Of a DNA stretch of 64,000 nucleotides, positions 1 through 64,000 are shown piece by piece. The DNA lies in the NCBI GenBank assembly GCA_000091205.1, contig AP006493.2; one strand, 5' to 3'. Made by a program: the position numbers and the translations under genes. Positions within the stretch are counted from its first letter, which is position 1. Every line of letters starts with the position of its first letter. The notes below the pieces were generated by a model. It had not been told where the DNA came from. It saw nothing but the letters and a program-made list of their open reading frames with translations, and ran no database searches. The stretch comes from Cyanidioschyzon merolae. Taxonomy: Eukaryota.

Positions 1-823
1 AAGGCGGTGCCTCGGCGCAGGCGATGCACTGATCGCCCGGGCAACATCTGCCTCGAGGGCGATTTGCGCATATCTCGCAACGGCACGAGCCATTGAGAAG
101 GGCGGTGCGCGGAGCACTTGCCCCACAGCATAGGTCGATGCGCGGGTCGTTCCGCATAGACGGTAAACTGTGAAAGAAACGGAAACCTTTCCACCTAATA
201 CTGTTTGCCATGGACAGGGAGCCAAGCAGTAAACTAGTCGCTCTTCAGTGGTTAGATCCTGTTGGCTCTCTATGGTGCGCAATCGATCTCTGTCTCTGAT
301 CTGGAGCCTACGGCCGCTTCAACGCTGTCCGTCCACAAGGAATGCACCGCGACGCTTCCATGAAAGCGTCCAAGTTCCATATGCTCTGGTCTATGTATTC
401 TCCAATGAACAATGGATGGTGGAATCGGGCGACCTTCTGCACGCCGATTCTGCGGCAAACGCCTGTAGGAACACCGGACGCGTCTCTACGCTCGCCATAT
501 GAAGACCGACATTTTTTCACTGGAGCAACCTCAATGAACCTAACCAGGTCACGGATATTGGATACCATTGTCATGCCTTGAAGAACATTGACGGGAGGTT
601 TTGTCGCCTCCTGTTTTCGGTAACGGAGGTGTGCGCTTTGCGCTGCTGCGATGCAACCTCAGTACGGATGCGCGACGGATACCACAACAGCGTCCAGGAT
701 TCGGTTTCGTGCACGTCTGCAATCACTCATTTATCTGATCAAGTAAATGAAGCTCTAGGAACGTCCTTCGATCGAGACACGCGGCTCATCTTTCCAGCGT
801 GCGAGGAGAGCCGCACGGTCGAC

Positions 824-3169
824 TCAGAGACGCGGGAATCGCCAACCCGCCTTGGTCTGGCTCGTAATCTCAGTGTCTCTGTTCAGCGTGGCCTGATTAC
901 AGACCGGAAAGCCAGGAACGTGCTGCTGTGTGCTGTTTCGATCCGGAACTCGCGGAGGCGCCTGTAAAGCACTCACAACCGAGTGCGATGAGACGCGTTG
1001 CCGCTCCCCGTATTTGTGAATGTGGGCGCGGGCGTTTCGAGTTATCCAGTCAAAGGCGATCGGGGCAAGTAGCATCGGGGGTATCGAAAATGCATCCACT
1101 AGCGCGAGGGCGTTTGGTCGCAAGAGGCTGCTCAGGTACTCCACCTGCTGGTGAATGCGTTCCAGTGTGTTCGGTGCATCCGCATAAACATTCATGCGCG
1201 TCAACAGCGCTCCGTACTTATCCAGCATGTGCAGACCGTAAAGCGCACAACAGTATCCGAGAATCTGCTTGAGAGCTGGATCATCGATCTGACGGACCTC
1301 ATCACAGGCGATACGATAGGCAAGCAGGCATGTGTAAACCTTTCCTACATCGATCGCCAAATCCAGGCACATCTTGTTCCAAGCAAAGAATGGTTTCATT
1401 GAATTCTGTTTCGTAGCGTACGTGAGCCGCTCTGCGAGTCGACGCACAAGCGCATCATGCAGCCTCGCCAGCGATGCTGTGATGAACGCGGGCTCCGCCA
1501 GCTCGCGATCCGAGGTAATCGCTGGGACTGCGGGCGGTGGCGGCAGCTTCCCTGCTGCGTACGCCGCGAGCTGTGCTCGCGCTACCTGCTGAACAAGCAC
1601 AATATTCGTGCCCTCGTACGTAAGATAGACGTCAAAATCACATTTCAAGACGCCAATGCGATTCTCTGCTAGATAGCCCATACCACCGCACGACTCGCGA
1701 CATTCCTGCAGGACGTCCGACATTGTCCAGGTCGCAAACGCTTTGAGTCCAGAGCTCCACAGGTGAATCTCTTTGGGATTTGGATCCTCTAACCGATGAT
1801 GCCATCGATACTTAAGGCGGTTCGTTGCCAGCGCCAGCACGTAGGTCGTCGCCAACATGGGCAGCAAGCGCATCTGGTGCGACTGGTAATCCATGAGTAG
1901 CATCTCCTCGGGTGCGGTCTTACCATCATGTGTCTCATTTGCGGTGGCATCGGCCTCTTCGTCATCGCCAGAGGGCGCAAACGCTCGCCGGGAGAGCGCG
2001 TACCGTATCGCTATGCACAGCCCAGTTTTCATGCGATTCACAGCACCAACACTGATACTGACGCGTCCACCAGTGAGAGCCGCGAGCTGCGCAGCGAACT
2101 GCTCGTCACCAGTCTTGAAGGAAGAGCGGTACGATCCATCGGGTAGCACCTGGGAGTATCTGGCAAGCATTTGCTCGCGTGGAATGCGCACGTTGTCAAA
2201 CCAGATGCGGCCATTGTCGACCCCGTTGAGGCCTTGCTTCACGCCGACGTCGGCAATGGTAATCCCGTGGCAGACCTCGCCGGCGTCGGTGCGCAGGCGC
2301 ACCAGAAAAGGGTGGATACCACGATGGACGCCGTCCGGTGTGAGGAGTTTGGCAAACACCACTGCCCAGCGCGCAGTTTCCGCTGCACCACCAATCCAAT
2401 ATTTTTGTGCCGTCTCCGTCGGTGTATGGATGATAAATTCCCCGCGACCTGGGTCGTAGGTTGCCAGGGTCTCAATGCCACGAACATTGGACCCATGCCC
2501 AAGCTCCGTTAACGCAAAGCAGCCCAGCATGCGCGCGTCCTCGATGTCTTGCAGCCAGCGCCGGCATTGCTGCTCGTCACCGAGCAGCGCCACGCTACTA
2601 CCAAACAGACCGTAGTGAACGCCCATTTTCACTTCCAGGGAATGATCAACGTAGCCGCACGACTCCATTACTGCGTCGTATCGGCCTCTCGCTTCCGGCG
2701 AGTAGTTCAGTGTTCCCTTCAGGAGCTGGGCTTCGCGAATAACTGCCCAACGCGCCATAACCAGTTCGCGCTCCTCGGGAACCGTTAGACCGTAGCGAGG
2801 TGTGAACAAGTCCGCATGTTGTTCAAACATTGCATATATGCGGTCCCGAAACGCAATGTCGTGAGCGTCCAGGAGGGCGCGCATACGCTGTCGACAGAAA
2901 GTAAGCTGCAGCGGTACACCTGGGGTACCCGGCGCTTCCGCAGGCGAACGACACAGACGAAACGTTGCCGATTTCTCGCTATCCATCTCTTGCAGAGCGT
3001 CGCTTCTCGCGGGATTTCGAGGCATCTGCCGAACCCCAGCGAACGCTTGAACGACACCGGTGGCGGCTGCTTCACGCACAGCTCCGCCAGTCACCCTGAC
3101 GCTGTTGCGCGCATCGTCCGTCGAGATCGGTAAATGTTTTTCCATGTTGTCGAGATTAGAGTTTCTCAA
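824..3169 (-). CDS. ACOX: Acyl-CoA oxidase (peroxisomal ACOX family), 781 aa, uninterrupted
   Basis: Translation contains the acyl-CoA dehydrogenase/oxidase core '...CGGMGYLAENRIGVLKCDFDVYLTYEGTNIVLVQQVARAQL...' and the FAD-fold region 'FALTELGHGSNVRGIETLATYD'. This is a single 2.3-kb ORF. The start could be a downstream Met such as MEKHLP. Confidence 0.85.
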   Translation of the reverse strand: MRNSNLDNMEKHLPISTDDARNSVRVTGGAVREAAATGVVQAFAGVRQMPRNPARSDALQEMDSEKSATFRLCRSPAEAPGTPGVPLQLTFCRQRMRALLDAHDIAFRDRIYAMFEQHADLFTPRYGLTVPEERELVMARWAVIREAQLLKGTLNYSPEARGRYDAVMESCGYVDHSLEVKMGVHYGLFGSSVALLGDEQQCRRWLQDIEDARMLGCFALTELGHGSNVRGIETLATYDPGRGEFIIHTPTETAQKYWIGGAAETARWAVVFAKLLTPDGVHRGIHPFLVRLRTDAGEVCHGITIADVGVKQGLNGVDNGRIWFDNVRIPREQMLARYSQVLPDGSYRSSFKTGDEQFAAQLAALTGGRVSISVGAVNRMKTGLCIAIRYALSRRAFAPSGDDEEADATANETHDGKTAPEEMLLMDYQSHQMRLLPMLATTYVLALATNRLKYRWHHRLEDPNPKEIHLWSSGLKAFATWTMSDVLQECRESCGGMGYLAENRIGVLKCDFDVYLTYEGTNIVLVQQVARAQLAAYAAGKLPPPPAVPAITSDRELAEPAFITASLARLHDALVRRLAERLTYATKQNSMKPFFAWNKMCLDLAIDVGKVYTCLLAYRIACDEVRQIDDPALKQILGYCCALYGLHMLDKYGALLTRMNVYADAPNTLERIHQQVEYLSSLLRPNALALVDAFSIPPMLLAPIAFDWITRNARAHIHKYGERQRVSSHSVVSALQAPPRVPDRNSTQQHVPGFPVCNQATLNRDTEITSQTKAGWRFPRL

Positions 3170-5255
3170 AACAAGACGGTTTCTTTTGAGTCCTTGTTTC
3201 TAAGGAAGCAGCCCCAAGTCACAGCCACAATGCCCCTAATACCGCTGAACGTTATCGAGGGTGTGTGTGTGTCGCGCTCGACAACGTATCCTTCTGGAGC
3301 GAGGCGGAGATTGCCGTGATCGCGATACCGGGGTGTGCATCCGCAGGACGCGAATTCGGATAATACATAAGTGTCTCAAATCAACTAGTTTTGGGCTTTG
3401 AATGGTATGCCTGGCATATCCGAGTCTGTGTCCGCCACCTGGCCCTGTAGAGGATCGGGGATTTGATTCCGGTGATTTCTGCACAGGCAGCAAGATGGCC
3501 CATGCTGCAGTCTGCCTGCGTTCGGGTCCCTCCAGGCAGGCATTCTTTCATCTGCACTATAGGTTGCACAAGCGATTCAACGCGAGCAGAGCGACGCGCG
3601 GGCTGCAGCAGAAACTGCTCTATCTGGAGCCTTTCGTGACACACCCCAGTCCCGGTGGCTGCGGGGTTTTCGCGAACAGCGCCGTTGCCTACCACAAAGA
3701 AATTCAGTTTTGAGTGCTTAAACTTTCTAGACGCAGATGCACGACAATGCTCGTGGAGAATCCTGGATAAAAGGTGTCGAGGTGATCGAACGGCGCGCGC
3801 GCCAGGCGGCAGCTCCTCGCCGGCATCCGTGCGTACGCGCACGTGTACGGATACAGGCGCTCGCTGTGCTGCCAACGCTCCGGTCAAGCGTAGTGTCGAC
3901 GAAGGATTAGATTTCGGAGGAGATCAGTCTTCCAGAGAATCAAGACGCACTTTCGTAACGACTGAAAAATCAGCTCGATTTCTGCTGCTTACAGTGCAGA
4001 ACGCGGAGGCGATCTACGGCACCGATGGCTTCTAAAAACGGGATATGGGGCGCATGAATACTATTTCTGGTACAAACGGCACTGTTCCTGATTTTACGTC
4101 CATGCGTGAATCCCGGGACTCGCAGCTACGCGGCACCGGACAATGCGAACGTCGACGATGTCCGCGTGTGCGTGCGCGTGCCGGTGAACTCAGTTCTAAC
4201 ACTGCTTTGTTGTTCGTCGTGCACACTGGTGTTCAGAAAAGCTTCCGTTGCAGTTTGATCGTTTTCATAACGCTCCTCGCAGAGACATCCTCCAGTCGGG
4301 CAATGCCAAGGAGCGCTGAGCAAGCTCACATATCGAAACAAATGGGGATTCATTTGCTTTCTGATCTAGGCCACGGAAGCGCGCTCTTGACGACACAGAT
4401 GCGGCCGCCGTATCTAAGCATCGGTCTGGTCTCCGGAACAGCCTCCTTTGCTGTATGCATCACGAATGCCATACGCTGTACCCTGACGAGGCGGAATGCA
4501 TATTCCGTTCGATTTTTGCGCGATGTAGCCACACGTAACTGCAACGCCACGCAAATGCTCACGAGAAAGAGCGCTCTCAGCAACCGTGACAACGTACCGT
4601 TCGCAAGACTCTGGAAAACCACCGGAACAGCGTATCACAGCAGCCCAATTTAGGATCAAACAGCGGACAGAGTTCCGTTGCAGACCACGATAAGGTGCTC
4701 TGTGACTTTGGCAAACACTCCGCGGTTCTTTCTCTGCTGTGACTCTGAGTATGAGACAAGTGCAATCGCAGCATATGGGTACCGAGGTTGCTAGTCTTGC
4801 TGGCGGCGTCGCGCGCGTTCAGTCTCTTGTCACCAGTGTACTGCACTTTTATCTAAGCTTGAGTGCTCAGGTTTCTCAGAGAGCTGCATTTCGTTCGTCC
4901 CGCCGTTCTCACTGACTCGATACCCTATTCCATATAGTTAGAGCCGCAAAATCCCCCAGTGTCGACATTTTTGCCTGAACGGCTCTGAAAGACCTCACCA
5001 CGTGCAACGAAAAAGCACCGCGCTTTCGATGTATGGATACGTGGGCAATCGTTTGCTGCCCGCACGATTGCGCTACAGTGCGTGCTGCCACCCGAACAGC
5101 TCCACAACAGCGTCGCGCGAGATCGCCGAGCGCACGGCAGCGGGTAGCGTGCGCGTCCACGCGATCATCTCAATGTCCGGTATGTACATGAAAGGATAGC
5201 ATCCAAATCATGACGTCATGCGATTCAACGGAAATGGACGCGCTCCAGCGATGAG

Positions 5256-7076
5256 ATGATACCAACGACGGCGGCGAGTCCGTTGAGCCACGACCATCTG
5301 CTGTGTACCGCCGCCGTCTATCGTGCAAATAGACGCATCTGCAGCGCACCCTCATCGACGTCGTACCAACGCAGGTTCTGCAGCACCGTAGCACAAACGA
5401 GCTCGTATCCGCTCTACGGTCACAAGGCCGAAACTCTGAGCGCTATTCTTAGCGAGCCGAGTTTTTTGTTGCTGCGCGGCCTCCGGGAGCTTCACGCACA
5501 CATGCCGAGCGCGAGTGGAGAACGTTTGGACGTGTCGAACGACGCGTTGCAACGCTTGTCCACGTCGAGCTTCTCCACTGTCTCCGTAGACTCTGCTGAA
5601 AGGCTCTCTGCGGAGCAGTTCAAAGCCATCAAGGAGCCGCTCGCTGCCAGGGCAAGAGTTGAGACTCGCGAAATGTCGGGTGTTCCAATACCCAAAACAA
5701 ACAAAAGTCGTGCGAGCGCTGAAGGCACGTCCTTGGGTTCTTCGCTGCGGCGTGCGGCTTCGCGTCTGTTCCAGCCACTGCGGCGCAGTGAGTCGGGACG
5801 CAGTCTTTCGAGTCGCCTGAGAGGGCGAGATTCAGTTGCCGATTCTGCGGCTTCGCGGAGGCGACTGCTCCCTTTCTCGCAGGTTTACGCCCATGGTGTC
5901 GTCGAGGAGCAGGGCCGGCGACCAACCATGGAAGATCGGTGTTGCACGCTAGTCATTGGCGACGGGGCGGATGCGATCGGCATATTCGGCGTTTTCGATG
6001 GCCACGGTGGAAAACTTGCAAGCAACTATTGTCACGATCATTTTCTCGAGCGATTACTGGCACATGATGCTTTTATAACGGACACGGAACGAGCCCTCAC
6101 TGAGACTTGTCATCTTATTGACCAGGAAATTCTCGCGGAATCCGTGCGGAAGCGGACGTACGCGGGTACAACCGTTGCACTTGCAGTACTGAAAGACGGG
6201 AAAATATACTGCTGCAATGTTGGCGACTCGCGAACCGTGCTCTGCGCTGCAGGCGGTGTCGCGGTACCGCTCAGCGTGGACCACAGTCCCATGGTGCCCC
6301 AGGAGGTACGCCGCATCAAGGCCGCCGGCGGCTTTATCAATTCCCGCGGTGTCAACGGGTACATATCACTGACGAGGGCGCTCGGTGATCTGGATCTCAA
6401 GGCGCACGCTCGCCGACTCTTCCCACATTTGGATATTACTGGAAATCTTCTGATTCCCGACCCGGATATCACAATCCGTGAGCTTCATCCTCAAGACGAG
6501 TTCCTTATCGTAGCATGTGATGGGGTGTGGTGTCGCCTCACGAACGAGGAAGCTGTTCGAATCACACGAGCGGCGCTACGTCGCTACGGCGGTGATCCGC
6601 AAGCAGCGGCGACAACGCTGGTGCACGCCGCGCTTGCTGCCGGCTCCGGCGATAACGTCACCGTCATTGTGATTGTCTTGTCGCGACCCGACCTCATGCG
6701 CGACGTCACGGTGCACGGTGGAAGAGCGTTTCAGCACCTCAGCTCTATGGCTCTGAACGAAACAACGTCCTCATCTGCGTCGACCGGCGAGCATGATCCG
6801 GAAATGCCCTCGCGAGATTCGAGCCAATCGAATCTCTCACTGGCTTCCGAGGATAATTCTCTGTATAATGAACAAGAGGACGTTTCCGCATATACCACGG
6901 AACTGGGTCCTACTGGGCTCGGTGGGGAACCCGCGGAAGTCGTCCTTGGCGACGCACCCGAGGAGCAGTTGAACACCCTGTCCCTTGGGGATCACATGCG
7001 AGCCGCAAGCGCCGACGATCAAGACCGCCAGCGCTCTACGTCGAAATTCGGCCTGTTTCAGCGCAGACCTCGGTAG
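5256..7076 (+). CDS. Protein phosphatase 2C (PPM family) with a long low-complexity N-terminal extension
   Basis: PP2C motifs 'RRPTMEDR', 'FGVFDGHGG', 'GDSR', 'ACDGVW' and 'GSGDNVTVIVI' occur in a 606-aa ORF. The catalytic domain begins near residue 205, and the true start may be a downstream Met. Confidence 0.85.
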   Translation: MIPTTAASPLSHDHLLCTAAVYRANRRICSAPSSTSYQRRFCSTVAQTSSYPLYGHKAETLSAILSEPSFLLLRGLRELHAHMPSASGERLDVSNDALQRLSTSSFSTVSVDSAERLSAEQFKAIKEPLAARARVETREMSGVPIPKTNKSRASAEGTSLGSSLRRAASRLFQPLRRSESGRSLSSRLRGRDSVADSAASRRRLLPFSQVYAHGVVEEQGRRPTMEDRCCTLVIGDGADAIGIFGVFDGHGGKLASNYCHDHFLERLLAHDAFITDTERALTETCHLIDQEILAESVRKRTYAGTTVALAVLKDGKIYCCNVGDSRTVLCAAGGVAVPLSVDHSPMVPQEVRRIKAAGGFINSRGVNGYISLTRALGDLDLKAHARRLFPHLDITGNLLIPDPDITIRELHPQDEFLIVACDGVWCRLTNEEAVRITRAALRRYGGDPQAAATTLVHAALAAGSGDNVTVIVIVLSRPDLMRDVTVHGGRAFQHLSSMALNETTSSSASTGEHDPEMPSRDSSQSNLSLASEDNSLYNEQEDVSAYTTELGPTGLGGEPAEVVLGDAPEEQLNTLSLGDHMRAASADDQDRQRSTSKFGLFQRRPR

Positions 7077-7294
7077 TGCTGCCGAAAAGCCTCTGAGGAG
7101 CCAGCGTTCTGAAATACCTTTTGGGCTACGAGGTGCCGGCGGCTGCTCGCCGGCTCGCAACCAACGGTTCACCATGAGTTCACGCTTCGAAGACATAATC
7201 TTATGCCTTGTAAACTGTATCTGCTGAGAATCGGTCGAGCTACAAGGCCCTCGGATGCGGCCAACGGTTTGCTTGGAATACAGACCAACCAGAG

Positions 7295-7325
7295 TCAGCC
7301 AGCCAGTCAGCCAGCCAGCCAGCTA
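7295..7325. repeat. (CCAG)n-like microsatellite
   Basis: 'agccagccagtcagccagccagccagctagcag' lies in the PP2C/RPS12 convergent intergenic region. Confidence 0.85.
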
Positions 7326-7509
7326 GCAGAGCGAGCATCGCGCACCCTTCACTGCTGTTCGTGTGCTCGCTTTCGCTGTATACGGTGTTGGACTCGTGCA
7401 ATCCAAACAGACAAGCGGCTTTGCGCGACAGCGAAGCCTGCATGCATGGAGACTGGAAACTGGAAACTGGTCAATGCGCTATGCGGTACATGCATCGTCA
7501 GCTTTAAAA

Positions 7510-7953
7510 TCATGACTGCTCTTTCAGGTAGTTTTCCAAAAAGGTAAGTCCTTTGCTCGGCTCACCAAAGTCCTTCACAACGACACAGGAACACGACACG
7601 ACTTTCCGCGGCGTTCCGTCAGCGTCCAGCTTGCAGAGGCCGGCCCACTCGCCGAGTTCCTTTCCATCGGGAACACAGATGAGGTTGATCCCGTGTTCAG
7701 CACAGAGTGCTTGCACGAGCTTTACCATCGCAGGCTCGTCGCAGCTCATTGCCAAAACACATAAACGTGCTTTGCGGCTATCCAACGCACGCACAGACTC
7801 GCGCAGACCGCGAGACAGACCACCGTGAGCAAGCGCTTTTCGCAGCACGATCCGCAGTGCGGTGTTCACGTCCGTGACTTCCTCCTCGGGAACCACTACC
7901 GGTAGTGCGGGCACACTAGGCGCTTCTGGAACAGACTCTGCGACTTCCGTCAT
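7510..7953 (-). CDS. RPS12: 40S ribosomal protein S12 (eS12), 147 aa
   Basis: '[104 protein letters not shown]' aligns end-to-end with eukaryotic RPS12. The start is placed at internal Met MTEVAESV (CAT at 7951-7953). The listed ORF runs further upstream to 8283, but that stretch is non-conserved. Confidence 0.9.
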
Positions 7954-8362
7954 GATTGAAGTTGTGCAGGCGTCGAAACGAGTCCTCGACGACACCAGGT
8001 CGCCTCCGTTGCGTTGACACAGCTCCTGAAGAAGTAGCAAGTACCTGGTGGCAAGTGGCGGCCGCGGCGAGCAGCGCCCAGAGGGCTGTTGCACGATGCT
8101 ATACTGTATTATATCTTTAGGAATATAAATATATATAAAGGACAAGCGTATGGGAGCGCCTAAGGACGCTCGAGTCCTCACAACCGCTCTCCATTTCATT
8201 ACTTGTCCAGCGTCGACGAAGGAGCTACTAAGGACCTCCTGCAGACCTTCTGCATACCTGGTGGGGTCTACTGCATGCGACATCCATGGTGCAGCGCGCT
8301 GGACGCCCTGATCCTGATCCTTTCGAGTTCAACGCGCTGGTACCCGTGTAGATTCGTCGCCC

Positions 8363-11300
8363 ATGCTCCCCGAACGCGACCCGACTCGTCTCGTTTCGTT
8401 GCACACTCGGGTCGCAGAAGCGCAGCGCTTAGCTCGGTCTTGGTTCCAGGAGGTGTCGGGAAGCCAGAGATATGGCCAGCAACGCGCTGTCTCGGGCGCA
8501 ACCGCGGTACGTGTTCACTCGAATGAACCAATACCAGAACAAGTGCAGCGGCTGTTGACGCAGGGTAGCCTGCGGGAGATCGACGTCGTCCTTGAAACGC
8601 TGCTTTCGGAGTGGGCGCGCGCGTCTGAGCAAACCTGCACTTCCATAGCACGTGCTTTGCGCAGCTGTCTGCCTCAAGTGCGAAATGGAGCCGAGTGTTT
8701 CGTAGCGCGCTTTGCTTGGCGACTAGTGGCGCTCGATGAAACGAGTGCTCGCGTCTTGTTGCTCGCAGCCGCTCACAGCGACCGAGAGGAACTGGCTTGT
8801 GCTGTCGCTGCACTTGCAGATCGCGCGTATCTGGAACGCTCCGCGGTAGCGCTGCCAGCGATGCCTGAATATGAACTTGTCAGGCAAACTACCAACATCG
8901 CCGTAGCGTACTTGCAAGCGGTTATGACCCCGAGTACGGCTTCGCGAGCGCGGAGAATCTTCCTCCGCTATGCACTGCCCAGCAACCTTGCACAGGCAGC
9001 GCTGTACCTCCTGCTTCAGTATCGAGGAGATCAATTTCCATCTGAAGAGTTCAGTCTGATTTTGGAAAGATTTCCTCAACCCGACGTTTCTATGCTGTTG
9101 TGGTATCTGGTTCGCATGGAGGCCTTCCTGTCTGGGACAGCATCAGTGCCTGATCCCAGCGTTATCGCCGGTGTGGGCCAGACTCGGTCGATGCTATCGA
9201 GGAGGGATGCTTTTCGGGAGCATCGGGACTCTGCGGCAGTGCTCCTTCTGCTGCACGACTGGCATGCACTTGAGCGCTATGGGTCCGTCTGGTTTTCTTC
9301 GATGGGACCCAGCAAAGAGCAACTGAACGATCTCTACGATTGGAAGCGAGTCGATGTGCGACTCTTCTGGACGGTCCGTATACTGGGTTCTTCGACAAAC
9401 AGCGAGCACTTGTCGCATGTCGCGGATCTATCGGATGCACTCGAAGCACTTCTAGAGCGAACCCAAAGTCTTTTTCCGCGAACGCGTGCCCTCTGCCAGA
9501 CGATTGGGCATGTGCTTGCACTTGAGTCAAATCTGGAGAAGCTCGCCGAATGGCTGTGGAGCCAAGAATCCGAACGCATTCCACTGCCGTTGTTTGTCAG
9601 CTACTTGTTCGCTGTACACCAGCCACAGGTGCAGGGTGCGGTTATTCTGAAGCTGGCGCACAGGAATCGCCTGTCGCATGGCAAAACGCAGTACCCCATC
9701 GAGGTTCTTTATGTTGTGATAGCGGCGTTACTTGTAACGTTGCGTACCGGAGAACTCGTCACCGGTCTGAACATTTGTCTCTTCATTGACTGCATGCAGA
9801 GCTTCGTGCAGAACAATGAGGTATTCCTGAAAACGTTTCTGCCCTGTATTCAGCTGGTATTCGGTGAAGCGCTGCGCGAAGCGCGTGAGCAGCACCGACT
9901 AGCCTGGGAGCGGCTATGGGTCACGATTCTCGGGCGACTCGCGCTTCGTCTGCCTCGAGCGCAGCGTCTTCTCGAACAGGGGCTATCAAGGGCTCTCAAC
10001 AGAGACCACCAATATGCAACCTCAGTATTATCGCTTTACATGAAAAGCGTGAGAGATCTCTGCTCGTCTGTGCCTGCTCGCGGCATGCAGTTGCTCGCTT
10101 TGATCCAGGCAGTGGTGCTCCGCATGCGCGAGACAAACGCGGGACACGACGCTATAGCCTATGCACTTGAAGCGCTCGATCATCTGGTTCAGGCTCAACT
10201 GATGGATCCGGCGAAAACGCTTCGATTTCTGCTTCAACAAATGCCACTTTCCGCATATAAGAGCAATAGATGGCCAGCGTTGTTAGCGAATGCCTGGTTC
10301 GGCTTGCTGACGAGCATCCTCAGAGAGTATCCGTGGCAGCCAACCCGGCGCGCCCATCGACTCCTTCGGGTGCTTCTCTGGCTGTTGCACGATTGCGAGT
10401 CGGACCCGAGAGCTGCCCTAGCGCTCACCCGCCTCGGTTATCGAGTCTGGTATGCAGCGCAGTGGTGGGAGCACCAGCAGGCACCGCGCCACACGGCAGG
10501 CGCCCTGCCCAGCAATGACGCAGACCTGTCGGGCGAGGCGGAGCTACTGGAATCCCTGCCTCACCTGATGCCGAATGATCAGTGGACACCACGCTCCATC
10601 GAGCGGCTCGCTCGTTACATCCAGTTTGCCGTAGACCCGGCGCTGACGGAGCAGGTGCCGCTGCTCCCCGTCCTGGAAGCGTCTGACGCATTCTACGGCC
10701 TTGCCCGCATGTTGATCCACGGGGCATGGGCGCATCGTTCTCGAGCCGCGTACCACGCCCGACGCCTGCGTCTGGGTCGCTCCCGTGACTCGCAGGCGTA
10801 CCTGCAGCGGGAGCTGACCTCTCTGCGCGAGTACGCTGACAGTCTGCCGACGCTGAGTCCTATCCGACTCGTCATGAACCTGGTTCTGGATATGGAGCAA
10901 AACGCGCCCCTGGCGCTGGTCAGCGCCCAGCTCATGGCTACTTGTGGCGCAACGCTTCGCTCGGGCCTCTCCTACGAAGCTCTCTACGCGATGTGCGGTG
11001 CCTCTGGGAACACCAGCGAGTCAGGCGGTGCTGCACGCCTCGCCCGCCTGCTGTGCGTATGGCTCCTGGCCCCGTCATCGAACAGCTCCGAGACGCCCTC
11101 GGAATCCTTCTGGAGACTGCTGGATTTTGACCTCCGACCTTACCAAATCGTCTTGCAACCAGACGAAGACGCGCTTCTTGAGCAAATGCTCAGACGCTTC
11201 TGGATGGCGCCTCTATGGAGCTGCGTTTCCCAGGGCGTTGAAGGAGCAACTGGTGCCGCTACGGCCGCTGCACCTACGGATCCTGCGGATGACCTTCTCG

Positions 11301-12283
11301 AGGTCATGAAACAATCGTGGGCTTGCTTCGGGGCAACCGTTTGGCCCTGGCTTGTGCAGCGTTCAGCGCTTGCGTATCGGATGCGCTGGCAACCGTGGCT
11401 CGTTCAGCAACGACGCATCGGAGCCTGGCTTGAACGTATTTGCGGGCGACGCCTGATCATTCCAGAGGCAGCTCCGCTGTTTATCGAGGCGCGCTTGCCC
11501 TTTTTCCGACCGGTTTCACTGGCGGAATCGCTCCTACGATTAGAGGGCGCGGGAGCATCACTGGAACACGTGCTCCGCTCCGCAGGCAGACACGTCTGGA
11601 GCGCGCTTCTCGATATGGATTCCATGGCGACGACAACGACGACGTCAGATGTCACTGCTGCGGTCGATGAAATGAAACAAAGCGACGAGCAGCGTCGTCA
11701 GCGCCTCGTAGCCTACTGGCGAGCCCTTTTATGCAACGAATATGCGGCTTCATGTACGGAGGTTGTCGCACCGGGAGCATTGCGTGCTGATCACGCGACA
11801 TCCTTGAATCGTGCGGAAAGCGCGTTCCCCGACGATGACCCGCTCATGGAAACGAGCTCGCCTGTGTCATCGTTCGAGGAGAGCATCGCGTATGCGGATC
11901 CTCTGTGCCTTGTGATTCTCGAACGAATCCAACGGCAATATTCGTCACGGACGCAACGCCTCATAGCGCTACACCAAGCACTTGATGAGGGATCACCGCA
12001 CACACATTCGAAGCGTTCGCTCCGCTGGTACACTCGCTGTATCGGACTCGTGCAGGGTGCATTCGGTGGGATCATGTTGGCGCTGTTGCCACTGATCCCG
12101 CTGGAGCAGGCAACGTTGTGCTTGGATCGGCTCCATACGATCACGTCGCTTGCCAGACAAGAGTCCAGCGATCAGCGCATAACCGGTGCCTTCGTAAGCA
12201 GCCAAGATCGCCAGCGAGACCTGACGCTTCTGAACGAGCTCTGTGAGCGCATACGCCTGGAGCTCTTGTGCTTTCCTGCATAG
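8363..12283 (+). CDS. Large hypothetical protein (1306 aa), probably alpha-helical/solenoid, no recognisable catalytic motif
   Basis: A 3.9-kb uninterrupted ORF in a compact genome. Its codon usage resembles the identified genes. I recognise no conserved domain by eye. Confidence 0.6.
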   Translation: MLPERDPTRLVSLHTRVAEAQRLARSWFQEVSGSQRYGQQRAVSGATAVRVHSNEPIPEQVQRLLTQGSLREIDVVLETLLSEWARASEQTCTSIARALRSCLPQVRNGAECFVARFAWRLVALDETSARVLLLAAAHSDREELACAVAALADRAYLERSAVALPAMPEYELVRQTTNIAVAYLQAVMTPSTASRARRIFLRYALPSNLAQAALYLLLQYRGDQFPSEEFSLILERFPQPDVSMLLWYLVRMEAFLSGTASVPDPSVIAGVGQTRSMLSRRDAFREHRDSAAVLLLLHDWHALERYGSVWFSSMGPSKEQLNDLYDWKRVDVRLFWTVRILGSSTNSEHLSHVADLSDALEALLERTQSLFPRTRALCQTIGHVLALESNLEKLAEWLWSQESERIPLPLFVSYLFAVHQPQVQGAVILKLAHRNRLSHGKTQYPIEVLYVVIAALLVTLRTGELVTGLNICLFIDCMQSFVQNNEVFLKTFLPCIQLVFGEALREAREQHRLAWERLWVTILGRLALRLPRAQRLLEQGLSRALNRDHQYATSVLSLYMKSVRDLCSSVPARGMQLLALIQAVVLRMRETNAGHDAIAYALEALDHLVQAQLMDPAKTLRFLLQQMPLSAYKSNRWPALLANAWFGLLTSILREYPWQPTRRAHRLLRVLLWLLHDCESDPRAALALTRLGYRVWYAAQWWEHQQAPRHTAGALPSNDADLSGEAELLESLPHLMPNDQWTPRSIERLARYIQFAVDPALTEQVPLLPVLEASDAFYGLARMLIHGAWAHRSRAAYHARRLRLGRSRDSQAYLQRELTSLREYADSLPTLSPIRLVMNLVLDMEQNAPLALVSAQLMATCGATLRSGLSYEALYAMCGASGNTSESGGAARLARLLCVWLLAPSSNSSETPSESFWRLLDFDLRPYQIVLQPDEDALLEQMLRRFWMAPLWSCVSQGVEGATGAATAAAPTDPADDLLEVMKQSWACFGATVWPWLVQRSALAYRMRWQPWLVQQRRIGAWLERICGRRLIIPEAAPLFIEARLPFFRPVSLAESLLRLEGAGASLEHVLRSAGRHVWSALLDMDSMATTTTTSDVTAAVDEMKQSDEQRRQRLVAYWRALLCNEYAASCTEVVAPGALRADHATSLNRAESAFPDDDPLMETSSPVSSFEESIAYADPLCLVILERIQRQYSSRTQRLIALHQALDEGSPHTHSKRSLRWYTRCIGLVQGAFGGIMLALLPLIPLEQATLCLDRLHTITSLARQESSDQRITGAFVSSQDRQRDLTLLNELCERIRLELLCFPA

Positions 12284-12556
12284 GGCGTTGCATATGCGTC
12301 CATTGGCACCTGGCAGCATGCCCGTTGAACAGCGGCAGCAGCGCTGGTCGCCCGGCGGGCGAGGCACTTACGAACACGGATATTCACTGGAAATGAATCG
12401 GTTGTATGTGGGTACAAGGCTCCAGGTGGACTTGTCGTACGCACGCCAGCCGTCTCTAAACACGCACAGCACGGACTTGGTCTCTGCTGGAACAGGGCAT
12501 CACCAGACTTGTACCTATTCCGTAGAACGTGCACAACCCGCGCTACCTCGAACGTG

Positions 12557-12928
12557 CTAGGCCTCGAAGGAGGCCCACGCTTTGAACGACTCGTGCAGGG
12601 TCACTCGGAGTCTGCCCTGGAACGAGAGGAGCGTCCGCAAACGGCTATGGATGTGCCGCGCCATAAACTCAGTGGTCGTGTTCTGTCCACGAAACTCCTC
12701 GAGGTCGTCCAAGTTGCGGCACTGATACGGTTCAAGAGCAGTGGCTAGCGCCTTGGACGCTGCCCCGATATCGATGACCCAGTTCGTGTCTGGCTGGAGT
12801 GCATCGGCGAAGAACTCCGCCTCCACTGTATACGTTGCACCGTGTAGGTTCTGGGCGCACCCGAAAGCTTCACCTCGAAAGGAGTGCGCAATCATAACGG
12901 AGTCGCGTACGCCCACACAGAAAGGCAT
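12557..12928 (-). CDS. 6-pyruvoyl-tetrahydropterin synthase / QueD-family protein, divergent (123 aa)
   Basis: 'IAHSFRGEAFGCAQNLHGATYTVEAEF...DTNWVIDIGAASKALATALEPYQCRNLDD' matches the PTPS fold pattern (SxxHRL...C-x4-HGH-x-Y-x-V...TGMV.D...L...LDHKNLD). The canonical HGH and D-H positions are replaced here by H-G-A and Q-C. Confidence 0.65.
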   Translation of the reverse strand: MPFCVGVRDSVMIAHSFRGEAFGCAQNLHGATYTVEAEFFADALQPDTNWVIDIGAASKALATALEPYQCRNLDDLEEFRGQNTTTEFMARHIHSRLRTLLSFQGRLRVTLHESFKAWASFEA

Positions 12929-12951
12929 TGCTCGACAGCAGGGAGTACCGG

Positions 12952-13013
12952 CTACCAGTAGCAGCAGCAGTAGCAGCAGTAGCAGCAGTAGCAGCAGTAG
13001 CAGCAGTAGCAGT
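12952..13013. repeat. (AGCAGCAGT)n / (AGC)n microsatellite, ~60 bp
   Basis: A direct read of 'agcagcagtagcagcagtagcagcagtagcagcagt...' lying just 5' of the PTPS-like gene start. Confidence 0.9.
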
Positions 13014-14424
13014 GTGACGTCGTAACTCGCGCAGACCTGGTGTCGACGAAGAGAATATGGCTACTCAAAAGTGCATCGCGCTTGCGCGTGAGCGACTAGA
13101 CTAGAACGCGCTCTACAGGAATGGTGAATGCGTCCGGTTCCTGGAGGCTCGTACCAGTACCCCCCGGAACAACGACAAGACCAACGACATCTCGGTTCGA
13201 AAAAGGGAGCGCTCCCAATGCACCGGTTGCCTTTACGGAATGCTGTTGGTGGCGGCACAACGGAAGCTGTTCGCGGAAACGCGTCGAGGGCATACGGGCA
13301 TCGTCAGGTGCTACGGCAAGCGCCCTGACGTCCTCAGTGTATTCGAGGTATCAGCGGGAATCATTTGGTGTAGGCGTAATGCTCCGTCGATGCTGCTAGC
13401 GCCGAGTCAAGGACAGTCCTCGGGTGGCTGCAGTGAACCCGTGAGCGTCCGCTTTGTATGGGCGGCATTCATCCATACGAGAATCGTTTCCTGGAAACAT
13501 TCGACACTGCCTCAAGTACATTGGGCTCCCTAATGGACATGCAGCATCGGCAATGACACGATACGCTCGGTGATCCAAGCATGTATTCAAGGTTCATATG
13601 GAATGTATGTGTGCACATAGTGGAAAGCATGTACTTGTCGAACGCGATGCTTCACGACGCGCTGTGTATACCCGATTCCTGGCCAAGCTACAAAGCTCCG
13701 TGCATGAAGCAGCGTCGTTACACCCGAAAAAAGCGTCCATGATCGACATTCGCATCATCGCATCATTGATTCGAGTCCATCTGGGAGCGTGTTCACGGAC
13801 CAGAGACACTCCGTCGGTGCTGAAGTATACAATTCTGGTGCGATAGGCGCCTCGCCTGGGACGATGTGCCGGACATCCGTTCAGAGTCGCTCGCAGTGTG
13901 GACAAACGCCCAGTTTTGATGAAAGTCTGCATGATCATGCGCCCGAGGCAACTGCGCAACACCACACGAAACGCCACGGGGTCATTTCCGATACGGCACG
14001 CAACTCAGCGACGCTAATACGAGGTTCGGCAATCCTAGAGGCAGAGCGCCTCACCGAAAACTGCCTGAGGTCGTACGTTGCCTCCATTTCTGGCAAACGC
14101 TGCGTACCCATGAAGCGTAGCGCACCATGAAGCCGGTGTCGCATTGCTCTACCTCGTCTTGGCGAGATTCAGCAACACGGTTATCCAAAAACAAAGCCGC
14201 ACATTTGCTTCCCGTTGACAGGCTTCCGTGTTGCGTCCCAAGCACGTCAAACGCTGCACGTCGTGTTGACGTTGCCGGCAGTGCAGCGCGCTGCAACATC
14301 GAACGTACGAAGCACCCGATCTCTACGCTGACTTTCCGCGCTGCTCGGGGTATTCTCGTTTCCATTGCTGGTATCAGCAGGTTCACCTGCACGTTGTCAA
14401 TGGAAGCGTGATTGCGCTCTGCAA

Positions 14425-15264
14425 TCATAGCGACTGTCGTTCATTCGCCGCAGCTGCAGCCGTTCTCGCCGACCATGACAAAGTCGTCCGCGGATTTGAC
14501 GCACCCACATGGTGCGATTCCTCGCTATCCGTATCGGAGAACGAATCCGTGTCTGAATCATTCTCTATAGGCTGTTGCTCCCTCGGTACCAGTCCGAGAA
14601 AGCGCAGAACGGCCGCAACAGGCGGCAATCGGAGCGAGAATGGTGTCAGAGCAAGCAGTAACAAGAGACGCCAGAGGCCCAGGATTCGCTGCAGCCACTC
14701 TGTGAACCAGGACTTGGGTCGAAAGTGTTGCAGAGCACCCCGCAACTCCTCTCTTAAAAATGTTAGATTATAAACGAGTCCAAACACGCTGTCAAAGAGA
14801 ATATGGATGGTGCGCATATTCTCCTCCAGAATACCGGTTACTCGTGCGATTGCGTGCATAACGTTCTGCAGGGTCGCCATTGCCGACTGACCGGGAGCCA
14901 TGACGGACTGGAGCACCCCCAGCGCCTGAGATGTTGTCGAGTGCCCGTCATTCACGACACCATTGGTGAAACGGCTCGCTAGTGCTGCGTACCCGCCATA
15001 GAGCCCAGAACCGAGACCTCCGTAGTACGTCCCCGGGCCGTAAAAGTTCCCCAGATAACCGCCACCCATACCGTAGCCTCCGTAGTAGCCCCCGGTATAA
15101 CCAGCACCACCGTAGCCACCTCCGTAGCCACCACCGTAGCCACCTCCGTAGCCTGGCAGCATTGTGGTCGCTTGTCGAGGCGTGCTCGTTGCACCTTGGC
15201 TAGTCTCTGGTGCAGTTCCTTGGTTGCCCGAAACACCGGCGTGATTCGCCTCAGACGACGCCAT
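14425..15264 (-). CDS. PEX13: Peroxin-13 (PEX13) without an SH3 domain, plant/protist type (279 aa)
   Basis: An N-terminal YG-rich tract (GYGGGYGGGYGG...YYGGLGSGLYGG) is followed by 'SQALGVLQSVMAPGQSAMATLQNVMHAIARVTGILEENMRTIHILFDSVFGLVYNLTFLREEL'. That region aligns with the PEX13 N-domain (FQSIESIVHAFASVSMMMDATFSAVYNSFRAVL). A hydrophobic segment 'LWRLLLLLALTPFSL' follows. Confidence 0.7.
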   Translation of the reverse strand: MASSEANHAGVSGNQGTAPETSQGATSTPRQATTMLPGYGGGYGGGYGGGYGGAGYTGGYYGGYGMGGGYLGNFYGPGTYYGGLGSGLYGGYAALASRFTNGVVNDGHSTTSQALGVLQSVMAPGQSAMATLQNVMHAIARVTGILEENMRTIHILFDSVFGLVYNLTFLREELRGALQHFRPKSWFTEWLQRILGLWRLLLLLALTPFSLRLPPVAAVLRFLGLVPREQQPIENDSDTDSFSDTDSEESHHVGASNPRTTLSWSARTAAAAANERQSL

Positions 15265-16134
15265 GAACGCTGTGTGCTGTCCTGCTCAATTCAAAGGCAC
15301 ACACGATGCCCACGCAGTCTCGCTACCATGTACACAGAACACCCACTTTTTTAGGAACACGTCACAGCGTGCAAAGCTCGAGACGCGTTCCCGGAAATGT
15401 CGAGGCCAGGGCGCTGCGCACGACACCGCCTTGCGACGTGCCGCCTCTCGTCGTCGTGAAACCCTCGAAAAGCGGTACGTTTGCCGCGTTCGTGTTGCTT
15501 GGGAGGAGGCGTCTCGTCTTTCGCGTGAGCAAGAGCTGTAGATGCACGACGGTGAGCGTGTGAATGTATGAGCGTGGTTCAGGTGTTTGAATACGGTAAT
15601 CAGCGAAACGCTTTAGCACCACAGGGCAATGGACTCGCTTTTCGTTCTGTAGTTCTCTTGCTTGGCGAACAGTTTTGAATATACGAACAGTTTCACTAAA
15701 ACTGTCTTAAGACGAAAAGATGCACCGAAAAAAACCAGGAATGATGGCCATTGCGTTCTGAACAGAAGCGGGACACCTTCACGTGCACCTGCACCTGTCC
15801 GGTACTCGAACGCCACCTCGTCGTGAAGCGCAGGCATAAGCTTGCGTATCCAACGCGATAACCTGTCGCTATCGGGTGCTCGCACTATCTTGTATCGGGC
15901 TAGCTCACATCGAGCGCACACATACACACAAACTCGCCACGTTTACAACACGCTCAGGATGCAGGTTGATCTCAGAGACTTGCGGCGACGGGCTCATGAC
16001 GCCACCACTCGACCAAGCTGCGGCGTACGCAGACACATGTTGTACCATCGGGCACTGGAGCGCGTGATTCACCACCCCGTATTGGAAATGGGCGCTCTCG
16101 ACTGCCCTAGCTCCAACCGTGACACCGTAAACGC

Positions 16135-18099
16135 TCATGACGACTGCTCGAGGGCGGCGGCGATCGCCTCCAAGTTATCCTGATTCATATCCTCGGCCAT
16201 GGCGAGGATGTCAAGTCGATTCATTGCGATTGCAGCGGTTCGCAAATATGACCAAATGTGCAATGCTCTAGGATTGCGCTGCAGCGCCTGAATATAATAT
16301 CGAATGGCCTGCGGGTACGAGCCCTGGTTCGCATACGAGGTACCCACATTGACCCAGGCTCGTACAAAGTTCGGTCGCCGATCAATGGCGCTGCGGTAGG
16401 CTCTGAGCGCCTCCATACTCCGAAAATGGTTGGCTAGCGTCGCCCCCAGACGGTTCCATAGGCGGTAGTCATCGGGGCGGAGCTCCACAGAACGGCGGAA
16501 AGCTAAAACCGCTGCGTCGTAATCGCGCATCAACGAGTGCACCACACCGAGCACCGAGTAGAGGTCGGCATCGCGCTGAGCATCGTTATGACGACTGAGA
16601 AGATCCTGGACTCTCTCCAGCAGCGCCCGTTGTCGTGCATACAACTCGTCGACTTGACTGGTGGGCGTGGGATACGTTTCGTCCGCAGGTGACGCAGAGG
16701 AAACCGGTGCAGCCCGGGCAGAGGCAGGTTGCACCTGCGCACTAGGATGCAGATCCAACCATTGCTGCAGATATCTTAACGCTTGGGATGGATTCAGCTC
16801 ATTGGTATACGAAACCCCGAGACATAAAAGCGTATCTGCGATCATATCGTCGCCCTGTGCTTCATTGTGTTCACATTCCAGGGCTCGTTTCAAGCTGGCG
16901 ATGGCCTGTGGATCCTGGTCAGACTCCGCATGGGCGACGCCCAGAAAATACCATGCGCGTGAAAGTTCTCGGTCGAGTTTGACGGCCGCCTCGAAGGCCA
17001 TAATCGCCTCGGCAAGTCGACCTTCTGCGTACAAGCGCTCGCCTTCCGCAAGCGCTGCCAGTGCTGCAGCCCTGTTGTCAGCGGTCTGCGATTCGCGTCC
17101 CTCGTCTGTGAGGTAGCGATTCTCCTCGGCGGTGTACTGAAAACGATAAGCTGTATCGTTCATCGCTCTCCCGTACGCATGTAAATAGTCGTCGTCGAAT
17201 GTGTCGTCTAGATCGACGCGTGCTTGACGGAGCAGTTCCTCGAAAGACAGACTCGAAGGCGTCTCAGCGTCAACGCTCGCAGCAGGTGCATCTGTCGAGA
17301 CCTGCGTATGCGCTGTGGCTTGTACATCGCGCTGCTCTGCTTGTCCTAAACTTGCAGAAGTCGCACTCTGTTCCAGCTCGTCGCGTTGCTGGTCGGTTTG
17401 GTGCACCTGTTCAGTCTGCGTTTCTGGAGCCCGGCTCACATTACTCCAGTTCGAGGCAAAATTCTGCGGGCCGTAAAATGATGTGTAGCGCGGAGCGTAC
17501 GCTGACCTGTATGGACCGCTCCAGGCCATAGGACGCATGCCTGGCTCCAGGTGCTGCTGCGCTCTACCCGAAGCAGTGCTCGCCCAAGCACGGTCAAGCG
17601 GTGGCGCTGCCGACATCCCACCGTGGTGCTTCGGTGCAGCACCAAACTGGGATGTGTTCCAGGCAGCTTGCATGGAATGAAACGAATTCGGTAGATGCGT
17701 CTGTGCAGCCTGGCCGTGTGCGGGCACTGGTCCAGCGCCGTGTACCTGAAGTCTCCCAAACTCCGCTACAAGTGCAGGCGGTGGCGCTAGTGCGCCTGCA
17801 CCCTGCAAAGGCACGCCCCGCGCGGCAAGCTCCGCAGCGAGCTCAGGCGGAAGCGGCAGTTCTAGAGCCGCTTCGCCAGGTCTCGGACCCACGAACACAG
17901 GACCCTGGTTCGTTGGTGCTGGCCCCCAGGCACGCTCGCGGGTCCCAGCCGCGGCACCGAGTTGCCCGAGCCAGGCACCCGCGCCATCTGGCACAGCACT
18001 GCCTCCGCTCGCTGAGCGACCTTCAACTCTGGCCGCAGAGACGTCATCTGGAGCGCAGACTTGTGACGGGGCCGCAGCCGGGTGCCACGAACTAGCCAT
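16135..18099 (-). CDS. PEX5: PEX5, the peroxisomal targeting signal-1 receptor (TPR protein), 654 aa
   Basis: The C-terminal TPR region 'LWNRLGATLANHFRSMEALRAYRSAIDRRPNFVRAWVNVGTSYANQGSYPQAIRYYIQALQRNP' closely matches the PEX5 TPR6-7 consensus ([46 protein letters not shown]). The N-terminal half is disordered with W/F-containing motifs. Confidence 0.85.
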   Translation of the reverse strand: MASSWHPAAAPSQVCAPDDVSAARVEGRSASGGSAVPDGAGAWLGQLGAAAGTRERAWGPAPTNQGPVFVGPRPGEAALELPLPPELAAELAARGVPLQGAGALAPPPALVAEFGRLQVHGAGPVPAHGQAAQTHLPNSFHSMQAAWNTSQFGAAPKHHGGMSAAPPLDRAWASTASGRAQQHLEPGMRPMAWSGPYRSAYAPRYTSFYGPQNFASNWSNVSRAPETQTEQVHQTDQQRDELEQSATSASLGQAEQRDVQATAHTQVSTDAPAASVDAETPSSLSFEELLRQARVDLDDTFDDDYLHAYGRAMNDTAYRFQYTAEENRYLTDEGRESQTADNRAAALAALAEGERLYAEGRLAEAIMAFEAAVKLDRELSRAWYFLGVAHAESDQDPQAIASLKRALECEHNEAQGDDMIADTLLCLGVSYTNELNPSQALRYLQQWLDLHPSAQVQPASARAAPVSSASPADETYPTPTSQVDELYARQRALLERVQDLLSRHNDAQRDADLYSVLGVVHSLMRDYDAAVLAFRRSVELRPDDYRLWNRLGATLANHFRSMEALRAYRSAIDRRPNFVRAWVNVGTSYANQGSYPQAIRYYIQALQRNPRALHIWSYLRTAAIAMNRLDILAMAEDMNQDNLEAIAAALEQSS

Positions 18100-19184
18100 G
18101 CTGCGTAGGCTTCAACCCTGTGCACCAACGACAGTACCAACGCTCTGAAACGGTCGAGTCAACCAGGTGAACGTTACGGAACCGCAGTCTTCCAGGAGAA
18201 AACTCCCTGAGGTGAATTGAAAGGGTAAACAAGCTTGAAGTTTAGGCTGTGCAAGTCTCCAGCGCTGATATGCACCAACGCACAAGTCAGTTGTGAAGAA
18301 TGGCAAGAACTAGTACGTCAGGAATGCGCTGAGGATGAACGAGGCGTGGCAACGCCCTGCTAGTCGATAGTTGCCTTTTATGACGTATGATCTAGTATCC
18401 TAGTTTGTACCCTGGAAGAGCGATTCCTATCGACTACGAAAGAAAATCTGAACTTGTCTATCAAAAAACGAACACAATCCACGAATAGAAGGCTAGGACT
18501 GCTTTCGGGGTTCAGTGCTGCTGGGTCGAGAAGGCGACCCGCGGGATACTGGACTTTTCGGTGGGCGCTCGCCTTGCCACCAAACGCACCACGATGAACG
18601 GCGTACGGAGACACAATGGCACTGCCGTACCCGTCCGAAAGTCGGCTCGAGGCACCGTTCACCCGAAGCGGTGACGTCTTTCGTGGCAGTTTCGCTCTCC
18701 GCAAGTTGGTGCAAGCAGGCTAGCTGGCGCGGAACGACGCACTTGGGGAACGCAACGACCTGGATGTAATCTGGGTGCCAGGCGCCCTGCTCCTTGTCGC
18801 GTGAAGCAGGCTTTAAAATCAAACTGTGCGGGCTTTGAAAAGGCAACCACCACTGTGGGAGCGCGTCGAGCACTGGCCCAGCGTGCTTGACTCTTGACTA
18901 TGAAACGGTTCGTTCCGTTCATCGAGCTAAACCTGCTGTTGACCACTTTTGGGCGTCGTCTTTTCCAGCATGCGACAGAAGCGAATCTCTGTGCAGTGTA
19001 GTGCGGGAAAGGCACGAGCGCTCCGTTCAGTTACTGGGCATCTTCAGCAAAACGAAAAGGGCTCTTCTACGAATAAACTTGTAGGCGTCGCATGGTGATC
19101 ATGAGCACCGTCGAATGTACCGTAATCACCGCTAGGCAGACAAATGATGACGTGGACGATAGGGATGGAGACCTGCTCCAATCT

Positions 19185-20457
19185 CTAGACGGCAATGCGC
19201 TCTTCAGCAGGAGAGCCAGAGCTGGACGCTTTCTGAACCACCTTCTGTGAGGTTTGGTAGCTTCGCAGCATTGCAAGATCCTCCTCAAGGCCAACGTCGT
19301 CCTCTGGATAAGCAGGGCCACCATGACGCGAGGTATCATTCCCAAGAATTCCCACCTCCGGCGGGACGCGTAGCAGGCCGAGAAACCTGAGGATCAAGAA
19401 GTAGCCGCCGATATTCATTCCCACAAACGGCCAAACGTAGAGAATCTCCGTCAGCTGAGCAGCGAGCTGCTTTCCATAGCCATAGAATACACCCCCCTGA
19501 ACCATCGTACGAGCCATAAACCATGGCGACGGTATCAGGCTTTGCGAAAAAGCCGGGAATGAGGACGCACCGTGTGCCTCCGAACGCGTGGACGGTAACG
19601 GCGCCGAGCGGGTCATCGATACGCAGCCGCTGGATGAGCTTATCGCCGAAAACCCAAATCCATCCCGCAATAACCCCGCAACACAGCGCCGAGTACGTCG
19701 GAATGGTCGAACAGGGAGATGTAACCGCCACTGTGTCGCTGATAGAGCCATTCACCATGGAGGCGCAGTCAAAGTACTTGTCCACGAATCGCGCGATAAT
19801 CAGCGTCGTGATCCCAGCAGATGCAGATAAAACGAGTGTGTTCACAGCAGCGAGCGCTACCTGACCTGCATTCGAGTACACTGTCGGTACACCGTTCTTA
19901 TTGAAGCCACCGCGCACTGCGCTACCAACCTTACCACCATCCGCGTATGATAACACACCCAGCTGCGAACCCGGATTGAAACCGAACCATCCGAACCACA
20001 GCAGGAGACCACCGAGCACAATCAACGAGATGTTATGACCGGGAATGGGACGGACCTTCCCGTTTTCATCGAAACGCCCAATTCGAGGTCCGATGATCAC
20101 TGCACTGACGAGTGCTCCAGCACCGCCAGTGATATGCACCACGCCGCTGCCAGCAAAGTCAATGGAGCCCGCGGTACCGTAGAAGCCAAAGCTGCCGATG
20201 ATATGACCGGTCGTTGGATTTGTGACTTTGTTGTAGAACAGATTCAGCCATCCGTTGGCGTTCCAGATGGCATGAGAGATCACTGGGTAGACAAAACCCA
20301 TCATGAGTGCAACGAACCCGATGTAGGCGAACACGCGAACCCGCTCACAGATCGCTCCGGCAACAATGGACGCGGCTGTCAGGCAGAAAGTGAACTGGAA
20401 CCACCACAAGAGAACCGGTAAAAGGTCGAACGCAAGGGGAATGGTGGAATACCACAT
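19185..20457 (-). CDS. AMT: Ammonium transporter (Amt/MEP family); reading frame broken by a 1-bp frameshift in a homopolymer near 19492-19497
   Basis: Frame 1 (20457..19336) carries Amt motifs ('ASIVAGAICERVRVFAYIGF', 'GAGALVSAVIIGPRIGRFDENGK', 'DDPLGAVTVHAFGGT'). The C-terminal Amt segment ('GGVFYGYGKQLAAQL...GLLRVPPEVGILGNDTSRHGGPAY') continues in another frame (ORF 19185..19751). The frames meet at a G6 run; removing one G yields ...YDGSGGVFYGYGKQL... Confidence 0.8.
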
Positions 20458-21497
20458 TGTGGAGTAGACAGACGTCGTCAGACGTCCGTGGAAAAGTCTT
20501 CAATGATTGGACAAAGAGGGTGCTGTTGTATGCGCCTCCTCCACGAGCGACACTGAGGCGGCCGACTGCATCAGCTCCCCCGAGAACAAGTGCTATCCAC
20601 GTTCTTTTCGAGTTCGATCGTACGTGGAACGGGTTCCATGCTCCGCCAACAATCATATATGCTTTGATGATTTCGTCCGAAGCAAGCCTCATCAACTGAA
20701 AAAAGCAAACCAACGTCCCGCTGCTGTGTATCGTTACTGATGTTCCAGGAACGCTGTCGTTACGAGTTTGGTGAAAGATCACCGTGCGTGAACTAGGAGT
20801 CTGTTGCAATTGTATCCCAGTGTGTTCTGGACCATGCGAACAAGCTCTCGGGAATCAGAGATGCCTGTGGTGGCAACTTCTATGATCCTGTTTCCTCCTC
20901 CTGTAAGACGATCAACGGGTCGTGTTCTACGATTAACCGCAACCGCTCTTTGATAATACAGGTTTTTGTCCCAAAGCGCATATACATGTTTGTTTCAGGC
21001 TTCCTCAACCATCAGCGTACTGTGTTATGTGTGACGAGAAAGAGGAATCCCGTCCTGCTTTCACTGTTCAGTAAAGAACATATATCATATAGGCAATTCT
21101 TCGACATCGATAGGATACGTTGCACCGTGATTCCGATCCCCAGCTATACACCGCAGCGCATGTGAAACAAACTTGAGAATCAAGTCCATGAGTCGCTGCT
21201 CGCGCCCCAACGAGACGATTGTTCTAGAGTATCCGGAGCTTGCGCTGCTGCATTGACATGCGTACCCATGGACAGGACTGACAGCAGAGACAAACCAGCT
21301 AACATAAGCGCGTTCAATGCTAGTCGGTTGCGTGTCTGCTGCACAACATCGTGCCGACCATGCGTACGGCATTGGTCAGCGTATAACAGGTTTGAGCGCA
21401 CAGCTTGCACCATAGGTCTAGTGACGGGAATCGTCACCGTGGTATCGTGTGGGTCATGCACGGGGTACTGCTGGCGCTGTCCACTCATGCTGTTGGC

Positions 21498-21890
21498 GTG
21501 AAGGTGATCCAGGAAGCACGCCAGAGCGCTGCGTTTCACAGGAACCGTCATATAAAAAGCATGTTCATACGCAGATCATGTGTCGGTATGCGTTTCCGGT
21601 GAAGGTGATCCAGGAAGCACGCCCGAGCGCTGCGTTTCACAGGAACCGTCATATAAAAAGCATGTTCATACGCAGATCATGTGTCGGTCTGCGTTTCCGG
21701 TGAAGGTGATCCAGGAAGCACGCCAGAGCGCTGCGTTTCACAGGAACCGTCATATAAAAAGCATGTTCATACGCAGATCATGTGTCGGTCTGCGTTTCCG
21801 GTGAAGGTGATCCAGGAAGCACGCCAGAGCGCTGCGTTTCACAGGAACCGTCATATAAAAAGCATGTTCATACGCAGATCATTATTCGCT
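21498..21890. repeat. Tandem minisatellite, 101-bp unit x ~3.9
   Basis: The unit 'gtgaaggtgatccaggaagcacgccagagcgctgcgtttcacaggaaccgtcatataaaaagcatgttcatacgcagatcatgtgtcggt[a/c]tgcgtttccg' recurs at 21498, 21599, 21700 and 21801. The period is not a multiple of 3, so the overlapping listed ORFs encode identical peptides as an artefact. Confidence 0.95.
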
Positions 21891-22622
21891 GATGCCTCAT
21901 CATGGCCCAGACGTCCACGGACTGACACACGGAACGCAAGGCGTCTCGTTCGTCCAACAGGCGTATCGAGGCTGGCTCCATAATTCCCGAAAAAAATCCG
22001 TCTGCAGCGTGCTGTCCAGTGCTCGACTCATGGGAATCTTGTTGAATTCCGTCCTTTCAGAGAACCGTACTCGTTCCGTATCACATGAATATCGTACATG
22101 AGATACGCAATGTCATTCGAAAGGTCGCAGCGTCCATGCCGGCTGCCGGCACCCTTCGACCTCAAGCGGTGTGCAAACCAGAACACACCATCATCGGTGC
22201 CGCATTCCGGTAACGAGTCTCAGGAAGCATTCTCCACCAGCGGTGTCCGAACAGCGTGAAGCCGCTGCACAGGCGGTTCTCCTGCAGCGTGCCTGTGCTC
22301 TGCTCGGAGCTTGAAGCTGCTAGAAGCGGCACGTTACAGCGCGTTTGGAGATACGTACGGGAACGTAGCGCCTGGTTGTTGTTTCTCTGGAACGCTACCC
22401 ATCATGCTCATTGGACGTCACCGGATGCATAAGCAATGCGGGTTATCGATGCTGCGATTCCAGTAATCCCAAAAGTCATGACAAGCTCGACTCGTAGAGC
22501 AGCGCTTGCCCTGAATGCACCCGAGGTTCGATCCAGCGTGGCGGCACGAGGGCAAGGGCGTGGCTTTGGTGACAACCACGTTGCGCTCGCTTCTCCGCAG
22601 ACGCTGGTGCCGGTAAACGCCT

Positions 22623-25600
22623 GTGGTACGTCTGCGGAGCATGGAGACCGAGTTGTATCGAGAGAGCGCACTTTTCTCCTGGGATGAGGTTGCGACCTGG
22701 ACAACGCGTAGTTTGGCTACAGGGAGGACCGCGGAACCCGAGTCCATCGCTAGCCCTGGTGGGCCGACTGCCTCCCAGGGCGCAACGCAAACAGCGCTCG
22801 AAGCTAGCAGCGGGCGGGTTGTGGACGCGGGCGCGGTGTTTGGCGCTCCCGTACGAGACTCAGAGGCAGGTTTCAATGACGAGTACATCGAGGTGCTCAT
22901 CTGGAGGCTTTTGCGTCACAAGGAGCGGGATCGGGCTGGTGCCTCGCTTTGGCTCGAGATCGCCCGGAAACGTTTCTACGGTTCTATGCAAAAGTTTCCA
23001 GATCCAGGGGCTCTGGGAAACCTGTCGACTTTGCAAGCGACGCTTGCTCAAGTCTTACACGGAGAGCGGTGGCGTCTACTGGACGAATCCATCTCCGCCG
23101 TGGTCTTTGGTGCGGACCCGAGCTGGTGCTACCTCCTCGTTGCGGGTACTCGACTTGTCTGCGTTCGACTGAGCGCGCTCAAGTCAGCCCAGACAGAAGT
23201 TGTTGCTTACGAGTACAGAAACGGGTTGGGTGTAGGCACAGCGCTTTCGTCCGAACGAGTGATGCGAACACCTGGAAGCATGCGTCGGGAATCTGTTCAG
23301 GAAAGCCACCTCGATACCGAGACGGCGGATATGCGTTACTTTTCCATGGAGACCTACGCCCCATTTCCCTCGAACACAGTTCAGACGCTGCACTTGCCGA
23401 CCGAAGTTTACGCAATCCAAGCCTTGGAGGATGCGCCGCACGCTTTTATTGCGTTCGCACGAAGTGGGCATCTATTCCGTATCGAAATCATGCAGCCTAC
23501 GGGAATGGATGTGACAAACGTTTCATACACGCTGACGACGCTCGCATCCCCGAAGAGTTTCCGTAATTTCGGTCCAGCAAAGAGGATACTGCAATCACTG
23601 AAAACGCCGGGGCGCCTGGGGGCCACGGCGGGAGCCTCCACACCAACCCGCGTATCTCCGCTGGGAGTGGAGAGGCGGACGCCTTGGCTTGCCAGCAGCA
23701 GGTCTGCAGGTCGCGCTTTTGGACAAGTTCCGATCGTTGCAACTTGTGCGATGCGTGGCCACGTGTTGATGCTCGACATGGAGGGCATTTTTCGACTGTG
23801 GGACCTGGGCAACCCGCAGGTCTTTGTTGAGTCGGTGCCCTGGCGTGCCTCGCTGGCGTCATCGGGGAGTTTCGGCTTGGTGCCGCATACGCATTCTGTG
23901 GAGATAGCTGCGCCAAACGGAGTAATGGCCTCATTTTTAGCCGTCGTCTCTGTTTTGGACGCAAGCGGCCTGTTGCGTTTGCAACTCATTCATGTCGTCT
24001 TGCGGCGCGCTGCTGAGGAAAACAGCACGCCCACCGGTCTGGAACTCACCACACAGCTCTTGGCTGATGCGGAGGCGCCTGCGGAAGAGCTGACGACGTG
24101 CTGCTTCTGGCAATCGCAGCAGGCACTCTGTCTGGGCTGGGCAAACGGCAGTATCACCTTGATACCGGTATCCGCTGATGCTATCTCATCGGCAAGTACC
24201 CGGGAAGCCTCGGGAGAGCCCTGGTGGTCATTCTCACTGAAGCCGGTCTACAGTATCGCTGCCGAGGATGAGATAGATGCGGACCTCCATCTGCAAGGCG
24301 CCCTGGATCGGACACCGGGACGCGACCCGGTAGAGCGTATTCTAGCGCCGCATCGTTTCCCCTGGGGCACTGTCTACCGGGTACTGCAGCGTTCGCTCCG
24401 CAGCGAGCAAGATGCTGCAAATACCTCTGCCGTGACGTCGGAGTACGCACTGGATCAAAGCATGTCACCGTGGACGTTATCGGCGTCGCCGTGCCTCGTT
24501 CGGTATCTGCGGGAGCGCCTGGTCGAGCTCGCAACACAGGATCCCGCGACGATGGATCGCTTCCTTCGTCGCGTTCGCATGTTTTACCTCGAAAACGACG
24601 CGTCCGTTCTACAGCTGCAACCGATGCCTCTTTTGGATGCATTCAGCCTTGTCGTGCATCCCTGGGGTGCCGCCGTACTCCGCCTCTGTGATGCGTCGGA
24701 GTGCCTGTTTTTCCGGAGTCGCGATCATTCGTTCAGCACCAATCAGGGCGATGCGCTGCCCTGGATGACTTTCTTGAGTAGGCTGCTTGTCGAGCGCTTC
24801 AATGCTTCACGCTGCGATGCCTCGATTGGTGGATCAACGCCAGCGCTGGAGCCACTTGCATCGCCACCGGCCTTGCTGCAACAGGACGACTCGGCAGCGC
24901 TGCTGCATCACCTGTGGGATATCGTGACTGGTCCATGTCTGCTGACCGCGGATGCTCTACAGCGCCTCCAACCGCCACCTGGCCTGCTAGCAGTCGTGCA
25001 GGCTACAAGTCTGCCGCAAATTGCCTACGTGCGGCGGACTTTTGCTGGCATTGGCGCGAATCTTGCCGCGCTAGGGCAGCAGCAGCAGCAGCAGCAGCTA
25101 AATTTCTGGAATCACCAGGAACGGCTGTGGGACTTGGCACTGCGCATCAGCACCAGCGCCGAGCTAAGCGACCAGTACGGACACCATTTCGTGGAACGAA
25201 TGCTCGGGAACGGCGAGTGGCTCGTTTGGCTGAAAATGCAGCACGCGCTCAGCACAGACTCTGTTAACGCCAACGCAAGCGCGTCTGCCGGCTCTGCCAC
25301 CTGGTTGACGCTGGTACCGCTGCTGATACGGCCGAGTCCTTCGATGGTACGTCTTCTGGTAGAGAAGGCGCCGTTGCACTGGGCGCTGCTCCTGATCGAT
25401 TCTTTCTATGAGAATGAGATGCCTGCGGTTCGTGCTCATGTGGCAGGCCTCATCGCACTGCAGCGCTGGCGTGAGGAGCGGCAAACGGATCCAGTGTCGC
25501 CTTTTGTTGAGGCGTGGACGGAGCTCCAGCAGAAGCAGCGGCCACTTGATCTGGAACTCTTACCACAACTCGTTGGAAGTATGAGCGGTGCACTGGATTA

Positions 25601-27233
25601 CGCAGAACGCATGGTGGAGTTTCTCGAGGATCAACAGGCGCATGAGGCAGCCTGTCAAATGGCGCGAGTCGCCCTTGCGACCCTAAGGGCAGAGCGCCAT
25701 GTGCAAGCAGGAGGCGAGCCTCAACCGGGCCTCGTTTCTGTACGTGAACGAACCGAGCGAGAAATCACCCAGACTCAGTTGGGATTCTTTCTATTCATGC
25801 GGGCACTGGATACGAACGCGCTCGACGAGGCGCTCTCGGTGCTCGTGAAGGATCTCCGGGAATCGAGTGCGCCTCAGACCCGTGATGCGCTCTATCTCCT
25901 GCTACAAAAAGCCATCGAAATGAAAGGAATGCCGTGGTTGCTGGCTCAATCCCTACCACCTCTGTGCTTTCTGCGCTCTGCTGAGGCGCTTTGGCGCCTC
26001 GCGACCGCCTGTGATCTGGAGCGTGCGGGTTCACTGTACGAGACGACGTGTGCTGTTTACATGACTCGGAACGAATGGTGGCTGGCAGCGTGCGTCGCCG
26101 TTGACTGGGCCGAGCGTACTCGTCAAGCACTGGACGCGGTACCAGCGGCACAGCAAGCGCAGTTGCTGGTCGACGCTTCAGCCGCTGGCGAGTCTGAACG
26201 CGTCACATGGCTCCTGGAGCAACGTCAGTGCGCGTTACAGCTCGCGCTCTACCTGCTCAAGCAGGCCGGGGACAAAGCCGTTCCCGTCACTCCGTCCTGG
26301 GTGATGGTCCAAGAGGCTGACATTCGTCGGGCCTGGTTGCTCGTTCGCTATCAACGTGCACTGCGACGTCAGCTGAATGCATCGGGGCACAGCAGCGGAA
26401 ACTTGCGTTTCCTATTCGAGACCAGCGATGCGGCAGCTCGATCCGTGGCGTATCAGCTTGTCGCTAGTCCACATCGTTTCGATGGTGAGAGCGGTATCAT
26501 GGCAGCTCTGAGGCTCACGTGTTTATGGTGGAACGAAGCTACTGCTGCTACTGCTGCATCTTCTGATGCGGCGGCTCCAAGCATGGCGCTCGCTGATGTT
26601 CGTCGCGAGACTGCTCGTATTATTCGCCTTGCTGTCGAGCGTGTGCAACCTTTATATGATGAACATGCAGCGGCTGATGCTGCGCTCGTCCAGATCGACA
26701 AGGAACTCGAAGCGGCCCTCAATTACGCTGCTTTGACCGCGCGAACTGGGTACGTTTTCACTCCTGCTCTGGAGGCCTGGATTCAGTGCACTGGCAAGCC
26801 CATGCAGACCGCTAGCTCCGAGCGCAGAACGAATTCCCAGGGAATAGCTACAGAGCGCTTGCCGAACAGGGACCTGGACCCTGCTGCGATACCAACGTCA
26901 ACTGCGGAAGCGAGGATACCCAGTCGCAAACAAAGCGATGACGCGAGCGAGTCCAAACCGGCGCCGTCCACCTTCAAAACGAAAGTGACAGTGGGCATCG
27001 CTTCGGCACCACGTTGGCTAGTTGATGCCGTGGCCCTGCGCGAGAACCACCTCGAGTCTATGCTGAAGCTGCTGATACAAAAGCAGCTCTATGCTGACGC
27101 TGCTCAACTCGTTGTCTTGCGCTTGGAGTGCAGCAGCCCTCGGCGACACCCTATCTATCTCTCACAACATGTTCTGCTTCAGCTGCGAGAACTCCTGAAC
27201 GCTGCCCCGGACACCAGTGCAACCACGTCCTGA
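22623..27233 (+). CDS. Very large hypothetical protein (1536 aa), possibly N-terminal beta-rich plus C-terminal alpha-solenoid
   Basis: A 4.6-kb uninterrupted ORF with an internal polyQ tract (QQQQQQQ) and no recognisable catalytic motif. An architecture reminiscent of nucleoporin/coat scaffolds is only a guess. Confidence 0.6.
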   Translation: MVRLRSMETELYRESALFSWDEVATWTTRSLATGRTAEPESIASPGGPTASQGATQTALEASSGRVVDAGAVFGAPVRDSEAGFNDEYIEVLIWRLLRHKERDRAGASLWLEIARKRFYGSMQKFPDPGALGNLSTLQATLAQVLHGERWRLLDESISAVVFGADPSWCYLLVAGTRLVCVRLSALKSAQTEVVAYEYRNGLGVGTALSSERVMRTPGSMRRESVQESHLDTETADMRYFSMETYAPFPSNTVQTLHLPTEVYAIQALEDAPHAFIAFARSGHLFRIEIMQPTGMDVTNVSYTLTTLASPKSFRNFGPAKRILQSLKTPGRLGATAGASTPTRVSPLGVERRTPWLASSRSAGRAFGQVPIVATCAMRGHVLMLDMEGIFRLWDLGNPQVFVESVPWRASLASSGSFGLVPHTHSVEIAAPNGVMASFLAVVSVLDASGLLRLQLIHVVLRRAAEENSTPTGLELTTQLLADAEAPAEELTTCCFWQSQQALCLGWANGSITLIPVSADAISSASTREASGEPWWSFSLKPVYSIAAEDEIDADLHLQGALDRTPGRDPVERILAPHRFPWGTVYRVLQRSLRSEQDAANTSAVTSEYALDQSMSPWTLSASPCLVRYLRERLVELATQDPATMDRFLRRVRMFYLENDASVLQLQPMPLLDAFSLVVHPWGAAVLRLCDASECLFFRSRDHSFSTNQGDALPWMTFLSRLLVERFNASRCDASIGGSTPALEPLASPPALLQQDDSAALLHHLWDIVTGPCLLTADALQRLQPPPGLLAVVQATSLPQIAYVRRTFAGIGANLAALGQQQQQQQLNFWNHQERLWDLALRISTSAELSDQYGHHFVERMLGNGEWLVWLKMQHALSTDSVNANASASAGSATWLTLVPLLIRPSPSMVRLLVEKAPLHWALLLIDSFYENEMPAVRAHVAGLIALQRWREERQTDPVSPFVEAWTELQQKQRPLDLELLPQLVGSMSGALDYAERMVEFLEDQQAHEAACQMARVALATLRAERHVQAGGEPQPGLVSVRERTEREITQTQLGFFLFMRALDTNALDEALSVLVKDLRESSAPQTRDALYLLLQKAIEMKGMPWLLAQSLPPLCFLRSAEALWRLATACDLERAGSLYETTCAVYMTRNEWWLAACVAVDWAERTRQALDAVPAAQQAQLLVDASAAGESERVTWLLEQRQCALQLALYLLKQAGDKAVPVTPSWVMVQEADIRRAWLLVRYQRALRRQLNASGHSSGNLRFLFETSDAAARSVAYQLVASPHRFDGESGIMAALRLTCLWWNEATAATAASSDAAAPSMALADVRRETARIIRLAVERVQPLYDEHAAADAALVQIDKELEAALNYAALTARTGYVFTPALEAWIQCTGKPMQTASSERRTNSQGIATERLPNRDLDPAAIPTSTAEARIPSRKQSDDASESKPAPSTFKTKVTVGIASAPRWLVDAVALRENHLESMLKLLIQKQLYADAAQLVVLRLECSSPRRHPIYLSQHVLLQLRELLNAAPDTSATTS

Positions 27234-27335
27234 ACCTAGACCGCGCTGTGCTCGCGCCTGTACCAGCAGCGGCAACCGATAGCCCGTACCGCCCGAGCGC
27301 GATTCTCCCGCCATACGGGCACTGATTCGGATACC

Positions 27336-27680
27336 TTACGAGCCGGGACGCTTCTGATTAGCGCGATGCGCTTCAATGCGTTGCGTAAGTTCCACCTCCA
27401 GGTCGCCCAGTTTGTGACCCACAAACGCGCCGCCCGCTGCGAAGAGCACGTGCTCCCAGGGTCGCCGCATCAACGGCAGCTTTTGGAGTGCGTTTGACAT
27501 AAGTTGCACTGCTAAACCAAACAGCGCCCCAGACCAAGCACTTACCATCGCCAGCACTAGGTGTCTAAGGAACCAGCTCGACGGGTCTCGTGACGCTTCT
27601 TCAACGATGACGCGAGCGTTTGTTCCGATCCTACACTGAGCAAGGGGTGTTGCAGCGGCGCCAGCGGATGCGATCGGCAA
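27336..27680 (-). CDS. Small hypothetical single-pass membrane protein (about 70-114 aa)
   Basis: The ORF has one hydrophobic helix 'AWSGALFGLAVQLMSNAL' followed by a charged tail. I recognise no family, so it may be spurious. Confidence 0.3.
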   Translation of the reverse strand: MPIASAGAAATPLAQCRIGTNARVIVEEASRDPSSWFLRHLVLAMVSAWSGALFGLAVQLMSNALQKLPLMRRPWEHVLFAAGGAFVGHKLGDLEVELTQRIEAHRANQKRPGS

Positions 27681-28609
27681 ATCGGTGGACCTTGTCCTTA
27701 AATTATAAATATGTACAGTTTAATACAGTTACGATCGAAGCGACCATGCAGGGTCGCATGCGCAACGCGGATACGATGGCACCTATCTAGCCACCTTGAT
27801 CCATACGTTTCCGAGCCTTATACGACCCGCTGCCTACTATCGGTTTCTGCTTCTCTTTATTCACTTCGAGTATCGAAGGTTACCTCAGAGAATTCGATCG
27901 CGACAGTTCCGCGGGTCACGTCTTCGGTACCACATATCGTCTGATAGGGATGGCGGTGTTGAAGTCGCGGCTCAAGCACTTCATACACATCTATTGCCGC
28001 AGCTTGAATGCACCATTGCAAGAATTGCCAGACTTTGTGCCCACTGTGCTATCTGGTGCTGTGCCAGCTCTCCGCGCTTTTCTACCGCTCAAGCGTACCG
28101 CTGCGCTCTCTCCATCGCCCAGCGTTTTCGGGACCATTCGAACAAGCTGTTGAGCAGAAGAGGCACCTGTGGCGACTATGATCGTTGCTTTTGCTTTCCA
28201 TACGGTGGTGAACGGGTCGTTTGCTACTATCTATCGTTACCACACTGTTCCAATACGAGCTCTGGGCGCAGAGCGCATCCTCTTCGTGCTTTCAGTGTTC
28301 CTTAACCGTCTGCATACTGTGTTATGACTGACCTGATGGAGGAATGCTGCACTCCATGCGCTGTTCAGCAAAGAATAGATTCTATACACAATTCGACTCC
28401 GATCCATAGCATACATTGTAACGTGATATTGATCTTCTGCAGTACAAGGCTGCGAGTACGAAACAGAAATGAGTTGGTAGACTCTCCGACTGTGCGGCAG
28501 CAATCAACCAATATATACAGTTCCATACCATACTATGTAGACTGGGGCTGCGTCTAACGGGCACCTCGGCGGAACCCGTTGCAGAGCGGCGCGCGCCATC
28601 AGTGCTCTA

Positions 28610-28637
28610 CCGCCGCCGCCGCCGCCGCCGCCGCCGT
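28610..28637. repeat. (CCG)9 microsatellite
   Basis: 'accgccgccgccgccgccgccgccgccg' lies upstream of the ABC ATPase gene. Confidence 0.9.
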
Positions 28638-28982
28638 CGATGCTGCCTGCCGCCGCTCGTGCCTTCAATCTCAACGAGCGCCGACACGCCTCGTTTGGCA
28701 GCGTGTGGAAACCAACGGTGCGAGGTAGTCTCTGCGTTTATCCATAACGCTGTTCCGAACTCGTGACGCATGTTCACTATACCGACTAATTGGCACGCAC
28801 TAGTCTGGTCGCATACAGCGTCAAGGACCCGGTTTCCGGGCAGTGCGAGCTTCGCGAAGCGACCTGAGCACGGCACTGCGGCCTCGTTACCGGTACAGAA
28901 ACCGAGGCGTAACGCGCTCTTATCGGCACAATGGCGCGAATCAAAACGCTCCTGGTCTTCAACGGCTATTACTCGGGAAACA

Positions 28983-30731
28983 ATGACCCCACTAGAGCTT
29001 CCGTTCTTGCGACTTAGCCGAATGGCGGCTGGCGACGCTCCTAGGTCAGCTGCAGTGACGCCTGACTCAGCGACGCCGGTAGCGGAACTCGTCAACGTGT
29101 CGTACCACGTTCGGGAGCACTTTCCTGTCATTGAAGATATCTCGCTAGCCCTGCACCGCTACGAAATTGTATGTCTTGTGGGGCAGTCGGGTTCCGGAAA
29201 ATCGACCATATTGCGCCTCTTCGCTGGCTTGGTGCAGCCGACGCGCGGTACCGTGTACTTTGCAGGGAAGCCGCTGCGTGGCGTAAACCCCAATGCAGCC
29301 ATTGTCTTTCAAAACTTTGCGTTATTCCCGTGGCTCACGGTGGTGGAAAACGTGATGCTGGGTCTGGGATCCGAAATCCCTCTAGCCGAACGCCGTCGAC
29401 AAGCGACTGCGATCGTCGATATGATTGGACTCGATGGCTACGAGAATGCGTATCCGCGCGAATTATCAGGTGGCCAACGCCAACGCGTAGGATTCGCACG
29501 AGCGCTGGTAACCCATCCGACGCTGTTGCTGCTGGACGAACCGTTTAGTGCACTGGACGTGCTTACTGCAGAGAACCTGCGCTCTGAGCTCCTGAACCTT
29601 TGGACGCATGGCTCGATGCCGACGCAGAGTATCCTCATGGTCACGCATGGCATTGAAGAGGCTGTATCCCTGGCGGATCGCATTGTCGTCTTGGGCAAGG
29701 GTCCAGGCCGTATACGGGCTGAAATCCCGGTACGTCTCCGCCATCCACGGGATCGCAAGTCGGATGCATTTCAGGAGCTCGTCGATCGGGTATATAAAAT
29801 CATCAGCGACGAGGTTACGCTTCCGGTAGATGCTGTGGACCAAGTCACGTCGGTTACAGAGCGTTCAGGAAGAGGCGGTGCAACGGCATCGGATTCTCGC
29901 GTGCTCGTGTCGCCACCGGATCGTGCGCAAAGTCAACGAGGCTCTATTGCCAGCACCGAGCAGGAAACCCAGAATCGAGCTGGTGATAACGCTGCCGCCG
30001 CAAGCCCAAGCACAACGAATGACGGACAGCCAAGTGATCGTCCGTTGTCGGCAGCTGCGAAGCGCCAGCTGCTGCAAAAGGCCGCGAGGAGTAATGACGA
30101 GCGCTTGAACGAGTTCCCGGCATTACCACCGGTTCGGTTGGGATCTGTGGCGGGGCTTCTCCAGCTTCTCGCCTCAGAGAACAGCCCCGTCGTGGACCTC
30201 TATCGCTTAGGCCAGGCGCTGCAGCTCGATGTGCACGGCCTGTATCCGATCGTAGAGGCTGCGGAAATTCTGGGTCTCCTCTCTGTATCTGAAGGAGACG
30301 TGGCGCTCACTGGGGCTGGGCATGCCTTTGTTGCCGGCAGCGTCGATGATCGAAAGCGAATAGTTCGGGGAGCGCTGCTCGTGGCTCCAGATGCACGTCT
30401 CATCCAAACCATTTGTCGATTGTTGCAGCGAGCTAAGCATCGTCGCATTCCAGAGAGCCTGGTGCTCGACAGTTTACTCGATCGATACTTCGAGCCGTCC
30501 GAGTCTCGTCGTCAGCTCGACACCGCGATCGAATGGGGTCGCTATGCCGAGCTCTTTGCGTACGATAGCGTCAGCGGCGAACTCTTCCTCGAGGACGAGA
30601 ACGACGCCAACACGAACGGAATGCTCGCGGATCGCCGCTCCACTGAAACCTATCAGACGGAGACGCCAAACCAACGGCCCCGGGTAACCAACGCGGGGCA
30701 CTCGGTAGACACAGCGCCGGATCTGGAATAA
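28983..30731 (+). CDS. Bacterial-type ABC transporter ATP-binding protein (NitT/TauT nitrate/sulfonate/taurine family) with a C-terminal AAA-associated domain
   Basis: It carries Walker A 'GQSGSGKST', Q-loop 'AIVFQNFALFPW', ABC signature 'LSGGQRQRVGFARAL', Walker B 'LLLLDEPFSALD' and H-loop 'ILMVTHGIEEA'. The C-terminal ~250 aa ('DLYRLGQALQLDVHGLYPIVEAAEILGLLSVSEGDVALTGAGHAFVAG') resembles the AAA-associated C-terminal domain of bacterial NitT/TauT ATPases. The start could instead be 29022 (MAAGDAP) or the ORF start 28770. Confidence 0.85.
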   Translation: MTPLELPFLRLSRMAAGDAPRSAAVTPDSATPVAELVNVSYHVREHFPVIEDISLALHRYEIVCLVGQSGSGKSTILRLFAGLVQPTRGTVYFAGKPLRGVNPNAAIVFQNFALFPWLTVVENVMLGLGSEIPLAERRRQATAIVDMIGLDGYENAYPRELSGGQRQRVGFARALVTHPTLLLLDEPFSALDVLTAENLRSELLNLWTHGSMPTQSILMVTHGIEEAVSLADRIVVLGKGPGRIRAEIPVRLRHPRDRKSDAFQELVDRVYKIISDEVTLPVDAVDQVTSVTERSGRGGATASDSRVLVSPPDRAQSQRGSIASTEQETQNRAGDNAAAASPSTTNDGQPSDRPLSAAAKRQLLQKAARSNDERLNEFPALPPVRLGSVAGLLQLLASENSPVVDLYRLGQALQLDVHGLYPIVEAAEILGLLSVSEGDVALTGAGHAFVAGSVDDRKRIVRGALLVAPDARLIQTICRLLQRAKHRRIPESLVLDSLLDRYFEPSESRRQLDTAIEWGRYAELFAYDSVSGELFLEDENDANTNGMLADRRSTETYQTETPNQRPRVTNAGHSVDTAPDLE

Positions 30732-31419
30732 GTCCCATCAGGGTCGACATTCCGCACAACAAACGCCTTGTTCAAAAACGGATCCATTAGAGGACGCCGC
30801 TGCCAGGGACCGCCTGTGTGGCGTTGTGCTCGAGAGCGCGCCCCATACGTTTCGTATATCGGGGCGCGTTTTACCTATTGCCTCTGTTTGGGGAGAACGA
30901 ATGCATGGATGCGGGAGTAGGCGCAGCTGTGAAATCCGCTATGGCTATCGCCGCTACTATATATCGGTATCGATGGTGAGAGCGTCACTCGACGCATGTG
31001 TTTCTGCGGACGGGGTGTCGTCAGGGGTTACGGTTCGATCCAGCGACATGCAGACGCCTTCTCTACTCGTACGTTTTGCTTAAAAAAGCGCTGACTACGA
31101 CTGGTTAACATTCTCGTTAAAGCGGAAAGCGGATACATTGGCGATCTGGATTGCTCTCGAACGAACCTGCGAAGACTCACCAGTAACCAGGTATCTCGAC
31201 AAGAATTTCAGGGATCGCTCACGCATGCATTGAAGCGAGTCGAGTCCATTTCTTGAACGTTTTCGGATGAGAATACGCTCCAAGACACTTTACTTATGCA
31301 ACGGTAACCGCAGACGACAAGCGTTCCCCTGAGACGCACAGAGCAGGTGCGCACGCCATATCCCGCCTGTTTCGCTCATGAGGGTCCGGGGATTCACGCC
31401 GACTCCCGACAAGTGCGCC

Positions 31420-32745
31420 TCAACGTTCCCACGGAGTGCGGAACTTGTCACCCACATAGACCGCTGACGAACCGAGCTCCTCTTCGATACGCAAAAGCTG
31501 GTTGTATTTCGCCAAGCGCTCAGAACGACACGGTGCACCGCTCTTGATCTGGCCGGTGCCGAGGCCAACCGTCAAGTCCGCAATGAAACTATCCTCGGTC
31601 TCGCCGCTGCGGTGACTCACCATGACCCCCCAGCGCAGGTCTCGGCAGAAGCGATTCGCATCCATGGCCTCGGTGACGGTTCCAATTTGGTTCACTTTGA
31701 GCAGAAGGGCGTTGCAGGCGCGTTTCTCCGCCGCGACCTTGATCCGGTCGATATTCGTAACCAGGAGATCGTCACCAACGACTTGGATCTTCTCTCCGAT
31801 TTGCTCCGTTAGCGCTGCGTATGCATCAAAGTCCTCTTCATGGAACGGATCCTCGACGGAGACCAGCGGGTACGTTCCGCAGAACGACTTGTAGAGCTGC
31901 ACGAGCTCGTCCTTGCTTACCAGCATGGAACTCGCCCCTTCGGGATGCTTAAAGTCCAGATCGTATTTCTGTTTCTCCTCGTTCCAGAACTGGCTAGCTG
32001 CAGCATCCATGGCGATGCGGACCTGTTGCTGGTACCCAGCCGCTTCGATTGCCTGGCCCAACAACTTGAAGGCCTCGTGGGCGTCCTGGATATGCGGCGC
32101 AAAACCGCCCTCATCGCCCACTGCCGTCGAGTCGATGCCATAGTGCTTCTTGATGATGGATTTGAGGTTCTGGTACACTTCTGAGCCCATGCGCATGGCC
32201 TCTGCAAAGGAGTGCGCCCCCACGGGCATGATCATAAACTCTTGCATCGCGAGTCGGTTGCCAGCGTGCTCGCCGCCGTTGATTACGTTAAAGCTGGGCA
32301 CAGGTAGTAGCATCGGCGGCTTCCCCGCCAGCTCATTAATATGTTTATACAGCGGTAACTGCTTCGCTGCAGCACCCGCGCGACTGACTGCCATCGAGAC
32401 GCCCAGAATGGCGTTCGCTCCAAGCCGGCGTTTGAAGCCGCCCGGTGTCCCGTCGAGTGCGATCATGCGCTCGTCGATAGCTCGTTGTTCCGTGGGATCC
32501 ATACCCTTCAACGCTTTTGCTATTTCTCCGTTCACATTAGCGATCGCTTTCGTTACGCCCTTCCCAAGGAAGCGAGACGGGTCACCGTCGCGAAGCTCGA
32601 GCGCCTCGTGTTTGCCAGTGGAGGCCCCGGACGGCACAGCTGCTCGGAAAAGGCCGAGCTCTGTAGTGACGTCCACTTCGATTGTGGGATTGCCACGTGA
32701 GTCAAAGATCTCTCGAGCACGCACAGACTGAATAGAAGAAGGCAT
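31420..32745 (-). CDS. ENO: Enolase (2-phosphoglycerate dehydratase), 441 aa, complete
   Basis: The ORF begins '[55 protein letters not shown]' and contains '[49 protein letters not shown]'. Both are canonical enolase signatures. Confidence 0.95.
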
Positions 32746-33132
32746 TTTAATCAGAGCACGTCAGGGTTTCCAGCGGTATACCAATGTACTTTGGAGAATG
32801 GAAACTATACAGCGCATTGCGATCAGTTGCTGCCAGCATTCGATGGCTAGCGCGGCGTCGCAGCGCACGACGGCGATGGGCATCCAGAGGCGCAGCGCAC
32901 TGCGCATCGATACCATCGACGGCAGTTGCGCGTATGCAGCTTGTGGTGCTTACGAAGCACGGCAAGCGATACGTTGTTTTCATAGCATGCGATGGATGGA
33001 TATCGCGAGATATCCTAAGGGGTTTGCGTGCTGCTCGTGACCAGAGAAAGACGCCTGCTTTTTCGTATGAGCTTCGATGCATCGCTGACTCCGGATAAGT
33101 TTTCCCTTCTGGGAATAGGTGCGTAACGGATA

Positions 33133-33160
33133 GATGTATGTATGTATGTATGTATGTATG
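33133..33160. repeat. (TGTA)6-7 microsatellite
   Basis: 'gatgtatgtatgtatgtatgtatgtatgg' lies in the enolase/TAF10 divergent intergenic region. Confidence 0.9.
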
Positions 33161-34173
33161 GACGGATGGATCCACTCGGCTGGCGACTGCTGAGCCTCGC
33201 TAGCCGGTTACGCTCGGCATGGCGTCGCTATTGAATGCGCTAGCTGCGGACGCTGTTGCGATCCCGAGCGTGCGGAGCTGCAGCGCCAGCGAGGCGCACA
33301 GTGCCGGCTCCGCAGATCGACGGGATTGCATCGGAAGCGACGCAGCATTCGTTTGCAGAAGCGCATGCGGTAGCTGTGAGTACGAGCAATGACCGCAAGA
33401 AGCAGCCAATCATGAGTGATGCCGAAGCTTCAGGCACATAGACGGCGTCGATGTCGTGGAGTCGAGCTGCGGATGCACACAGCAGCGAGTGCGTTGCCAG
33501 CATCGCACGCGTGCCATGTGTGCGTTGCGAGGGATCTGGGCACCACCGGGTCGCGAATGCGCAGGAGCAGCAACCGTGTCGCTCGCTCCGCTCCAGCGTC
33601 CTTGCGCACCTGCATCCGTGCAGCTTCATCGGTCAACCATATCGATCTAGTACGGTATCTCTCTGACCACCACCTGAAATGAACGGTGCCTGTCCAGTTG
33701 CGCTGCGCGTCAGGCGCATGCAAAGCCAGTGCATCTCGCGAAAACCTTGCATCCTCAAGCACTCAATGCCAACGCCGTGACACAGGCACGCAGGTGTCCC
33801 CAACTGCGCTGTGGATGCGCTCAGATGCCTCGGGCCGGAACGCATGGCCTCGACATGCACCGCACGCGCGGCACGCGTGAACACACGGCATGCGGGTGGA
33901 TGCGTCGCTGGGTGCCAAATGTCGCATTTTGCTTGCATGGAGGTATGAACAAATTGATCCCTAAGTGTATATAAAGTACCCTGATCGCTGCCGATCCTTG
34001 GAGCCGCTCGGACCTGCAGGGGCAAATCATCCCTAAATGTCCGAACAAGGATTCATCAAACCAGCGTGTTGCTGCCGTCCACGACAGACGCTCCAAATTC
34101 TTTCGTGCGCTTTCGCCTGTGGAATCCCTGTAACCTGACGCTGAAGGGTTCATCCAGCCTGCCGTTCAGGTTC

Positions 34174-34611
34174 ATGACAGACGCTGGCAGGTGTATCGAC
34201 AATGATGACCTGGGTGACTTTATAGCGTCGCTGGAAGACTATCAAACAGCGATCCCGGACCCGCTCGTCCAACACTTTCTCAACAAAGCCGGGTTCCAAA
34301 CGGACGATCCTCGCGTCATTCGACTGGTAGCGCTGGCTGCGCAAAAGTTCGTAGCAGATGTTGCACACGAGGCACTGACACAGCGCCGTATTCACCGCGA
34401 GTCGCAACACAAGGGCTCGAGCTCCACAGAGGATGACAAAGTTGTGCTCACCAAAGAGGACCTCAAGTGGGCGTTGCAGGAGTTTGGTATTCGACTGGCA
34501 CGAACAGAGTACTTTGCGGATAATGTGAGCACCACCACTACCACCACTGCCACTGCTAGTGGTACTGGCGGTGGCGGCACTGCTGCTGGCGGTGGTGCCA
34601 GTGGCAGCTGA
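34174..34611 (+). CDS. TAF10: TFIID subunit TAF10 (histone-fold), about 145 aa
   Basis: 'DLGDFIASLEDYQTAIPDPLVQHFLNKAGFQTDDPRVIRLVALAAQKFVADVAHEAL...LTKEDLKWALQEFGIRLARTEYF' aligns with the TAF10 histone-fold ([56 protein letters not shown]...LTMEDLTPALSEYGINVKKPHYF). The start is taken at MTDAGR, although the ORF opens at 34066. The C-terminus is a T/G-rich tail. Confidence 0.8.
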   Translation: MTDAGRCIDNDDLGDFIASLEDYQTAIPDPLVQHFLNKAGFQTDDPRVIRLVALAAQKFVADVAHEALTQRRIHRESQHKGSSSTEDDKVVLTKEDLKWALQEFGIRLARTEYFADNVSTTTTTTATASGTGGGGTAAGGGASGS

Positions 34612-34646
34612 GTCCAGCACACGTGTCGGTTGGTATGGTCGCGGAT

Positions 34647-37600
34647 TCAGTTGAGACGGGTCACCGGCACCAGTCCATGCAGTACATCCTGAATAAGCGT
34701 GATAAGACGCGCTACAAACGGACTGGTTCGCATGGTTTGAGCGGAACCCACGAAGACGAGCTTGCAGCGAGCGCGTGTCATGGCAACGTTCAGACGTCGC
34801 CAGTCGCGCAACACCTGACCAATACGTGCATTCGAGTTGCTGCGCACAAGCGAAACAAGGAGCACATCCTTATCCCGCCCTTGGAACTGATCTATGGTGC
34901 GGCACTCGGGCAGCGTGCCGGCATTGCGGATTCGCTGACCTTGGTGAAACTGATTCTGAATTAGACTAACCTGAGCGCGCAGCGGCGACGTAATGCCAAT
35001 ATGCTGCCGCTCGATGCCCATGTCATCCAGCGCCTCTACGATACGAACGATGATACTGGCTTCGAAATAGTTGCAAATGCTCTCCTGGCCGCAGCGAAAC
35101 TCGCGGGCCCGGTCCTGTGCGGCGTCCGTATTCAGGAAGAGTACCCGCTTTCGAGGATCCAGCACGTGCACCAACCAGTCCGGCGTCGGCGAGACATAGC
35201 GCAAGCCCTGTTGCCGATTGGTCAGGTGTTGCTCGGCGGTTGCTTGATCACCACACACCAAGCTACCATTGTAGACGAGAGCATTGCTCAAGAGCATGAT
35301 ATCAGCAGCCATGCGGTACTGCCGATGGAGTACGACCACTGCTTCTGGATGCGCTGCACACAAACGAGTAAAGAGCGACTCGTCTGCACCCTGGGCTTGC
35401 GCGAGCGGATCACGTGCCAAGGGCGGCAGTTGTTTGTCATCACCAACGAGCACAAAAGCTTTCTGAGCGAAACGGAGCGGCCCCAGAACGACAGGCTGTG
35501 CGATTTGTGAAGCCTCGTCCACGATCACGTAATCGAACTTGCGCCGGCGATAGAAGACCGGATGACTTGCACCCAAGCAGGTTGTAGCGACAATGGCTGC
35601 CTCTTCGAACCGGGCGCTGAAAGCGTCCAAAGACGGTAACAGCGGACTAGGCGCGGGCTCTGCGGACGTATCCGGCATCTGCTCTGTGCATAGCATATAT
35701 GGCCAGAGCTGTGGATCGACATGGGTGCGATTCCCGAGTCGCACGAACTTGTGGACATTGTGCTCGACAAGTCGACGGAGCACATTGTCTACAGCAGAGT
35801 GCGTGTGACTTGCCAGCAGAACGCTGCACCCTGCATCGACAAGCAGCGCAACGAGGCATGCCACCGTGGCGGTCTTACCGGTCCCGGGCATTCCCAGAAG
35901 GAGCACGTAATCCTGAGACCGCAAAACGCGCTCGATCGCTCTTTTTTGGTCTTCATTCAAGTCTGCGGCAAAGCGCTCCATGTGCAACAAAGCAGATGAT
36001 GACGGACACTGCGAATGTTCCGCACCAGGGGACAATGTAAAACGCGGTGCCTCAAGATCGATCACGAGACGTCGGAGTCGCTCCGCTTCGGGATAGAGGA
36101 GCGCCTCGAGGTTTCCGTACATGGTGCTGAAGCCCGCCGACAACTCCTCTCGATCTACACGCCAACGAACGGTGCTTGCTGGTATACATTCGACCAGGGG
36201 ATGACGCTGGAGCCACTTAGAGCAGTCTCGCTCGAGATCGATCTCGATTTCGCCAGTTAATGGTTGCACTTGCGCTACAAAACCACCAGCTATGGCGGTC
36301 TCCTGGCGAAGTGGGTCCCAGACGTCCGCCGAGGGCGCCGCGGAAACGTCACCGCCGTCGGGCAGGGCACGCGGTGGTCGCCTCCAGTACAACGAGACAA
36401 GCACATAATCGCCGGTGAGCAGATCCCATCGAGCGCCTTGCATCGCCTCGAGGTGGAGGTCGTCAGACTCGGGGCACTGGCGCCACGCGGGCGATGCAGT
36501 CGAACCGCCGCACTTGTCCGATGCGCTTTCCACGACGATACGGAAACGATGCCGATAACAGTCTACAAAGCGCCCAGTGCCTAGACCGTTGGTTTTTTCG
36601 ACCTGGACCAACTCGAGCTCGCCAACACAGCGTCCAAGTTGCGATCGTTCTGTCGGCGACAAGAGCCACACTTCCTCACGGTTGGCGACGGCGGCCTCTT
36701 CTTCGAGCCGCGTGATGGCGAGCCAGTGTCGATAGTAGGCAACATGCTGGTTGGAGAGTCCATCGGCCATTTCCCGGAAGACTGCTGGAATCGCACTCGA
36801 ATGTGCTTCTCCAGAATCGATCACTCGGTGGTAGAGCGCGCAAGCATCGCGAACATAACAGAACGAACAGAGATTCTCTTGATGCTGCAGAGGAGGCGGC
36901 AGATGCAGCCAACTGCGTCCAACCGCGTCCAGTGGGTCCTCCTGCTCTGCAGCACTCGCAGAAGCTCTTCGGAATCTCAAATAATGAGCGAGTTTGTTTC
37001 TCGTCATGAGGATACCTATAAGCTCCGCTCGTACCATGGGTATCAAATGAAGAGACATGGTAAGTTGGCCATGCTCCCGATGCGCGAGTCGACTGCCAGC
37101 TCCGCAGTTGGATCCTGTTTGGTTGTTTTGCAGGTACAGCAGTATCGTCGCCTGCACAGAGGTTCCGTAACGCTCACTCAACAATAGCGCATATAGAATG
37201 AGTTGAGCTCTGTGAGCGATTCCACTGAAACCCTCCTGGCGTCCGGTTTTCAATTCCAGGCAGGTAATCGGCAGCGTCTGACCCGAGCGATCACGATCCA
37301 GCAACTCAGCAGCGACGGTGACGTCGATGCTGCCCTTGAGGCCGAAAATGGGACTCCAGATGCTCTCTTCGATGTCATAGAGCTTCTGAATGCGCATACT
37401 GTCGACGCCGCTCAAGTTGCATTGTCCTCTGACCTGGAGATGCACCCCGTGCTGCTCGCAGCAAAGGTGCTGTACATGGAGCGCGAGATCGGGCACGCTT
37501 TCGCGCAGATAGGAGAGCAGCTCGTCTTCGGACTCACCGAGTGCGTACAGTTCCGCATAGTAGCGACGAACTAACTGACACAAGTCTTCTTCGGACACTG

Positions 37601-39329
37601 TTGGCTTCGTCTCAGCGGAATGAATGCAGCACCAGAGGAGCTGCTGAAAAAGCTGATGGAGCAACGTTCCCCGCAGCGCTGCGCGAGTTGTTCGTGGCTG
37701 ATGGATGCTGTAACGATTACGTTCGCCCAGGACGACCCTACGGAGGCACGAGAAGGCGTTCGCTACACTCGTTCCGCTCACAAGAACGTCTGGGTGGAGA
37801 ATGCAAAGATTCTCCTCGGCGCTCACGATGAACGGATGCCCTGGAACATCGTTTTGAGCAGCCGCTCCCGAACAGCGTGCTTGAAATGGAGCGTACTCGC
37901 CAGCTGCGGTACAGCGCACGAGCCGAATCGTATCGCCTTGTTGAACATTCAGTTCGGACCATGAATCCTGCAGGACGACAATAAAGGACGCTGAGGGATG
38001 CGTTCTTGGTTCGGGATCCGAAACTGACGTGCCAAAGTGATCGCCCGCCCCGCAGGGTCGCACCAAAAGCGTCTGACTCGGTTTGCCATTAGCAGCACAG
38101 CTACGATCCACCGAGACGACCGTCAATCGCGGACTTGCTGCTTCCCGTGGACCAACCTTGCTGCGTAGCTGCCCCGTGCTCTCTGTAGAGCGCTCAGTAT
38201 ATAACTGGAAAAGATCCAGCATCGCCTCATCCTCTACTTCTAGATTATATGCATGCGCAGCATCCAGCGTATCTATACAAGTCAAACGGGTTTCCGTCGG
38301 AGCGTTCACTCCAGGTTGATTGCCTTCGAGCAGCACCGTCACCGCTCGAGATGCGCGTTGTACAAGACGGCGCCGCACTTCCGTAAAGGGCGTTTTCGGC
38401 GATATTGTTGTTGCCACTGGTGTGTTTTCCAGACCCGAAGAACGACGCCGAGAACGTAGTCGACGCCAAATCTCGAACGTCTGACTGTCCGGGGAGAAGC
38501 CCTCAGCCGAGACCGGCGTACCGTCAGCGTTAGTGCCACGGCCTTGTCCCGAGACTTCGGGACATTCGGAGCTCGCACGCCGTCTGAGATTCTCATGTGG
38601 TGTCTTTTCGGTCTCCAGAGTTGTACGGGTCAGCGTGCGGGAACCAACGCCGGGAGACACGCGGCAAACACGTCGGGAGGCGCTGTTCCAGACGATGCAC
38701 TGGCTTGCTTGTTCAACGGATGCACCATCGTCCACTTCGTCCTGAGGATCCTGCTCGATCGGCAGCAAACTTCTCACGCGAGTGGCTGCCGGCGTCTTCA
38801 GTGGAAGCGCTTCCGGGTCTCCCGTGCAGCTTCCCTGAGTTGCAACGTCCGGCTGCTTGTTCAGGAGACCCTGTTCTTCACGCCCATCGTTGATGGCGTA
38901 TTCTTGCATAAACAATTTGCCTGGATACTTTGTCGCTTGAGTTTCAGGATCTTTTGGTTTGCACGATGTGGAGTCGTCGATCTCCGCCGTTCGTGAATAG
39001 CAGTGATTCCGAGGTTCACCGCAAGCGATCACTGCATCTTCCCGGGCGTTTCGCTCAGATGCTTTCTCAACAGTCTCACGGAGTTGCACTGTCCGTGACG
39101 TATCCGATCGTGGATCTGTGGAAAACTTTCGAGGGAACTCAATCCGTGTAGCGCTTGGGCGAGATGCAGCGCCCGCCTCTTCGATGCTGTGTCTTCTGCC
39201 GCCTACTGCGACTTTCTGGTGATCTCGTTGTAAACTGCGTCCGACTTGATAATCAACGGTACCGCTTGTATGATCAATGGATTCGGGTTCACGGGAACGT
39301 TTCCGTTGCCGCTGAATAAAGCGCTCCAT
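34647..39329 (-). CDS. DNA2: DNA2 nuclease/helicase (DNA replication ATP-dependent helicase/nuclease), 1560 aa with a long disordered N-terminal extension
   Basis: The DNA2 nuclease domain is 'YDIEESIWSPIFGLKGSIDVTV...CLELKTG' with Fe-S cysteines 'CSFCYVRDAC'. The SF1 helicase motifs are 'LLLGMPGTGKTATVACLVALL' (Walker A), 'YVIVDEASQIAQP' (II), 'VLVGDDKQLPPL', 'TIDQFQGRDKDVLLVSLVRSN' and 'RRLNVAMTRARCKLVFVGS'. Confidence 0.85.
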   Translation of the reverse strand: MERFIQRQRKRSREPESIDHTSGTVDYQVGRSLQRDHQKVAVGGRRHSIEEAGAASRPSATRIEFPRKFSTDPRSDTSRTVQLRETVEKASERNAREDAVIACGEPRNHCYSRTAEIDDSTSCKPKDPETQATKYPGKLFMQEYAINDGREEQGLLNKQPDVATQGSCTGDPEALPLKTPAATRVRSLLPIEQDPQDEVDDGASVEQASQCIVWNSASRRVCRVSPGVGSRTLTRTTLETEKTPHENLRRRASSECPEVSGQGRGTNADGTPVSAEGFSPDSQTFEIWRRLRSRRRSSGLENTPVATTISPKTPFTEVRRRLVQRASRAVTVLLEGNQPGVNAPTETRLTCIDTLDAAHAYNLEVEDEAMLDLFQLYTERSTESTGQLRSKVGPREAASPRLTVVSVDRSCAANGKPSQTLLVRPCGAGDHFGTSVSDPEPRTHPSASFIVVLQDSWSELNVQQGDTIRLVRCTAAGEYAPFQARCSGAAAQNDVPGHPFIVSAEENLCILHPDVLVSGTSVANAFSCLRRVVLGERNRYSIHQPRTTRAALRGTLLHQLFQQLLWCCIHSAETKPTVSEEDLCQLVRRYYAELYALGESEDELLSYLRESVPDLALHVQHLCCEQHGVHLQVRGQCNLSGVDSMRIQKLYDIEESIWSPIFGLKGSIDVTVAAELLDRDRSGQTLPITCLELKTGRQEGFSGIAHRAQLILYALLLSERYGTSVQATILLYLQNNQTGSNCGAGSRLAHREHGQLTMSLHLIPMVRAELIGILMTRNKLAHYLRFRRASASAAEQEDPLDAVGRSWLHLPPPLQHQENLCSFCYVRDACALYHRVIDSGEAHSSAIPAVFREMADGLSNQHVAYYRHWLAITRLEEEAAVANREEVWLLSPTERSQLGRCVGELELVQVEKTNGLGTGRFVDCYRHRFRIVVESASDKCGGSTASPAWRQCPESDDLHLEAMQGARWDLLTGDYVLVSLYWRRPPRALPDGGDVSAAPSADVWDPLRQETAIAGGFVAQVQPLTGEIEIDLERDCSKWLQRHPLVECIPASTVRWRVDREELSAGFSTMYGNLEALLYPEAERLRRLVIDLEAPRFTLSPGAEHSQCPSSSALLHMERFAADLNEDQKRAIERVLRSQDYVLLLGMPGTGKTATVACLVALLVDAGCSVLLASHTHSAVDNVLRRLVEHNVHKFVRLGNRTHVDPQLWPYMLCTEQMPDTSAEPAPSPLLPSLDAFSARFEEAAIVATTCLGASHPVFYRRRKFDYVIVDEASQIAQPVVLGPLRFAQKAFVLVGDDKQLPPLARDPLAQAQGADESLFTRLCAAHPEAVVVLHRQYRMAADIMLLSNALVYNGSLVCGDQATAEQHLTNRQQGLRYVSPTPDWLVHVLDPRKRVLFLNTDAAQDRAREFRCGQESICNYFEASIIVRIVEALDDMGIERQHIGITSPLRAQVSLIQNQFHQGQRIRNAGTLPECRTIDQFQGRDKDVLLVSLVRSNSNARIGQVLRDWRRLNVAMTRARCKLVFVGSAQTMRTSPFVARLITLIQDVLHGLVPVTRLN

Positions 39330-40686
39330 AGGCAGGCAGCGGTCTGAAGTGCCCGCTGCGAGGCGGGAACGACAGCTTCCCGCACATTGCCTCGTAGACG
39401 GGCAAGCATCGGCTGCATTCGCGTGGGCGATTCAAATCACCATATGCGAAAATGATGCAATTTCTAGTACAAGATTGCCTTTTCCTTCGGTGAGCGTTCG
39501 CTGCAGCTGCTGTACACAAAAATCACGTAGCCTGTCAGGAGTGCGGGTTACGCTTTTGCTGTACCATCGATGCACCTAGACGGACGCTCTTGGATGGACG
39601 AATACTGAGGGTATTGAAGCTGGAACTGAGACGCTTTTGATGATCTGCACATGTTCCACTATCTCGAGCGCAGACACCGCCCAAACAACATCGATGTATC
39701 AAAGCGAGAGGCGCTCATGTGGCTGATCAATCCTTTCTCCGATACCTCCTGAGCATTTTCCTGAGATGCAAGAACGATGTACTGGAGCGGGCTCAATGGG
39801 TGTCAACCAGCTGCACAACAGAAGCGAGAAGAGCAACGTTATCCTGGGTGCTTCAACGGACCACGAGCAAGGTACCGGAGTCGCTTCGGGCTAACGCGGG
39901 ATGTTCGGGCGACGGAGGCAAGGAGGTCCCTCGATCGTATCATTGACCGAAATGAATAGAGGTGCGCAGGCCGTGACAGAATATGATGCGGGATTTCTGA
40001 GCAGTCATCCGCCCGTTCCGAAACAACTCGGCGGGATGTGGCAGGGATCCTGGAACCGGCCTCGAACTCGGGCTCGTTTTTACCTCCTACTTCGGTTTCC
40101 ACCTCAACTTTGGAAACATTCTCGGTCGAAGTTTCGCACGACATCTAGAAGGATGTTCGCGGTTGCATTTGGAACAAGCGACTTACCCTCCTATATGTTT
40201 AGGGAGCGGATACGAAGCTGTTGAAAGAGTGGTTCGTGGATTACATACCCAGGTGTTGGGGGTAGCTTCACGCGTCCAACAGCGTAACCGTCGCTTTCGA
40301 ATCGATATCAACTGTTCTACTGCTGATACTAGTGGATGGTGCGCGTGAGTCGACGAAGCATCTCTGGAGTACCGCAGCGCTATTCTTATTCCCTTACGCG
40401 CTACGACTCGATAGGTTTCGCATCATGGAATATTTGCGGGATAGCCGCGGTGTTGAACGACGAGATATCGAATTACCAGTACAGTAATGAAGAACTGATA
40501 CAAGTCGAGGACGCTACATTAGCGAAAGAGACCCAACCAGATACGGAGAAGGAGGCACAGAAGCCTCATGATTCACCTAGAAGCAAAATAATCAGAGAAA
40601 GTAGCTCATGAAACAGCCCGAAGAAGAAGACCAGCAAGAAAAAACAGAAGAATAGAAAGAAGAACTCGCAATCGAGCTCATCACGA

Positions 40687-41939
40687 GTGATCCCCCGAAG
40701 GAGCACCCAAGCGGGAACTCAAGAAAGCTGTCACCAAACTCAGTTACCTACTCACAGCGCTGTAGATCCGACAAGCCGTGCATCCAAGTCTTTAGACCAT
40801 TTCGGACGCGTGTTTGTGGATGGGAATCAGAAGATTGGTAGAGAACTGGGACTGCTTGCACCAGAACGCAACAGTAGCAAACCGCAGTACCCGAAACGAC
40901 GTAAAAAAGCACAGATTGATGAATGCCATCAATTCGACAACGTCGTCACCCGCACCGCCATGCGATCCAAAGCCGGAGACAAGAAAGCAAGTGCAGCCCT
41001 ACCGGCGCTAACGGCGCAACATGAAGAAGCTATCAAAAGAAGCAAGAATCCCTGTAGGGAAGACAAACGAACGGATACAAGCCGCAGAGACGCATATCTG
41101 GCCAAATCTGTGCTAGAGAGCACCAACCAAGATGAGACCTGGCGCTACGTCCGAACAAGACCTCATCCACCAAATCAGTGCGTGTCCATCACACCAATCT
41201 ACCATAAAGGAGAGCTGAAGATAGAAAGTCCCTCAGTGAATGGGGCCTGGACGGACCATTACACAGAGCTGTGTGCGGACCTCTCTTGATACTGTCAAGA
41301 CCCAAACTAAGACAACTTGACTCGCTAGAGAGAAAGGACGACCCAATCTTTTGGCCCGAAATATGTGAGATTGTACGAAGCTCAAGCAACCACAAAACAC
41401 CTGGCATTGACGGTATCCCTGCGCAGTGGATCAAACTGGTGATCCCAAAAGACGGGACAACAGGGACACCATCGATACCAGATGAACCTGACACAGTCTT
41501 AGGCAAACACTTTCTGGAGTGCATCCAACGCATCTTCGAAGAAGCGTACATCCCAGAGGTACGGAACGCTGCCGAGGTCGTAACCATCATGAAACTGGAT
41601 CCTCAAACATACATGAACAACTACCGGCCTATTAGCCTCATCCCGTCAATCATGAAGCTACTTTGCGCTATCCTCACGAACCGGATCCAGAGGGACCTCC
41701 AGGAGCGCAAGTTCTTCGCCCCAGAACAGGCTGGATTTCTATGCTGCGAACCGGATGAGCGCACGGGTCCAGCGCTTCGTCCATCTACCCACTGGTGGAT
41801 ACCGAGCAAAAGCCCGCGTCGCGAACCGACAACGCATGACATACACCATCACGAAGGAGAGGGGCGGCCCCCAGGATTCATCCTGACTCCCAATATTCCC
41901 CAGCGCGTCGTGCGTCAAGGGCAAGTCGGCATACGCTGA
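40687..41939 (+). mobile_element. Degenerate, 3'-truncated non-LTR (LINE) retrotransposon fragment encoding the N-terminal part of a reverse transcriptase
   Basis: Two adjacent frame-shifted ORFs encode 'KTPGIDGIPAQWIK' (the LINE RT domain-0 'PGPDGIP..F.K'), 'YMNNYRPISLIPSIMKLLCAILTNRIQRDL' (domain 1 'NYRPISLLN...KIL.K.LANRL') and 'PEQAGF' (domain 2). Similarity is lost downstream. Flanks are lower-GC and purine-rich (e.g. 40540-40680). Confidence 0.6.
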
Positions 41940-42346
41940 CTCGCTACCCACAAAGCGACGACGACACCGGACTCTACATTGCGTGAACATCGCCTCGAGC
42001 CGACGCCCTTTGTGATATAGCAAAGCCGTTCTGTCTCGGTGCTACATTCGCACCGGCGCTACGTGCGCTATCTCTGACGCTCGATAGAACATACGAAACG
42101 ACTAGTACATACGAGAAGAAGTACGCGGTATGGGACTCGGGCGTGGAACGATAGATGCTTCACCGAGCGCTGGTATCAAGCGCCTAGTCTCTGGGAACGC
42201 ATGCCTGCGCGAAAGCGTTTCGCCAAATTAAAAATCGGATTCCAGCACCTGAGCGGGTCCCGAGATGGAGGCTGCGCTGCAGCTCGAGTTTCTTGTCGCT
42301 TTTTGAGTAACGGAAACGAGTTTCACTTTTTTGACGTAGATGAGAA

Positions 42347-44920
42347 ATGCAAGAAACGTCCAGTGAAGACATCGGTGCCCTTGGAAAGCTACTGGAGAAC
42401 CCGAGCCCAGAGAGAGGCGGTGAAACAGGTGTCAGCGCTCTTGGGGCCAACGCGAAGCAGCACGTTTCCGTAGGCTCTACAGCGGAGTTTGACCGAGCGG
42501 GTACGAGCGCCAACAGTACACATGTATCGAAAGAAGAATCTTCAAGTCGAGTTTTAGGCGGATTTTTTGATATACACCAGAGAGAGCCACCACCCGTTTC
42601 GCGTTGGCCGTGGTCAGCGACACACGGGAGCGCAAGCGGTTCTCAGTCGACGTGCCCCGGCAGTGATGAAACCAAAAACGGGGGAGAAGTAGCGCGTGAC
42701 GCCAAAGAGGCCATGCAGTCGCGTACCTATACGTCTCTTGGTGGAGCTACTCGCGAGGTATTGCGTGGTTCTGGTTACGGGGCGCCTGTGAAGGACCCAC
42801 TGGCTCATGATGACAACGACAGAAGCAGCCAAGGCATTGGCTATGTAAGTAGCACGAAATGGAGAGGTTTATCAAATCAGGGTACACCTCTGTCAATGGA
42901 CTACGGTGCCAGGGAAACGAGCAGCGTGCAGCGCATCACGAGCGACCTCAAACACCTAGCATTGTCGGCACTGAATGGATCACCGCTTGGCTTTGCGGAT
43001 TCCCCGGAAGGCAACGCCATGTCCAGTATGGACGTGAGCGATCTGCTTTCAGTCTGCAAGCACGAGTCTTTCCAGCCGCGATCAATGGTCATCGAGCAGC
43101 AAGTCGCGCAAACGCCGCAGCGACGTGAGTCGGTGAGCTACCACATGGACCTCGCTGTGGATGAAAGCTCTGGTTTGCAACGTGACAGGTTCGTGCAGGC
43201 ACTGGGTTCGGGACACAGCACCGCACCGGGCAAGGAACTGGACCCTGTTGTGGTTCAAAGCTTCGGAGCGGAGCCAGGGACGCACGACGCCACCGAGCGA
43301 CTTGGGAAAGGCACTAGGTCCGAGCGCATTTCCACAGCTTTCGCAGAATCTTTGCCAATGCCCGCGTCTCGCCCAGAGACGGACACTCTCTTGCACCGGT
43401 ATGATCGTACTGATGAGAAGGCCGCCGATGCACGAGAATGGATCAGAGCAAACCGATCACCGATTACAGACCAGGGCTCGCTCTCAGTTTCTCAGTCTGT
43501 CTATCAGCATGGAAACATTCCCCGTGGTACGCGTTCAGAGGCGGCAGACGACGCTTTGAATGGGTCAGCAGCGACGCAACTGCGCAGCGATGCATTTCAC
43601 TCGAGTTCCCGTGTATGGGGATCTGCGCAACCCGAATATCCCGGTGTCGAGCAGCGTGTCCACGAGGTGGTCCATATATCCCGGCGACTTTCAGCGCTCG
43701 ACAAGACGCGCAGTACTTGGAGTGAAGAGACGTCCCGCGGTCCACGTGTGCCCGCCGGCGATCCCGATTCATTTCGTCAGGAGGCCGCGAGACTTGTTGA
43801 AAGAATTCGCCAGCTCGAAGGTGATTTACATCGTTCATCAAAGGAGCATCCGCGAGCAAATCCAGTGCGGGGCTCGGTCGCGCCTCCAGAGCGCCGCCGC
43901 TGCACCCCCGAAACGCTTCCCGTTGGAGCTATAGAGTCGAGAGCGCCTGATGTGCCAGCATCAAGTTCAGCGCATGTGGACGACGGTTTGGCCGTCGACC
44001 ACCGTAGCACCGGAGCAGAGCACGTCGCATCTGGTGGCGTCTTTCGGGAGACTGGAATCGGAGCCCGACGAGATCTTGATTCTACGGCACGTGAGCGTTT
44101 CCGAGAAACGCCTTCGCATGTACCTAATGCATTGCTCTCTGGGGAACGTCCACTGGACGAGCAGGGGCTGCTCGAAGCGCATGAGCTGCGGCGCTCACCG
44201 ACGCTGTCAACAGTAGATTCGACCCCAGTCAGCGTATCGCCGCTTCACACGCCGGTTGCGCGGCAAAGCTCCATAGAGCGCCGATCGCTAGCAGCCTCGG
44301 ACCATGCAAGTTGGTCGCAACCCGCACCTGACCACTCGGAACGGCACCATACACATGTTCAGACGAGTGGTCAAGAAGCTTTTAGCGAATTGCCACGAGC
44401 AACACTACGTCAACGGCTAGAAATCACCCTACGGCAACTTGGTGAACTGCAGGCTGTCGTAGACCAGCAGTTTGAAGTAATCGCTCGACTAGACGAAGAA
44501 AGGAGCGCCTTACAAGAGCGGCTCGCAGACACCACCGCGCCCTCAACGCCCATGCGTACGGCGAGTACGCAAACCGAATACTCCAAGCTCACAGCGTCAT
44601 CGGATGATGATGATGATGAACAACCACCAACAGCCGTGTACTGGCAACGCAAGTACGAGCAAGCCTGTCGCGAATACCGCTTCTATGCTTCCCAAAAATC
44701 ACAGGCGCTTCGTATTGCACAGCTCCGAAACGCGAAACTCGAACGCCTCGTCGAACGCCTCCAAAAGCAGCTTCACGAGGCCGAAGCCGACATCACCGTC
44801 GCCAGGGAACGCTTGACGAGGCTGCGACGAGAGCACCAGCGTTTGCGGACCTGGGTCCTGGAGAACGGCCTCACTTTGAGTCCCCTGCAAAAGCTAGAGC
44901 GTGAAAGCCCTAGTCCGTGA
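42347..44920 (+). CDS. Hypothetical Ser-rich protein (857 aa), largely disordered, with a C-terminal coiled-coil
   Basis: A long uninterrupted ORF. The C-terminal ~150 aa ('LRQRLEITLRQLGELQAVVDQQFEVIARLDEERSALQERL...LERLVERLQKQLHEAEADITVARERLTRLRREHQRLR') is strongly heptad-like. I recognise no enzymatic motif. Confidence 0.5.
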   Translation: MQETSSEDIGALGKLLENPSPERGGETGVSALGANAKQHVSVGSTAEFDRAGTSANSTHVSKEESSSRVLGGFFDIHQREPPPVSRWPWSATHGSASGSQSTCPGSDETKNGGEVARDAKEAMQSRTYTSLGGATREVLRGSGYGAPVKDPLAHDDNDRSSQGIGYVSSTKWRGLSNQGTPLSMDYGARETSSVQRITSDLKHLALSALNGSPLGFADSPEGNAMSSMDVSDLLSVCKHESFQPRSMVIEQQVAQTPQRRESVSYHMDLAVDESSGLQRDRFVQALGSGHSTAPGKELDPVVVQSFGAEPGTHDATERLGKGTRSERISTAFAESLPMPASRPETDTLLHRYDRTDEKAADAREWIRANRSPITDQGSLSVSQSVYQHGNIPRGTRSEAADDALNGSAATQLRSDAFHSSSRVWGSAQPEYPGVEQRVHEVVHISRRLSALDKTRSTWSEETSRGPRVPAGDPDSFRQEAARLVERIRQLEGDLHRSSKEHPRANPVRGSVAPPERRRCTPETLPVGAIESRAPDVPASSSAHVDDGLAVDHRSTGAEHVASGGVFRETGIGARRDLDSTARERFRETPSHVPNALLSGERPLDEQGLLEAHELRRSPTLSTVDSTPVSVSPLHTPVARQSSIERRSLAASDHASWSQPAPDHSERHHTHVQTSGQEAFSELPRATLRQRLEITLRQLGELQAVVDQQFEVIARLDEERSALQERLADTTAPSTPMRTASTQTEYSKLTASSDDDDDEQPPTAVYWQRKYEQACREYRFYASQKSQALRIAQLRNAKLERLVERLQKQLHEAEADITVARERLTRLRREHQRLRTWVLENGLTLSPLQKLERESPSP

Positions 44921-45886
44921 TCACCGAGCACACCTCCCGTCGTTGACAGTACCCGGACGCGGCCAGGTGCCGGCCGCAGCAACGAAGCCGCGTTCCGCAG
45001 CACTATGAGCGCAGTACAGCGCTCGCGATGGAGAACTGCCTCACCGTTTCATCCAGTATCGTAAATATCGCCGAGGGGAGTTTAAGCACCCCGGGGGCAC
45101 TCGAGCTCACTTGCCAACGCGCTCCGCTTCCAGTCGCCGGTCTCGCTCGTACAAGAGTCGATCCCAGCGATCCTGACCGACTCGTCGACGCTCACCGGTC
45201 GCAAGCCGGTGAAAAACACCTTGCAACAAACCCATGGACGCCACGGCAACGGTGACGATAACTAGAGAAGGCACGACTTCTGCCCACGCCATGCTTGCGA
45301 GTCGAATACGCCGTAACGTGCAGAGAGGCATCGGGCTCGCCTCGCCTCGCCTCGCTTTCATGGGTGGCGGCACACGCGTGAGCAATCGCGCACTCGTGCA
45401 AACACTCGCCGAATAGTCTTATTTCTGGACTTTATGGACAAGGATGCGGCGGGCGATGCGTCGATTGCGGAAGCGATCGACCGTTCTCGTGTATTGTTGA
45501 TGCCGGGGGCGCTGCTCGACACCTAGGTCCGTTCTTTGAACACGAATCCCAGGAGATTCTCGATGAAGCAATTGCTACTCGCTTCCAGGAGCGAATCCAG
45601 CATGCCACAAGATGCCTTCGCGTTCCACATCATATCCACCTCCAGTCATCCGCGCCCTCGGGGATTTGCGTCCGTTCACACACACACGATCCCTCCTATG
45701 CCTAGTACCTGGTGTGCGCGCCCTCTACGACGCTTTCCGCGCTTCTGCGGACGCAGTACCAATACAGAACAGCTTCCCGTACCTGGATTCATGTCCAAAC
45801 AAGAGATCATATGCGTTCCGTGCTGGAGCAACAGCAGCACGTGCCGTACACGCACACACGCACAGACGCACTAGTGCTGGGACACG

Positions 45887-46083
45887 CACATTTTTTTAAC
45901 TGACAAGACGTATACTCAGGCCAGCGTTCTCCGTTATACGCTTTTTCTTTTGCACATTTTTTAACTGACAAGACGTATACTCAGGACAGCGTTCTCCGTT
46001 ATGCGCTTTTTCTTTTGCACATTTTTTTAATTGACAAGACGTATACTCAGGCCAGCGTTCTCCGTTATACGCTTTTTCTTTTC
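45887..46083. repeat. Tandem repeat, ~65-bp unit x3
   Basis: 'cacattttttt aactgacaagacgtatactcagg[c/a]cagcgttctccgttat[a/g]cgctttttcttttg' starts at 45887, 45953 and 46018. The array ends in 'ctttttcttttcttacttttgtttttcag', about 290 bp upstream of the TSG101 ORF. Confidence 0.9.
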
Positions 46084-46373
46084 TTACTTTTGTTTTTCAG
46101 TGCGCGTTGAAGTACCTCCATCCATGGGACACGCACAGGCTGGCGCATCGCCCGCGCCAGCGCTCGCAGACACGCCGATCGCTCGCCACTCGACGGTGCA
46201 GATCGATGCCGCGGCACGCGCACAGCGCCATCCATGGAACGAACGCTGCGCACATTGCGCTAAGCAGCGCTGGTACAGGTGCGTCTCTCCGTGGTCGGCG
46301 AAACAGGTGCCCGCCAGGGACGGTGGCACTTAGACTTGCTGGGATCGATTAAGGGTGTATTTTGTAGCTACAT

Positions 46374-47513
46374 TTGGACTCGTCTGCACCGGAAGGGTGT
46401 CCAGGTAAACGGAAAAATATGCCAGGAGAAGCGACCTCTACAAGGCAACCTGGACGAGAGCTGCGAATGAATCACGTGAACAACTTGACAATGTACGAAC
46501 GCCGGAACTGGCCGCGGATAGTTCAGGACATTGAGGAAACGCTGCGTCAGTGTCCGTCTCTGCTTCCGGCTATCGCTGTGCGTCGCTTTGAGGACGGACG
46601 GGAACAGCGATTGGTGGTTTTGCGAGGGACGGTACCCATATTCTATCGTGGTGTCCAGTATAATATTCCGATGGACTTTTGGTTGCCGGCGGCGTATCCA
46701 GCAGAGCCACCTGTGCTCTATGTAGTTCCGACGAGGCACATGCAGATTGTGCCCATGCATCCGCACGTTGGTAGTACGGGTCGGGTGTACTTGCCTGGCC
46801 TAGTGACATGGAATGCGAGCGAAAGTCGCTTGCACTTTATTGTTGCGGAAGTGAGTTCAAACTTTAGTAGGCGTCCGCCGGTTTACTCCATTCATCCGCG
46901 CAACACGCATGCGACGCAACAGAGTCGTCCTGCGGGAACTGGCGAGGCAGCGACTCCTGGGCATGCTCCGACTGCTGCGACTGATGCAGCGACGGGGGCA
47001 ACACAGCATCCCGGCCGCACCGTCCTTCGTCAGCGAATACTCGAGCGAGCGCGACGGCGTTTCAGGGACGAATTCAGGCGAATAGCGGAGCTACAGCAAG
47101 CTTTAGAACAGGAGGTGGCAGCTGCGGCGCAACTTCACGACGACCAGGGAGCGATGAGAAGCACAACGCCCCCCGAAGATATGGCAATCATTCAGGAGCA
47201 TGCACGTGTATCCCAAGAGCTCCAGGCGGTTCGAGAAGAAGTCGAAGCGCAGGAGGAATGGATAGATGCTCACCGGGAATTAGAAAGCGACCCGGATCTC
47301 GAGACAATCCTTGCATCAACGGACGCTCACACCAATATGGTGACTGAGGCGCGAGCATCGGAACTCGCCATCCAAGATACACTGCAGCTTCTAGAAGATG
47401 CACTGCGCCGGGGGCAAATCGATATTGATAATTTTCTGCGACTCGTTCGGGAGCTTGCCTATCGACGCTTTTTCATCTGTCGTCATCTGCGAACGCTGGA
47501 TGGCAACACGTGA
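46374..47513 (+). CDS. VPS23: ESCRT-I subunit TSG101/Vps23 (UEV domain, coiled-coil, C-terminal steadiness box)
   Basis: The UEV domain 'RIVQDIEETLRQCPSLLPAIAVRRFEDGREQRLVVLRGTVPIFYRGVQYNIPMDFWLPAAYPAEPPVLYVVPTRHMQIVPMHPHVGSTGRVYLPGLVTWNASESRLHFIVAEV' aligns with TSG101 (…[41 protein letters not shown]...GKIYLPYLHEWKHPQSDLL...). The C-terminus carries a coiled-coil and 'YRRFFICRHLRTLD'. The start may instead be Met at 46467 (MNHVNN). Confidence 0.8.
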   Translation: MDSSAPEGCPGKRKNMPGEATSTRQPGRELRMNHVNNLTMYERRNWPRIVQDIEETLRQCPSLLPAIAVRRFEDGREQRLVVLRGTVPIFYRGVQYNIPMDFWLPAAYPAEPPVLYVVPTRHMQIVPMHPHVGSTGRVYLPGLVTWNASESRLHFIVAEVSSNFSRRPPVYSIHPRNTHATQQSRPAGTGEAATPGHAPTAATDAATGATQHPGRTVLRQRILERARRRFRDEFRRIAELQQALEQEVAAAAQLHDDQGAMRSTTPPEDMAIIQEHARVSQELQAVREEVEAQEEWIDAHRELESDPDLETILASTDAHTNMVTEARASELAIQDTLQLLEDALRRGQIDIDNFLRLVRELAYRRFFICRHLRTLDGNT

Positions 47514-47730
47514 TCCTCGTCGGTATCGGAGGCTGCACTGGAAACAGGTGGCTAGCCCCATCGATGCAGATCGCAACTTGCAGCGGTTCTTGTCGGGGAG
47601 AGTGTTCGCTCGGTGCAGGTGCCCCGATCAATGCACACCGCCAGTCACCCGGACGAAGGCCTGATACCACGACATGTATCCATGGTGCATCGCATTTGTA
47701 CCTGACGTGGACCGTCCTGCCGCCGTGGCG

Positions 47731-47854
47731 ACATGAAAAGCATAACGGAGAAGGATGTCGTGCATGAACATCGCTGCAGCGGGTGACGATGTATCTATGG
47801 CAACATGAAAAGCATAACGGAGAAGGATGTCGTGCATGAACATCGCTGCAGCGG
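47731..47854. repeat. Direct repeat, 2 x ~52 bp with a 20-bp spacer
   Basis: 'acatgaaaagcataacggagaaggatgtcgtgcatgaacatcgctgcagcgg' occurs at 47731 and 47803. It produces repeated peptides in the spurious ORF 47473..48144(-). Confidence 0.9.
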
Positions 47855-50800
47855 ATAACGATTCGTTTGGCGCTCTGGGAAAGAGATCTCGCTCGCCGGT
47901 CGTTCGGGTTCAGAGAATGGACGGTACCCTCGTTCAGGGTCTTCCGTCCGATGCAAGTCGCTTCTGTGGCATCTTGTCGAAGCGCACTCGCAGCGTACCC
48001 GACGGAGGCGTCATTGGTCAACGGCAACAATGCGCACCACGCATTCGAGAACGTCAATGCATCGGGGTCCCGTACCAGCAGTATCTCAGCGCCGCAGACT
48101 GCCTGGGTACACTTTGTCGCTCCAGTGCCATGGATCTGCAGCACAATGACATTATCCGAGAGACAGGGCCGCTTCGTCTGCCTATCAAGGATCTGGATGC
48201 TGCCGTTTTCATGGTGAACACGATCGCATATTGTGATCTGTCACCGAAGCGGTAGTAGAGTCCAACGCCTCCAGCGCATGTTCGCCTGTGTGCGAGGTAA
48301 GCATCTCGATGCTGAGGACGCCACATATTGCGCTGGTGGTTATCATGCTTATGCATTGATGCACAGTAAACATTCTCTCTGTGAACTCGTGTACAATGAT
48401 GCGGTGATTGGCGTTTCCCCCATCTATCGAGTTAGTTAGCTGCACTGCGCTGTCCAGTGCACCACCATCCTCTCGGATCAACGCTTAGAGTCGTCTTTCG
48501 AAGGACACCGCTGCTCGCCCAACGGTCGGTTTTCAAGTCAACTTGCACAGAGTATTCACTTTAAACTGTTTGCATCAACCAGAGATGACGTTATGGGTAG
48601 CGCGCGACCGTGCCAATGCAACAGCAAGCGTCACCAGCGATGTGGCCTGCGCACCACTGCGTCCACAGAAGAGACGCAATCAACTGGTTTCGAAACGATC
48701 CAAACCGACTCGGTGCTGGAACGCATCGTCTTTACTTTGATCTGGATACCCCGACGACGAGAACGTATGTCTGTGCAGCATGGTACAGTGTTCGCCTACA
48801 ATTTCAAACCAGACGGTACAGTGAATGCTAGAGAATGATCGGACACCAGGAGTGTTTAAAAATAACGCAGAAGACTCGTTCTTGGTGTGTATGGACGGCT
48901 ATCCAGCATCTCTGGATCCCTCAGCCGCACCCTGCAAGTGCACTGCTTCAGGTGAGCAAGCCGTGGCCTCTCTCTCTGTCTCTCTGCTGGCCACTGAGCG
49001 ATTCCCCATCACAAGTCCGCAGCGATTCAGCATATCACGCCCGTACACGGCACTAAAGTACTCACTGAACGATTCGTTCGATGCATAACCGTTGCACGAT
49101 TTGGAATCAAACGACCCATTTCCGAATGTTGATCGAGGTGTTCTGATATCGGTGCAGAAACTGCCTGCGTGTATGGACGGTGGCGAGAATCACACGATAT
49201 CACGCCGATTCCTGTCGTTTTCCTCGTTATCCAGCGTTCGTTCACCTTACTCTACACCATCCCGTGCATTCAGCTCTATTTCACACGTTCATTCACTACC
49301 TACTTCAACGTGCACTTGTACTCATTCTGCGTCCATGTCGTCCTGAACACATCTACGCCCGTAAAGCAGCGTCGATACCAGCACTCTATGTGTGCCGAGG
49401 TCGAGGGCGCACGAGTGCAGCATTTGCGCACCACGGCGTGTCCAGCGTCATAGGATACCACCGGCAGACGACGCGATGTATCAGTCATTTCTTTTTGCGG
49501 CTCATTGAACAAGCTGGAGAGTCCCCAGCGCACGCTCATGGAAGCCTGCACAAAGTCGTCCGCTTGGTCCATATGGACGTTCATAGATACGCTCAGTGAA
49601 CGAGGCTCAGAACAAAGCATGCGGCTCTGCTGGGCACTTTCCTGAGCGTGTCAAAATTGGTCCGAGCGCCATCATTCCCTTTTGTTGGTATGCTTCGTCG
49701 CGTCCATGATGTCTAGCGTTCGATAACCATGCCCCGGAAAAGTTGGGGAGCTTCACTTGCTTTCCGTTCAGGTTTTTGGCTCCATCCTCTCAGCTTCCAT
49801 GTGCAGAAACAGCTGCATTGTTCGCCAACCCATGATCTAGGCTCACCACGAAGTTTTGCTCTTCACATACTTGAGCATTGAACATGCATCTCGTCGCTCG
49901 ATGCAGACCAAGGTTTCAAAATAAGACATGCAGATTGACATTCCGTCGGTCTCCATTGTTCCTGAAAATTTATTTTTATTTCTTTCCTGTACATTAGAAA
50001 GCTTGAGCGAGCTCAACGGATACATTACGCAAAGCTTTTCGAATGCCTCCGGGTTGCTCGCGGTGACCAGCTTCTTCTTCACCTTCTCCGGTCCGTTGTG
50101 TGATGCAGTAGACGTGGTAACCATACATTATATCTATTTCCTATCATTCGGATTCAGATGAAGTGGGTAGACGGCGACACTGAATCTCGCCTCTTCTATT
50201 TATTTATTTACTATTTCTCATGTATCTTTTAGGCAGCTTTTCCGTACCGAGGCCGCCCACTGCGCGAATTGAAGGTTCCCGTTCCCTCCTGCGCACGAGC
50301 ACAAGAGCAGAAGAGCGAAAGCTCACTTCAGGGATGGTGGAGGTAGTAGAGGATGATTCGTCGATGAAAGCTGTCATAGATGCGAAGACTCATCCATCGA
50401 TACGTGAGCGTCGACAGGGCATTTCGCAACAGCGAAGAAGCCTCCCACAGGATTCATCCAGGGAGAATAGACTGGGATGAAGAGCAGCTCTATGCAAATT
50501 TCACTTGGTTATTCGTTAACCGCTTTTGAGTGATGGAGAGCGACATTATCCAAGAGCATGACAGAGGAGTGTGGGAAGAACAAGCCACGAAATGTGCTTC
50601 GACACCGAATGGAGGGTAGAACGATCCTGTCCGTTTGACGATTTGTAGGCGACCCCACATCAGCGTCGCATCTTAAATGGATATTGTCGGAATGTTCCAT
50701 TTTCTGTTCAAAAGAACCGGTACTTTATCCAGCTTCGGGTACCCGTGTACAGGTCCAATCTTTCTCCCGAATCAAGTTTCATCGAATGAGACGAATATCC

Positions 50801-52217
50801 GTCCCTATTGTAAGAAGAGATCGCGTTTTCGTGCAAAATCGATCGTTTGTTTTTCTTTTGCGAGCGACGCTTCCGTACAAAAGCGAGCTATCTTATTTTT
50901 CCATCAGTATCTCTTCATAAGCGTTCGTAGCGTCGGTGCGGAAAAGTTCAAATTCTGTGGCGTTGTTGGCAGTATTTCTTGGAGAACCTATTGAGTGGAA
51001 TGGATTGAATAACAGATGATGGTGTAGATGGAATTTCGTTAGTCCTGGTATGGACGCGCCCTATTCAGGATGAGGACTGCGAGAAGGAAAGCTCATCCAC
51101 ATACTGACTAACTGTAAAATGCCTGGTACCTATTAGGCCGTGTTCCGTAAGCTAGCAATAATATCATAACGTCTGTAAGCGAGTGTTCTCCAGCCTACTG
51201 GATAGATTCCAGTTTTCGAATACCTTCGAGAGAAACAAACAAAACATTCATTGCATGTTGCTCCATGTGTTTGAGAATTCACTGCACTGGGTACAGCGCA
51301 GATTGCGTTGTATGAGGAGCTCAGGAAACACAGTCGTATTCGAATTATGACTCGGAAACCGGCGTCTACCCCAGACCGGAAACGCCTTTCGCACGTGATC
51401 GAGACAGAGCTCCAAGCCAGTGCGCGTTCACTGGAAAGCCTGCTCCTCTTCCGCTTCCTTCGCTCCATGGAATCGTGCTCCCGTCAGCGCGAATACGCGT
51501 CCATCACGAGACTGTTACTCGCGACCCGGGTACCTAAAACGGCAACGTTTTGCACAACGGCCAGAAGGTTTTACGTCCAATACAAAACATGTACTGTTGC
51601 GGACCCGCAAGCTCCATCGCTGCTCTTTCGTTCATACTAGATTATCGGCACAGAGAAACCGCGGCAACCGGCATCCAAGCAATCTCCAAAACAATCGCGG
51701 ACCATGATCGTCTGCGGAGTGTGTCTAGAATCACATTCCTTTTGTGCAAGCCGGACTGCTTCGGTCATGATTTGTCAGTTGATCAATCGAATGATCTATC
51801 TGCTGTTTATCCTACTCGTTGCCCGTTTTGCAACGCTAATTGCACACTCACGTGACCAGAGCGGGAAAGCGGAACCAAATACCACTCCCATGACCCCAGA
51901 AGGCGACGCAAACGCTCGAACGCAATGCAACATACACAACTCTGCAACTTGTGAGACATACTCTACAGCGTCGCCTGCAGGAGTTGAAGAATACTCGATG
52001 TAGAGTGTAAAGGGTGCAGTTTGGTTCAAACCTGTTGACTGCACGCGCAAGGCAAATATCCCAGAGGCGATGGAGCGCAGTTTGCAGCTTCTTGGACGGT
52101 TTGCACTGCACAGAACGTGCAGTGTCCGCCAAGCAGGTTCAACAACGAAAACAAGCAACACCGCGAACTACTGACGAACGCTGCTGAAGCAAGCAAGTGT
52201 CGCCAAAGCAGTCAGAC

Positions 52218-52733
52218 TCAAGCGTCCATGGCAGCCGGCTGGTCACTACGCGTGAAGCCGTTCTGCGCCAACTCCGCTGCAAGCTTTGCAGCAAAGTCCT
52301 CGTCCTGATCGATCATTTCCCAGTCATCTTGCCATTCGAGTTCATCCTCTTCAACAGCAGCTAGATCTGGTTCCCAGTTGTGAAGTTCAAACTCATCAAA
52401 GTCGTCATCTTCTTCAAAAAAGTCCAAATCGTCCTCGAGTCGATCCGCCCTCTTTTGCTCGCCTTCCACCGCAGCAGGAGACCGCTTTCCCTGTTCTCCC
52501 CCTTGTCTCGCGCTCTGTGCGGCTTGCCCGTTGGTGTGGGTATTGTTCGGTTCCTCAGGCATGAGGTTCTTTGGTTCACTAGTCACGACAGCAGTCGTAG
52601 CTACGTACTGGTGCAGCGCGCACAACAATGGTCGCGCCATGCTTACAGCGATACGCACTCCAGCTCTTGAACGTGTTTCACCGCTTCGACTCGTGTGATG
52701 CTCAGTGTTCGGCTCGTGTCCGTGATGGTGCAA
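52218..52733 (-). CDS. SEM1: DSS1/SEM1 (26S proteasome lid subunit / BRCA2 partner); conserved acidic C-terminal region
   Basis: 'LDFFEEDDDFDEFELHNWEPDLAAVEEDELEWQDDWEMIDQDEDFAAKLAAELAQNG' matches DSS1 ([50 protein letters not shown]). The likely true start is an internal Met, e.g. MPEEPNN at 52562 (114 aa). The ORF-opening Met at 52733 would give 171 aa. Confidence 0.7.
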   Translation of the reverse strand: MHHHGHEPNTEHHTSRSGETRSRAGVRIAVSMARPLLCALHQYVATTAVVTSEPKNLMPEEPNNTHTNGQAAQSARQGGEQGKRSPAAVEGEQKRADRLEDDLDFFEEDDDFDEFELHNWEPDLAAVEEDELEWQDDWEMIDQDEDFAAKLAAELAQNGFTRSDQPAAMDA

Positions 52734-53754
52734 CAGCTAGACAACAAGGAGCAAGAAAATAACGCACGAGTGATTGTCCTGTGCTGAAACTGAGAAGTCT
52801 ATGGCTTCGGAAGCAATGCGCATGAGCGGCTTTGGAAACTGTTTTTCGGAGCGCAAGCACCTGGGGCCAGGTTGACTAGCAATGCAAGCGCCAGGGTTAC
52901 ATACCGTTGCTTGAACTGTATTGAGCTAGGGATGAAAAGGTAAACTGTGCTCTCGTCCTCTAGTTCTGGAGACCGTTTAGCAGGGAGCGCGGCAGGCCAG
53001 GTGGCAAGCGCCGCTCCTCACATCCGTACAGCGAGTCAGTTTGTTTTAGTGAACCTGCTTCGCTCCGCTCGGAAAGCTGCTCAGAGCGAACGAGCCTTGT
53101 ACTGGATTACACTGGAATATTTGCGTTTTCTCCTTGTTCCAAGGAGGTTCACAAGGCTACCACGCGAATAACTCGGATACCGTGAACCTGCACTGACTGG
53201 TTTCACTCTTGATGAGCCACGGATACCGAGGTTACGCCGGACTGAACACCCTCTTGGAGTACGAGAGAGATACTTGGAAAGCATCTGAGCGGACGTTTGA
53301 CTGAGCCTGCTACCGGTACACCACAGATGTCCATGACTGTGGGCCCGGAACAAGCGCGTATCCCGTGAACGAAAGCGTCATCGTAGCGCCTCGGCACGAC
53401 GATGAACTCCGATCAACATGGATACCCACATTGTGCTGAATCCGAGCCGACAATCTCTATAAACCCGGCACTTGGAAAGTGTTCGAGGATGCCATTCAAT
53501 ATAAACTTTTGGAATACGCTTGCTACCGATCGTCATGAACTAGATATTGCATGTCGTGTCGTATACGGCGGTACGCGAAGGACTGTTTGCTGGGGCAGCT
53601 CTCTAAATGAGACCAATGCTCGGTATCTTTAAACATTACGCGAATTTCTCTTGTGCATCATTCCCCAGGAAAGCCAGCAACATAGACGGGGACAGCGTAC
53701 TCCTCGCAGCAGCGCGCTCCCTGCGAGACTGTTCATGCTGCCGCCACCCCGCTG

Positions 53755-56700
53755 GTGTCGCTACAGCTTCCTGTGTGTAGCCATGCTGTACGAACATATC
53801 TGCTCTGTCTACCATTCAGCGTGTGCATCATACGTGCAACAGTTTTTCTCATTGGTCCTGGGCAACGACGCAAGCAAAAGCAAAGCGTACTGCCTTCATG
53901 CATTAAGCGCGATACTCTGAGCCTCGTCGTTACGCAAGTACTAGCGTCGCGCAGGGACGCTCACGGTTTGACCCTCGCCACTGCCTTCGCGGACGCTGAG
54001 CGAATCGTCAGTTCGGAAGTGCTCGTCTGCTTGTTCGCGAGCTTGAGCGTTGCACACAAGTCACCGGCTTCGATGCCTGAGCCAGTGGACGATGCGCTCC
54101 GCAGGCGACTGCTACAGCCCGAAAGCCTGCGCGTTGAAGGTCTCTCGAGAACGCAGGACGCCCAACTGAGTGACTCGCTGAACGATGATGAAGAGATAGC
54201 AGTGCGCTTTACCGGGCAATCGGGCTCACCCCAGGCTCAGAGTGGAAATCTGAACCGAGCGTCTGCCCCTTTCTTAGGATACTTTGCTGAGGTGTCCTCA
54301 GCGACACCACGGCAGGCACAGCATGTGCAGTGGAAAGCAGCACGTCGTCGACTTGTTTGCATTTTGTTGGTTCTGGTCCCCGTTATCGTCATGATCGGCA
54401 TCGTTGCAAGCCTCCGTCAATACATAACCGAGCACGGTACGGAGAGTCTCGTTCGAAAGCGCCTATCGCACTGGGGTATTGCCGCAACTGTACCTCTTTA
54501 TAGCGAGAAGCGCTGGCGACGTGTATGGAATGCAACGCTCACTTACACAGGACAGCGAGGCTTCTTTGGCGTCTACATCGGAAGCGGTGCCTCCAACAGT
54601 ACCCTGAACAAAGTATGGCTTGAAGTACCGATCTCCGAACTCGAGCAGCCGTTCGTCATCGATAGTCTGATTACCCGCGGCGATGCTGAGGCATTCATGC
54701 TTCATGCTCCCTCTAACCGTGCACAAGAGAACTGGTTTGCCTTGCGTTTAGGGAAACCACGTCCATCATGGGCAGTTGATCTGTATCGACCCCAGCTCGG
54801 GGTGCGCATTCAGCATAACGACTCTGAGCTGGCTGCGTCCTATGCGGCAGGCACATGGACCGGATGGAGCAAGATCCTGCGGATCGTGGCGGTGACGTAC
54901 CAGGATGCGCTGTCCGTGAACAAAACAGCGTCGTTTGAAAATGTAACAGACGAAACGAAAAACCTTCGCTTGATCCTGGACGTCACTCCCTGGGTCAGTG
55001 ACGGATTCGCGGTGCTCTCGGAAGATGCACCCGCAAAGCTCACCGCGCAGACGAGCTCGCCCGCGAAAGCGCCCTGGTCTTATCGGGTCATTGCAGCGAA
55101 AGCGTATCCAGGTAATGTCGAGATCCGAGTGGAGGCTATGTTTCCACAGAAAGAGGCTGCCAGCGGCTGGAACCCTTCGGGTGTCTCTGCAGCAGAGATC
55201 TCCTTCCAGCTGGTGCGGCTCCCATCGGATTCGCTTCCACTCAGACTCGCAGACGAGCGAATCGGCTACTTTACGACGTCGTTTCTGTTGTTGGATCACG
55301 ACGAGGGAATCCACGAACGCATCGATGTCATCAATCGTCGACGCTTACCCACCGTATTCTATATCGATCCGACAGTTCCGAGTCGCTGGAGACTTTGTCT
55401 CAAACGTGGCGTGGAGAACTGGAACCTCGCCTTTGCTCAGGCCGGTTGGAATAAATCTGCGGCTAGGGTAGAGCCAGCGATTCGAGCCGTCCTCCCCGAG
55501 GACAGCGACTGGCCCTCGGACTACGATATCGGTGATATTCGTTTCAGCACCATCAGCTGGTCGCCTTCACTTAACAGTGTCTTCGCGCTAGGACCGAGCA
55601 ATATCGATCCACGTACTGGGGAAATTCTCAACTCGAATATTATCTTTACGCACGGATGGATTCGCAGTCTGATGCGACAATACACAAATCTGGTCGCTGC
55701 GCAGCAGCGCTTGACTGCACCGAACGACAGCAGTCGTCTCAGTGGACAACGTCGGAGTAGCGAAGCCTATCCCATGGCGAGCGTCTCCACCGTGCGCGAG
55801 TCGCCAGCGCTGCGTCGTGTTCAGCTCGTGGATGCTGCGCGCCTGGATACAGCAGCGTTTGCGATACTCGAGGTTATGGCACTGGTGTCGGATGTCGGCG
55901 ATGTACCCGAGAGATTCATCTGCGATGCGCTCATCGATACCACGATGCATGAGGTTGGTCATGCACTCGGCTTGCGGCATAACTTTAGGGCGAGCGCGAA
56001 CGTACGCTGGCAGGATCTGAGCGATCCCGAGTACGTTGAACGCAACGGGATCAGCTCATCGGTGATGGATTACCTTCCGATTTTGATTTTTGCCGATAGT
56101 CAGAAGCAAACGCGCTATTTTCAGCACGTTATTGGAGCATACGATATCTTGGCTATTCGATATGGATATGGAGGGAGCGAGCGCCCCACGCAGCTGTTGG
56201 AGCAGTTGCATTCCAGCAGTCTGTCACTGCGCCAAGCAGTCGACGAAGCATTGACGGAGCACCGTGTGGAGCTCGCACCGCTTGCCGAGCAGGCCGTGGA
56301 GGCAGGTCTCCATTTTGGTACCGACGAAGATGACCCCAGTCCGAATGGTGTGGATGTCTATGTTTCGCAGTGGGATCTCTCCGACGATCCGCTCGCGTAT
56401 CATGAAAACGTTCGACTGGTTGTTGGGCGAGCGCTGTCGAGTCTGCGCGCCCTTGTGCATGAGCGCGACCTTTCATGGAGCGATTACTCTGAACTTGTCC
56501 GGTACGCGCTCTTCTTTGGGAGTCGCAGTGCGCTCTATGCAACCAAGTTTCTCGGGAGCATTGAGCTACGTCGGGGTCACCCCGCGGATATTGCCCCAGG
56601 CAGAGCAGCTCGCACCGTCCAGGTGCCGCGCAAACCCGTCGATACGGAGACGATGCAGCGGGCACTTGGACTCTTGCGGCGCCTGCTGTCGCCACTGGAC

Positions 56701-57300
56701 CACGAGGCGATCCTGGGTGGTGGCTACCCAACGTGGGCTCTGGACCTTGTCGAGCCTGCTGGCAAGTGTGACGGTGTGGTTACTCACTGTCTGGGTACGA
56801 GACCGGTTTCGGCTCTGACGCTGCTGCAGCAGACGCGAAGTCAGGTACTCAGTTTGGCCCTGCATCCACAACGACTCGTCTGGTTGCAAGAGAACGCTTT
56901 ATGGGGGACAGCGTCTACGCTTCCACTGCATACATATCTGGAGTTATTGACGAACATGTTTTTCGATCCGAAGAATGTAGAAACGAGTCCAGAAAAATTC
57001 CCTCTGGTGCGGGACGCCCAAGTGGACTATGTGCTTGCGCTCCGAACCTCGTTTCTGAATATGAGCACGACGTCAAAGGGCCAAGGTGCAGTCTCCGCTG
57101 TTGCGTATGAGCTTCGTCGAATTCACTGTTTGGTGCGTAGAATGCTAGAGGCACCGGCGCCTGCTGCAGAAAACACCTCCAGCGACACGATGCATCGAGC
57201 GCACCTTCTCGGTCTCAGCGCACTTCTCGGTGACAAGTTTCCGCCGCTGGACTCACCCAGTCTGTACGGGATGCTCACTGTACCGTGTCCGACTAGTTGA
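53755..57300 (+). CDS. Membrane-anchored zinc metalloprotease of the bacterial-like met-zincin family (HExxHxxGxxH; DUF4953/DUF5117-like), 1181 aa
   Basis: The zincin active site is 'TMHEVGHALGLRHNFRASANVRWQDLSDPEYVERNGISSSVMDY'. There is a single N-terminal TM/signal-anchor 'RRRLVCILLVLVPVIVMIGIVASL'. The probable start is Met at 54073 (MPEPVDD), though the ORF opens at 53755. Confidence 0.8.
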   Translation: MSLQLPVCSHAVRTYLLCLPFSVCIIRATVFLIGPGQRRKQKQSVLPSCIKRDTLSLVVTQVLASRRDAHGLTLATAFADAERIVSSEVLVCLFASLSVAHKSPASMPEPVDDALRRRLLQPESLRVEGLSRTQDAQLSDSLNDDEEIAVRFTGQSGSPQAQSGNLNRASAPFLGYFAEVSSATPRQAQHVQWKAARRRLVCILLVLVPVIVMIGIVASLRQYITEHGTESLVRKRLSHWGIAATVPLYSEKRWRRVWNATLTYTGQRGFFGVYIGSGASNSTLNKVWLEVPISELEQPFVIDSLITRGDAEAFMLHAPSNRAQENWFALRLGKPRPSWAVDLYRPQLGVRIQHNDSELAASYAAGTWTGWSKILRIVAVTYQDALSVNKTASFENVTDETKNLRLILDVTPWVSDGFAVLSEDAPAKLTAQTSSPAKAPWSYRVIAAKAYPGNVEIRVEAMFPQKEAASGWNPSGVSAAEISFQLVRLPSDSLPLRLADERIGYFTTSFLLLDHDEGIHERIDVINRRRLPTVFYIDPTVPSRWRLCLKRGVENWNLAFAQAGWNKSAARVEPAIRAVLPEDSDWPSDYDIGDIRFSTISWSPSLNSVFALGPSNIDPRTGEILNSNIIFTHGWIRSLMRQYTNLVAAQQRLTAPNDSSRLSGQRRSSEAYPMASVSTVRESPALRRVQLVDAARLDTAAFAILEVMALVSDVGDVPERFICDALIDTTMHEVGHALGLRHNFRASANVRWQDLSDPEYVERNGISSSVMDYLPILIFADSQKQTRYFQHVIGAYDILAIRYGYGGSERPTQLLEQLHSSSLSLRQAVDEALTEHRVELAPLAEQAVEAGLHFGTDEDDPSPNGVDVYVSQWDLSDDPLAYHENVRLVVGRALSSLRALVHERDLSWSDYSELVRYALFFGSRSALYATKFLGSIELRRGHPADIAPGRAARTVQVPRKPVDTETMQRALGLLRRLLSPLDHEAILGGGYPTWALDLVEPAGKCDGVVTHCLGTRPVSALTLLQQTRSQVLSLALHPQRLVWLQENALWGTASTLPLHTYLELLTNMFFDPKNVETSPEKFPLVRDAQVDYVLALRTSFLNMSTTSKGQGAVSAVAYELRRIHCLVRRMLEAPAPAAENTSSDTMHRAHLLGLSALLGDKFPPLDSPSLYGMLTVPCPTS

Positions 57301-58403
57301 GGTCGCGTTCGCGGGTGCATACGAGAACATCCTGAAGTTGATGTCCGGGTGGAGTGTTCGCGATACCGTCGATGTCATAGATGTTATCGGGTTTGTGTCG
57401 ACGCCAAGCAAGTCCTGGACTTGTCAGCGTTACACGGTTTTAGGGGACGGGTGAAACAGTGGGCGCGGCACTGGTACTCTAGTTGCACAACTTGTTTGGA
57501 TCCGGGGAACGTGTCGCAAGAGGTTCACGTTGTGGGTGGTATCCTTCTGAACTCTAGCGATTGCCCGCCTGTGTGTACATCAAAAGTGCAGTACAGCAGC
57601 CTTGAGTGCCGGGGTCTCGAAGGGTCCGTCTACTCGTCAGCGCTTGCGTCTGTTCCACTGAAGCGGTCTGCTCTAGTTGATACAGCAGTCGCGTCAAGGC
57701 TCGTTCCCTCTAGCTCTGGTAGACCGCTGCTGTCTGCATAAGTATTTCGCTGGTGCCATGTGTCGCGTTTCGCAGTCTTCCTCTCCGACTCTACTGACAT
57801 GCACCTGTCGGCGGTGAGGCAGCGTCTTCTCAGCACCCGTTTGAATGGCTCCATATCAGATAAGCATACTGATTCCAGAGTGTTTTCCTCTACGATCACC
57901 AATGGACTTGTTCGGAGAAACCCTCATGGCGAATCTCGTCTTGGTACAATGCGCGCCGTACTTGCCACCGCTGTGACCTCCTAATAATCCGTGACGTTGA
58001 AGAAACACCCTAATGCGACCTCTCGGCGTCCTGAAGGTGTCTTCCAGTAGCTCGTGTGATGATTAGCGTCGCAGCGAATGCTCGAATGTCGAGTAGGCGC
58101 TGCGTTTTGACGTCACGTGGATGCCTCGTACCTTCACTAGCTCAAGCAGTGCAGACCGGTGAGCCGCTGGTGTGTTCGCTACCTTCTGGATGCCAAAGAC
58201 TAGGTTGCTGCGACAGTGAACTTCAAAGATGATGGTGAAAGCGACACGTTCAGGGGATCGTTGTCGCATTTGTGTGCGAGAGGAATCATTCGCAGCAGCT
58301 TTACAGCGAATCCGCTGGCAAGGAGACTGCACCCGTATATAGAAACGATTGGAACAGATTCGACGCACAGACTCGCGAAACTGGAATTTAAAAAGCAGGA
58401 TAT

Positions 58404-58716
58404 TTTACTCTTGCTCTGATAAGACTGTAAATGGAACGGAATCCGCCGTCTACAGCAACGTGCGTAGCAACACAAGCTACCCATTATCACGTAGTTAGAA
58501 GATAAGCGGGATACGCTATTCTTGCACTGCTACGACCGTAAATGGAACGGAATCCGCCGTCTACAGCAACGTGCGTAGCAACACAAAAGCTACCCAGTGT
58601 CACGTAGTCACCAGATAAGCGGGATACGCTATTCTTGCACTGCTACGAGTGTAAATGGAACGGAATCCGCCGTCTACAGCAACGTACGTAGCAACACCAG
58701 CAACCCAGTATCATGG
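58404..58716. repeat. Tandem repeat, ~112-bp unit x ~2.8
   Basis: 'cttgc[t/a]ctg.taa[g/c].c[t/c]gtaaatggaacggaatccgccgtctacagcaacgt[g/a]cgtagcaacac...agctaccca.t.tcacgtagt...agataagcgggatacgctatt' recurs with 'taaatggaacgg' at 58428, 58539 and 58652. Confidence 0.9.
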
Positions 58717-58984
58717 AGATAACAGCAACCATGCAAACGTACGCAACGGATCCCCCGAAACGCTTACATGAGTGCCAGGGTTGCGAGGCGTGGTTTTCCC
58801 AAACATTCATACGCGCAGCGGCCGGACACATGTACATCCAGCGCTCATCTGTGCAACTCGGGAACGCACACACATATCAACGACGTCACGACTGCAGAAC
58901 AAAAGCGGTACTGTCCGTGAACCAAAGGCAGCATCGGTCTCTGCGCCCGACGGATTCCTTGCCTGGTGGCGATGCCTGCTCCCA

Positions 58985-59938
58985 TCATGCGTTGGTCCAT
59001 TTCGGCTCGCGCTTGTCCAAGAAGGCCGTCATGCCCTCCTTCTGGTCCTGGGTTGCAAACGTCGACTGGAAGAGTGCGCGCTCATACAGGACTCCGCTCC
59101 TCAGTGGCATTTCATAAGCGGCATTGACCGCAGCTTTCGCCATTTGTACGATCGGCTGCGACAACGAGGCAATTTTTGTGGCGGTATCCAAGGCCGCCGT
59201 CAGGAGCTTGTCCTCGGGGTGCACAGCGGCAACGAGCCCCCAGGCTTCCGCCTCGCGCGATGATATACGTCTCCCTGAGAGAATCATCTCCATCGCTCTG
59301 GCCTTTCCTATAGCTCGCACAAGTCGTTGCGTGCCGCCCCAGCCAGGGATTGTGCCGATCTGCACTTCGGGAAGACCGAACTGAGCATCCTCCGCAGCAT
59401 ACACGATATCGCAAGCGAGTGCAAGTTCGCAGCCCCCGCCCAACGCATACCCGCGCACCGCCGCAATGGTCGGTGAGCGCAGCGCGAAGAACAAGTCCAT
59501 GAAGGAACCCGCGTCACGTCGGCGCGCTTGAGAAAAGCTCCTATTCGCCATCTCCTTGATATCCGCTCCGGCAGCGAAGGCCCGGTCAGTTCCCGTTAAC
59601 ACAATAGCGCCTATGGTTGAGTCACGATCGTACCGTTGAAGTGCGTCCAACAGCTCTGCCGTCGTCTCATCATTGAGCGCGTTCAAAGCCGCTGGTCGAT
59701 GAATCGCCACAAGGCCAACGTTACCCCGAACCTCTACCTGCAAGTTGCTGTAGTCACCGGGAGCGGCGGAGAAGCACCGGCACTGACGTGAAGCTCTCGC
59801 CGTACAACCCCCCACGACTGGACTGCTTGACAGCAGCAGCAGCCGCTGCAATAACAACCTGCTCTTGCCTGTGACGAAAGAGCGCATAGACCAAGGCTCC
59901 CAGCGCTGCACCCAGGTTCCTAGTGCACACCGTTCCAC
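58985..59938 (-). CDS. ECHS1: Enoyl-CoA hydratase (crotonase family, mitochondrial short-chain type)
   Basis: 'VGLVAIHRPAALNALNDETTAELLDALQRYDRDSTIGAIVLTGTDRAFAAGADIKEM', 'GGGCELALACDIVYAAEDAQFGLPEVQIGTIPGWGGTQRL' and 'DQKEGMTAFLDKREPKWTNA' are the classic crotonase motifs, including the catalytic Glu pair region. The N-terminus resembles a mitochondrial presequence. The start may be Met at 59887. Confidence 0.9.
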   Translation of the reverse strand: MERCALGTWVQRWEPWSMRSFVTGKSRLLLQRLLLLSSSPVVGGCTARASRQCRCFSAAPGDYSNLQVEVRGNVGLVAIHRPAALNALNDETTAELLDALQRYDRDSTIGAIVLTGTDRAFAAGADIKEMANRSFSQARRRDAGSFMDLFFALRSPTIAAVRGYALGGGCELALACDIVYAAEDAQFGLPEVQIGTIPGWGGTQRLVRAIGKARAMEMILSGRRISSREAEAWGLVAAVHPEDKLLTAALDTATKIASLSQPIVQMAKAAVNAAYEMPLRSGVLYERALFQSTFATQDQKEGMTAFLDKREPKWTNA

Positions 59939-60242
59939 CAGACGTCGTGCACAGGGCTAGTCGCGTACCCTGCGCACTCGGGAGCGGAAGCCTCGGAACG
60001 GAATGGTATGGAGTAGGCTGGAATGGGCTCGGCATTCCGCTGGATCGCGTTATCGATGCGACACCTCGACACAATCCGCTCTGCCTCGAGTACCGCAAGG
60101 AGACACAGTTGCGTTGGCATAACACGGGTATAGCGTCTTTTGGGGACGCTCAGGCGATGGACAGCTCCGAGGCACCAGTAGAGGGCGTTGAACTGGGTTT
60201 TCTGGAGTCGTCGCTGGGTAGGAGTTTGGAGTGTGGCGCTAG

Positions 60243-61280
60243 ATGAACGCTGGCACATTCGCTGACGAGCTAAGCGCTCTGGAGCTGGTCTACGGAAGCG
60301 AGTCGGTGGAGTTCTCCGCAGAAACGAGGACGTTGCGGGTGCACTTGCCGAGCAGCTCGAGTCCTTTTGGGTTAACGCTTACTTGTCACGTGCCAGATGG
60401 ATATCCTGAAAAGGTTTCTCTCTCCTGTTCTGACTTGCGTCTAACAGCAGACTGGCTCCCAGCACCCAAACTGGAGTCGATGTTGCGATCCGTGTGCGCA
60501 GACCTTGACCTTCATGGTAGTCGTAGAGCAGATGCACTTGAACAGCAAGCTGGGGTCATCTGTTCGATAGCCTCTGTGCTCTATGAATCGCGTCAAAGCG
60601 TGCTTCACGATGAGCAGTTGCAGTGTACTCAGCACTGGGACACCAGCACCCAGGGCGTCGTTTCGGATCCGGGGTATACGGAAAGCGCACCACTTGACAG
60701 GCCACAGTCGGAGTCGCCGGAGCGGAACAAGCCTGAAAACAGGCAGAAAAGGACATCAAGCAACGTCCCAGCGTCCGAGTTGGTCACTGGAATAACCGCT
60801 TCCATACCTGATTCGCAGCGTGCAACCGCCTGTGAGCAGGACGTTACATCTCCGGGCCCGAGCGAGGTCGTACGACTTGTGTCGTCGGAACCAATCACGG
60901 AACGCAAGTCGACATTTCAGGGCCACGCCGCTCGGATCATGTCGAGCTCCGCTGCAGTGCTGTGTCTACAATCGCTGCGACAGCACCGCAAAGGCCGACA
61001 AGCAACGCACCTGAGCTGGGCATTTCGGATCATGGGCGACGACCAGCACATTCACGAAGACTACTGCGACGATGGTGAGCAGCGAGCCGGCCGGGTCGTT
61101 TTGGAGCTGTTGCGGAGTATGAACCAGCATAATATCTTTATCTGCGTCTGTCGCTGGTTTGGCGGGGTTTTGCTCCACGAGCGGCGCTTCCACTGCATTC
61201 AGTTGGCAGCGAAACGAGCAGCGTTGGCGTTGCTAGAAACAGAGAGAGCAGCACCATCTCTAGTAGCGAGCCGGCAGTGA
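60243..61280 (+). CDS. IMPACT: IMPACT/YIH1-family protein (N-terminal RWD domain plus C-terminal UPF0029/IMPACT domain)
   Basis: The N-terminal RWD-like region is 'ELSALELVYGSESVEFS...'. The C-terminal region 'FQGHAARIMSSSAAVLCLQSLRQHRKGRQATHLSWAFRI...DYCDDGEQRAGRVVLELLRSMNQHNIFICVCRWFGGVLLHERRFHCIQLAAKRAALALL' aligns with the IMPACT domain (FQAH...ATHN.YAYRI...EDDGE.AAG..LL.LL......NV.VVV.RWYGG..LG..RF..I...AR..L). Confidence 0.8.
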   Translation: MNAGTFADELSALELVYGSESVEFSAETRTLRVHLPSSSSPFGLTLTCHVPDGYPEKVSLSCSDLRLTADWLPAPKLESMLRSVCADLDLHGSRRADALEQQAGVICSIASVLYESRQSVLHDEQLQCTQHWDTSTQGVVSDPGYTESAPLDRPQSESPERNKPENRQKRTSSNVPASELVTGITASIPDSQRATACEQDVTSPGPSEVVRLVSSEPITERKSTFQGHAARIMSSSAAVLCLQSLRQHRKGRQATHLSWAFRIMGDDQHIHEDYCDDGEQRAGRVVLELLRSMNQHNIFICVCRWFGGVLLHERRFHCIQLAAKRAALALLETERAAPSLVASRQ

Positions 61281-62724
61281 TTCAGAAAGCTGAGCACTGC
61301 TGCACAGCGTGGATGAGGAAATCCTCGTGTACCTGGATGCTTAGTATCGAGCTCCAGAGGCGCAATGAATCCAACGAGTGCGATGGATTCTGCCCCTAGC
61401 GGCTGCTGTCTGGGCTTCGCCTGGGTAGAACTGCGAGCAACTGGCAGCCTACAGGTGTACTTGGATGCATGCGAAGAACCCGTTGAAAGGTTTACTCGCT
61501 GCTCGGCACGCCGAGGATCAAGCACGGTCGACAAATAGAAGGATCATTTCACGCATCGTACCGCAACCCGAACAAGCGTTGCCACCCTCGACTAGTCCGG
61601 ATCACAGAAGGAAGCACTCCAAGATGTCAACGTCGGGCCGCGTCAACAAGGTCCACATCGAGCGGGACCATACCTTCAGGTGTCTGCAGTCTCTCCCAGT
61701 AATCAACGCGGTGCCCGCAGCTGCTCCACATACAGGTCTATAAAGTTGCGCGCACCACTGCATAAGACGTATTGCCTCGACGAGTTGATGGATGCGATCC
61801 AAACAGGGCCCGCTTTCGGGGCGATAACCTCGCGCTGAACGCGGTTCAGGGCAAGATGCACTGTATGCTGGCCGAAGACGCAACCTCCAAGCGTCAGTGA
61901 AGGGATCGCTAGCGAACGGCCCCCGTGCGTCAGGGCCTCGGCGTCGTCCGTACGATCCTTGGTATGAACGGGGTATGCGTCCGTCGAATCCCGCTGTTTC
62001 GCAAGGGGAAACACAGTGCAGCGGCGCCCTAGCCAAGCGAATATCGCGCTGTCGGCGCTAACCGCTACAGATTACCGCCGCGGTTTCAGCGGCAGAAAGA
62101 AAACGGCCAGTTCCATCACAGAAGCTCCCAAGCGCTCACGCACACATCTGCAGGTTGCATGAGAAACTTGTCCTGCTTGTTCATGTGTTGCTCATCGAGT
62201 GACCGATCCTCGTTTCTACTCACCTGAGCCACAGATGGCGCCGGTTCACTTCCAAGGAACGAGGTTTCAGGATTCAAAGTTTCTCGATTCGAAAATGAAT
62301 ACTTGCTGATCGCGTTGGAAGCTAATGTCGCTTAAGAAGAACAAGGGATCAAGCACCGGGCGTACCCGCAGCCCAGGGCAAAAGAATTCCGGCGGCCAGC
62401 ACTCTGCGAGTCGTAGCCGGAATCCGTCCTCTACTCGAAGCTGGTGTATGATCAAGACCCTAAGAGAGCACCTCGACTTGCTCCAAAACGACCAACGCCA
62501 CTGGGCGGATCGTAGGCCGCAGACGGCTAAGCGGTCTGCAACACGTCGCTGCTCTCTGTGCAGAGGCACCTGGGCTATGTTGCGGCGTTCCAGAACCCTT
62601 TCAACATTCTAAGACCCGGTGACGGCGTTTGATACGCTGATAAGAAACCACTTTGCACGGTTTTAATCACAGTCCTACACAGAATCTTATGCAAATCTAG
62701 GTGGATCTAGGCTACAAGTTCGCC

Positions 62725-64000
62725 ATGGGACGTGTTCGGTACAGTAGCCGAGCAGCAGTGCAGCGCCCGTATCGCTCCATGATCATTATCGCTTGGCTGC
62801 GTTGCGAAGCGCTGGGCGGGTTTGCTAGACCCTCGAGTGCCCGGATTTCCACGGGTTTCCACCATCGCTTGGAATCTTATATTCATAACTGCGCTAACTC
62901 GATGAATACTAAGGCGAGGAAGGTTCAAGGGAACCGTCATCCAAGGAACACTGGTGAATTCGTCTTCTCAGGAGGGCGTGGCGTTGACGAGCGTTTCTGT
63001 AGACGCGCGTTTGCCGAGCCTTGTGCCACAGAGGTGGTTCCAAGCTCACCTAGTATGCTCGCTTGGACGGCGTCGCCTTCGCCTTTTCGCCGATGCACGT
63101 TGAATGCTGCTTCCATATCGCCTCGGAGAAGCGCTTTCGCGAGGTGCCCGCTCAGACCCCTCGGTCGAAAGGCGTTGCGAGCGCGCTTGCACGCGAGCTT
63201 AGAGCCACCGCGAGACACTGCAGCCACCAGTTCCCATGAATTCACACATCACGTGACTGAGAAGGCCAAAGATTGGAGCGGCTCTGGAACTTGGCTGCAA
63301 AGCTACATCGAGCAGGGTCCGCTGGCGGCGGCGATTCCCCCGCAGTATGCGCCAAGTCGCTCGCTCTCGCGCTGGCAGGCATGGGGCTCGTACCTATTTA
63401 AAGAACTCGGCTTGGACGGGACCCTTGAGCGCGATCAAAATCGCATTTTTCGTTTCTATTTACCTGTTTTTGCCTGGTCCCTACATGTTGTCAACCGACT
63501 GCAACGAGACGAGAGACGGAAGCAGCACGGCGTCATTATCGGACTGCAATGCCCTCAAGGAGGCGGAAAGACCACACTGACAGCTGCACTCCAGAAATTA
63601 TTCGATCTCGAGCAACGTCGGTGTGTATCTCTCAGCATCGATGATTTTTATCTAACTCGTCGCGAGCAGGAGGCACTAGCCAGAGCGTTTCCCGAGAATC
63701 CGCTGCTGGGCTCAAGAGGCAACCCGGGGACGCACGATATCTCGCTTGCGCTGCAGGTTTTGAACGAGGTGGTAGCTGCACCGTATCCAGGGGAACATGC
63801 AGAGGTTGCGGTGCCGCGTTACGACAAGTCCGCCTTTCAAGGACTGGGCGATCGTGCTCCGCCAGAGCAGTGGCCCCTTGTGAGCCGGCCTGTTGATGTC
63901 GTCTTCCTGGAGGGCTGGTGCCTCGGATTCCGACCGCTGGCGCTACACGAGCGACCTGCTACAATGGACCCGATTACCTTGCGTCATTTGATGCAAGTCG
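62725..64000 (+). CDS. GLYK: D-glycerate 3-kinase (GLYK, P-loop kinase), 3'-partial, running off the window end
   Basis: An open frame runs from 62644 to the window end and is absent from the ORF track because it has no stop. It contains 'GVIIGLQCPQGGGKTTLTAAL...SIDDFYLTRREQEALARAFPENPLLGSRGNPGTHDISLALQVL...VPRYDKSAFQGLGDRAPPEQWPLV...VVFLEGWCLGFRPL'. That matches plant/fungal/cyanobacterial glycerate 3-kinase (IGFSAPQGCGKTTL...SIDDFYLT...NALLELRGNAGSHDL...LPRYDKSAYNGRGDRADPSTWPEV...VLFEGWMLGFKP). The start Met is uncertain, with candidates at 62725, 62779, 62902 and 63055. Confidence 0.7.
   Translation, partial: MGRVRYSSRAAVQRPYRSMIIIAWLRCEALGGFARPSSARISTGFHHRLESYIHNCANSMNTKARKVQGNRHPRNTGEFVFSGGRGVDERFCRRAFAEPCATEVVPSSPSMLAWTASPSPFRRCTLNAASISPRRSAFARCPLRPLGRKALRARLHASLEPPRDTAATSSHEFTHHVTEKAKDWSGSGTWLQSYIEQGPLAAAIPPQYAPSRSLSRWQAWGSYLFKELGLDGTLERDQNRIFRFYLPVFAWSLHVVNRLQRDERRKQHGVIIGLQCPQGGGKTTLTAALQKLFDLEQRRCVSLSIDDFYLTRREQEALARAFPENPLLGSRGNPGTHDISLALQVLNEVVAAPYPGEHAEVAVPRYDKSAFQGLGDRAPPEQWPLVSRPVDVVFLEGWCLGFRPLALHERPATMDPITLRHLMQV

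What the first reader, a model, noticed from the sequence alone, without database searches (positions are those of the whole stretch)
28983..30731. Solitary bacterial-type NitT/TauT ABC ATPase with AAA-associated C-terminal domain in a eukaryotic context
The ORF has all five ABC ATPase motifs and a Q-loop/signature typical of prokaryotic nitrate/sulfonate/taurine importers. It also carries the C-terminal 'AAA-associated' domain otherwise seen in bacterial ATPases of that family. It sits between unambiguously eukaryotic genes (enolase downstream; small membrane protein and a 1536-aa protein upstream). No transmembrane permease or periplasmic-binding partner is anywhere in the 64 kb. Its GC content and codon usage look native rather than contaminant. 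This suggests either an ancient horizontal acquisition that has been repurposed as a soluble ATPase, or an unrecognised eukaryotic lineage-specific family. Both the function without a permease and the role of the C-terminal domain are unknown.
Basis: partly seen in the sequence, partly recalled or inferred. Interest (0 to 1): 0.65.

Follow-up and report, generated by a model that had tools for sequence, protein, structure and literature searches.

The report
Red-alga chloroplast ABC transporter ATPase subunit
This is the already annotated Cyanidioschyzon merolae nuclear gene CMK129C, a cyanobacterium-derived ATPase that most likely enters the chloroplast and works with a membrane permease encoded on another chromosome, so it is neither a lone nor a foreign gene, although what the transporter carries is still unknown.

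Summary
The ORF is real. It has intact ABC ATPase motifs and a C-terminal PF09821 domain, sits among eukaryotic genes, and has native codon usage. The true CDS starts 213 nt upstream, at 28770 (653 aa).

The window is C. merolae 10D. [quoted passage not shown]

It is not solitary. In 66 of 71 evaluable cyanobacterial loci and 5 of 5 other bacterial loci, the orthologue lies next to a fused, duplicated BPD_transp_1 permease with no binding protein. C. merolae has that permease (BAM81620.1 / CMO283, 918 aa) on another chromosome. Every named red alga in the hit lists has both genes.

In NJ trees, red-algal ATPases and permeases each form one clade, sister to cyanobacteria. Red-algal copies carry N-terminal extensions (MF-type starts) that cyanobacterial copies lack.

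Best reading: the pair came from the plastid ancestor by endosymbiotic gene transfer and now forms a plastid-targeted, two-component Nrt/Ssu/Tau-like ABC system. The C-terminal domain is an acidic tandem winged helix, probably for dimerisation or regulation.

The substrate is unknown, and the bicarbonate (BCT1-like) proposal is not supported. Ordinary for this genome; the family itself is uncharacterised.

The parts
28770..30731 (+). Full CDS of CMK129C (653 aa plus stop), the ABC ATPase with a C-terminal PF09821 domain
   Evidence: ORF. It is 100% identical over 653/653 residues to BAM80508.1/XP_005536544.1 of C. merolae 10D. The gene ID comes from PMC10154280.
28770..29066 (+).
   Evidence: It is absent from all cyanobacterial orthologues and present, with variable sequence, in 9 of the 11 distinct red-algal sequences of alignment A1; the other two (Agarophyton, Gracilaria) have only short ones. 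Starts are MF/MAF in 6 of them. Residues 1-60 have net charge +8, no Asp, and 20% Ser+Thr. AlphaFold models it as disordered, pLDDT about 27-39. TargetP and PredAlgo predictions of thylakoid lumen and chloroplast are reported in PMC10154280.
29067..29807 (+). ABC nucleotide-binding domain (residues 100-346; Pfam ABC_tran match at 29133-29546)
   Evidence: Pfam E 1.6e-32. pLDDT is mostly 70-94. The best solved relatives are CmpD and NrtD, E 5e-49 to 5e-47.
29181..29207 (+). Walker A / P-loop, GQSGSGKST (residues 138-146)
   Evidence: Read from the sequence. G138, G141, G143, K144, S145 and T146 are invariant in 22 homologues.
29310..29312 (+). Q-loop glutamine, Q181
   Evidence: Invariant column.
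29463..29477 (+). ABC signature LSGGQ (residues 232-236)
   Evidence: L232, S233, G234 and G235 are invariant.
29523..29558 (+). Walker B LLLLDE (252-257) with catalytic E257, followed by the D-loop SALD (260-263)
   Evidence: D256, E257, S260, A261, L262 and D263 are invariant.
29646..29648 (+). H-loop histidine, H293
   Evidence: Invariant column.
29817..30104 (+). Disordered linker (residues 350-445), low in complexity and much expanded in red algae
   Evidence: pLDDT is below 50 over 350-426. The alignment shows an insertion of about 80-100 aa in most red algae (short in Galdieria) and none in cyanobacteria.
30105..30614 (+). C-terminal tandem winged-helix module (residues 446-615; Pfam AAA_assoc_C match at 30201-30566)
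30615..30731 (+). Variable acidic/polar C-terminal tail (residues 616-653) and stop codon
   Evidence: Not conserved outside the Cyanidioschyzon/Cyanidiococcus group. pLDDT is below 50.

Best explanation
CMK129C is the nucleus-encoded ATPase subunit of a two-component ABC system inherited from the cyanobacterial ancestor of the plastid. In cyanobacteria the system is a two-gene operon: an NBD with a tandem winged-helix C-terminus, followed by one polypeptide carrying two BPD_transp_1 membrane domains, with no substrate-binding protein. In red algae both genes moved to the nucleus, became unlinked (the permease is CMO283/BAM81620.1 on another chromosome) and gained N-terminal extensions.

Inferred mechanism: the precursor is imported into the plastid through its transit peptide. 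Two ATPase copies sit on the stromal face of one duplicated permease in the inner envelope, or possibly the thylakoid membrane. ATP is sandwiched between Walker A/B of one NBD and LSGGQ of the other, and its binding and hydrolysis drive alternating access of the type-I (importer-fold) membrane domains. The acidic tandem winged-helix modules pair beneath the NBDs as a dimerisation or regulatory module. This would be analogous to the C-terminal regulatory domains of MalK, ModC and MetN, or to the NrtA-like domain of NrtC.

Shown: domain content, intact catalytic motifs, conserved operon partner, presence of the partner in red algae, cyanobacterial sister relationship, N-terminal extensions and the winged-helix fold. 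Inferred: plastid location, physical pairing, transport direction and the role of the winged-helix module. The substrate is unknown. By family resemblance it may be a small anion or small polar solute.
For: Identity and annotation.

Domains and motifs.

Operon partner: Planktothrix has a 575-aa duplicated permease 6 bp downstream. The permease lies directly downstream in 66 of 71 evaluable cyanobacterial loci. It is adjacent in 5 of 5 non-cyanobacterial loci. Clustering of all flanking ORFs finds no other widely conserved neighbour and no SBP.

Red-algal permeases: they are the top hits of the cyanobacterial permease among 1.84 billion representatives. Named examples are C. merolae BAM81620.1 (918 aa, two BPD_transp_1 stretches), Cyanidiococcus, Cyanidium, Galdieria, Porphyridium, Gracilariopsis, Pyropia and Rhodosorus. 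The permease of a sister cyanidiophyte is flanked by Vps4, UBX and ribosomal S17 genes, which shows it is nuclear.

Phylogeny: in the permease NJ tree, red algae have 100/100 support and red algae plus cyanobacteria 100/100 against 38 other representatives. In the ATPase NJ tree, red algae have 200/200 support and are sister to 12 cyanobacteria. The best 80 prokaryotic matches to the C-terminal domain are cyanobacterial by their names; three records are unnamed MAGs.

N-terminal extensions.

C-terminal fold.

Literature: PMC3688454 describes the same architecture in Ca. Liberibacter (no PBP, tandem TMDs, predicted winged helix). PMC10154280 lists CMK129C and CMO283 with chloroplast and thylakoid-lumen targeting predictions.
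Against: There is no experimental localisation, interaction or transport data for either protein. The TargetP call of 'thylakoid lumen' is an odd place for an NBD. An importer-fold ABC system without a binding protein has no well-established working model, and PMC3688454 itself questions whether the system is a transporter at all.

The trees are NJ only. The ATPase tree has just two non-cyanobacterial outgroups, and the taxonomy of most permease outgroups is unknown. PMC10853006 calls a red-algal NitT/TauT permease 'chlamydia-derived' and says it is also in the green lineage. I could not tell whether that is this gene. No chlamydial name appeared among the top 120 hits.

I did not assess the permease N-terminus for a transit peptide, and I could not search the C. 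merolae genome for an SBP.
Confidence: 0.8

Rival explanations
1. One reading: a solitary, soluble ABC-type ATPase that lost its membrane partner after horizontal transfer and was repurposed for a non-transport role.
For: No permease or binding protein is among the 16 window ORFs of at least 250 aa, all scanned. Soluble ABC ATPases do exist (ABCE/ABCF, established knowledge).
Against: The cognate duplicated permease is present in C. merolae and in every named red alga found, and its phylogeny matches that of the ATPase. In prokaryotes the two genes are almost always adjacent. Eukaryotic genes of one complex are not expected to be linked.
Confidence: 0.04
2. The pair is a BCT1-like (CmpABCD) ATP-driven bicarbonate importer serving the C. 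merolae carbon-concentrating mechanism, as listed among the candidates in PMC10154280.
For: The closest solved NBDs are CmpD, NrtD, CmpC and NrtC. CMK129C and CMO283 are the best C. merolae hits to cmpC/D and cmpB. A plastid envelope bicarbonate pump is postulated in that paper's model.
Against: Identity to CmpB is only 24%. No CmpA/NrtA-type binding protein accompanies the system in 71 evaluable cyanobacterial loci. The C-terminal domain is a winged helix, not the NrtA-like domain of CmpC/NrtC. NCBIfam scores are far below every equivalog cut-off. The paper reports no significant transcript response to a CO2 shift. The family also occurs in non-photosynthetic bacteria (Bacillota; Liberibacter).
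Confidence: 0.1
3. The winged-helix module binds nucleic acid, so the protein is a plastid nucleoid- or RNA-associated ATPase or regulator rather than a transporter subunit.
For: The fold matches wHTH DNA-binding proteins (MarR family) and the FokI and N.BspD6I recognition domains. [quoted passage not shown]
Against: The module is strongly acidic in all 13 representatives, with net charge -8 to -14. The gene is fixed next to a permease across bacteria. Winged helices also serve as protein-protein or dimerisation modules, as in the methyltransferase hits.
Confidence: 0.04
4. Recent lateral transfer, bacterial contamination or a chimeric assembly.
For: The domain architecture is bacterial-type, and JGI's prokaryotic pipeline names the protein a NitT/TauT ATPase.
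Against: The same gene order is seen in four independent metagenome assemblies and in a 77%-identical sister species. Codon usage is native. The red algae form one clade that includes Cyanidiophyceae, Bangiophyceae, Florideophyceae and Porphyridiophyceae. Only the eukaryotic copies carry the N-terminal extension and the linker insertion.
Confidence: 0.01

Closest known systems
'Nrt/Ssu/Tau-like' two-component ABC system with a PF09821 ATPase and a duplicated permease (e.g. Ca. Liberibacter asiaticus CLIBASIA_02415/02420; Li et al. 2012, PMC3688454)
   Same: The architecture is the same: an NBD plus a PF09821 winged-helix C-terminus, a partner with two tandem BPD_transp_1 domains, and no binding protein in the operon.
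   Different: Here the two genes are nuclear, unlinked and carry N-terminal extensions plus a long disordered linker. The function of the family is unknown everywhere. The permease orthologue is in the essential gene set of L. crescens.
Cyanobacterial orthologues (e.g. the Planktothrix tepida ATPase P0051 and permease P0136)
   Same: 46-56% identity over the whole mature ATPase in the alignment, and 59-65% over the ABC domain in BLASTP. They are sister to the red-algal clade. The tandem winged-helix module is the same.
   Different: They are about 445 aa, with no transit peptide and no linker insertion. They are operon-encoded with the permease 6 bp downstream.
NrtABCD nitrate and CmpABCD (BCT1) bicarbonate ABC importers of cyanobacteria (PDB 8wm7, 8w9m, 9u9z)
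   Same: The NBDs are the closest among solved structures, E 5e-49 to 1e-43. They belong to the same broad NitT/TauT grouping.
   Different: Those systems have an NrtA/CmpA binding protein, a single-domain permease (NrtB/CmpB), two different ATPases, and an NrtA-like regulatory domain on NrtC/CmpC. None of these features is present here.
ABC importer ATPases with C-terminal regulatory domains (MalK, ModC, MetN), from established knowledge
   Same: An extra C-terminal domain follows the NBD and could dimerise beneath it and regulate ATPase activity. This is a working analogy only.
   Different: The fold differs: tandem winged helix here, against TOBE/OB or ACT-like domains there. No ligand or regulatory role has been shown here.

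Membership tests
ABC ATPase superfamily (PF00005) | Walker A, Q-loop, LSGGQ signature, Walker B with catalytic Glu, D-loop and H-loop are all intact | tested here: met
   Pfam gives 113.4 bits against a cut-off of 25. The motif residues are invariant in 22 homologues.
PF09821-type 'Nrt/Ssu/Tau-like' two-component ABC system | The ATPase carries a C-terminal AAA_assoc_C (PF09821) domain | tested here: met
   109.4 bits against a cut-off of 27.6, covering the full profile 1-119. The model is a tandem winged helix with pLDDT 93.
PF09821-type 'Nrt/Ssu/Tau-like' two-component ABC system | The partner is a single polypeptide with two tandem BPD_transp_1 membrane domains | tested here: met
   C. merolae BAM81620.1 (P0533, 918 aa) has two BPD_transp_1 stretches and belongs to the red-algal clade sister to the cyanobacterial operon partners. 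Physical pairing was not tested.
PF09821-type 'Nrt/Ssu/Tau-like' two-component ABC system | No dedicated substrate-binding protein | tested here: inconclusive
   No SBP is conserved next to the operon in 80 cyanobacterial loci or 5 other loci. I could not search the whole C. merolae genome.
NitT/TauT importers with known substrates (NrtABCD, CmpABCD/BCT1, TauABC, SsuABC) | The score reaches the curated equivalog or subfamily cut-off of a named ATPase family | tested here: not met
   TauB 192 against 357, NtrCD 190 against 291.8, SsuB 172.5 against 395, PhnT2 196.7 against 457.7.
NitT/TauT importers with known substrates (NrtABCD, CmpABCD/BCT1, TauABC, SsuABC) | Periplasmic binding protein plus single-domain permease architecture | tested here: not met
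   The permease is duplicated and fused, and there is no SBP in the operons. PMC3688454 makes the same point.
BCT1 bicarbonate transporter | Low-CO2 induction and a CmpC-type C-terminal NrtA-like regulatory domain | tested here: not met
   The C-terminal domain is a winged helix. PMC10154280 reports that the transcript response to a CO2 shift is not significant (literature, not tested by me).
Plastid-targeted nuclear gene of cyanobacterial origin (endosymbiotic gene transfer) | The eukaryotic sequences form one clade whose closest prokaryotic relatives are cyanobacteria | tested here: met
   NJ bootstraps are 100/100 and 200/200 for the red-algal clades and 100/100 for red algae plus cyanobacteria in the permease tree. 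The best 80 prokaryotic loci are cyanobacterial by their names; three records are unnamed MAGs. No ML tree was made and Chlamydiae were not explicitly sampled.
Plastid-targeted nuclear gene of cyanobacterial origin (endosymbiotic gene transfer) | N-terminal presequence absent from the prokaryotic orthologues | tested here: met
   An extension of about 70-115 aa is present in 9 of the 11 distinct red-algal ATPases (short in Agarophyton and Gracilaria). It is basic, rich in Ser/Thr/Ala, has MF/MAF starts in 6 of them, and is modelled as disordered.
Plastid-targeted nuclear gene of cyanobacterial origin (endosymbiotic gene transfer) | Demonstrated plastid localisation of the protein | not testable with these tools
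   Only the TargetP and PredAlgo predictions quoted in PMC10154280 are available.

The most novel reading that the evidence does not exclude
CMK129C and CMO283 would form a binding-protein-independent ABC transporter with an importer-type fold in the red-algal plastid. It would be gated by an acidic tandem winged-helix module and would be a mechanistically distinct, still uncharacterised ABC class. That class runs from bacteria to plastids, and its permease orthologue is in the essential gene set of Liberibacter crescens. Among named eukaryotes in my hit lists it is seen only in red algae. Its substrate would not be covered by known plastid carriers. The conserved crcB-ATPase-permease order in about a third of the cyanobacterial loci hints at halide or small-anion handling.
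Probability: 0.3. Interest if true: 0.55.

Novelty: already known. Interest (0 to 1): 0.22.

Why it matters
For the scan, this shows that a bacterial-looking ABC ATPase inside a eukaryotic window is an ordinary product of plastid endosymbiosis. It is already annotated, and its partner is elsewhere in the genome.

The residual interest lies in the family, not the locus. The PF09821 ATPase plus duplicated-permease system has no known substrate, no binding protein and no solved structure. Yet it is widespread in bacteria, reported as essential in Liberibacter crescens, and kept by every named red alga in the hit lists. C. merolae is genetically tractable, so the pair CMK129C/CMO283 would be a practical entry point for finding what this system moves across a plastid membrane. 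It would also allow a direct test of the suggested role in the red-algal carbon-concentrating mechanism.

Tried and rejected
- The first permease search, using the Planktothrix sequence, returned only cyanobacteria in its top 120, so no red alga was visible. I solved this with the 50%-representative search followed by cluster look-ups.
- The afdb50 fold library was unavailable, so I could not use it to map the taxonomic spread of the domain.
- Rfam found no riboswitch or other RNA in 11 prokaryotic loci.
- Literature searches for the accession numbers and for 'AAA-associated domain' found nothing. PMC2246286 did not cover this gene.
- The first bootstrap script timed out and I rewrote it.
- I considered and rejected four ideas: DNA binding by the winged helix (acidic); an adjacent SBP (none); contamination or a chimera; and a plastid-genome-encoded permease (the permease of a sister species is flanked by nuclear eukaryotic genes, and the C. 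merolae copy is on a 902,900-bp record).
Full report
**1. The observation**

The window holds an uninterrupted + strand ORF ending at 30731. All catalytic motifs are intact and invariant across 22 homologues. In 653-aa numbering they are:
- Walker A: GQSGSGKST, 138-146
- Q-loop: Q181
- Signature: LSGGQ, 232-236
- Walker B: LLLLDE, 252-257
- D-loop: SALD, 260-263
- H-loop: H293

The NBD is of NitT/TauT type. The best NCBIfam models are PhnT2, TauB, NtrCD and SsuB, but all score at about half their curated cut-offs. The closest solved chains are cyanobacterial CmpD, NrtD, NrtC and CmpC.

The other large ORFs in the window are plainly eukaryotic: acyl-CoA oxidase, PP2C, L7Ae, Pex13, a TPR protein, Dna2, Vps23 and enolase. 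None is an ABC permease. GC, GC3 and codon usage match the neighbours.
- The ORF begins at ATG 28770, not 28983.
- 'Solitary' is true only inside the 64 kb window.

**2. What and where it is**

[quoted passage not shown] The 582-aa form is what prokaryotic gene callers produce on metagenome contigs. The published gene ID is CMK129C (PMC10154280).

Four independent metagenome assemblies carry the same order: 1530-aa gene, ATPase, enolase, TAF10, Dna2. A 77%-identical sister cyanidiophyte does too. The linkage to eukaryotic genes is therefore real and not an assembly artefact.

**3. Relatives**

Full-length homologues with 47-77% identity occur in Cyanidiococcus, Cyanidium, Galdieria (three species), Gracilaria, Agarophyton, Hildenbrandia, Pyropia and Porphyridium. 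Interleaved with them in the ranking are cyanobacterial proteins of about 445 aa, from Planktothrix, Nostoc, Rhizonema and others.

In the alignment the mature region is 46-56% identical between C. merolae and all non-Cyanidiales homologues, cyanobacteria included. Two features are seen only in the red-algal sequences:
- An N-terminal extension of roughly 70-115 aa in 9 of the 11 distinct red-algal sequences (Agarophyton and Gracilaria have only short ones).
- A disordered insertion between the NBD and the C-terminal domain in most of them (short in Galdieria).

The extension begins MF or MAF in six red algae (MFTIP, MFALP, MFAAP, MFVV, MAFV, MAFVAV). It is basic and rich in Ser/Thr/Ala and is modelled as disordered. 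This fits the Phe-near-N-terminus transit peptides of red algae, which is established knowledge and was not tested here.

**4. The missing permease**

In Planktothrix the orthologue is followed, 6 bp downstream, by a 575-aa protein with two BPD_transp_1 domains. I scanned one genome per prokaryotic species with an alignment of the C-terminal domain. It found 555 relatives, and the best 80 are cyanobacterial by their names (three records are unnamed MAGs).

- In 66 of these 80 loci the duplicated permease lies directly downstream on the same strand.
- Nine of the remaining 14 loci are cut off by a contig end. Five, including three Thermosynechococcus loci, have room for the permease but lack it there.
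- Clustering all flanking ORFs shows no other widely conserved neighbour and no binding protein.
- Five non-cyanobacterial loci (one Bacillota, four unnamed) have permease and PF09821 ATPase adjacent, in the opposite order.

I then searched the Planktothrix permease against 1.84 billion cluster representatives. The top hits are longer proteins with N-terminal extensions. These turn out to be red-algal (Galdieria XP_005705313.1, Porphyridium aerugineum) and cyanidiophyte metagenome proteins.

A follow-up search lists orthologues in Cyanidiococcus, Cyanidium, Galdieria, Gracilariopsis, Gracilaria, Agarophyton, Eucheuma, Pyropia, Rhodosorus and Porphyridium. The cluster at 70% identity contains C. 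merolae BAM81620.1/XP_005537656.1, "unknown ABC anion transporter", 918 aa, on a 902,900-bp record, which is a different chromosome. The literature calls it CMO283.

In the sister cyanidiophyte the permease is flanked by Vps4, UBX and ribosomal S17 genes, so it is nuclear. The ATPase therefore has its cognate membrane partner. The two genes are simply unlinked, as expected in a eukaryote.

**5. Origin**

NJ trees with Kimura distances give the following support:

| Tree | Grouping | Bootstrap |
|---|---|---|
| Permease | 11 red-algal sequences as one clade | 100/100 |
| Permease | Red algae plus 9 cyanobacteria, against 38 other representatives | 100/100 |
| ATPase | 11 red-algal sequences as one clade, sister to 12 cyanobacteria (only two outgroups) | 200/200 |

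The two genes show concordant histories, cyanobacteria are the nearest relatives, and only the eukaryotic copies have presequences. Together these point to endosymbiotic gene transfer of the whole two-gene operon from the plastid ancestor. They argue against independent horizontal transfer.

One caveat applies. PMC10853006 mentions a 'chlamydia-derived' NitT/TauT permease in red and green algae. I could not establish whether that is this gene, and no chlamydial name appeared in my top hits.

**6. The C-terminal domain**

Modelled alone with 119 homologues, residues 446-615 give mean pLDDT 93.1. They fold as two consecutive winged-helix units joined by two helices.

- Foldseek finds nothing significant. 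Its weak hits are multi-winged-helix proteins and the winged-helix dimerisation domains of O-methyltransferases.
- No solved ABC transporter carries this module.
- The module has net charge -8 to -14 in all 13 representatives. That argues against DNA binding and for a protein-protein or ligand-sensing role.
- PMC3688454 predicted the same fold in 2012.

**7. How it most likely works**

Shown: this is a catalytically competent ABC NBD fused to a tandem winged helix. It has a conserved duplicated type-I permease partner, no conserved binding protein, cyanobacterial ancestry and presequences.

Inferred: both proteins are imported into the plastid. Two NBDs dock on the stromal side of one permease polypeptide (a pseudo-heterodimer of membrane domains). 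ATP-driven closure and opening of the NBD dimer switches the membrane domains between conformations. The winged-helix modules pair under the NBDs as a clamp or regulator, by analogy with MalK, ModC, MetN and NrtC.

The substrate and direction of transport are unknown. The bicarbonate (BCT1) suggestion of PMC10154280 is weakly founded:
- Identity to CmpB is only 24%.
- There is no CmpA-like binding protein.
- The regulatory domain is different.
- The paper reports no significant transcript response to a CO2 shift.
- The family also occurs in non-photosynthetic bacteria.

In Liberibacter crescens the permease orthologue is in the essential gene set. A weak lead comes from crcB, the fluoride channel gene. 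It lies directly upstream on the same strand in about 27 of 80 cyanobacterial loci, spanning Oscillatoriales and Nostocales. No riboswitch was detected in the loci I scanned.

**8. Comparison with what is known, and novelty**

The gene is a member of the PF09821 'Nrt/Ssu/Tau-like' two-component ABC system described, without a function, in PMC3688454. It fails membership of the characterised Nrt, Cmp, Tau and Ssu systems on score cut-offs and on architecture. The locus is annotated, and both genes have been named together in the literature. The finding is therefore already known and ordinary for this genome. What remains open is the biology of the family.

**9. Verdict**

Interest is low for the locus (0.22), with moderate residual interest in the uncharacterised transporter family.

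Noticed in passing
window 53755-57300 (+): A 1181-aa ORF has DUF4953 (Met-zincin, E 2.7e-47) and DUF5117 domains. From memory, this architecture is typical of bacteria. Its codon usage is native (r = 0.90). It may be another gene of bacterial origin in this red-algal chromosome.
   Followed up: no
window 19185-20809 (-): The ammonium-transporter coding region is split over three overlapping minus-strand ORFs in different frames (20345-20809, 19336-20457, 19185-19751). The Pfam match of the middle ORF starts only at profile position 83. This could be a frameshifted pseudogene, a sequence error or an unusual gene structure.
   Followed up: partly
window about 21405-21804 (+): Three overlapping ORFs translate to near-identical peptides (…VKVIQEARQSAAFHRNRHIKSMFIRRSCVG[ML]RFR), which points to a tandem DNA repeat of roughly 130 bp in an intergenic region.
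   Followed up: no
L007-L054 and others (cyanobacterial loci), just upstream of the ATPase gene: A crcB/FluC-like gene (my reading of the sequence; it was not scanned against a family library) lies directly upstream on the same strand as the ATPase-permease operon in about 27 of 80 cyanobacterial loci. These span Oscillatoriales and Nostocales, with gaps as small as 70-85 bp. This may be a functional link to small-anion or halide handling, or only inherited synteny. No riboswitch was found in the 11 loci scanned, 5 of which have crcB.
   Followed up: partly
L047, L050, L056 (Thermosynechococcus), L041, L058: Five cyanobacterial loci have the PF09821 ATPase but no permease within the 1.7-6 kb of downstream sequence held in the locus, so the pair is already unlinked in some cyanobacteria.
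   Followed up: no
L083, L086-L089 versus L001-L082: Gene order is permease then ATPase in the five non-cyanobacterial loci, but ATPase then permease in cyanobacteria.
   Followed up: no
window 22623-27233 (+): The 1536-aa upstream ORF has no Pfam domain. It is conserved in the same position next to the ATPase gene in C. merolae-like metagenome contigs and in a sister species. It is a cyanidiophyte-conserved protein of unknown function.
   Followed up: no
window 29817-30104 (+), within the gene: Most red-algal orthologues, but not the cyanobacterial ones, carry a disordered, low-complexity insertion of about 80-100 aa between the NBD and the winged-helix module; it is short in Galdieria. The red-algal permeases likewise have long inserts between their two membrane domains.
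   Followed up: partly

Follow-up and report, generated by a model that had tools for sequence, protein, structure and literature searches.

The open reading frame at positions 53755-57300 (+) contains CMK138C of Cyanidioschyzon merolae 10D, the product of which is likely to be a metzincin: a catalytically competent zinc endopeptidase, anchored in a membrane as a type II protein, that belongs to the DUF5118/DUF5117-DUF4953 family and is encoded by a vertically inherited red-algal gene. Judging from the sequence comparisons, CMK138C belongs to an old, eukaryote-dominated branch, found in algae and protists, of a family that is otherwise bacterial.

The translated product is 100% identical to XP_005536552.1/BAM80516.1, which is annotated as "hypothetical protein, conserved" and carries the automatic UniProt label of an EcxA-zinc-binding-domain protein. 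The reading frame comprises 1181 codons and opens with a GTG, and the initial annotation took it at full length for an 1181-aa protein. The frame does exist, but the GTG start is a mechanical one: no ATG occurs in this frame before codon 107 (54073), and a start there gives 1075 aa. This ATG, not the GTG at 53755, is evidently the true start, since the match to the annotated protein is complete and the orthologue of a species known from a metagenome (L001) has an in-frame stop 4 codons 5' of the homologous Met. Contamination or misassembly was considered as well and dropped, given that the finished genome is matched at 100% and that synteny is conserved. The gene is transcribed at 25-34 TPM, in diploid and haploid cells alike, and within the window, i.e. 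the whole 64-kb stretch of DNA analysed here, there appears to be one expressed copy. Scans of the window for tRNA genes and Rfam families found nothing, and a literature search for DUF4953, DUF5117, DUF5118, CMK138C, M1US77, XP_005536552 and BAM80516 returned no relevant paper. The features of the gene and its product are collected in the table.

Table. Features of CMK138C, in coordinates of the window
Feature	Position	Strand	Basis
CMK138C coding sequence, 1075 aa + stop	54073..57300	+	ATG; match to XP_005536552.1; upstream stop in orthologue
Predicted cytosolic N-terminal tail (aa 1-93), disordered in the model	54073..54351	+	pLDDT <50 for aa 1-95
Conserved tail motif VDDALRRRLLQP, candidate sorting signal	54085..54120	+	[VI]D.A[LI]RRRLL.P in L003 and L001
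Single transmembrane signal-anchor helix LVCILLVLVPVIVMIGIVASL (aa 94-114)	54352..54414	+	KD19, structure model, Phobius
Beta-rich N-terminal ectodomain (aa 143-425), divergent DUF5118-like start, then DUF5117	54499..55347	+	
RLADERIGYF, most conserved block besides the zinc site	55243..55272	+	A1 and 200 sequences
Metzincin catalytic domain (aa 426-700)	55348..56172	+	
WPSDY, signature [WFY]Px[DE][YF] of the eukaryote-type clade	55510..55524	+	112/198 sequences
Poorly conserved insertion (aa 549-590)	55717..55842	+	pLDDT <50; gappy and unconserved in A1
Zinc-binding/catalytic motif HEVGHALGLRHN	55948..55983	+	Invariant in 27/27 (A1) and 200/200 homologues (the latter by construction of the set)
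Met-turn SVMDY (aa 663-667; M665, Y667)	56059..56073	+	S663, M665, Y667 invariant in A1
C-terminal all-alpha domain (aa 705-1060)	56185..57252	+	Pfam DUF4953 covers the N-terminal part
Cys pair CDGVVTHC (C899...C906)	56767..56790	+	52/113 eukaryote-type vs 0/87 bacterial sequences

The family assignment is clear. In Pfam, DUF4953 "Met-zincin" (PF16313, the EcxA zinc-binding domain of InterPro) is matched at E=2.7e-47 with 162 bits, where 24.2 would suffice, over model positions 5-313 of 316. N-terminal of it lies DUF5117 (PF17148; E=2.4e-12, 47.5 bits with 27 required), whose match is limited to model positions 66-186 of 189; the domain order is as in bacteria. A third model that had been proposed for checking, DUF5118 (PF17162), finds no match at E<=1 in the C. 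merolae, Cyanidiococcus and Cyanidium proteins. Nevertheless, the Pyropia homologue retains a DUF5118 match (27.6 bits), and the start of the N-terminal ectodomain of C. merolae aligns with bacterial DUF5118 despite the absent Pfam match. Since several bona fide bacterial members (e.g. P0024) are also devoid of DUF5118, this domain cannot be regarded as family-defining. The Pfam models of the classical families stay below their cut-offs, i.e. Peptidase_M10 (Matrixin) with 14.6 bits vs 24, Reprolysin_3 with 15.1 vs 22.4 and Reprolysin_5 with 14.7 vs 27 (E about 0.03 in these cases), as does the serralysin model of NCBIfam (15 bits vs 500); astacin has no Pfam match and an RTX domain was not found. 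The initial annotation, which had recognized a DUF4953/DUF5117 met-zincin distinct from astacins, ADAMs and MMPs, is thus borne out on both counts.

The active-site block on which that assignment was founded, HEVGHALGLRHNF...SVMDY, is present and intact. HEVGHALGLRH (aa 626-636) represents the extended HExxHxxGxxH signature, and together with the downstream Met-turn and the metzincin catalytic fold it gives the protein the sequence and fold features of clan MA(M). H626, E627, H630, H636, M665 and Y667 show no variation in an alignment of 27 diverse homologues (A1). In a larger set of 200 homologues (113 eukaryote-type and 87 bacterial sequences) SVMDY itself occurs in 162, and the remainder have conservative variants. 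H626, H630 and H636 are predicted to hold the zinc and E627, the putative general base, would activate the water molecule; M665 would form the Met-turn, and Y667 would stand at the position of the zinc-proximal Tyr of astacins and serralysins. It could be argued that the protein is a pseudoprotease, a non-catalytic relic that persists as a binding or scaffold protein, as both the beta domain and the C-terminal helical domain are of a size that would allow partners to be bound, even though nothing specific speaks for such a role. As neither the zinc ligands and the catalytic Glu nor the Met-turn and its Tyr vary from bacteria through C. merolae, we find this highly improbable; the degenerate HExxH that would characterize a relic is not what the sequence contains.

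It is instructive to compare the layout of this putative protease with known systems. The bacterial DUF5118-DUF5117-DUF4953 proteins (Nostoc/Calothrix P0011 and P0012, Acetothermia L004) have the same domain order and align collinearly with CMK138C along the entire ectodomain (about 25-30% identity), sharing HExGHxLGLRHNF, SVMDY and RLAD[DE]RIGYF. Within the last block R391, D394, R396 and F400 are invariant in A1, and RLAD[DE]R[IV]GYF variants are found across the 200 sequences. The roughly 600 aa upstream of the active site, which had been described as a long region fused to the protease, are therefore not a novel fusion in their ectodomain part, as they consist of the tail of about 93 aa, the transmembrane helix, a beta domain of the DUF5118/DUF5117 type and the first half of the catalytic domain. 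There are differences as well: most bacterial members begin with a signal peptide where CMK138C has its tail and signal anchor, many have a DUF5118 that Pfam can match whereas this region is too divergent in C. merolae, and they carry xxW[DS][PA]xD and no Cys pair where CMK138C has WPxDY and a Cys pair that probably forms a disulfide loop. The WPxDY signature is found in all named eukaryotes and in none of the named bacteria among 198 sequences; two unnamed members of the clade (P0056, P0068) have variant forms, and most bacterial sequences, all named ones included, show the xxW[DS][PA]xD form. The poorly conserved insertion lies in the catalytic domain, where it separates the beta-sheet subdomain from the active-site helix.

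EcxA, the A subunit of the E. coli AB5 toxin EcxAB (PDB 4l63/4l6t), is the namesake of the InterPro domain and shares HExGHxLGLxHN with CMK138C, but the sequence similarity extends over only about 34 residues. The catalytic domain of EcxA has 266 aa, and its A2 linker docks into a B pentamer resembling that of cholera toxin (PMC11610972, PMC8779504). DUF5117, the C-terminal helical domain and the membrane anchor are all absent from EcxA and present in CMK138C, which with its 1075 aa and extra domains does not resemble an AB5 A subunit; neither is there a B-subunit gene nearby, the neighbours being DSS1/SEM1-like, enoyl-CoA hydratase and Impact_N genes. A single-protein phmmer search against PDB gave no match at E<=1, EcxA being reached by the family profile only, and the N-terminal beta domain has no relative of solved structure. 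As to the classical eukaryotic membrane metzincins, CMK138C is not a member of the MT-MMPs/MMP-23 (M10), ADAMs (M12B), meprins (M12A) or leishmanolysin (M8): Pfam finds no disintegrin, hemopexin or MAM/TRAF domains in it, a cysteine-switch propeptide is not apparent and, unlike in those proteins, the third His is followed by Asn. The Tyr of its Met-turn (SxMxY) is shared with serralysins and astacins, although the models of these families are unmatched.

The single signal-anchor helix noted initially is well supported. The segment of aa 94-114 is the sole 19-residue window of the 1075-aa protein with a Kyte-Doolittle mean of at least 1.6 (maximum 3.29), the structure model has a helix at aa 93-121, and for CMK138C Phobius reports one transmembrane segment and SignalP is negative (PMC13353863 Data Set 8). 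The helix is preceded by KAARRR (+4) and followed by a flank with a net charge near zero so that, by the positive-inside rule, the N-terminus should face the cytosol. With one internal anchor, a positive N-terminal flank and the bulk of the chain C-terminal of it, CMK138C is predicted to be a type II single-pass protein (N-in/C-out). All 9 NxS/T sequons lie C-terminal of the helix, and these, along with the eukaryote-only Cys pair on the same side, fit a lumenal or extracellular ectodomain. Of the 61 eukaryote-type homologues in which a hydrophobic segment is detectable, 38 have it beyond residue 30; in the bacterial homologues it falls within the first 12 residues in 35 of 47. Alternatively, the signal anchor might serve for ER entry alone, the ectodomain being then shed or secreted as a soluble enzyme in the manner of MMP-23-type activation. 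The stalk that follows the helix (aa 120-136) is of low confidence and basic (...SLVRKRL...), and the bacterial relatives are apparently exported by way of their signal peptides, which would suit a soluble form. However, the hydrophobic segment starts at residue 94, too internal for a cleavable signal peptide, and this agrees with the negative SignalP result, so we regard a soluble enzyme as unlikely.

In the membrane-anchored protein that we favour, the helix would retain the enzyme either on the cell surface or in one of the membranes of the secretory pathway. The disordered tail would lie in the cytosol, and the beta-rich DUF5117 domain, the EcxA-like metzincin domain and the large alpha-helical domain would lie on the lumenal or extracellular side, where lumenal or surface proteins or peptides would be the targets. 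The [VI]D.A[LI]RRRLL.P block of the tail is kept in Cyanidiococcus (L003) and the metagenome species while the remainder of the tail diverges, and we speculate that this RRRLL-type motif may direct sorting. A canonical [DE]xxxL[LI] dileucine motif was considered for the tail and dropped, as the spacing is wrong; plastid or mitochondrial targeting was likewise dropped in view of an acidic tail followed by a signal anchor. C. merolae 10D is a wall-less alga of strongly acidic waters. Coordination of zinc by His is not expected to survive such a pH when exposed, hence we doubt a role as a plasma-membrane ectoenzyme; the protease may more probably reside in an internal compartment. The pI of the ectodomain (6.15) is not informative on acid exposure, as the values for homologues from neutrophilic algae span it. 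The role in nutrition or host interaction that was initially envisaged for a saprotroph or pathogen is moot for this free-living photoautotrophic acidophile.

The family is predominantly bacterial, as had been stated: the GTDB species genomes contain at least 588 loci of this kind, and clustering at 50% identity gives 3181 representatives. The initial annotation went on to suggest a possible horizontal origin, which for this gene would mean a recent bacterial transfer into the Cyanidioschyzon/Cyanidiales lineage. Apart from the sheer number of bacterial members, this could be argued from the matches, since the Nostocales are the best named non-eukaryotic matches in a first word-indexed search and the top GTDB matches are to Acetothermia/Bipolaricaulota (E=6e-79). 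It would also be in line with the genes of horizontal origin known from Cyanidiales genomes (about 1%; PMC6629376), even though the main text of that paper mentions no metalloprotease among its candidates. The distribution, however, argues otherwise. The gene order DSS1/SEM1 - protease - enoyl-CoA hydratase - Impact_N is conserved in three Cyanidioschyzon-type species (C. merolae, Cyanidiococcus and the metagenome species). Orthologues are present in Cyanidium, Compsopogon, Porphyridium, Rhodosorus, Purpureofilum and Pyropia, so that every sampled red-algal class has one, and in the glaucophyte Cyanophora; further relatives occur in Prymnesium, Pyrodinium and oomycetes. Several of the sequences from outside the Cyanidiophyceae lie on Mb-scale nuclear scaffolds, which makes a contaminant origin unlikely. 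A second word-indexed protein search with a 45-sequence eukaryote-type alignment added no new proteins.

In a neighbour-joining tree (639 columns, with a bacterial sample biased to the sequences most like the query) all named eukaryotes sampled fall into one clade with 100% bootstrap support that excludes all named bacteria save one uncultured lineage. Within it the Cyanidiophyceae are supported at 100% and the red algae group together at 73%. A recent transfer thus appears extremely improbable at the level of this organism, and what remains of the initial expectation is that the protein falls into no standard eukaryotic metalloprotease clan, while orthologues do extend across related eukaryotes. 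Another possible source is the cyanobacterial ancestor of the plastid, from which the gene could have been kept in red algae and glaucophytes and spread with red plastids. Cyanobacteria are the top named bacterial matches of the first search, and most of the named eukaryotic lineages either bear plastids or have relatives that do. However, in the neighbour-joining tree the grouping of the eukaryote clade with cyanobacteria receives 0% bootstrap, and the cyanobacteria form a clade of their own (98%) nested deep in the bacterial part. In addition, Acetothermia, Gemmatimonadota and Planctomycetota score as high as cyanobacteria or higher, the N-terminus with its acidic tail and signal anchor is not transit-peptide-like, and the sequences to which a name could be given include none from green plants. 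Endosymbiotic gene transfer is therefore quite improbable.

To a single ancient exchange with the uncultured bacteria inside the eukaryote-type clade we give an even chance; the lineage (P0061/P0217, P0057 and P0058) could have been the donor of all eukaryotic copies or else the recipient. These proteins carry the WPxDY signature, and they have N-terminal signal peptides and no eukaryotic Cys pair. The contig of P0217 is plainly bacterial, with rpsB-tsf-pyrH-frr and purH, and P0057 and P0058 are tandem copies that flank MerC. Against this, the lineage is placed with weak support, as sister to Cyanophora at 53% and with the eukaryotes monophyletic without it at only 22%, and the PurH of the bacterium is at most 56% identical to any database sequence besides one exact match.

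The finding itself is an ordinary one, as the gene had already been annotated, and it should be useful without being a surprise to the specialist. What is new is the corrected start codon and the topology of CMK138C, and the recognition that the gene represents not a Cyanidiales-specific bacterial import but a robust, widespread eukaryotic branch of a bacterial DUF family. We put it forward tentatively, as somewhat short of an even chance, that this branch is an unrecognised ancient family of eukaryotic metzincins, to be placed beside the MMPs, ADAMs, astacins, leishmanolysins and pappalysins and derived from a single ancient exchange with uncultured bacteria. It would be characterized by the type II anchor, the DUF5117-DUF4953 architecture, WPxDY, a eukaryote-only disulfide loop and a beta domain without a solved relative, and it would extend over red algae, glaucophytes, haptophytes, dinoflagellates, oomycetes and unnamed picoeukaryotes. 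E627, the RRRLL tail motif, the RLADERIGYF block and the Cys pair are now defined as targets for experiment. Gene targeting by homologous recombination is possible in C. merolae and, as there is apparently a single expressed copy within the window, CMK138C offers a practical entry to the first function of a DUF5117/DUF4953 protein. Should the new metzincin family prove true, C. merolae, being genetically tractable, would be the obvious choice for studying its function.

The open reading frame at 53755-57300 (+), which the initial annotation took for an 1181-aa protein, is a mechanical, GTG-initiated call of 1181 codons. In frame, an ATG first occurs at codon 107 (window position 54073); the 1075-aa protein that starts there matches XP_005536552.1/BAM80516.1/UniProt M1US77 of C. 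merolae 10D, publicly annotated as "hypothetical protein, conserved", at 100% identity along its entire length. The alignment with the 1079-aa Cyanidiococcus orthologue begins at the first residues of the latter, and a related metagenome species (L001) has an in-frame stop four codons 5' of the homologous methionine. Together with the ATG, these observations identify the 1181-aa length as an artefact of bacterial-style ORF calling. The locus tag, CMK138C, comes from a 2026 dataset (PMC13353863, Supplementary Data Set 8), which shows transcript levels of 25-34 TPM and no differential expression between diploid and haploid cells.

The ORF matches the Pfam families DUF4953 "Met-zincin" (E=2.7e-47, 162 bits, cut-off 24.2) and DUF5117 (E=2.4e-12, 47.5 bits, cut-off 27); DUF5118 was not detected in the Pfam search. 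The Matrixin and two Reprolysin models score 14.6-15.1 bits, under their cut-offs, and the best NCBIfam model, serralysin, reaches 15 bits vs a cut-off of 500. These scores confirm, far beyond chance, the DUF4953/DUF5117 assignment proposed earlier, and CMK138C, judged by its sequence, belongs to this family. The protein is uncharacterised; public databases already list the gene together with its domain label, and none of the papers in the searchable library was found to mention the Pfam names, its accessions or the locus tag CMK138C.

The active-site block quoted in the initial annotation is really there, both as zinc motif and as Met-turn. In a 27-sequence alignment that spans red algae to Proteobacteria, H626, E627, G629, H630, G633, R635, H636, N637, F638, S663, M665 and Y667 are invariant, and the Met-turn reads SVMDY in 162 out of 200 homologues, with a conservative variant in the remainder. 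This conservation rules out a degenerate relic. Outside the zinc site, conservation is highest in RLADERIGYF, in bacteria and eukaryotes alike; we speculate that this motif could act as a latency switch or form part of the substrate cleft.

Features of CMK138C, its genomic surroundings and related bacterial copies (aa, residues of the 1075-aa protein; other positions are nucleotides)
Feature	Location	Strand	Remarks
ORF-poor stretch	49500-52000		no ORF >=150 aa; GC 0.482 vs 0.558 for the whole window
CMK137C, "hypothetical protein"	52218-52733	-	divergent neighbour; acidic DSS1/SEM1-like C-terminus (DDLDFFEEDDDFDEFELHNWEPD...)
Tail block [VI]D.A[LI]RRRLL.P	54085-54120; L003 (Cyanidiococcus) 10001-10070; L001 just upstream of 10001		conserved near the N-terminus
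RLADERIGYF	55243-55272		DUF5117/catalytic-domain junction; near-invariant
Zinc motif HEVGHALGLRHNF	55948-55983	+	
Met-turn SVMDY	56059-56073	+	
Disordered tail	aa 1-95		AlphaFold2 model
Transmembrane helix	aa 93-121		AlphaFold2 model
Hydrophobic segment LVCILLVLVPVIVMIGIVASL	aa 94-114		Kyte-Doolittle 19-residue mean up to 3.29; sole strongly hydrophobic segment
Beta-rich domain	aa ~143-425		AlphaFold2 model
Alpha/beta catalytic domain	aa 426-700		AlphaFold2 model, pLDDT mostly 85-96; interrupted by disordered loop 549-590
All-alpha domain	aa 705-1060		AlphaFold2 model
Eukaryote-type (WPxDY) bacterial copies	L084 10001-13180; L089 1078-4320, 4997-7645		

The single signal-anchor helix suggested at the outset holds: besides the one hydrophobic segment, Phobius reports one transmembrane segment and SignalP is negative (PMC13353863, Supplementary Data Set 8). 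The helix has KAARRR on its N-terminal side and a stretch of near zero net charge on the other, from which, by the positive-inside rule, the 93 N-terminal residues would be cytosolic and the other ~960 lumenal or extracellular. All N-x-S/T sequons (9/9) are C-terminal to the helix. Where a hydrophobic segment is detectable, it lies beyond residue 30 in 38 of 61 eukaryote-type homologues and inside the first 12 residues in 35 of 47 bacterial ones; the eukaryotic branch typically has an internal signal anchor. The tail block is kept in three Cyanidioschyzon-type species, the rest of the cytosolic tail being divergent, and it is a candidate sorting signal, either of the RxR-type for ER retrieval or a leucine-based motif. 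Its spacing departs from that of the canonical [DE]xxxL[LI] motif.

In an AlphaFold2 model built from 27 sequences (pTM 0.77, mean pLDDT 71) the predicted fold of the catalytic domain is metzincin-like. The whole ectodomain is collinear with the bacterial homologues, in which the Pfam order is DUF5118, DUF5117, an unmodelled N-terminal half of the catalytic domain, and DUF4953. The "~600 aa of upstream sequence" once regarded as a novel N-terminal fusion is therefore the standard architecture of the family plus a eukaryotic tail and anchor.

As expected from the initial annotation, the family is predominantly bacterial. An exhaustive phmmer search over 1.84 billion cluster representatives returned 3181 relatives at E<=1e-3, 1632 at <=1e-10 and 378 at <=1e-30, and a GTDB scan (one genome per species) found at least 588 bacterial loci. 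Among the GTDB matches listed the best are from Acetothermia/Bipolaricaulota (E=6e-79), followed by Gemmatimonadota, Planctomycetota, Cyanobacteria, Betaproteobacteria and others. The strongest matches to CMK138C are eukaryotic: a Cyanidioschyzon-like metagenome species (62% identity), Cyanidiococcus (56%) and Cyanidium (44%), with further matches in Cyanophora paradoxa, Porphyridium, Rhodosorus, Purpureofilum, Compsopogon and Pyropia and, beyond these, in Prymnesium parvum, Pyrodinium, Pythium and Phytophthora. Several of these homologues are carried by Mb-scale nuclear scaffolds. Two oomycete models appear fused to other domains, P0010 (Pythium brassicae) to an amino-acid permease and P0014 (Phytophthora kernoviae) to AAA/KTI12-like domains; most likely these are merged gene predictions, not real fusions.

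In the window, CMK138C has as neighbours eukaryotic genes of an ordinary kind (acyl-CoA oxidase, PP2C, Dna2, enoyl-CoA hydratase, Impact_N), and the genes for the DSS1/SEM1-like protein, the protease, enoyl-CoA hydratase and Impact_N follow one another in the same order in the window, in Cyanidiococcus and on two metagenome contigs. The orthologues of CMK137C in L001 and L003 give weak DSS1_SEM1 Pfam matches and are just 114-117 aa long, so that the 171-aa TTG ORF of CMK137C is probably over-extended. The window has a GC content of 56%, and both of its strands carry long ORFs free of introns, two of which, at 22623-27233 (+) (1536 aa) and 42347-44920 (+) (857 aa), match no Pfam family at E<=1e-5; no tRNA genes (ARAGORN) and no Rfam families at the gathering threshold were found across 1-64000. 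The ORF-poor stretch lies ~2 kb upstream of CMK137C/CMK138C. C. merolae is reported (10.1101/096016, citing Kanesaki 2015) to have a single centromere on each chromosome, 2-3 kb long and with a GC content of about 48.4%; the stretch may therefore be the centromere of chromosome 11.

In a neighbour-joining tree (198 sequences, 639 trimmed columns, Kimura distances, 100-200 bootstraps) all named eukaryotes and no named bacteria fall into a eukaryote-type clade of 114 sequences (bootstrap 100%), with Cyanidiophyceae (100%), red algae (73%) and oomycetes (100%) recovered as groups. A [WFY]Px[DE][YF] signature, WPSDY in C. merolae, is present in 112 of the 114 members, the other two having variant forms; named bacteria carry xxW[DS][PA]xD at this position. 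A cysteine pair in the C-terminal domain occurs in 52 out of 113 eukaryote-type vs 0 out of 87 bacterial sequences. Three unnamed members on long contigs have neighbour genes that are eukaryotic in kind (GINS, UBA3, CCDC22, TMEM260, an ALG-type glycosyltransferase, a SANT domain protein). A recent horizontal transfer into C. merolae or the Cyanidiales, the origin considered in the initial annotation, is contradicted by the full support of this clade, by the grouping of the red algae and by the conserved synteny; the main text of a Cyanidiales HGT study (PMC6629376) mentions no metalloprotease among its candidates. Endosymbiotic transfer from cyanobacteria is, on present evidence, rejected as well, since cyanobacteria are nested deep inside the bacterial part of the tree (98%) and their union with the eukaryote clade has 0% support. 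The gene has been inherited vertically and, as far as the tree goes, CMK138C represents an old eukaryotic lineage, ultimately of bacterial type.

The sole exception is a subclade (bootstrap 100%) of one uncultured bacterial lineage (P0061/P0217, P0057 and P0058) inside the eukaryote-type clade. P0217 has purH on one side and rpsB-tsf-pyrH-frr on the other, its contig being compact, while P0057 and P0058 form a tandem pair around merC. Of the copies listed in the table, the one on L084 adjoins sodB, close to rpsB-tsf-pyrH-frr, and the two on L089 are the tandem paralogues around merC. The subclade groups with Cyanophora at 53%, and the eukaryotes are monophyletic without it at 22%; this lineage may be either a donor or a secondary recipient.

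We propose that CMK138C would act as a membrane-tethered metzincin in type II orientation, in which H626, H630 and H636 would bind zinc, E627 would be the general base and Y667 would take the role of the tyrosine found in the Met-turn of astacins and serralysins. Its substrates would be lumenal or surface proteins. C. merolae 10D has no cell wall and lives in strongly acidic water, where a histidine-coordinated zinc site working on the outer surface seems unlikely. For this reason we consider the plasma membrane no more likely than an internal compartment as the site of the enzyme; the pI of the ectodomain (6.15) gives no hint in this respect.

MT-MMPs, ADAMs and meprins are general analogues of such a tethered enzyme, and MMP-23 is the closest one for the type II anchor, but CMK138C does not qualify as a member of any of these families. 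The only studied relative is EcxA, the metzincin A subunit of the E. coli EcxAB toxin, which has the catalytic core alone in common with CMK138C and about which little is known past its structure (PMC11610972, PMC8779504). On the whole, the original observation of a protease ORF is upheld with corrections and its interpretation in part. The present analysis corrects the start and the topology, rejects both recent HGT and EGT, and delineates a eukaryote-type clade that has signatures of its own. Tentatively, this clade may be a pan-algal/protist metzincin family that has so far gone unrecognised, its beta domain being of unknown fold.
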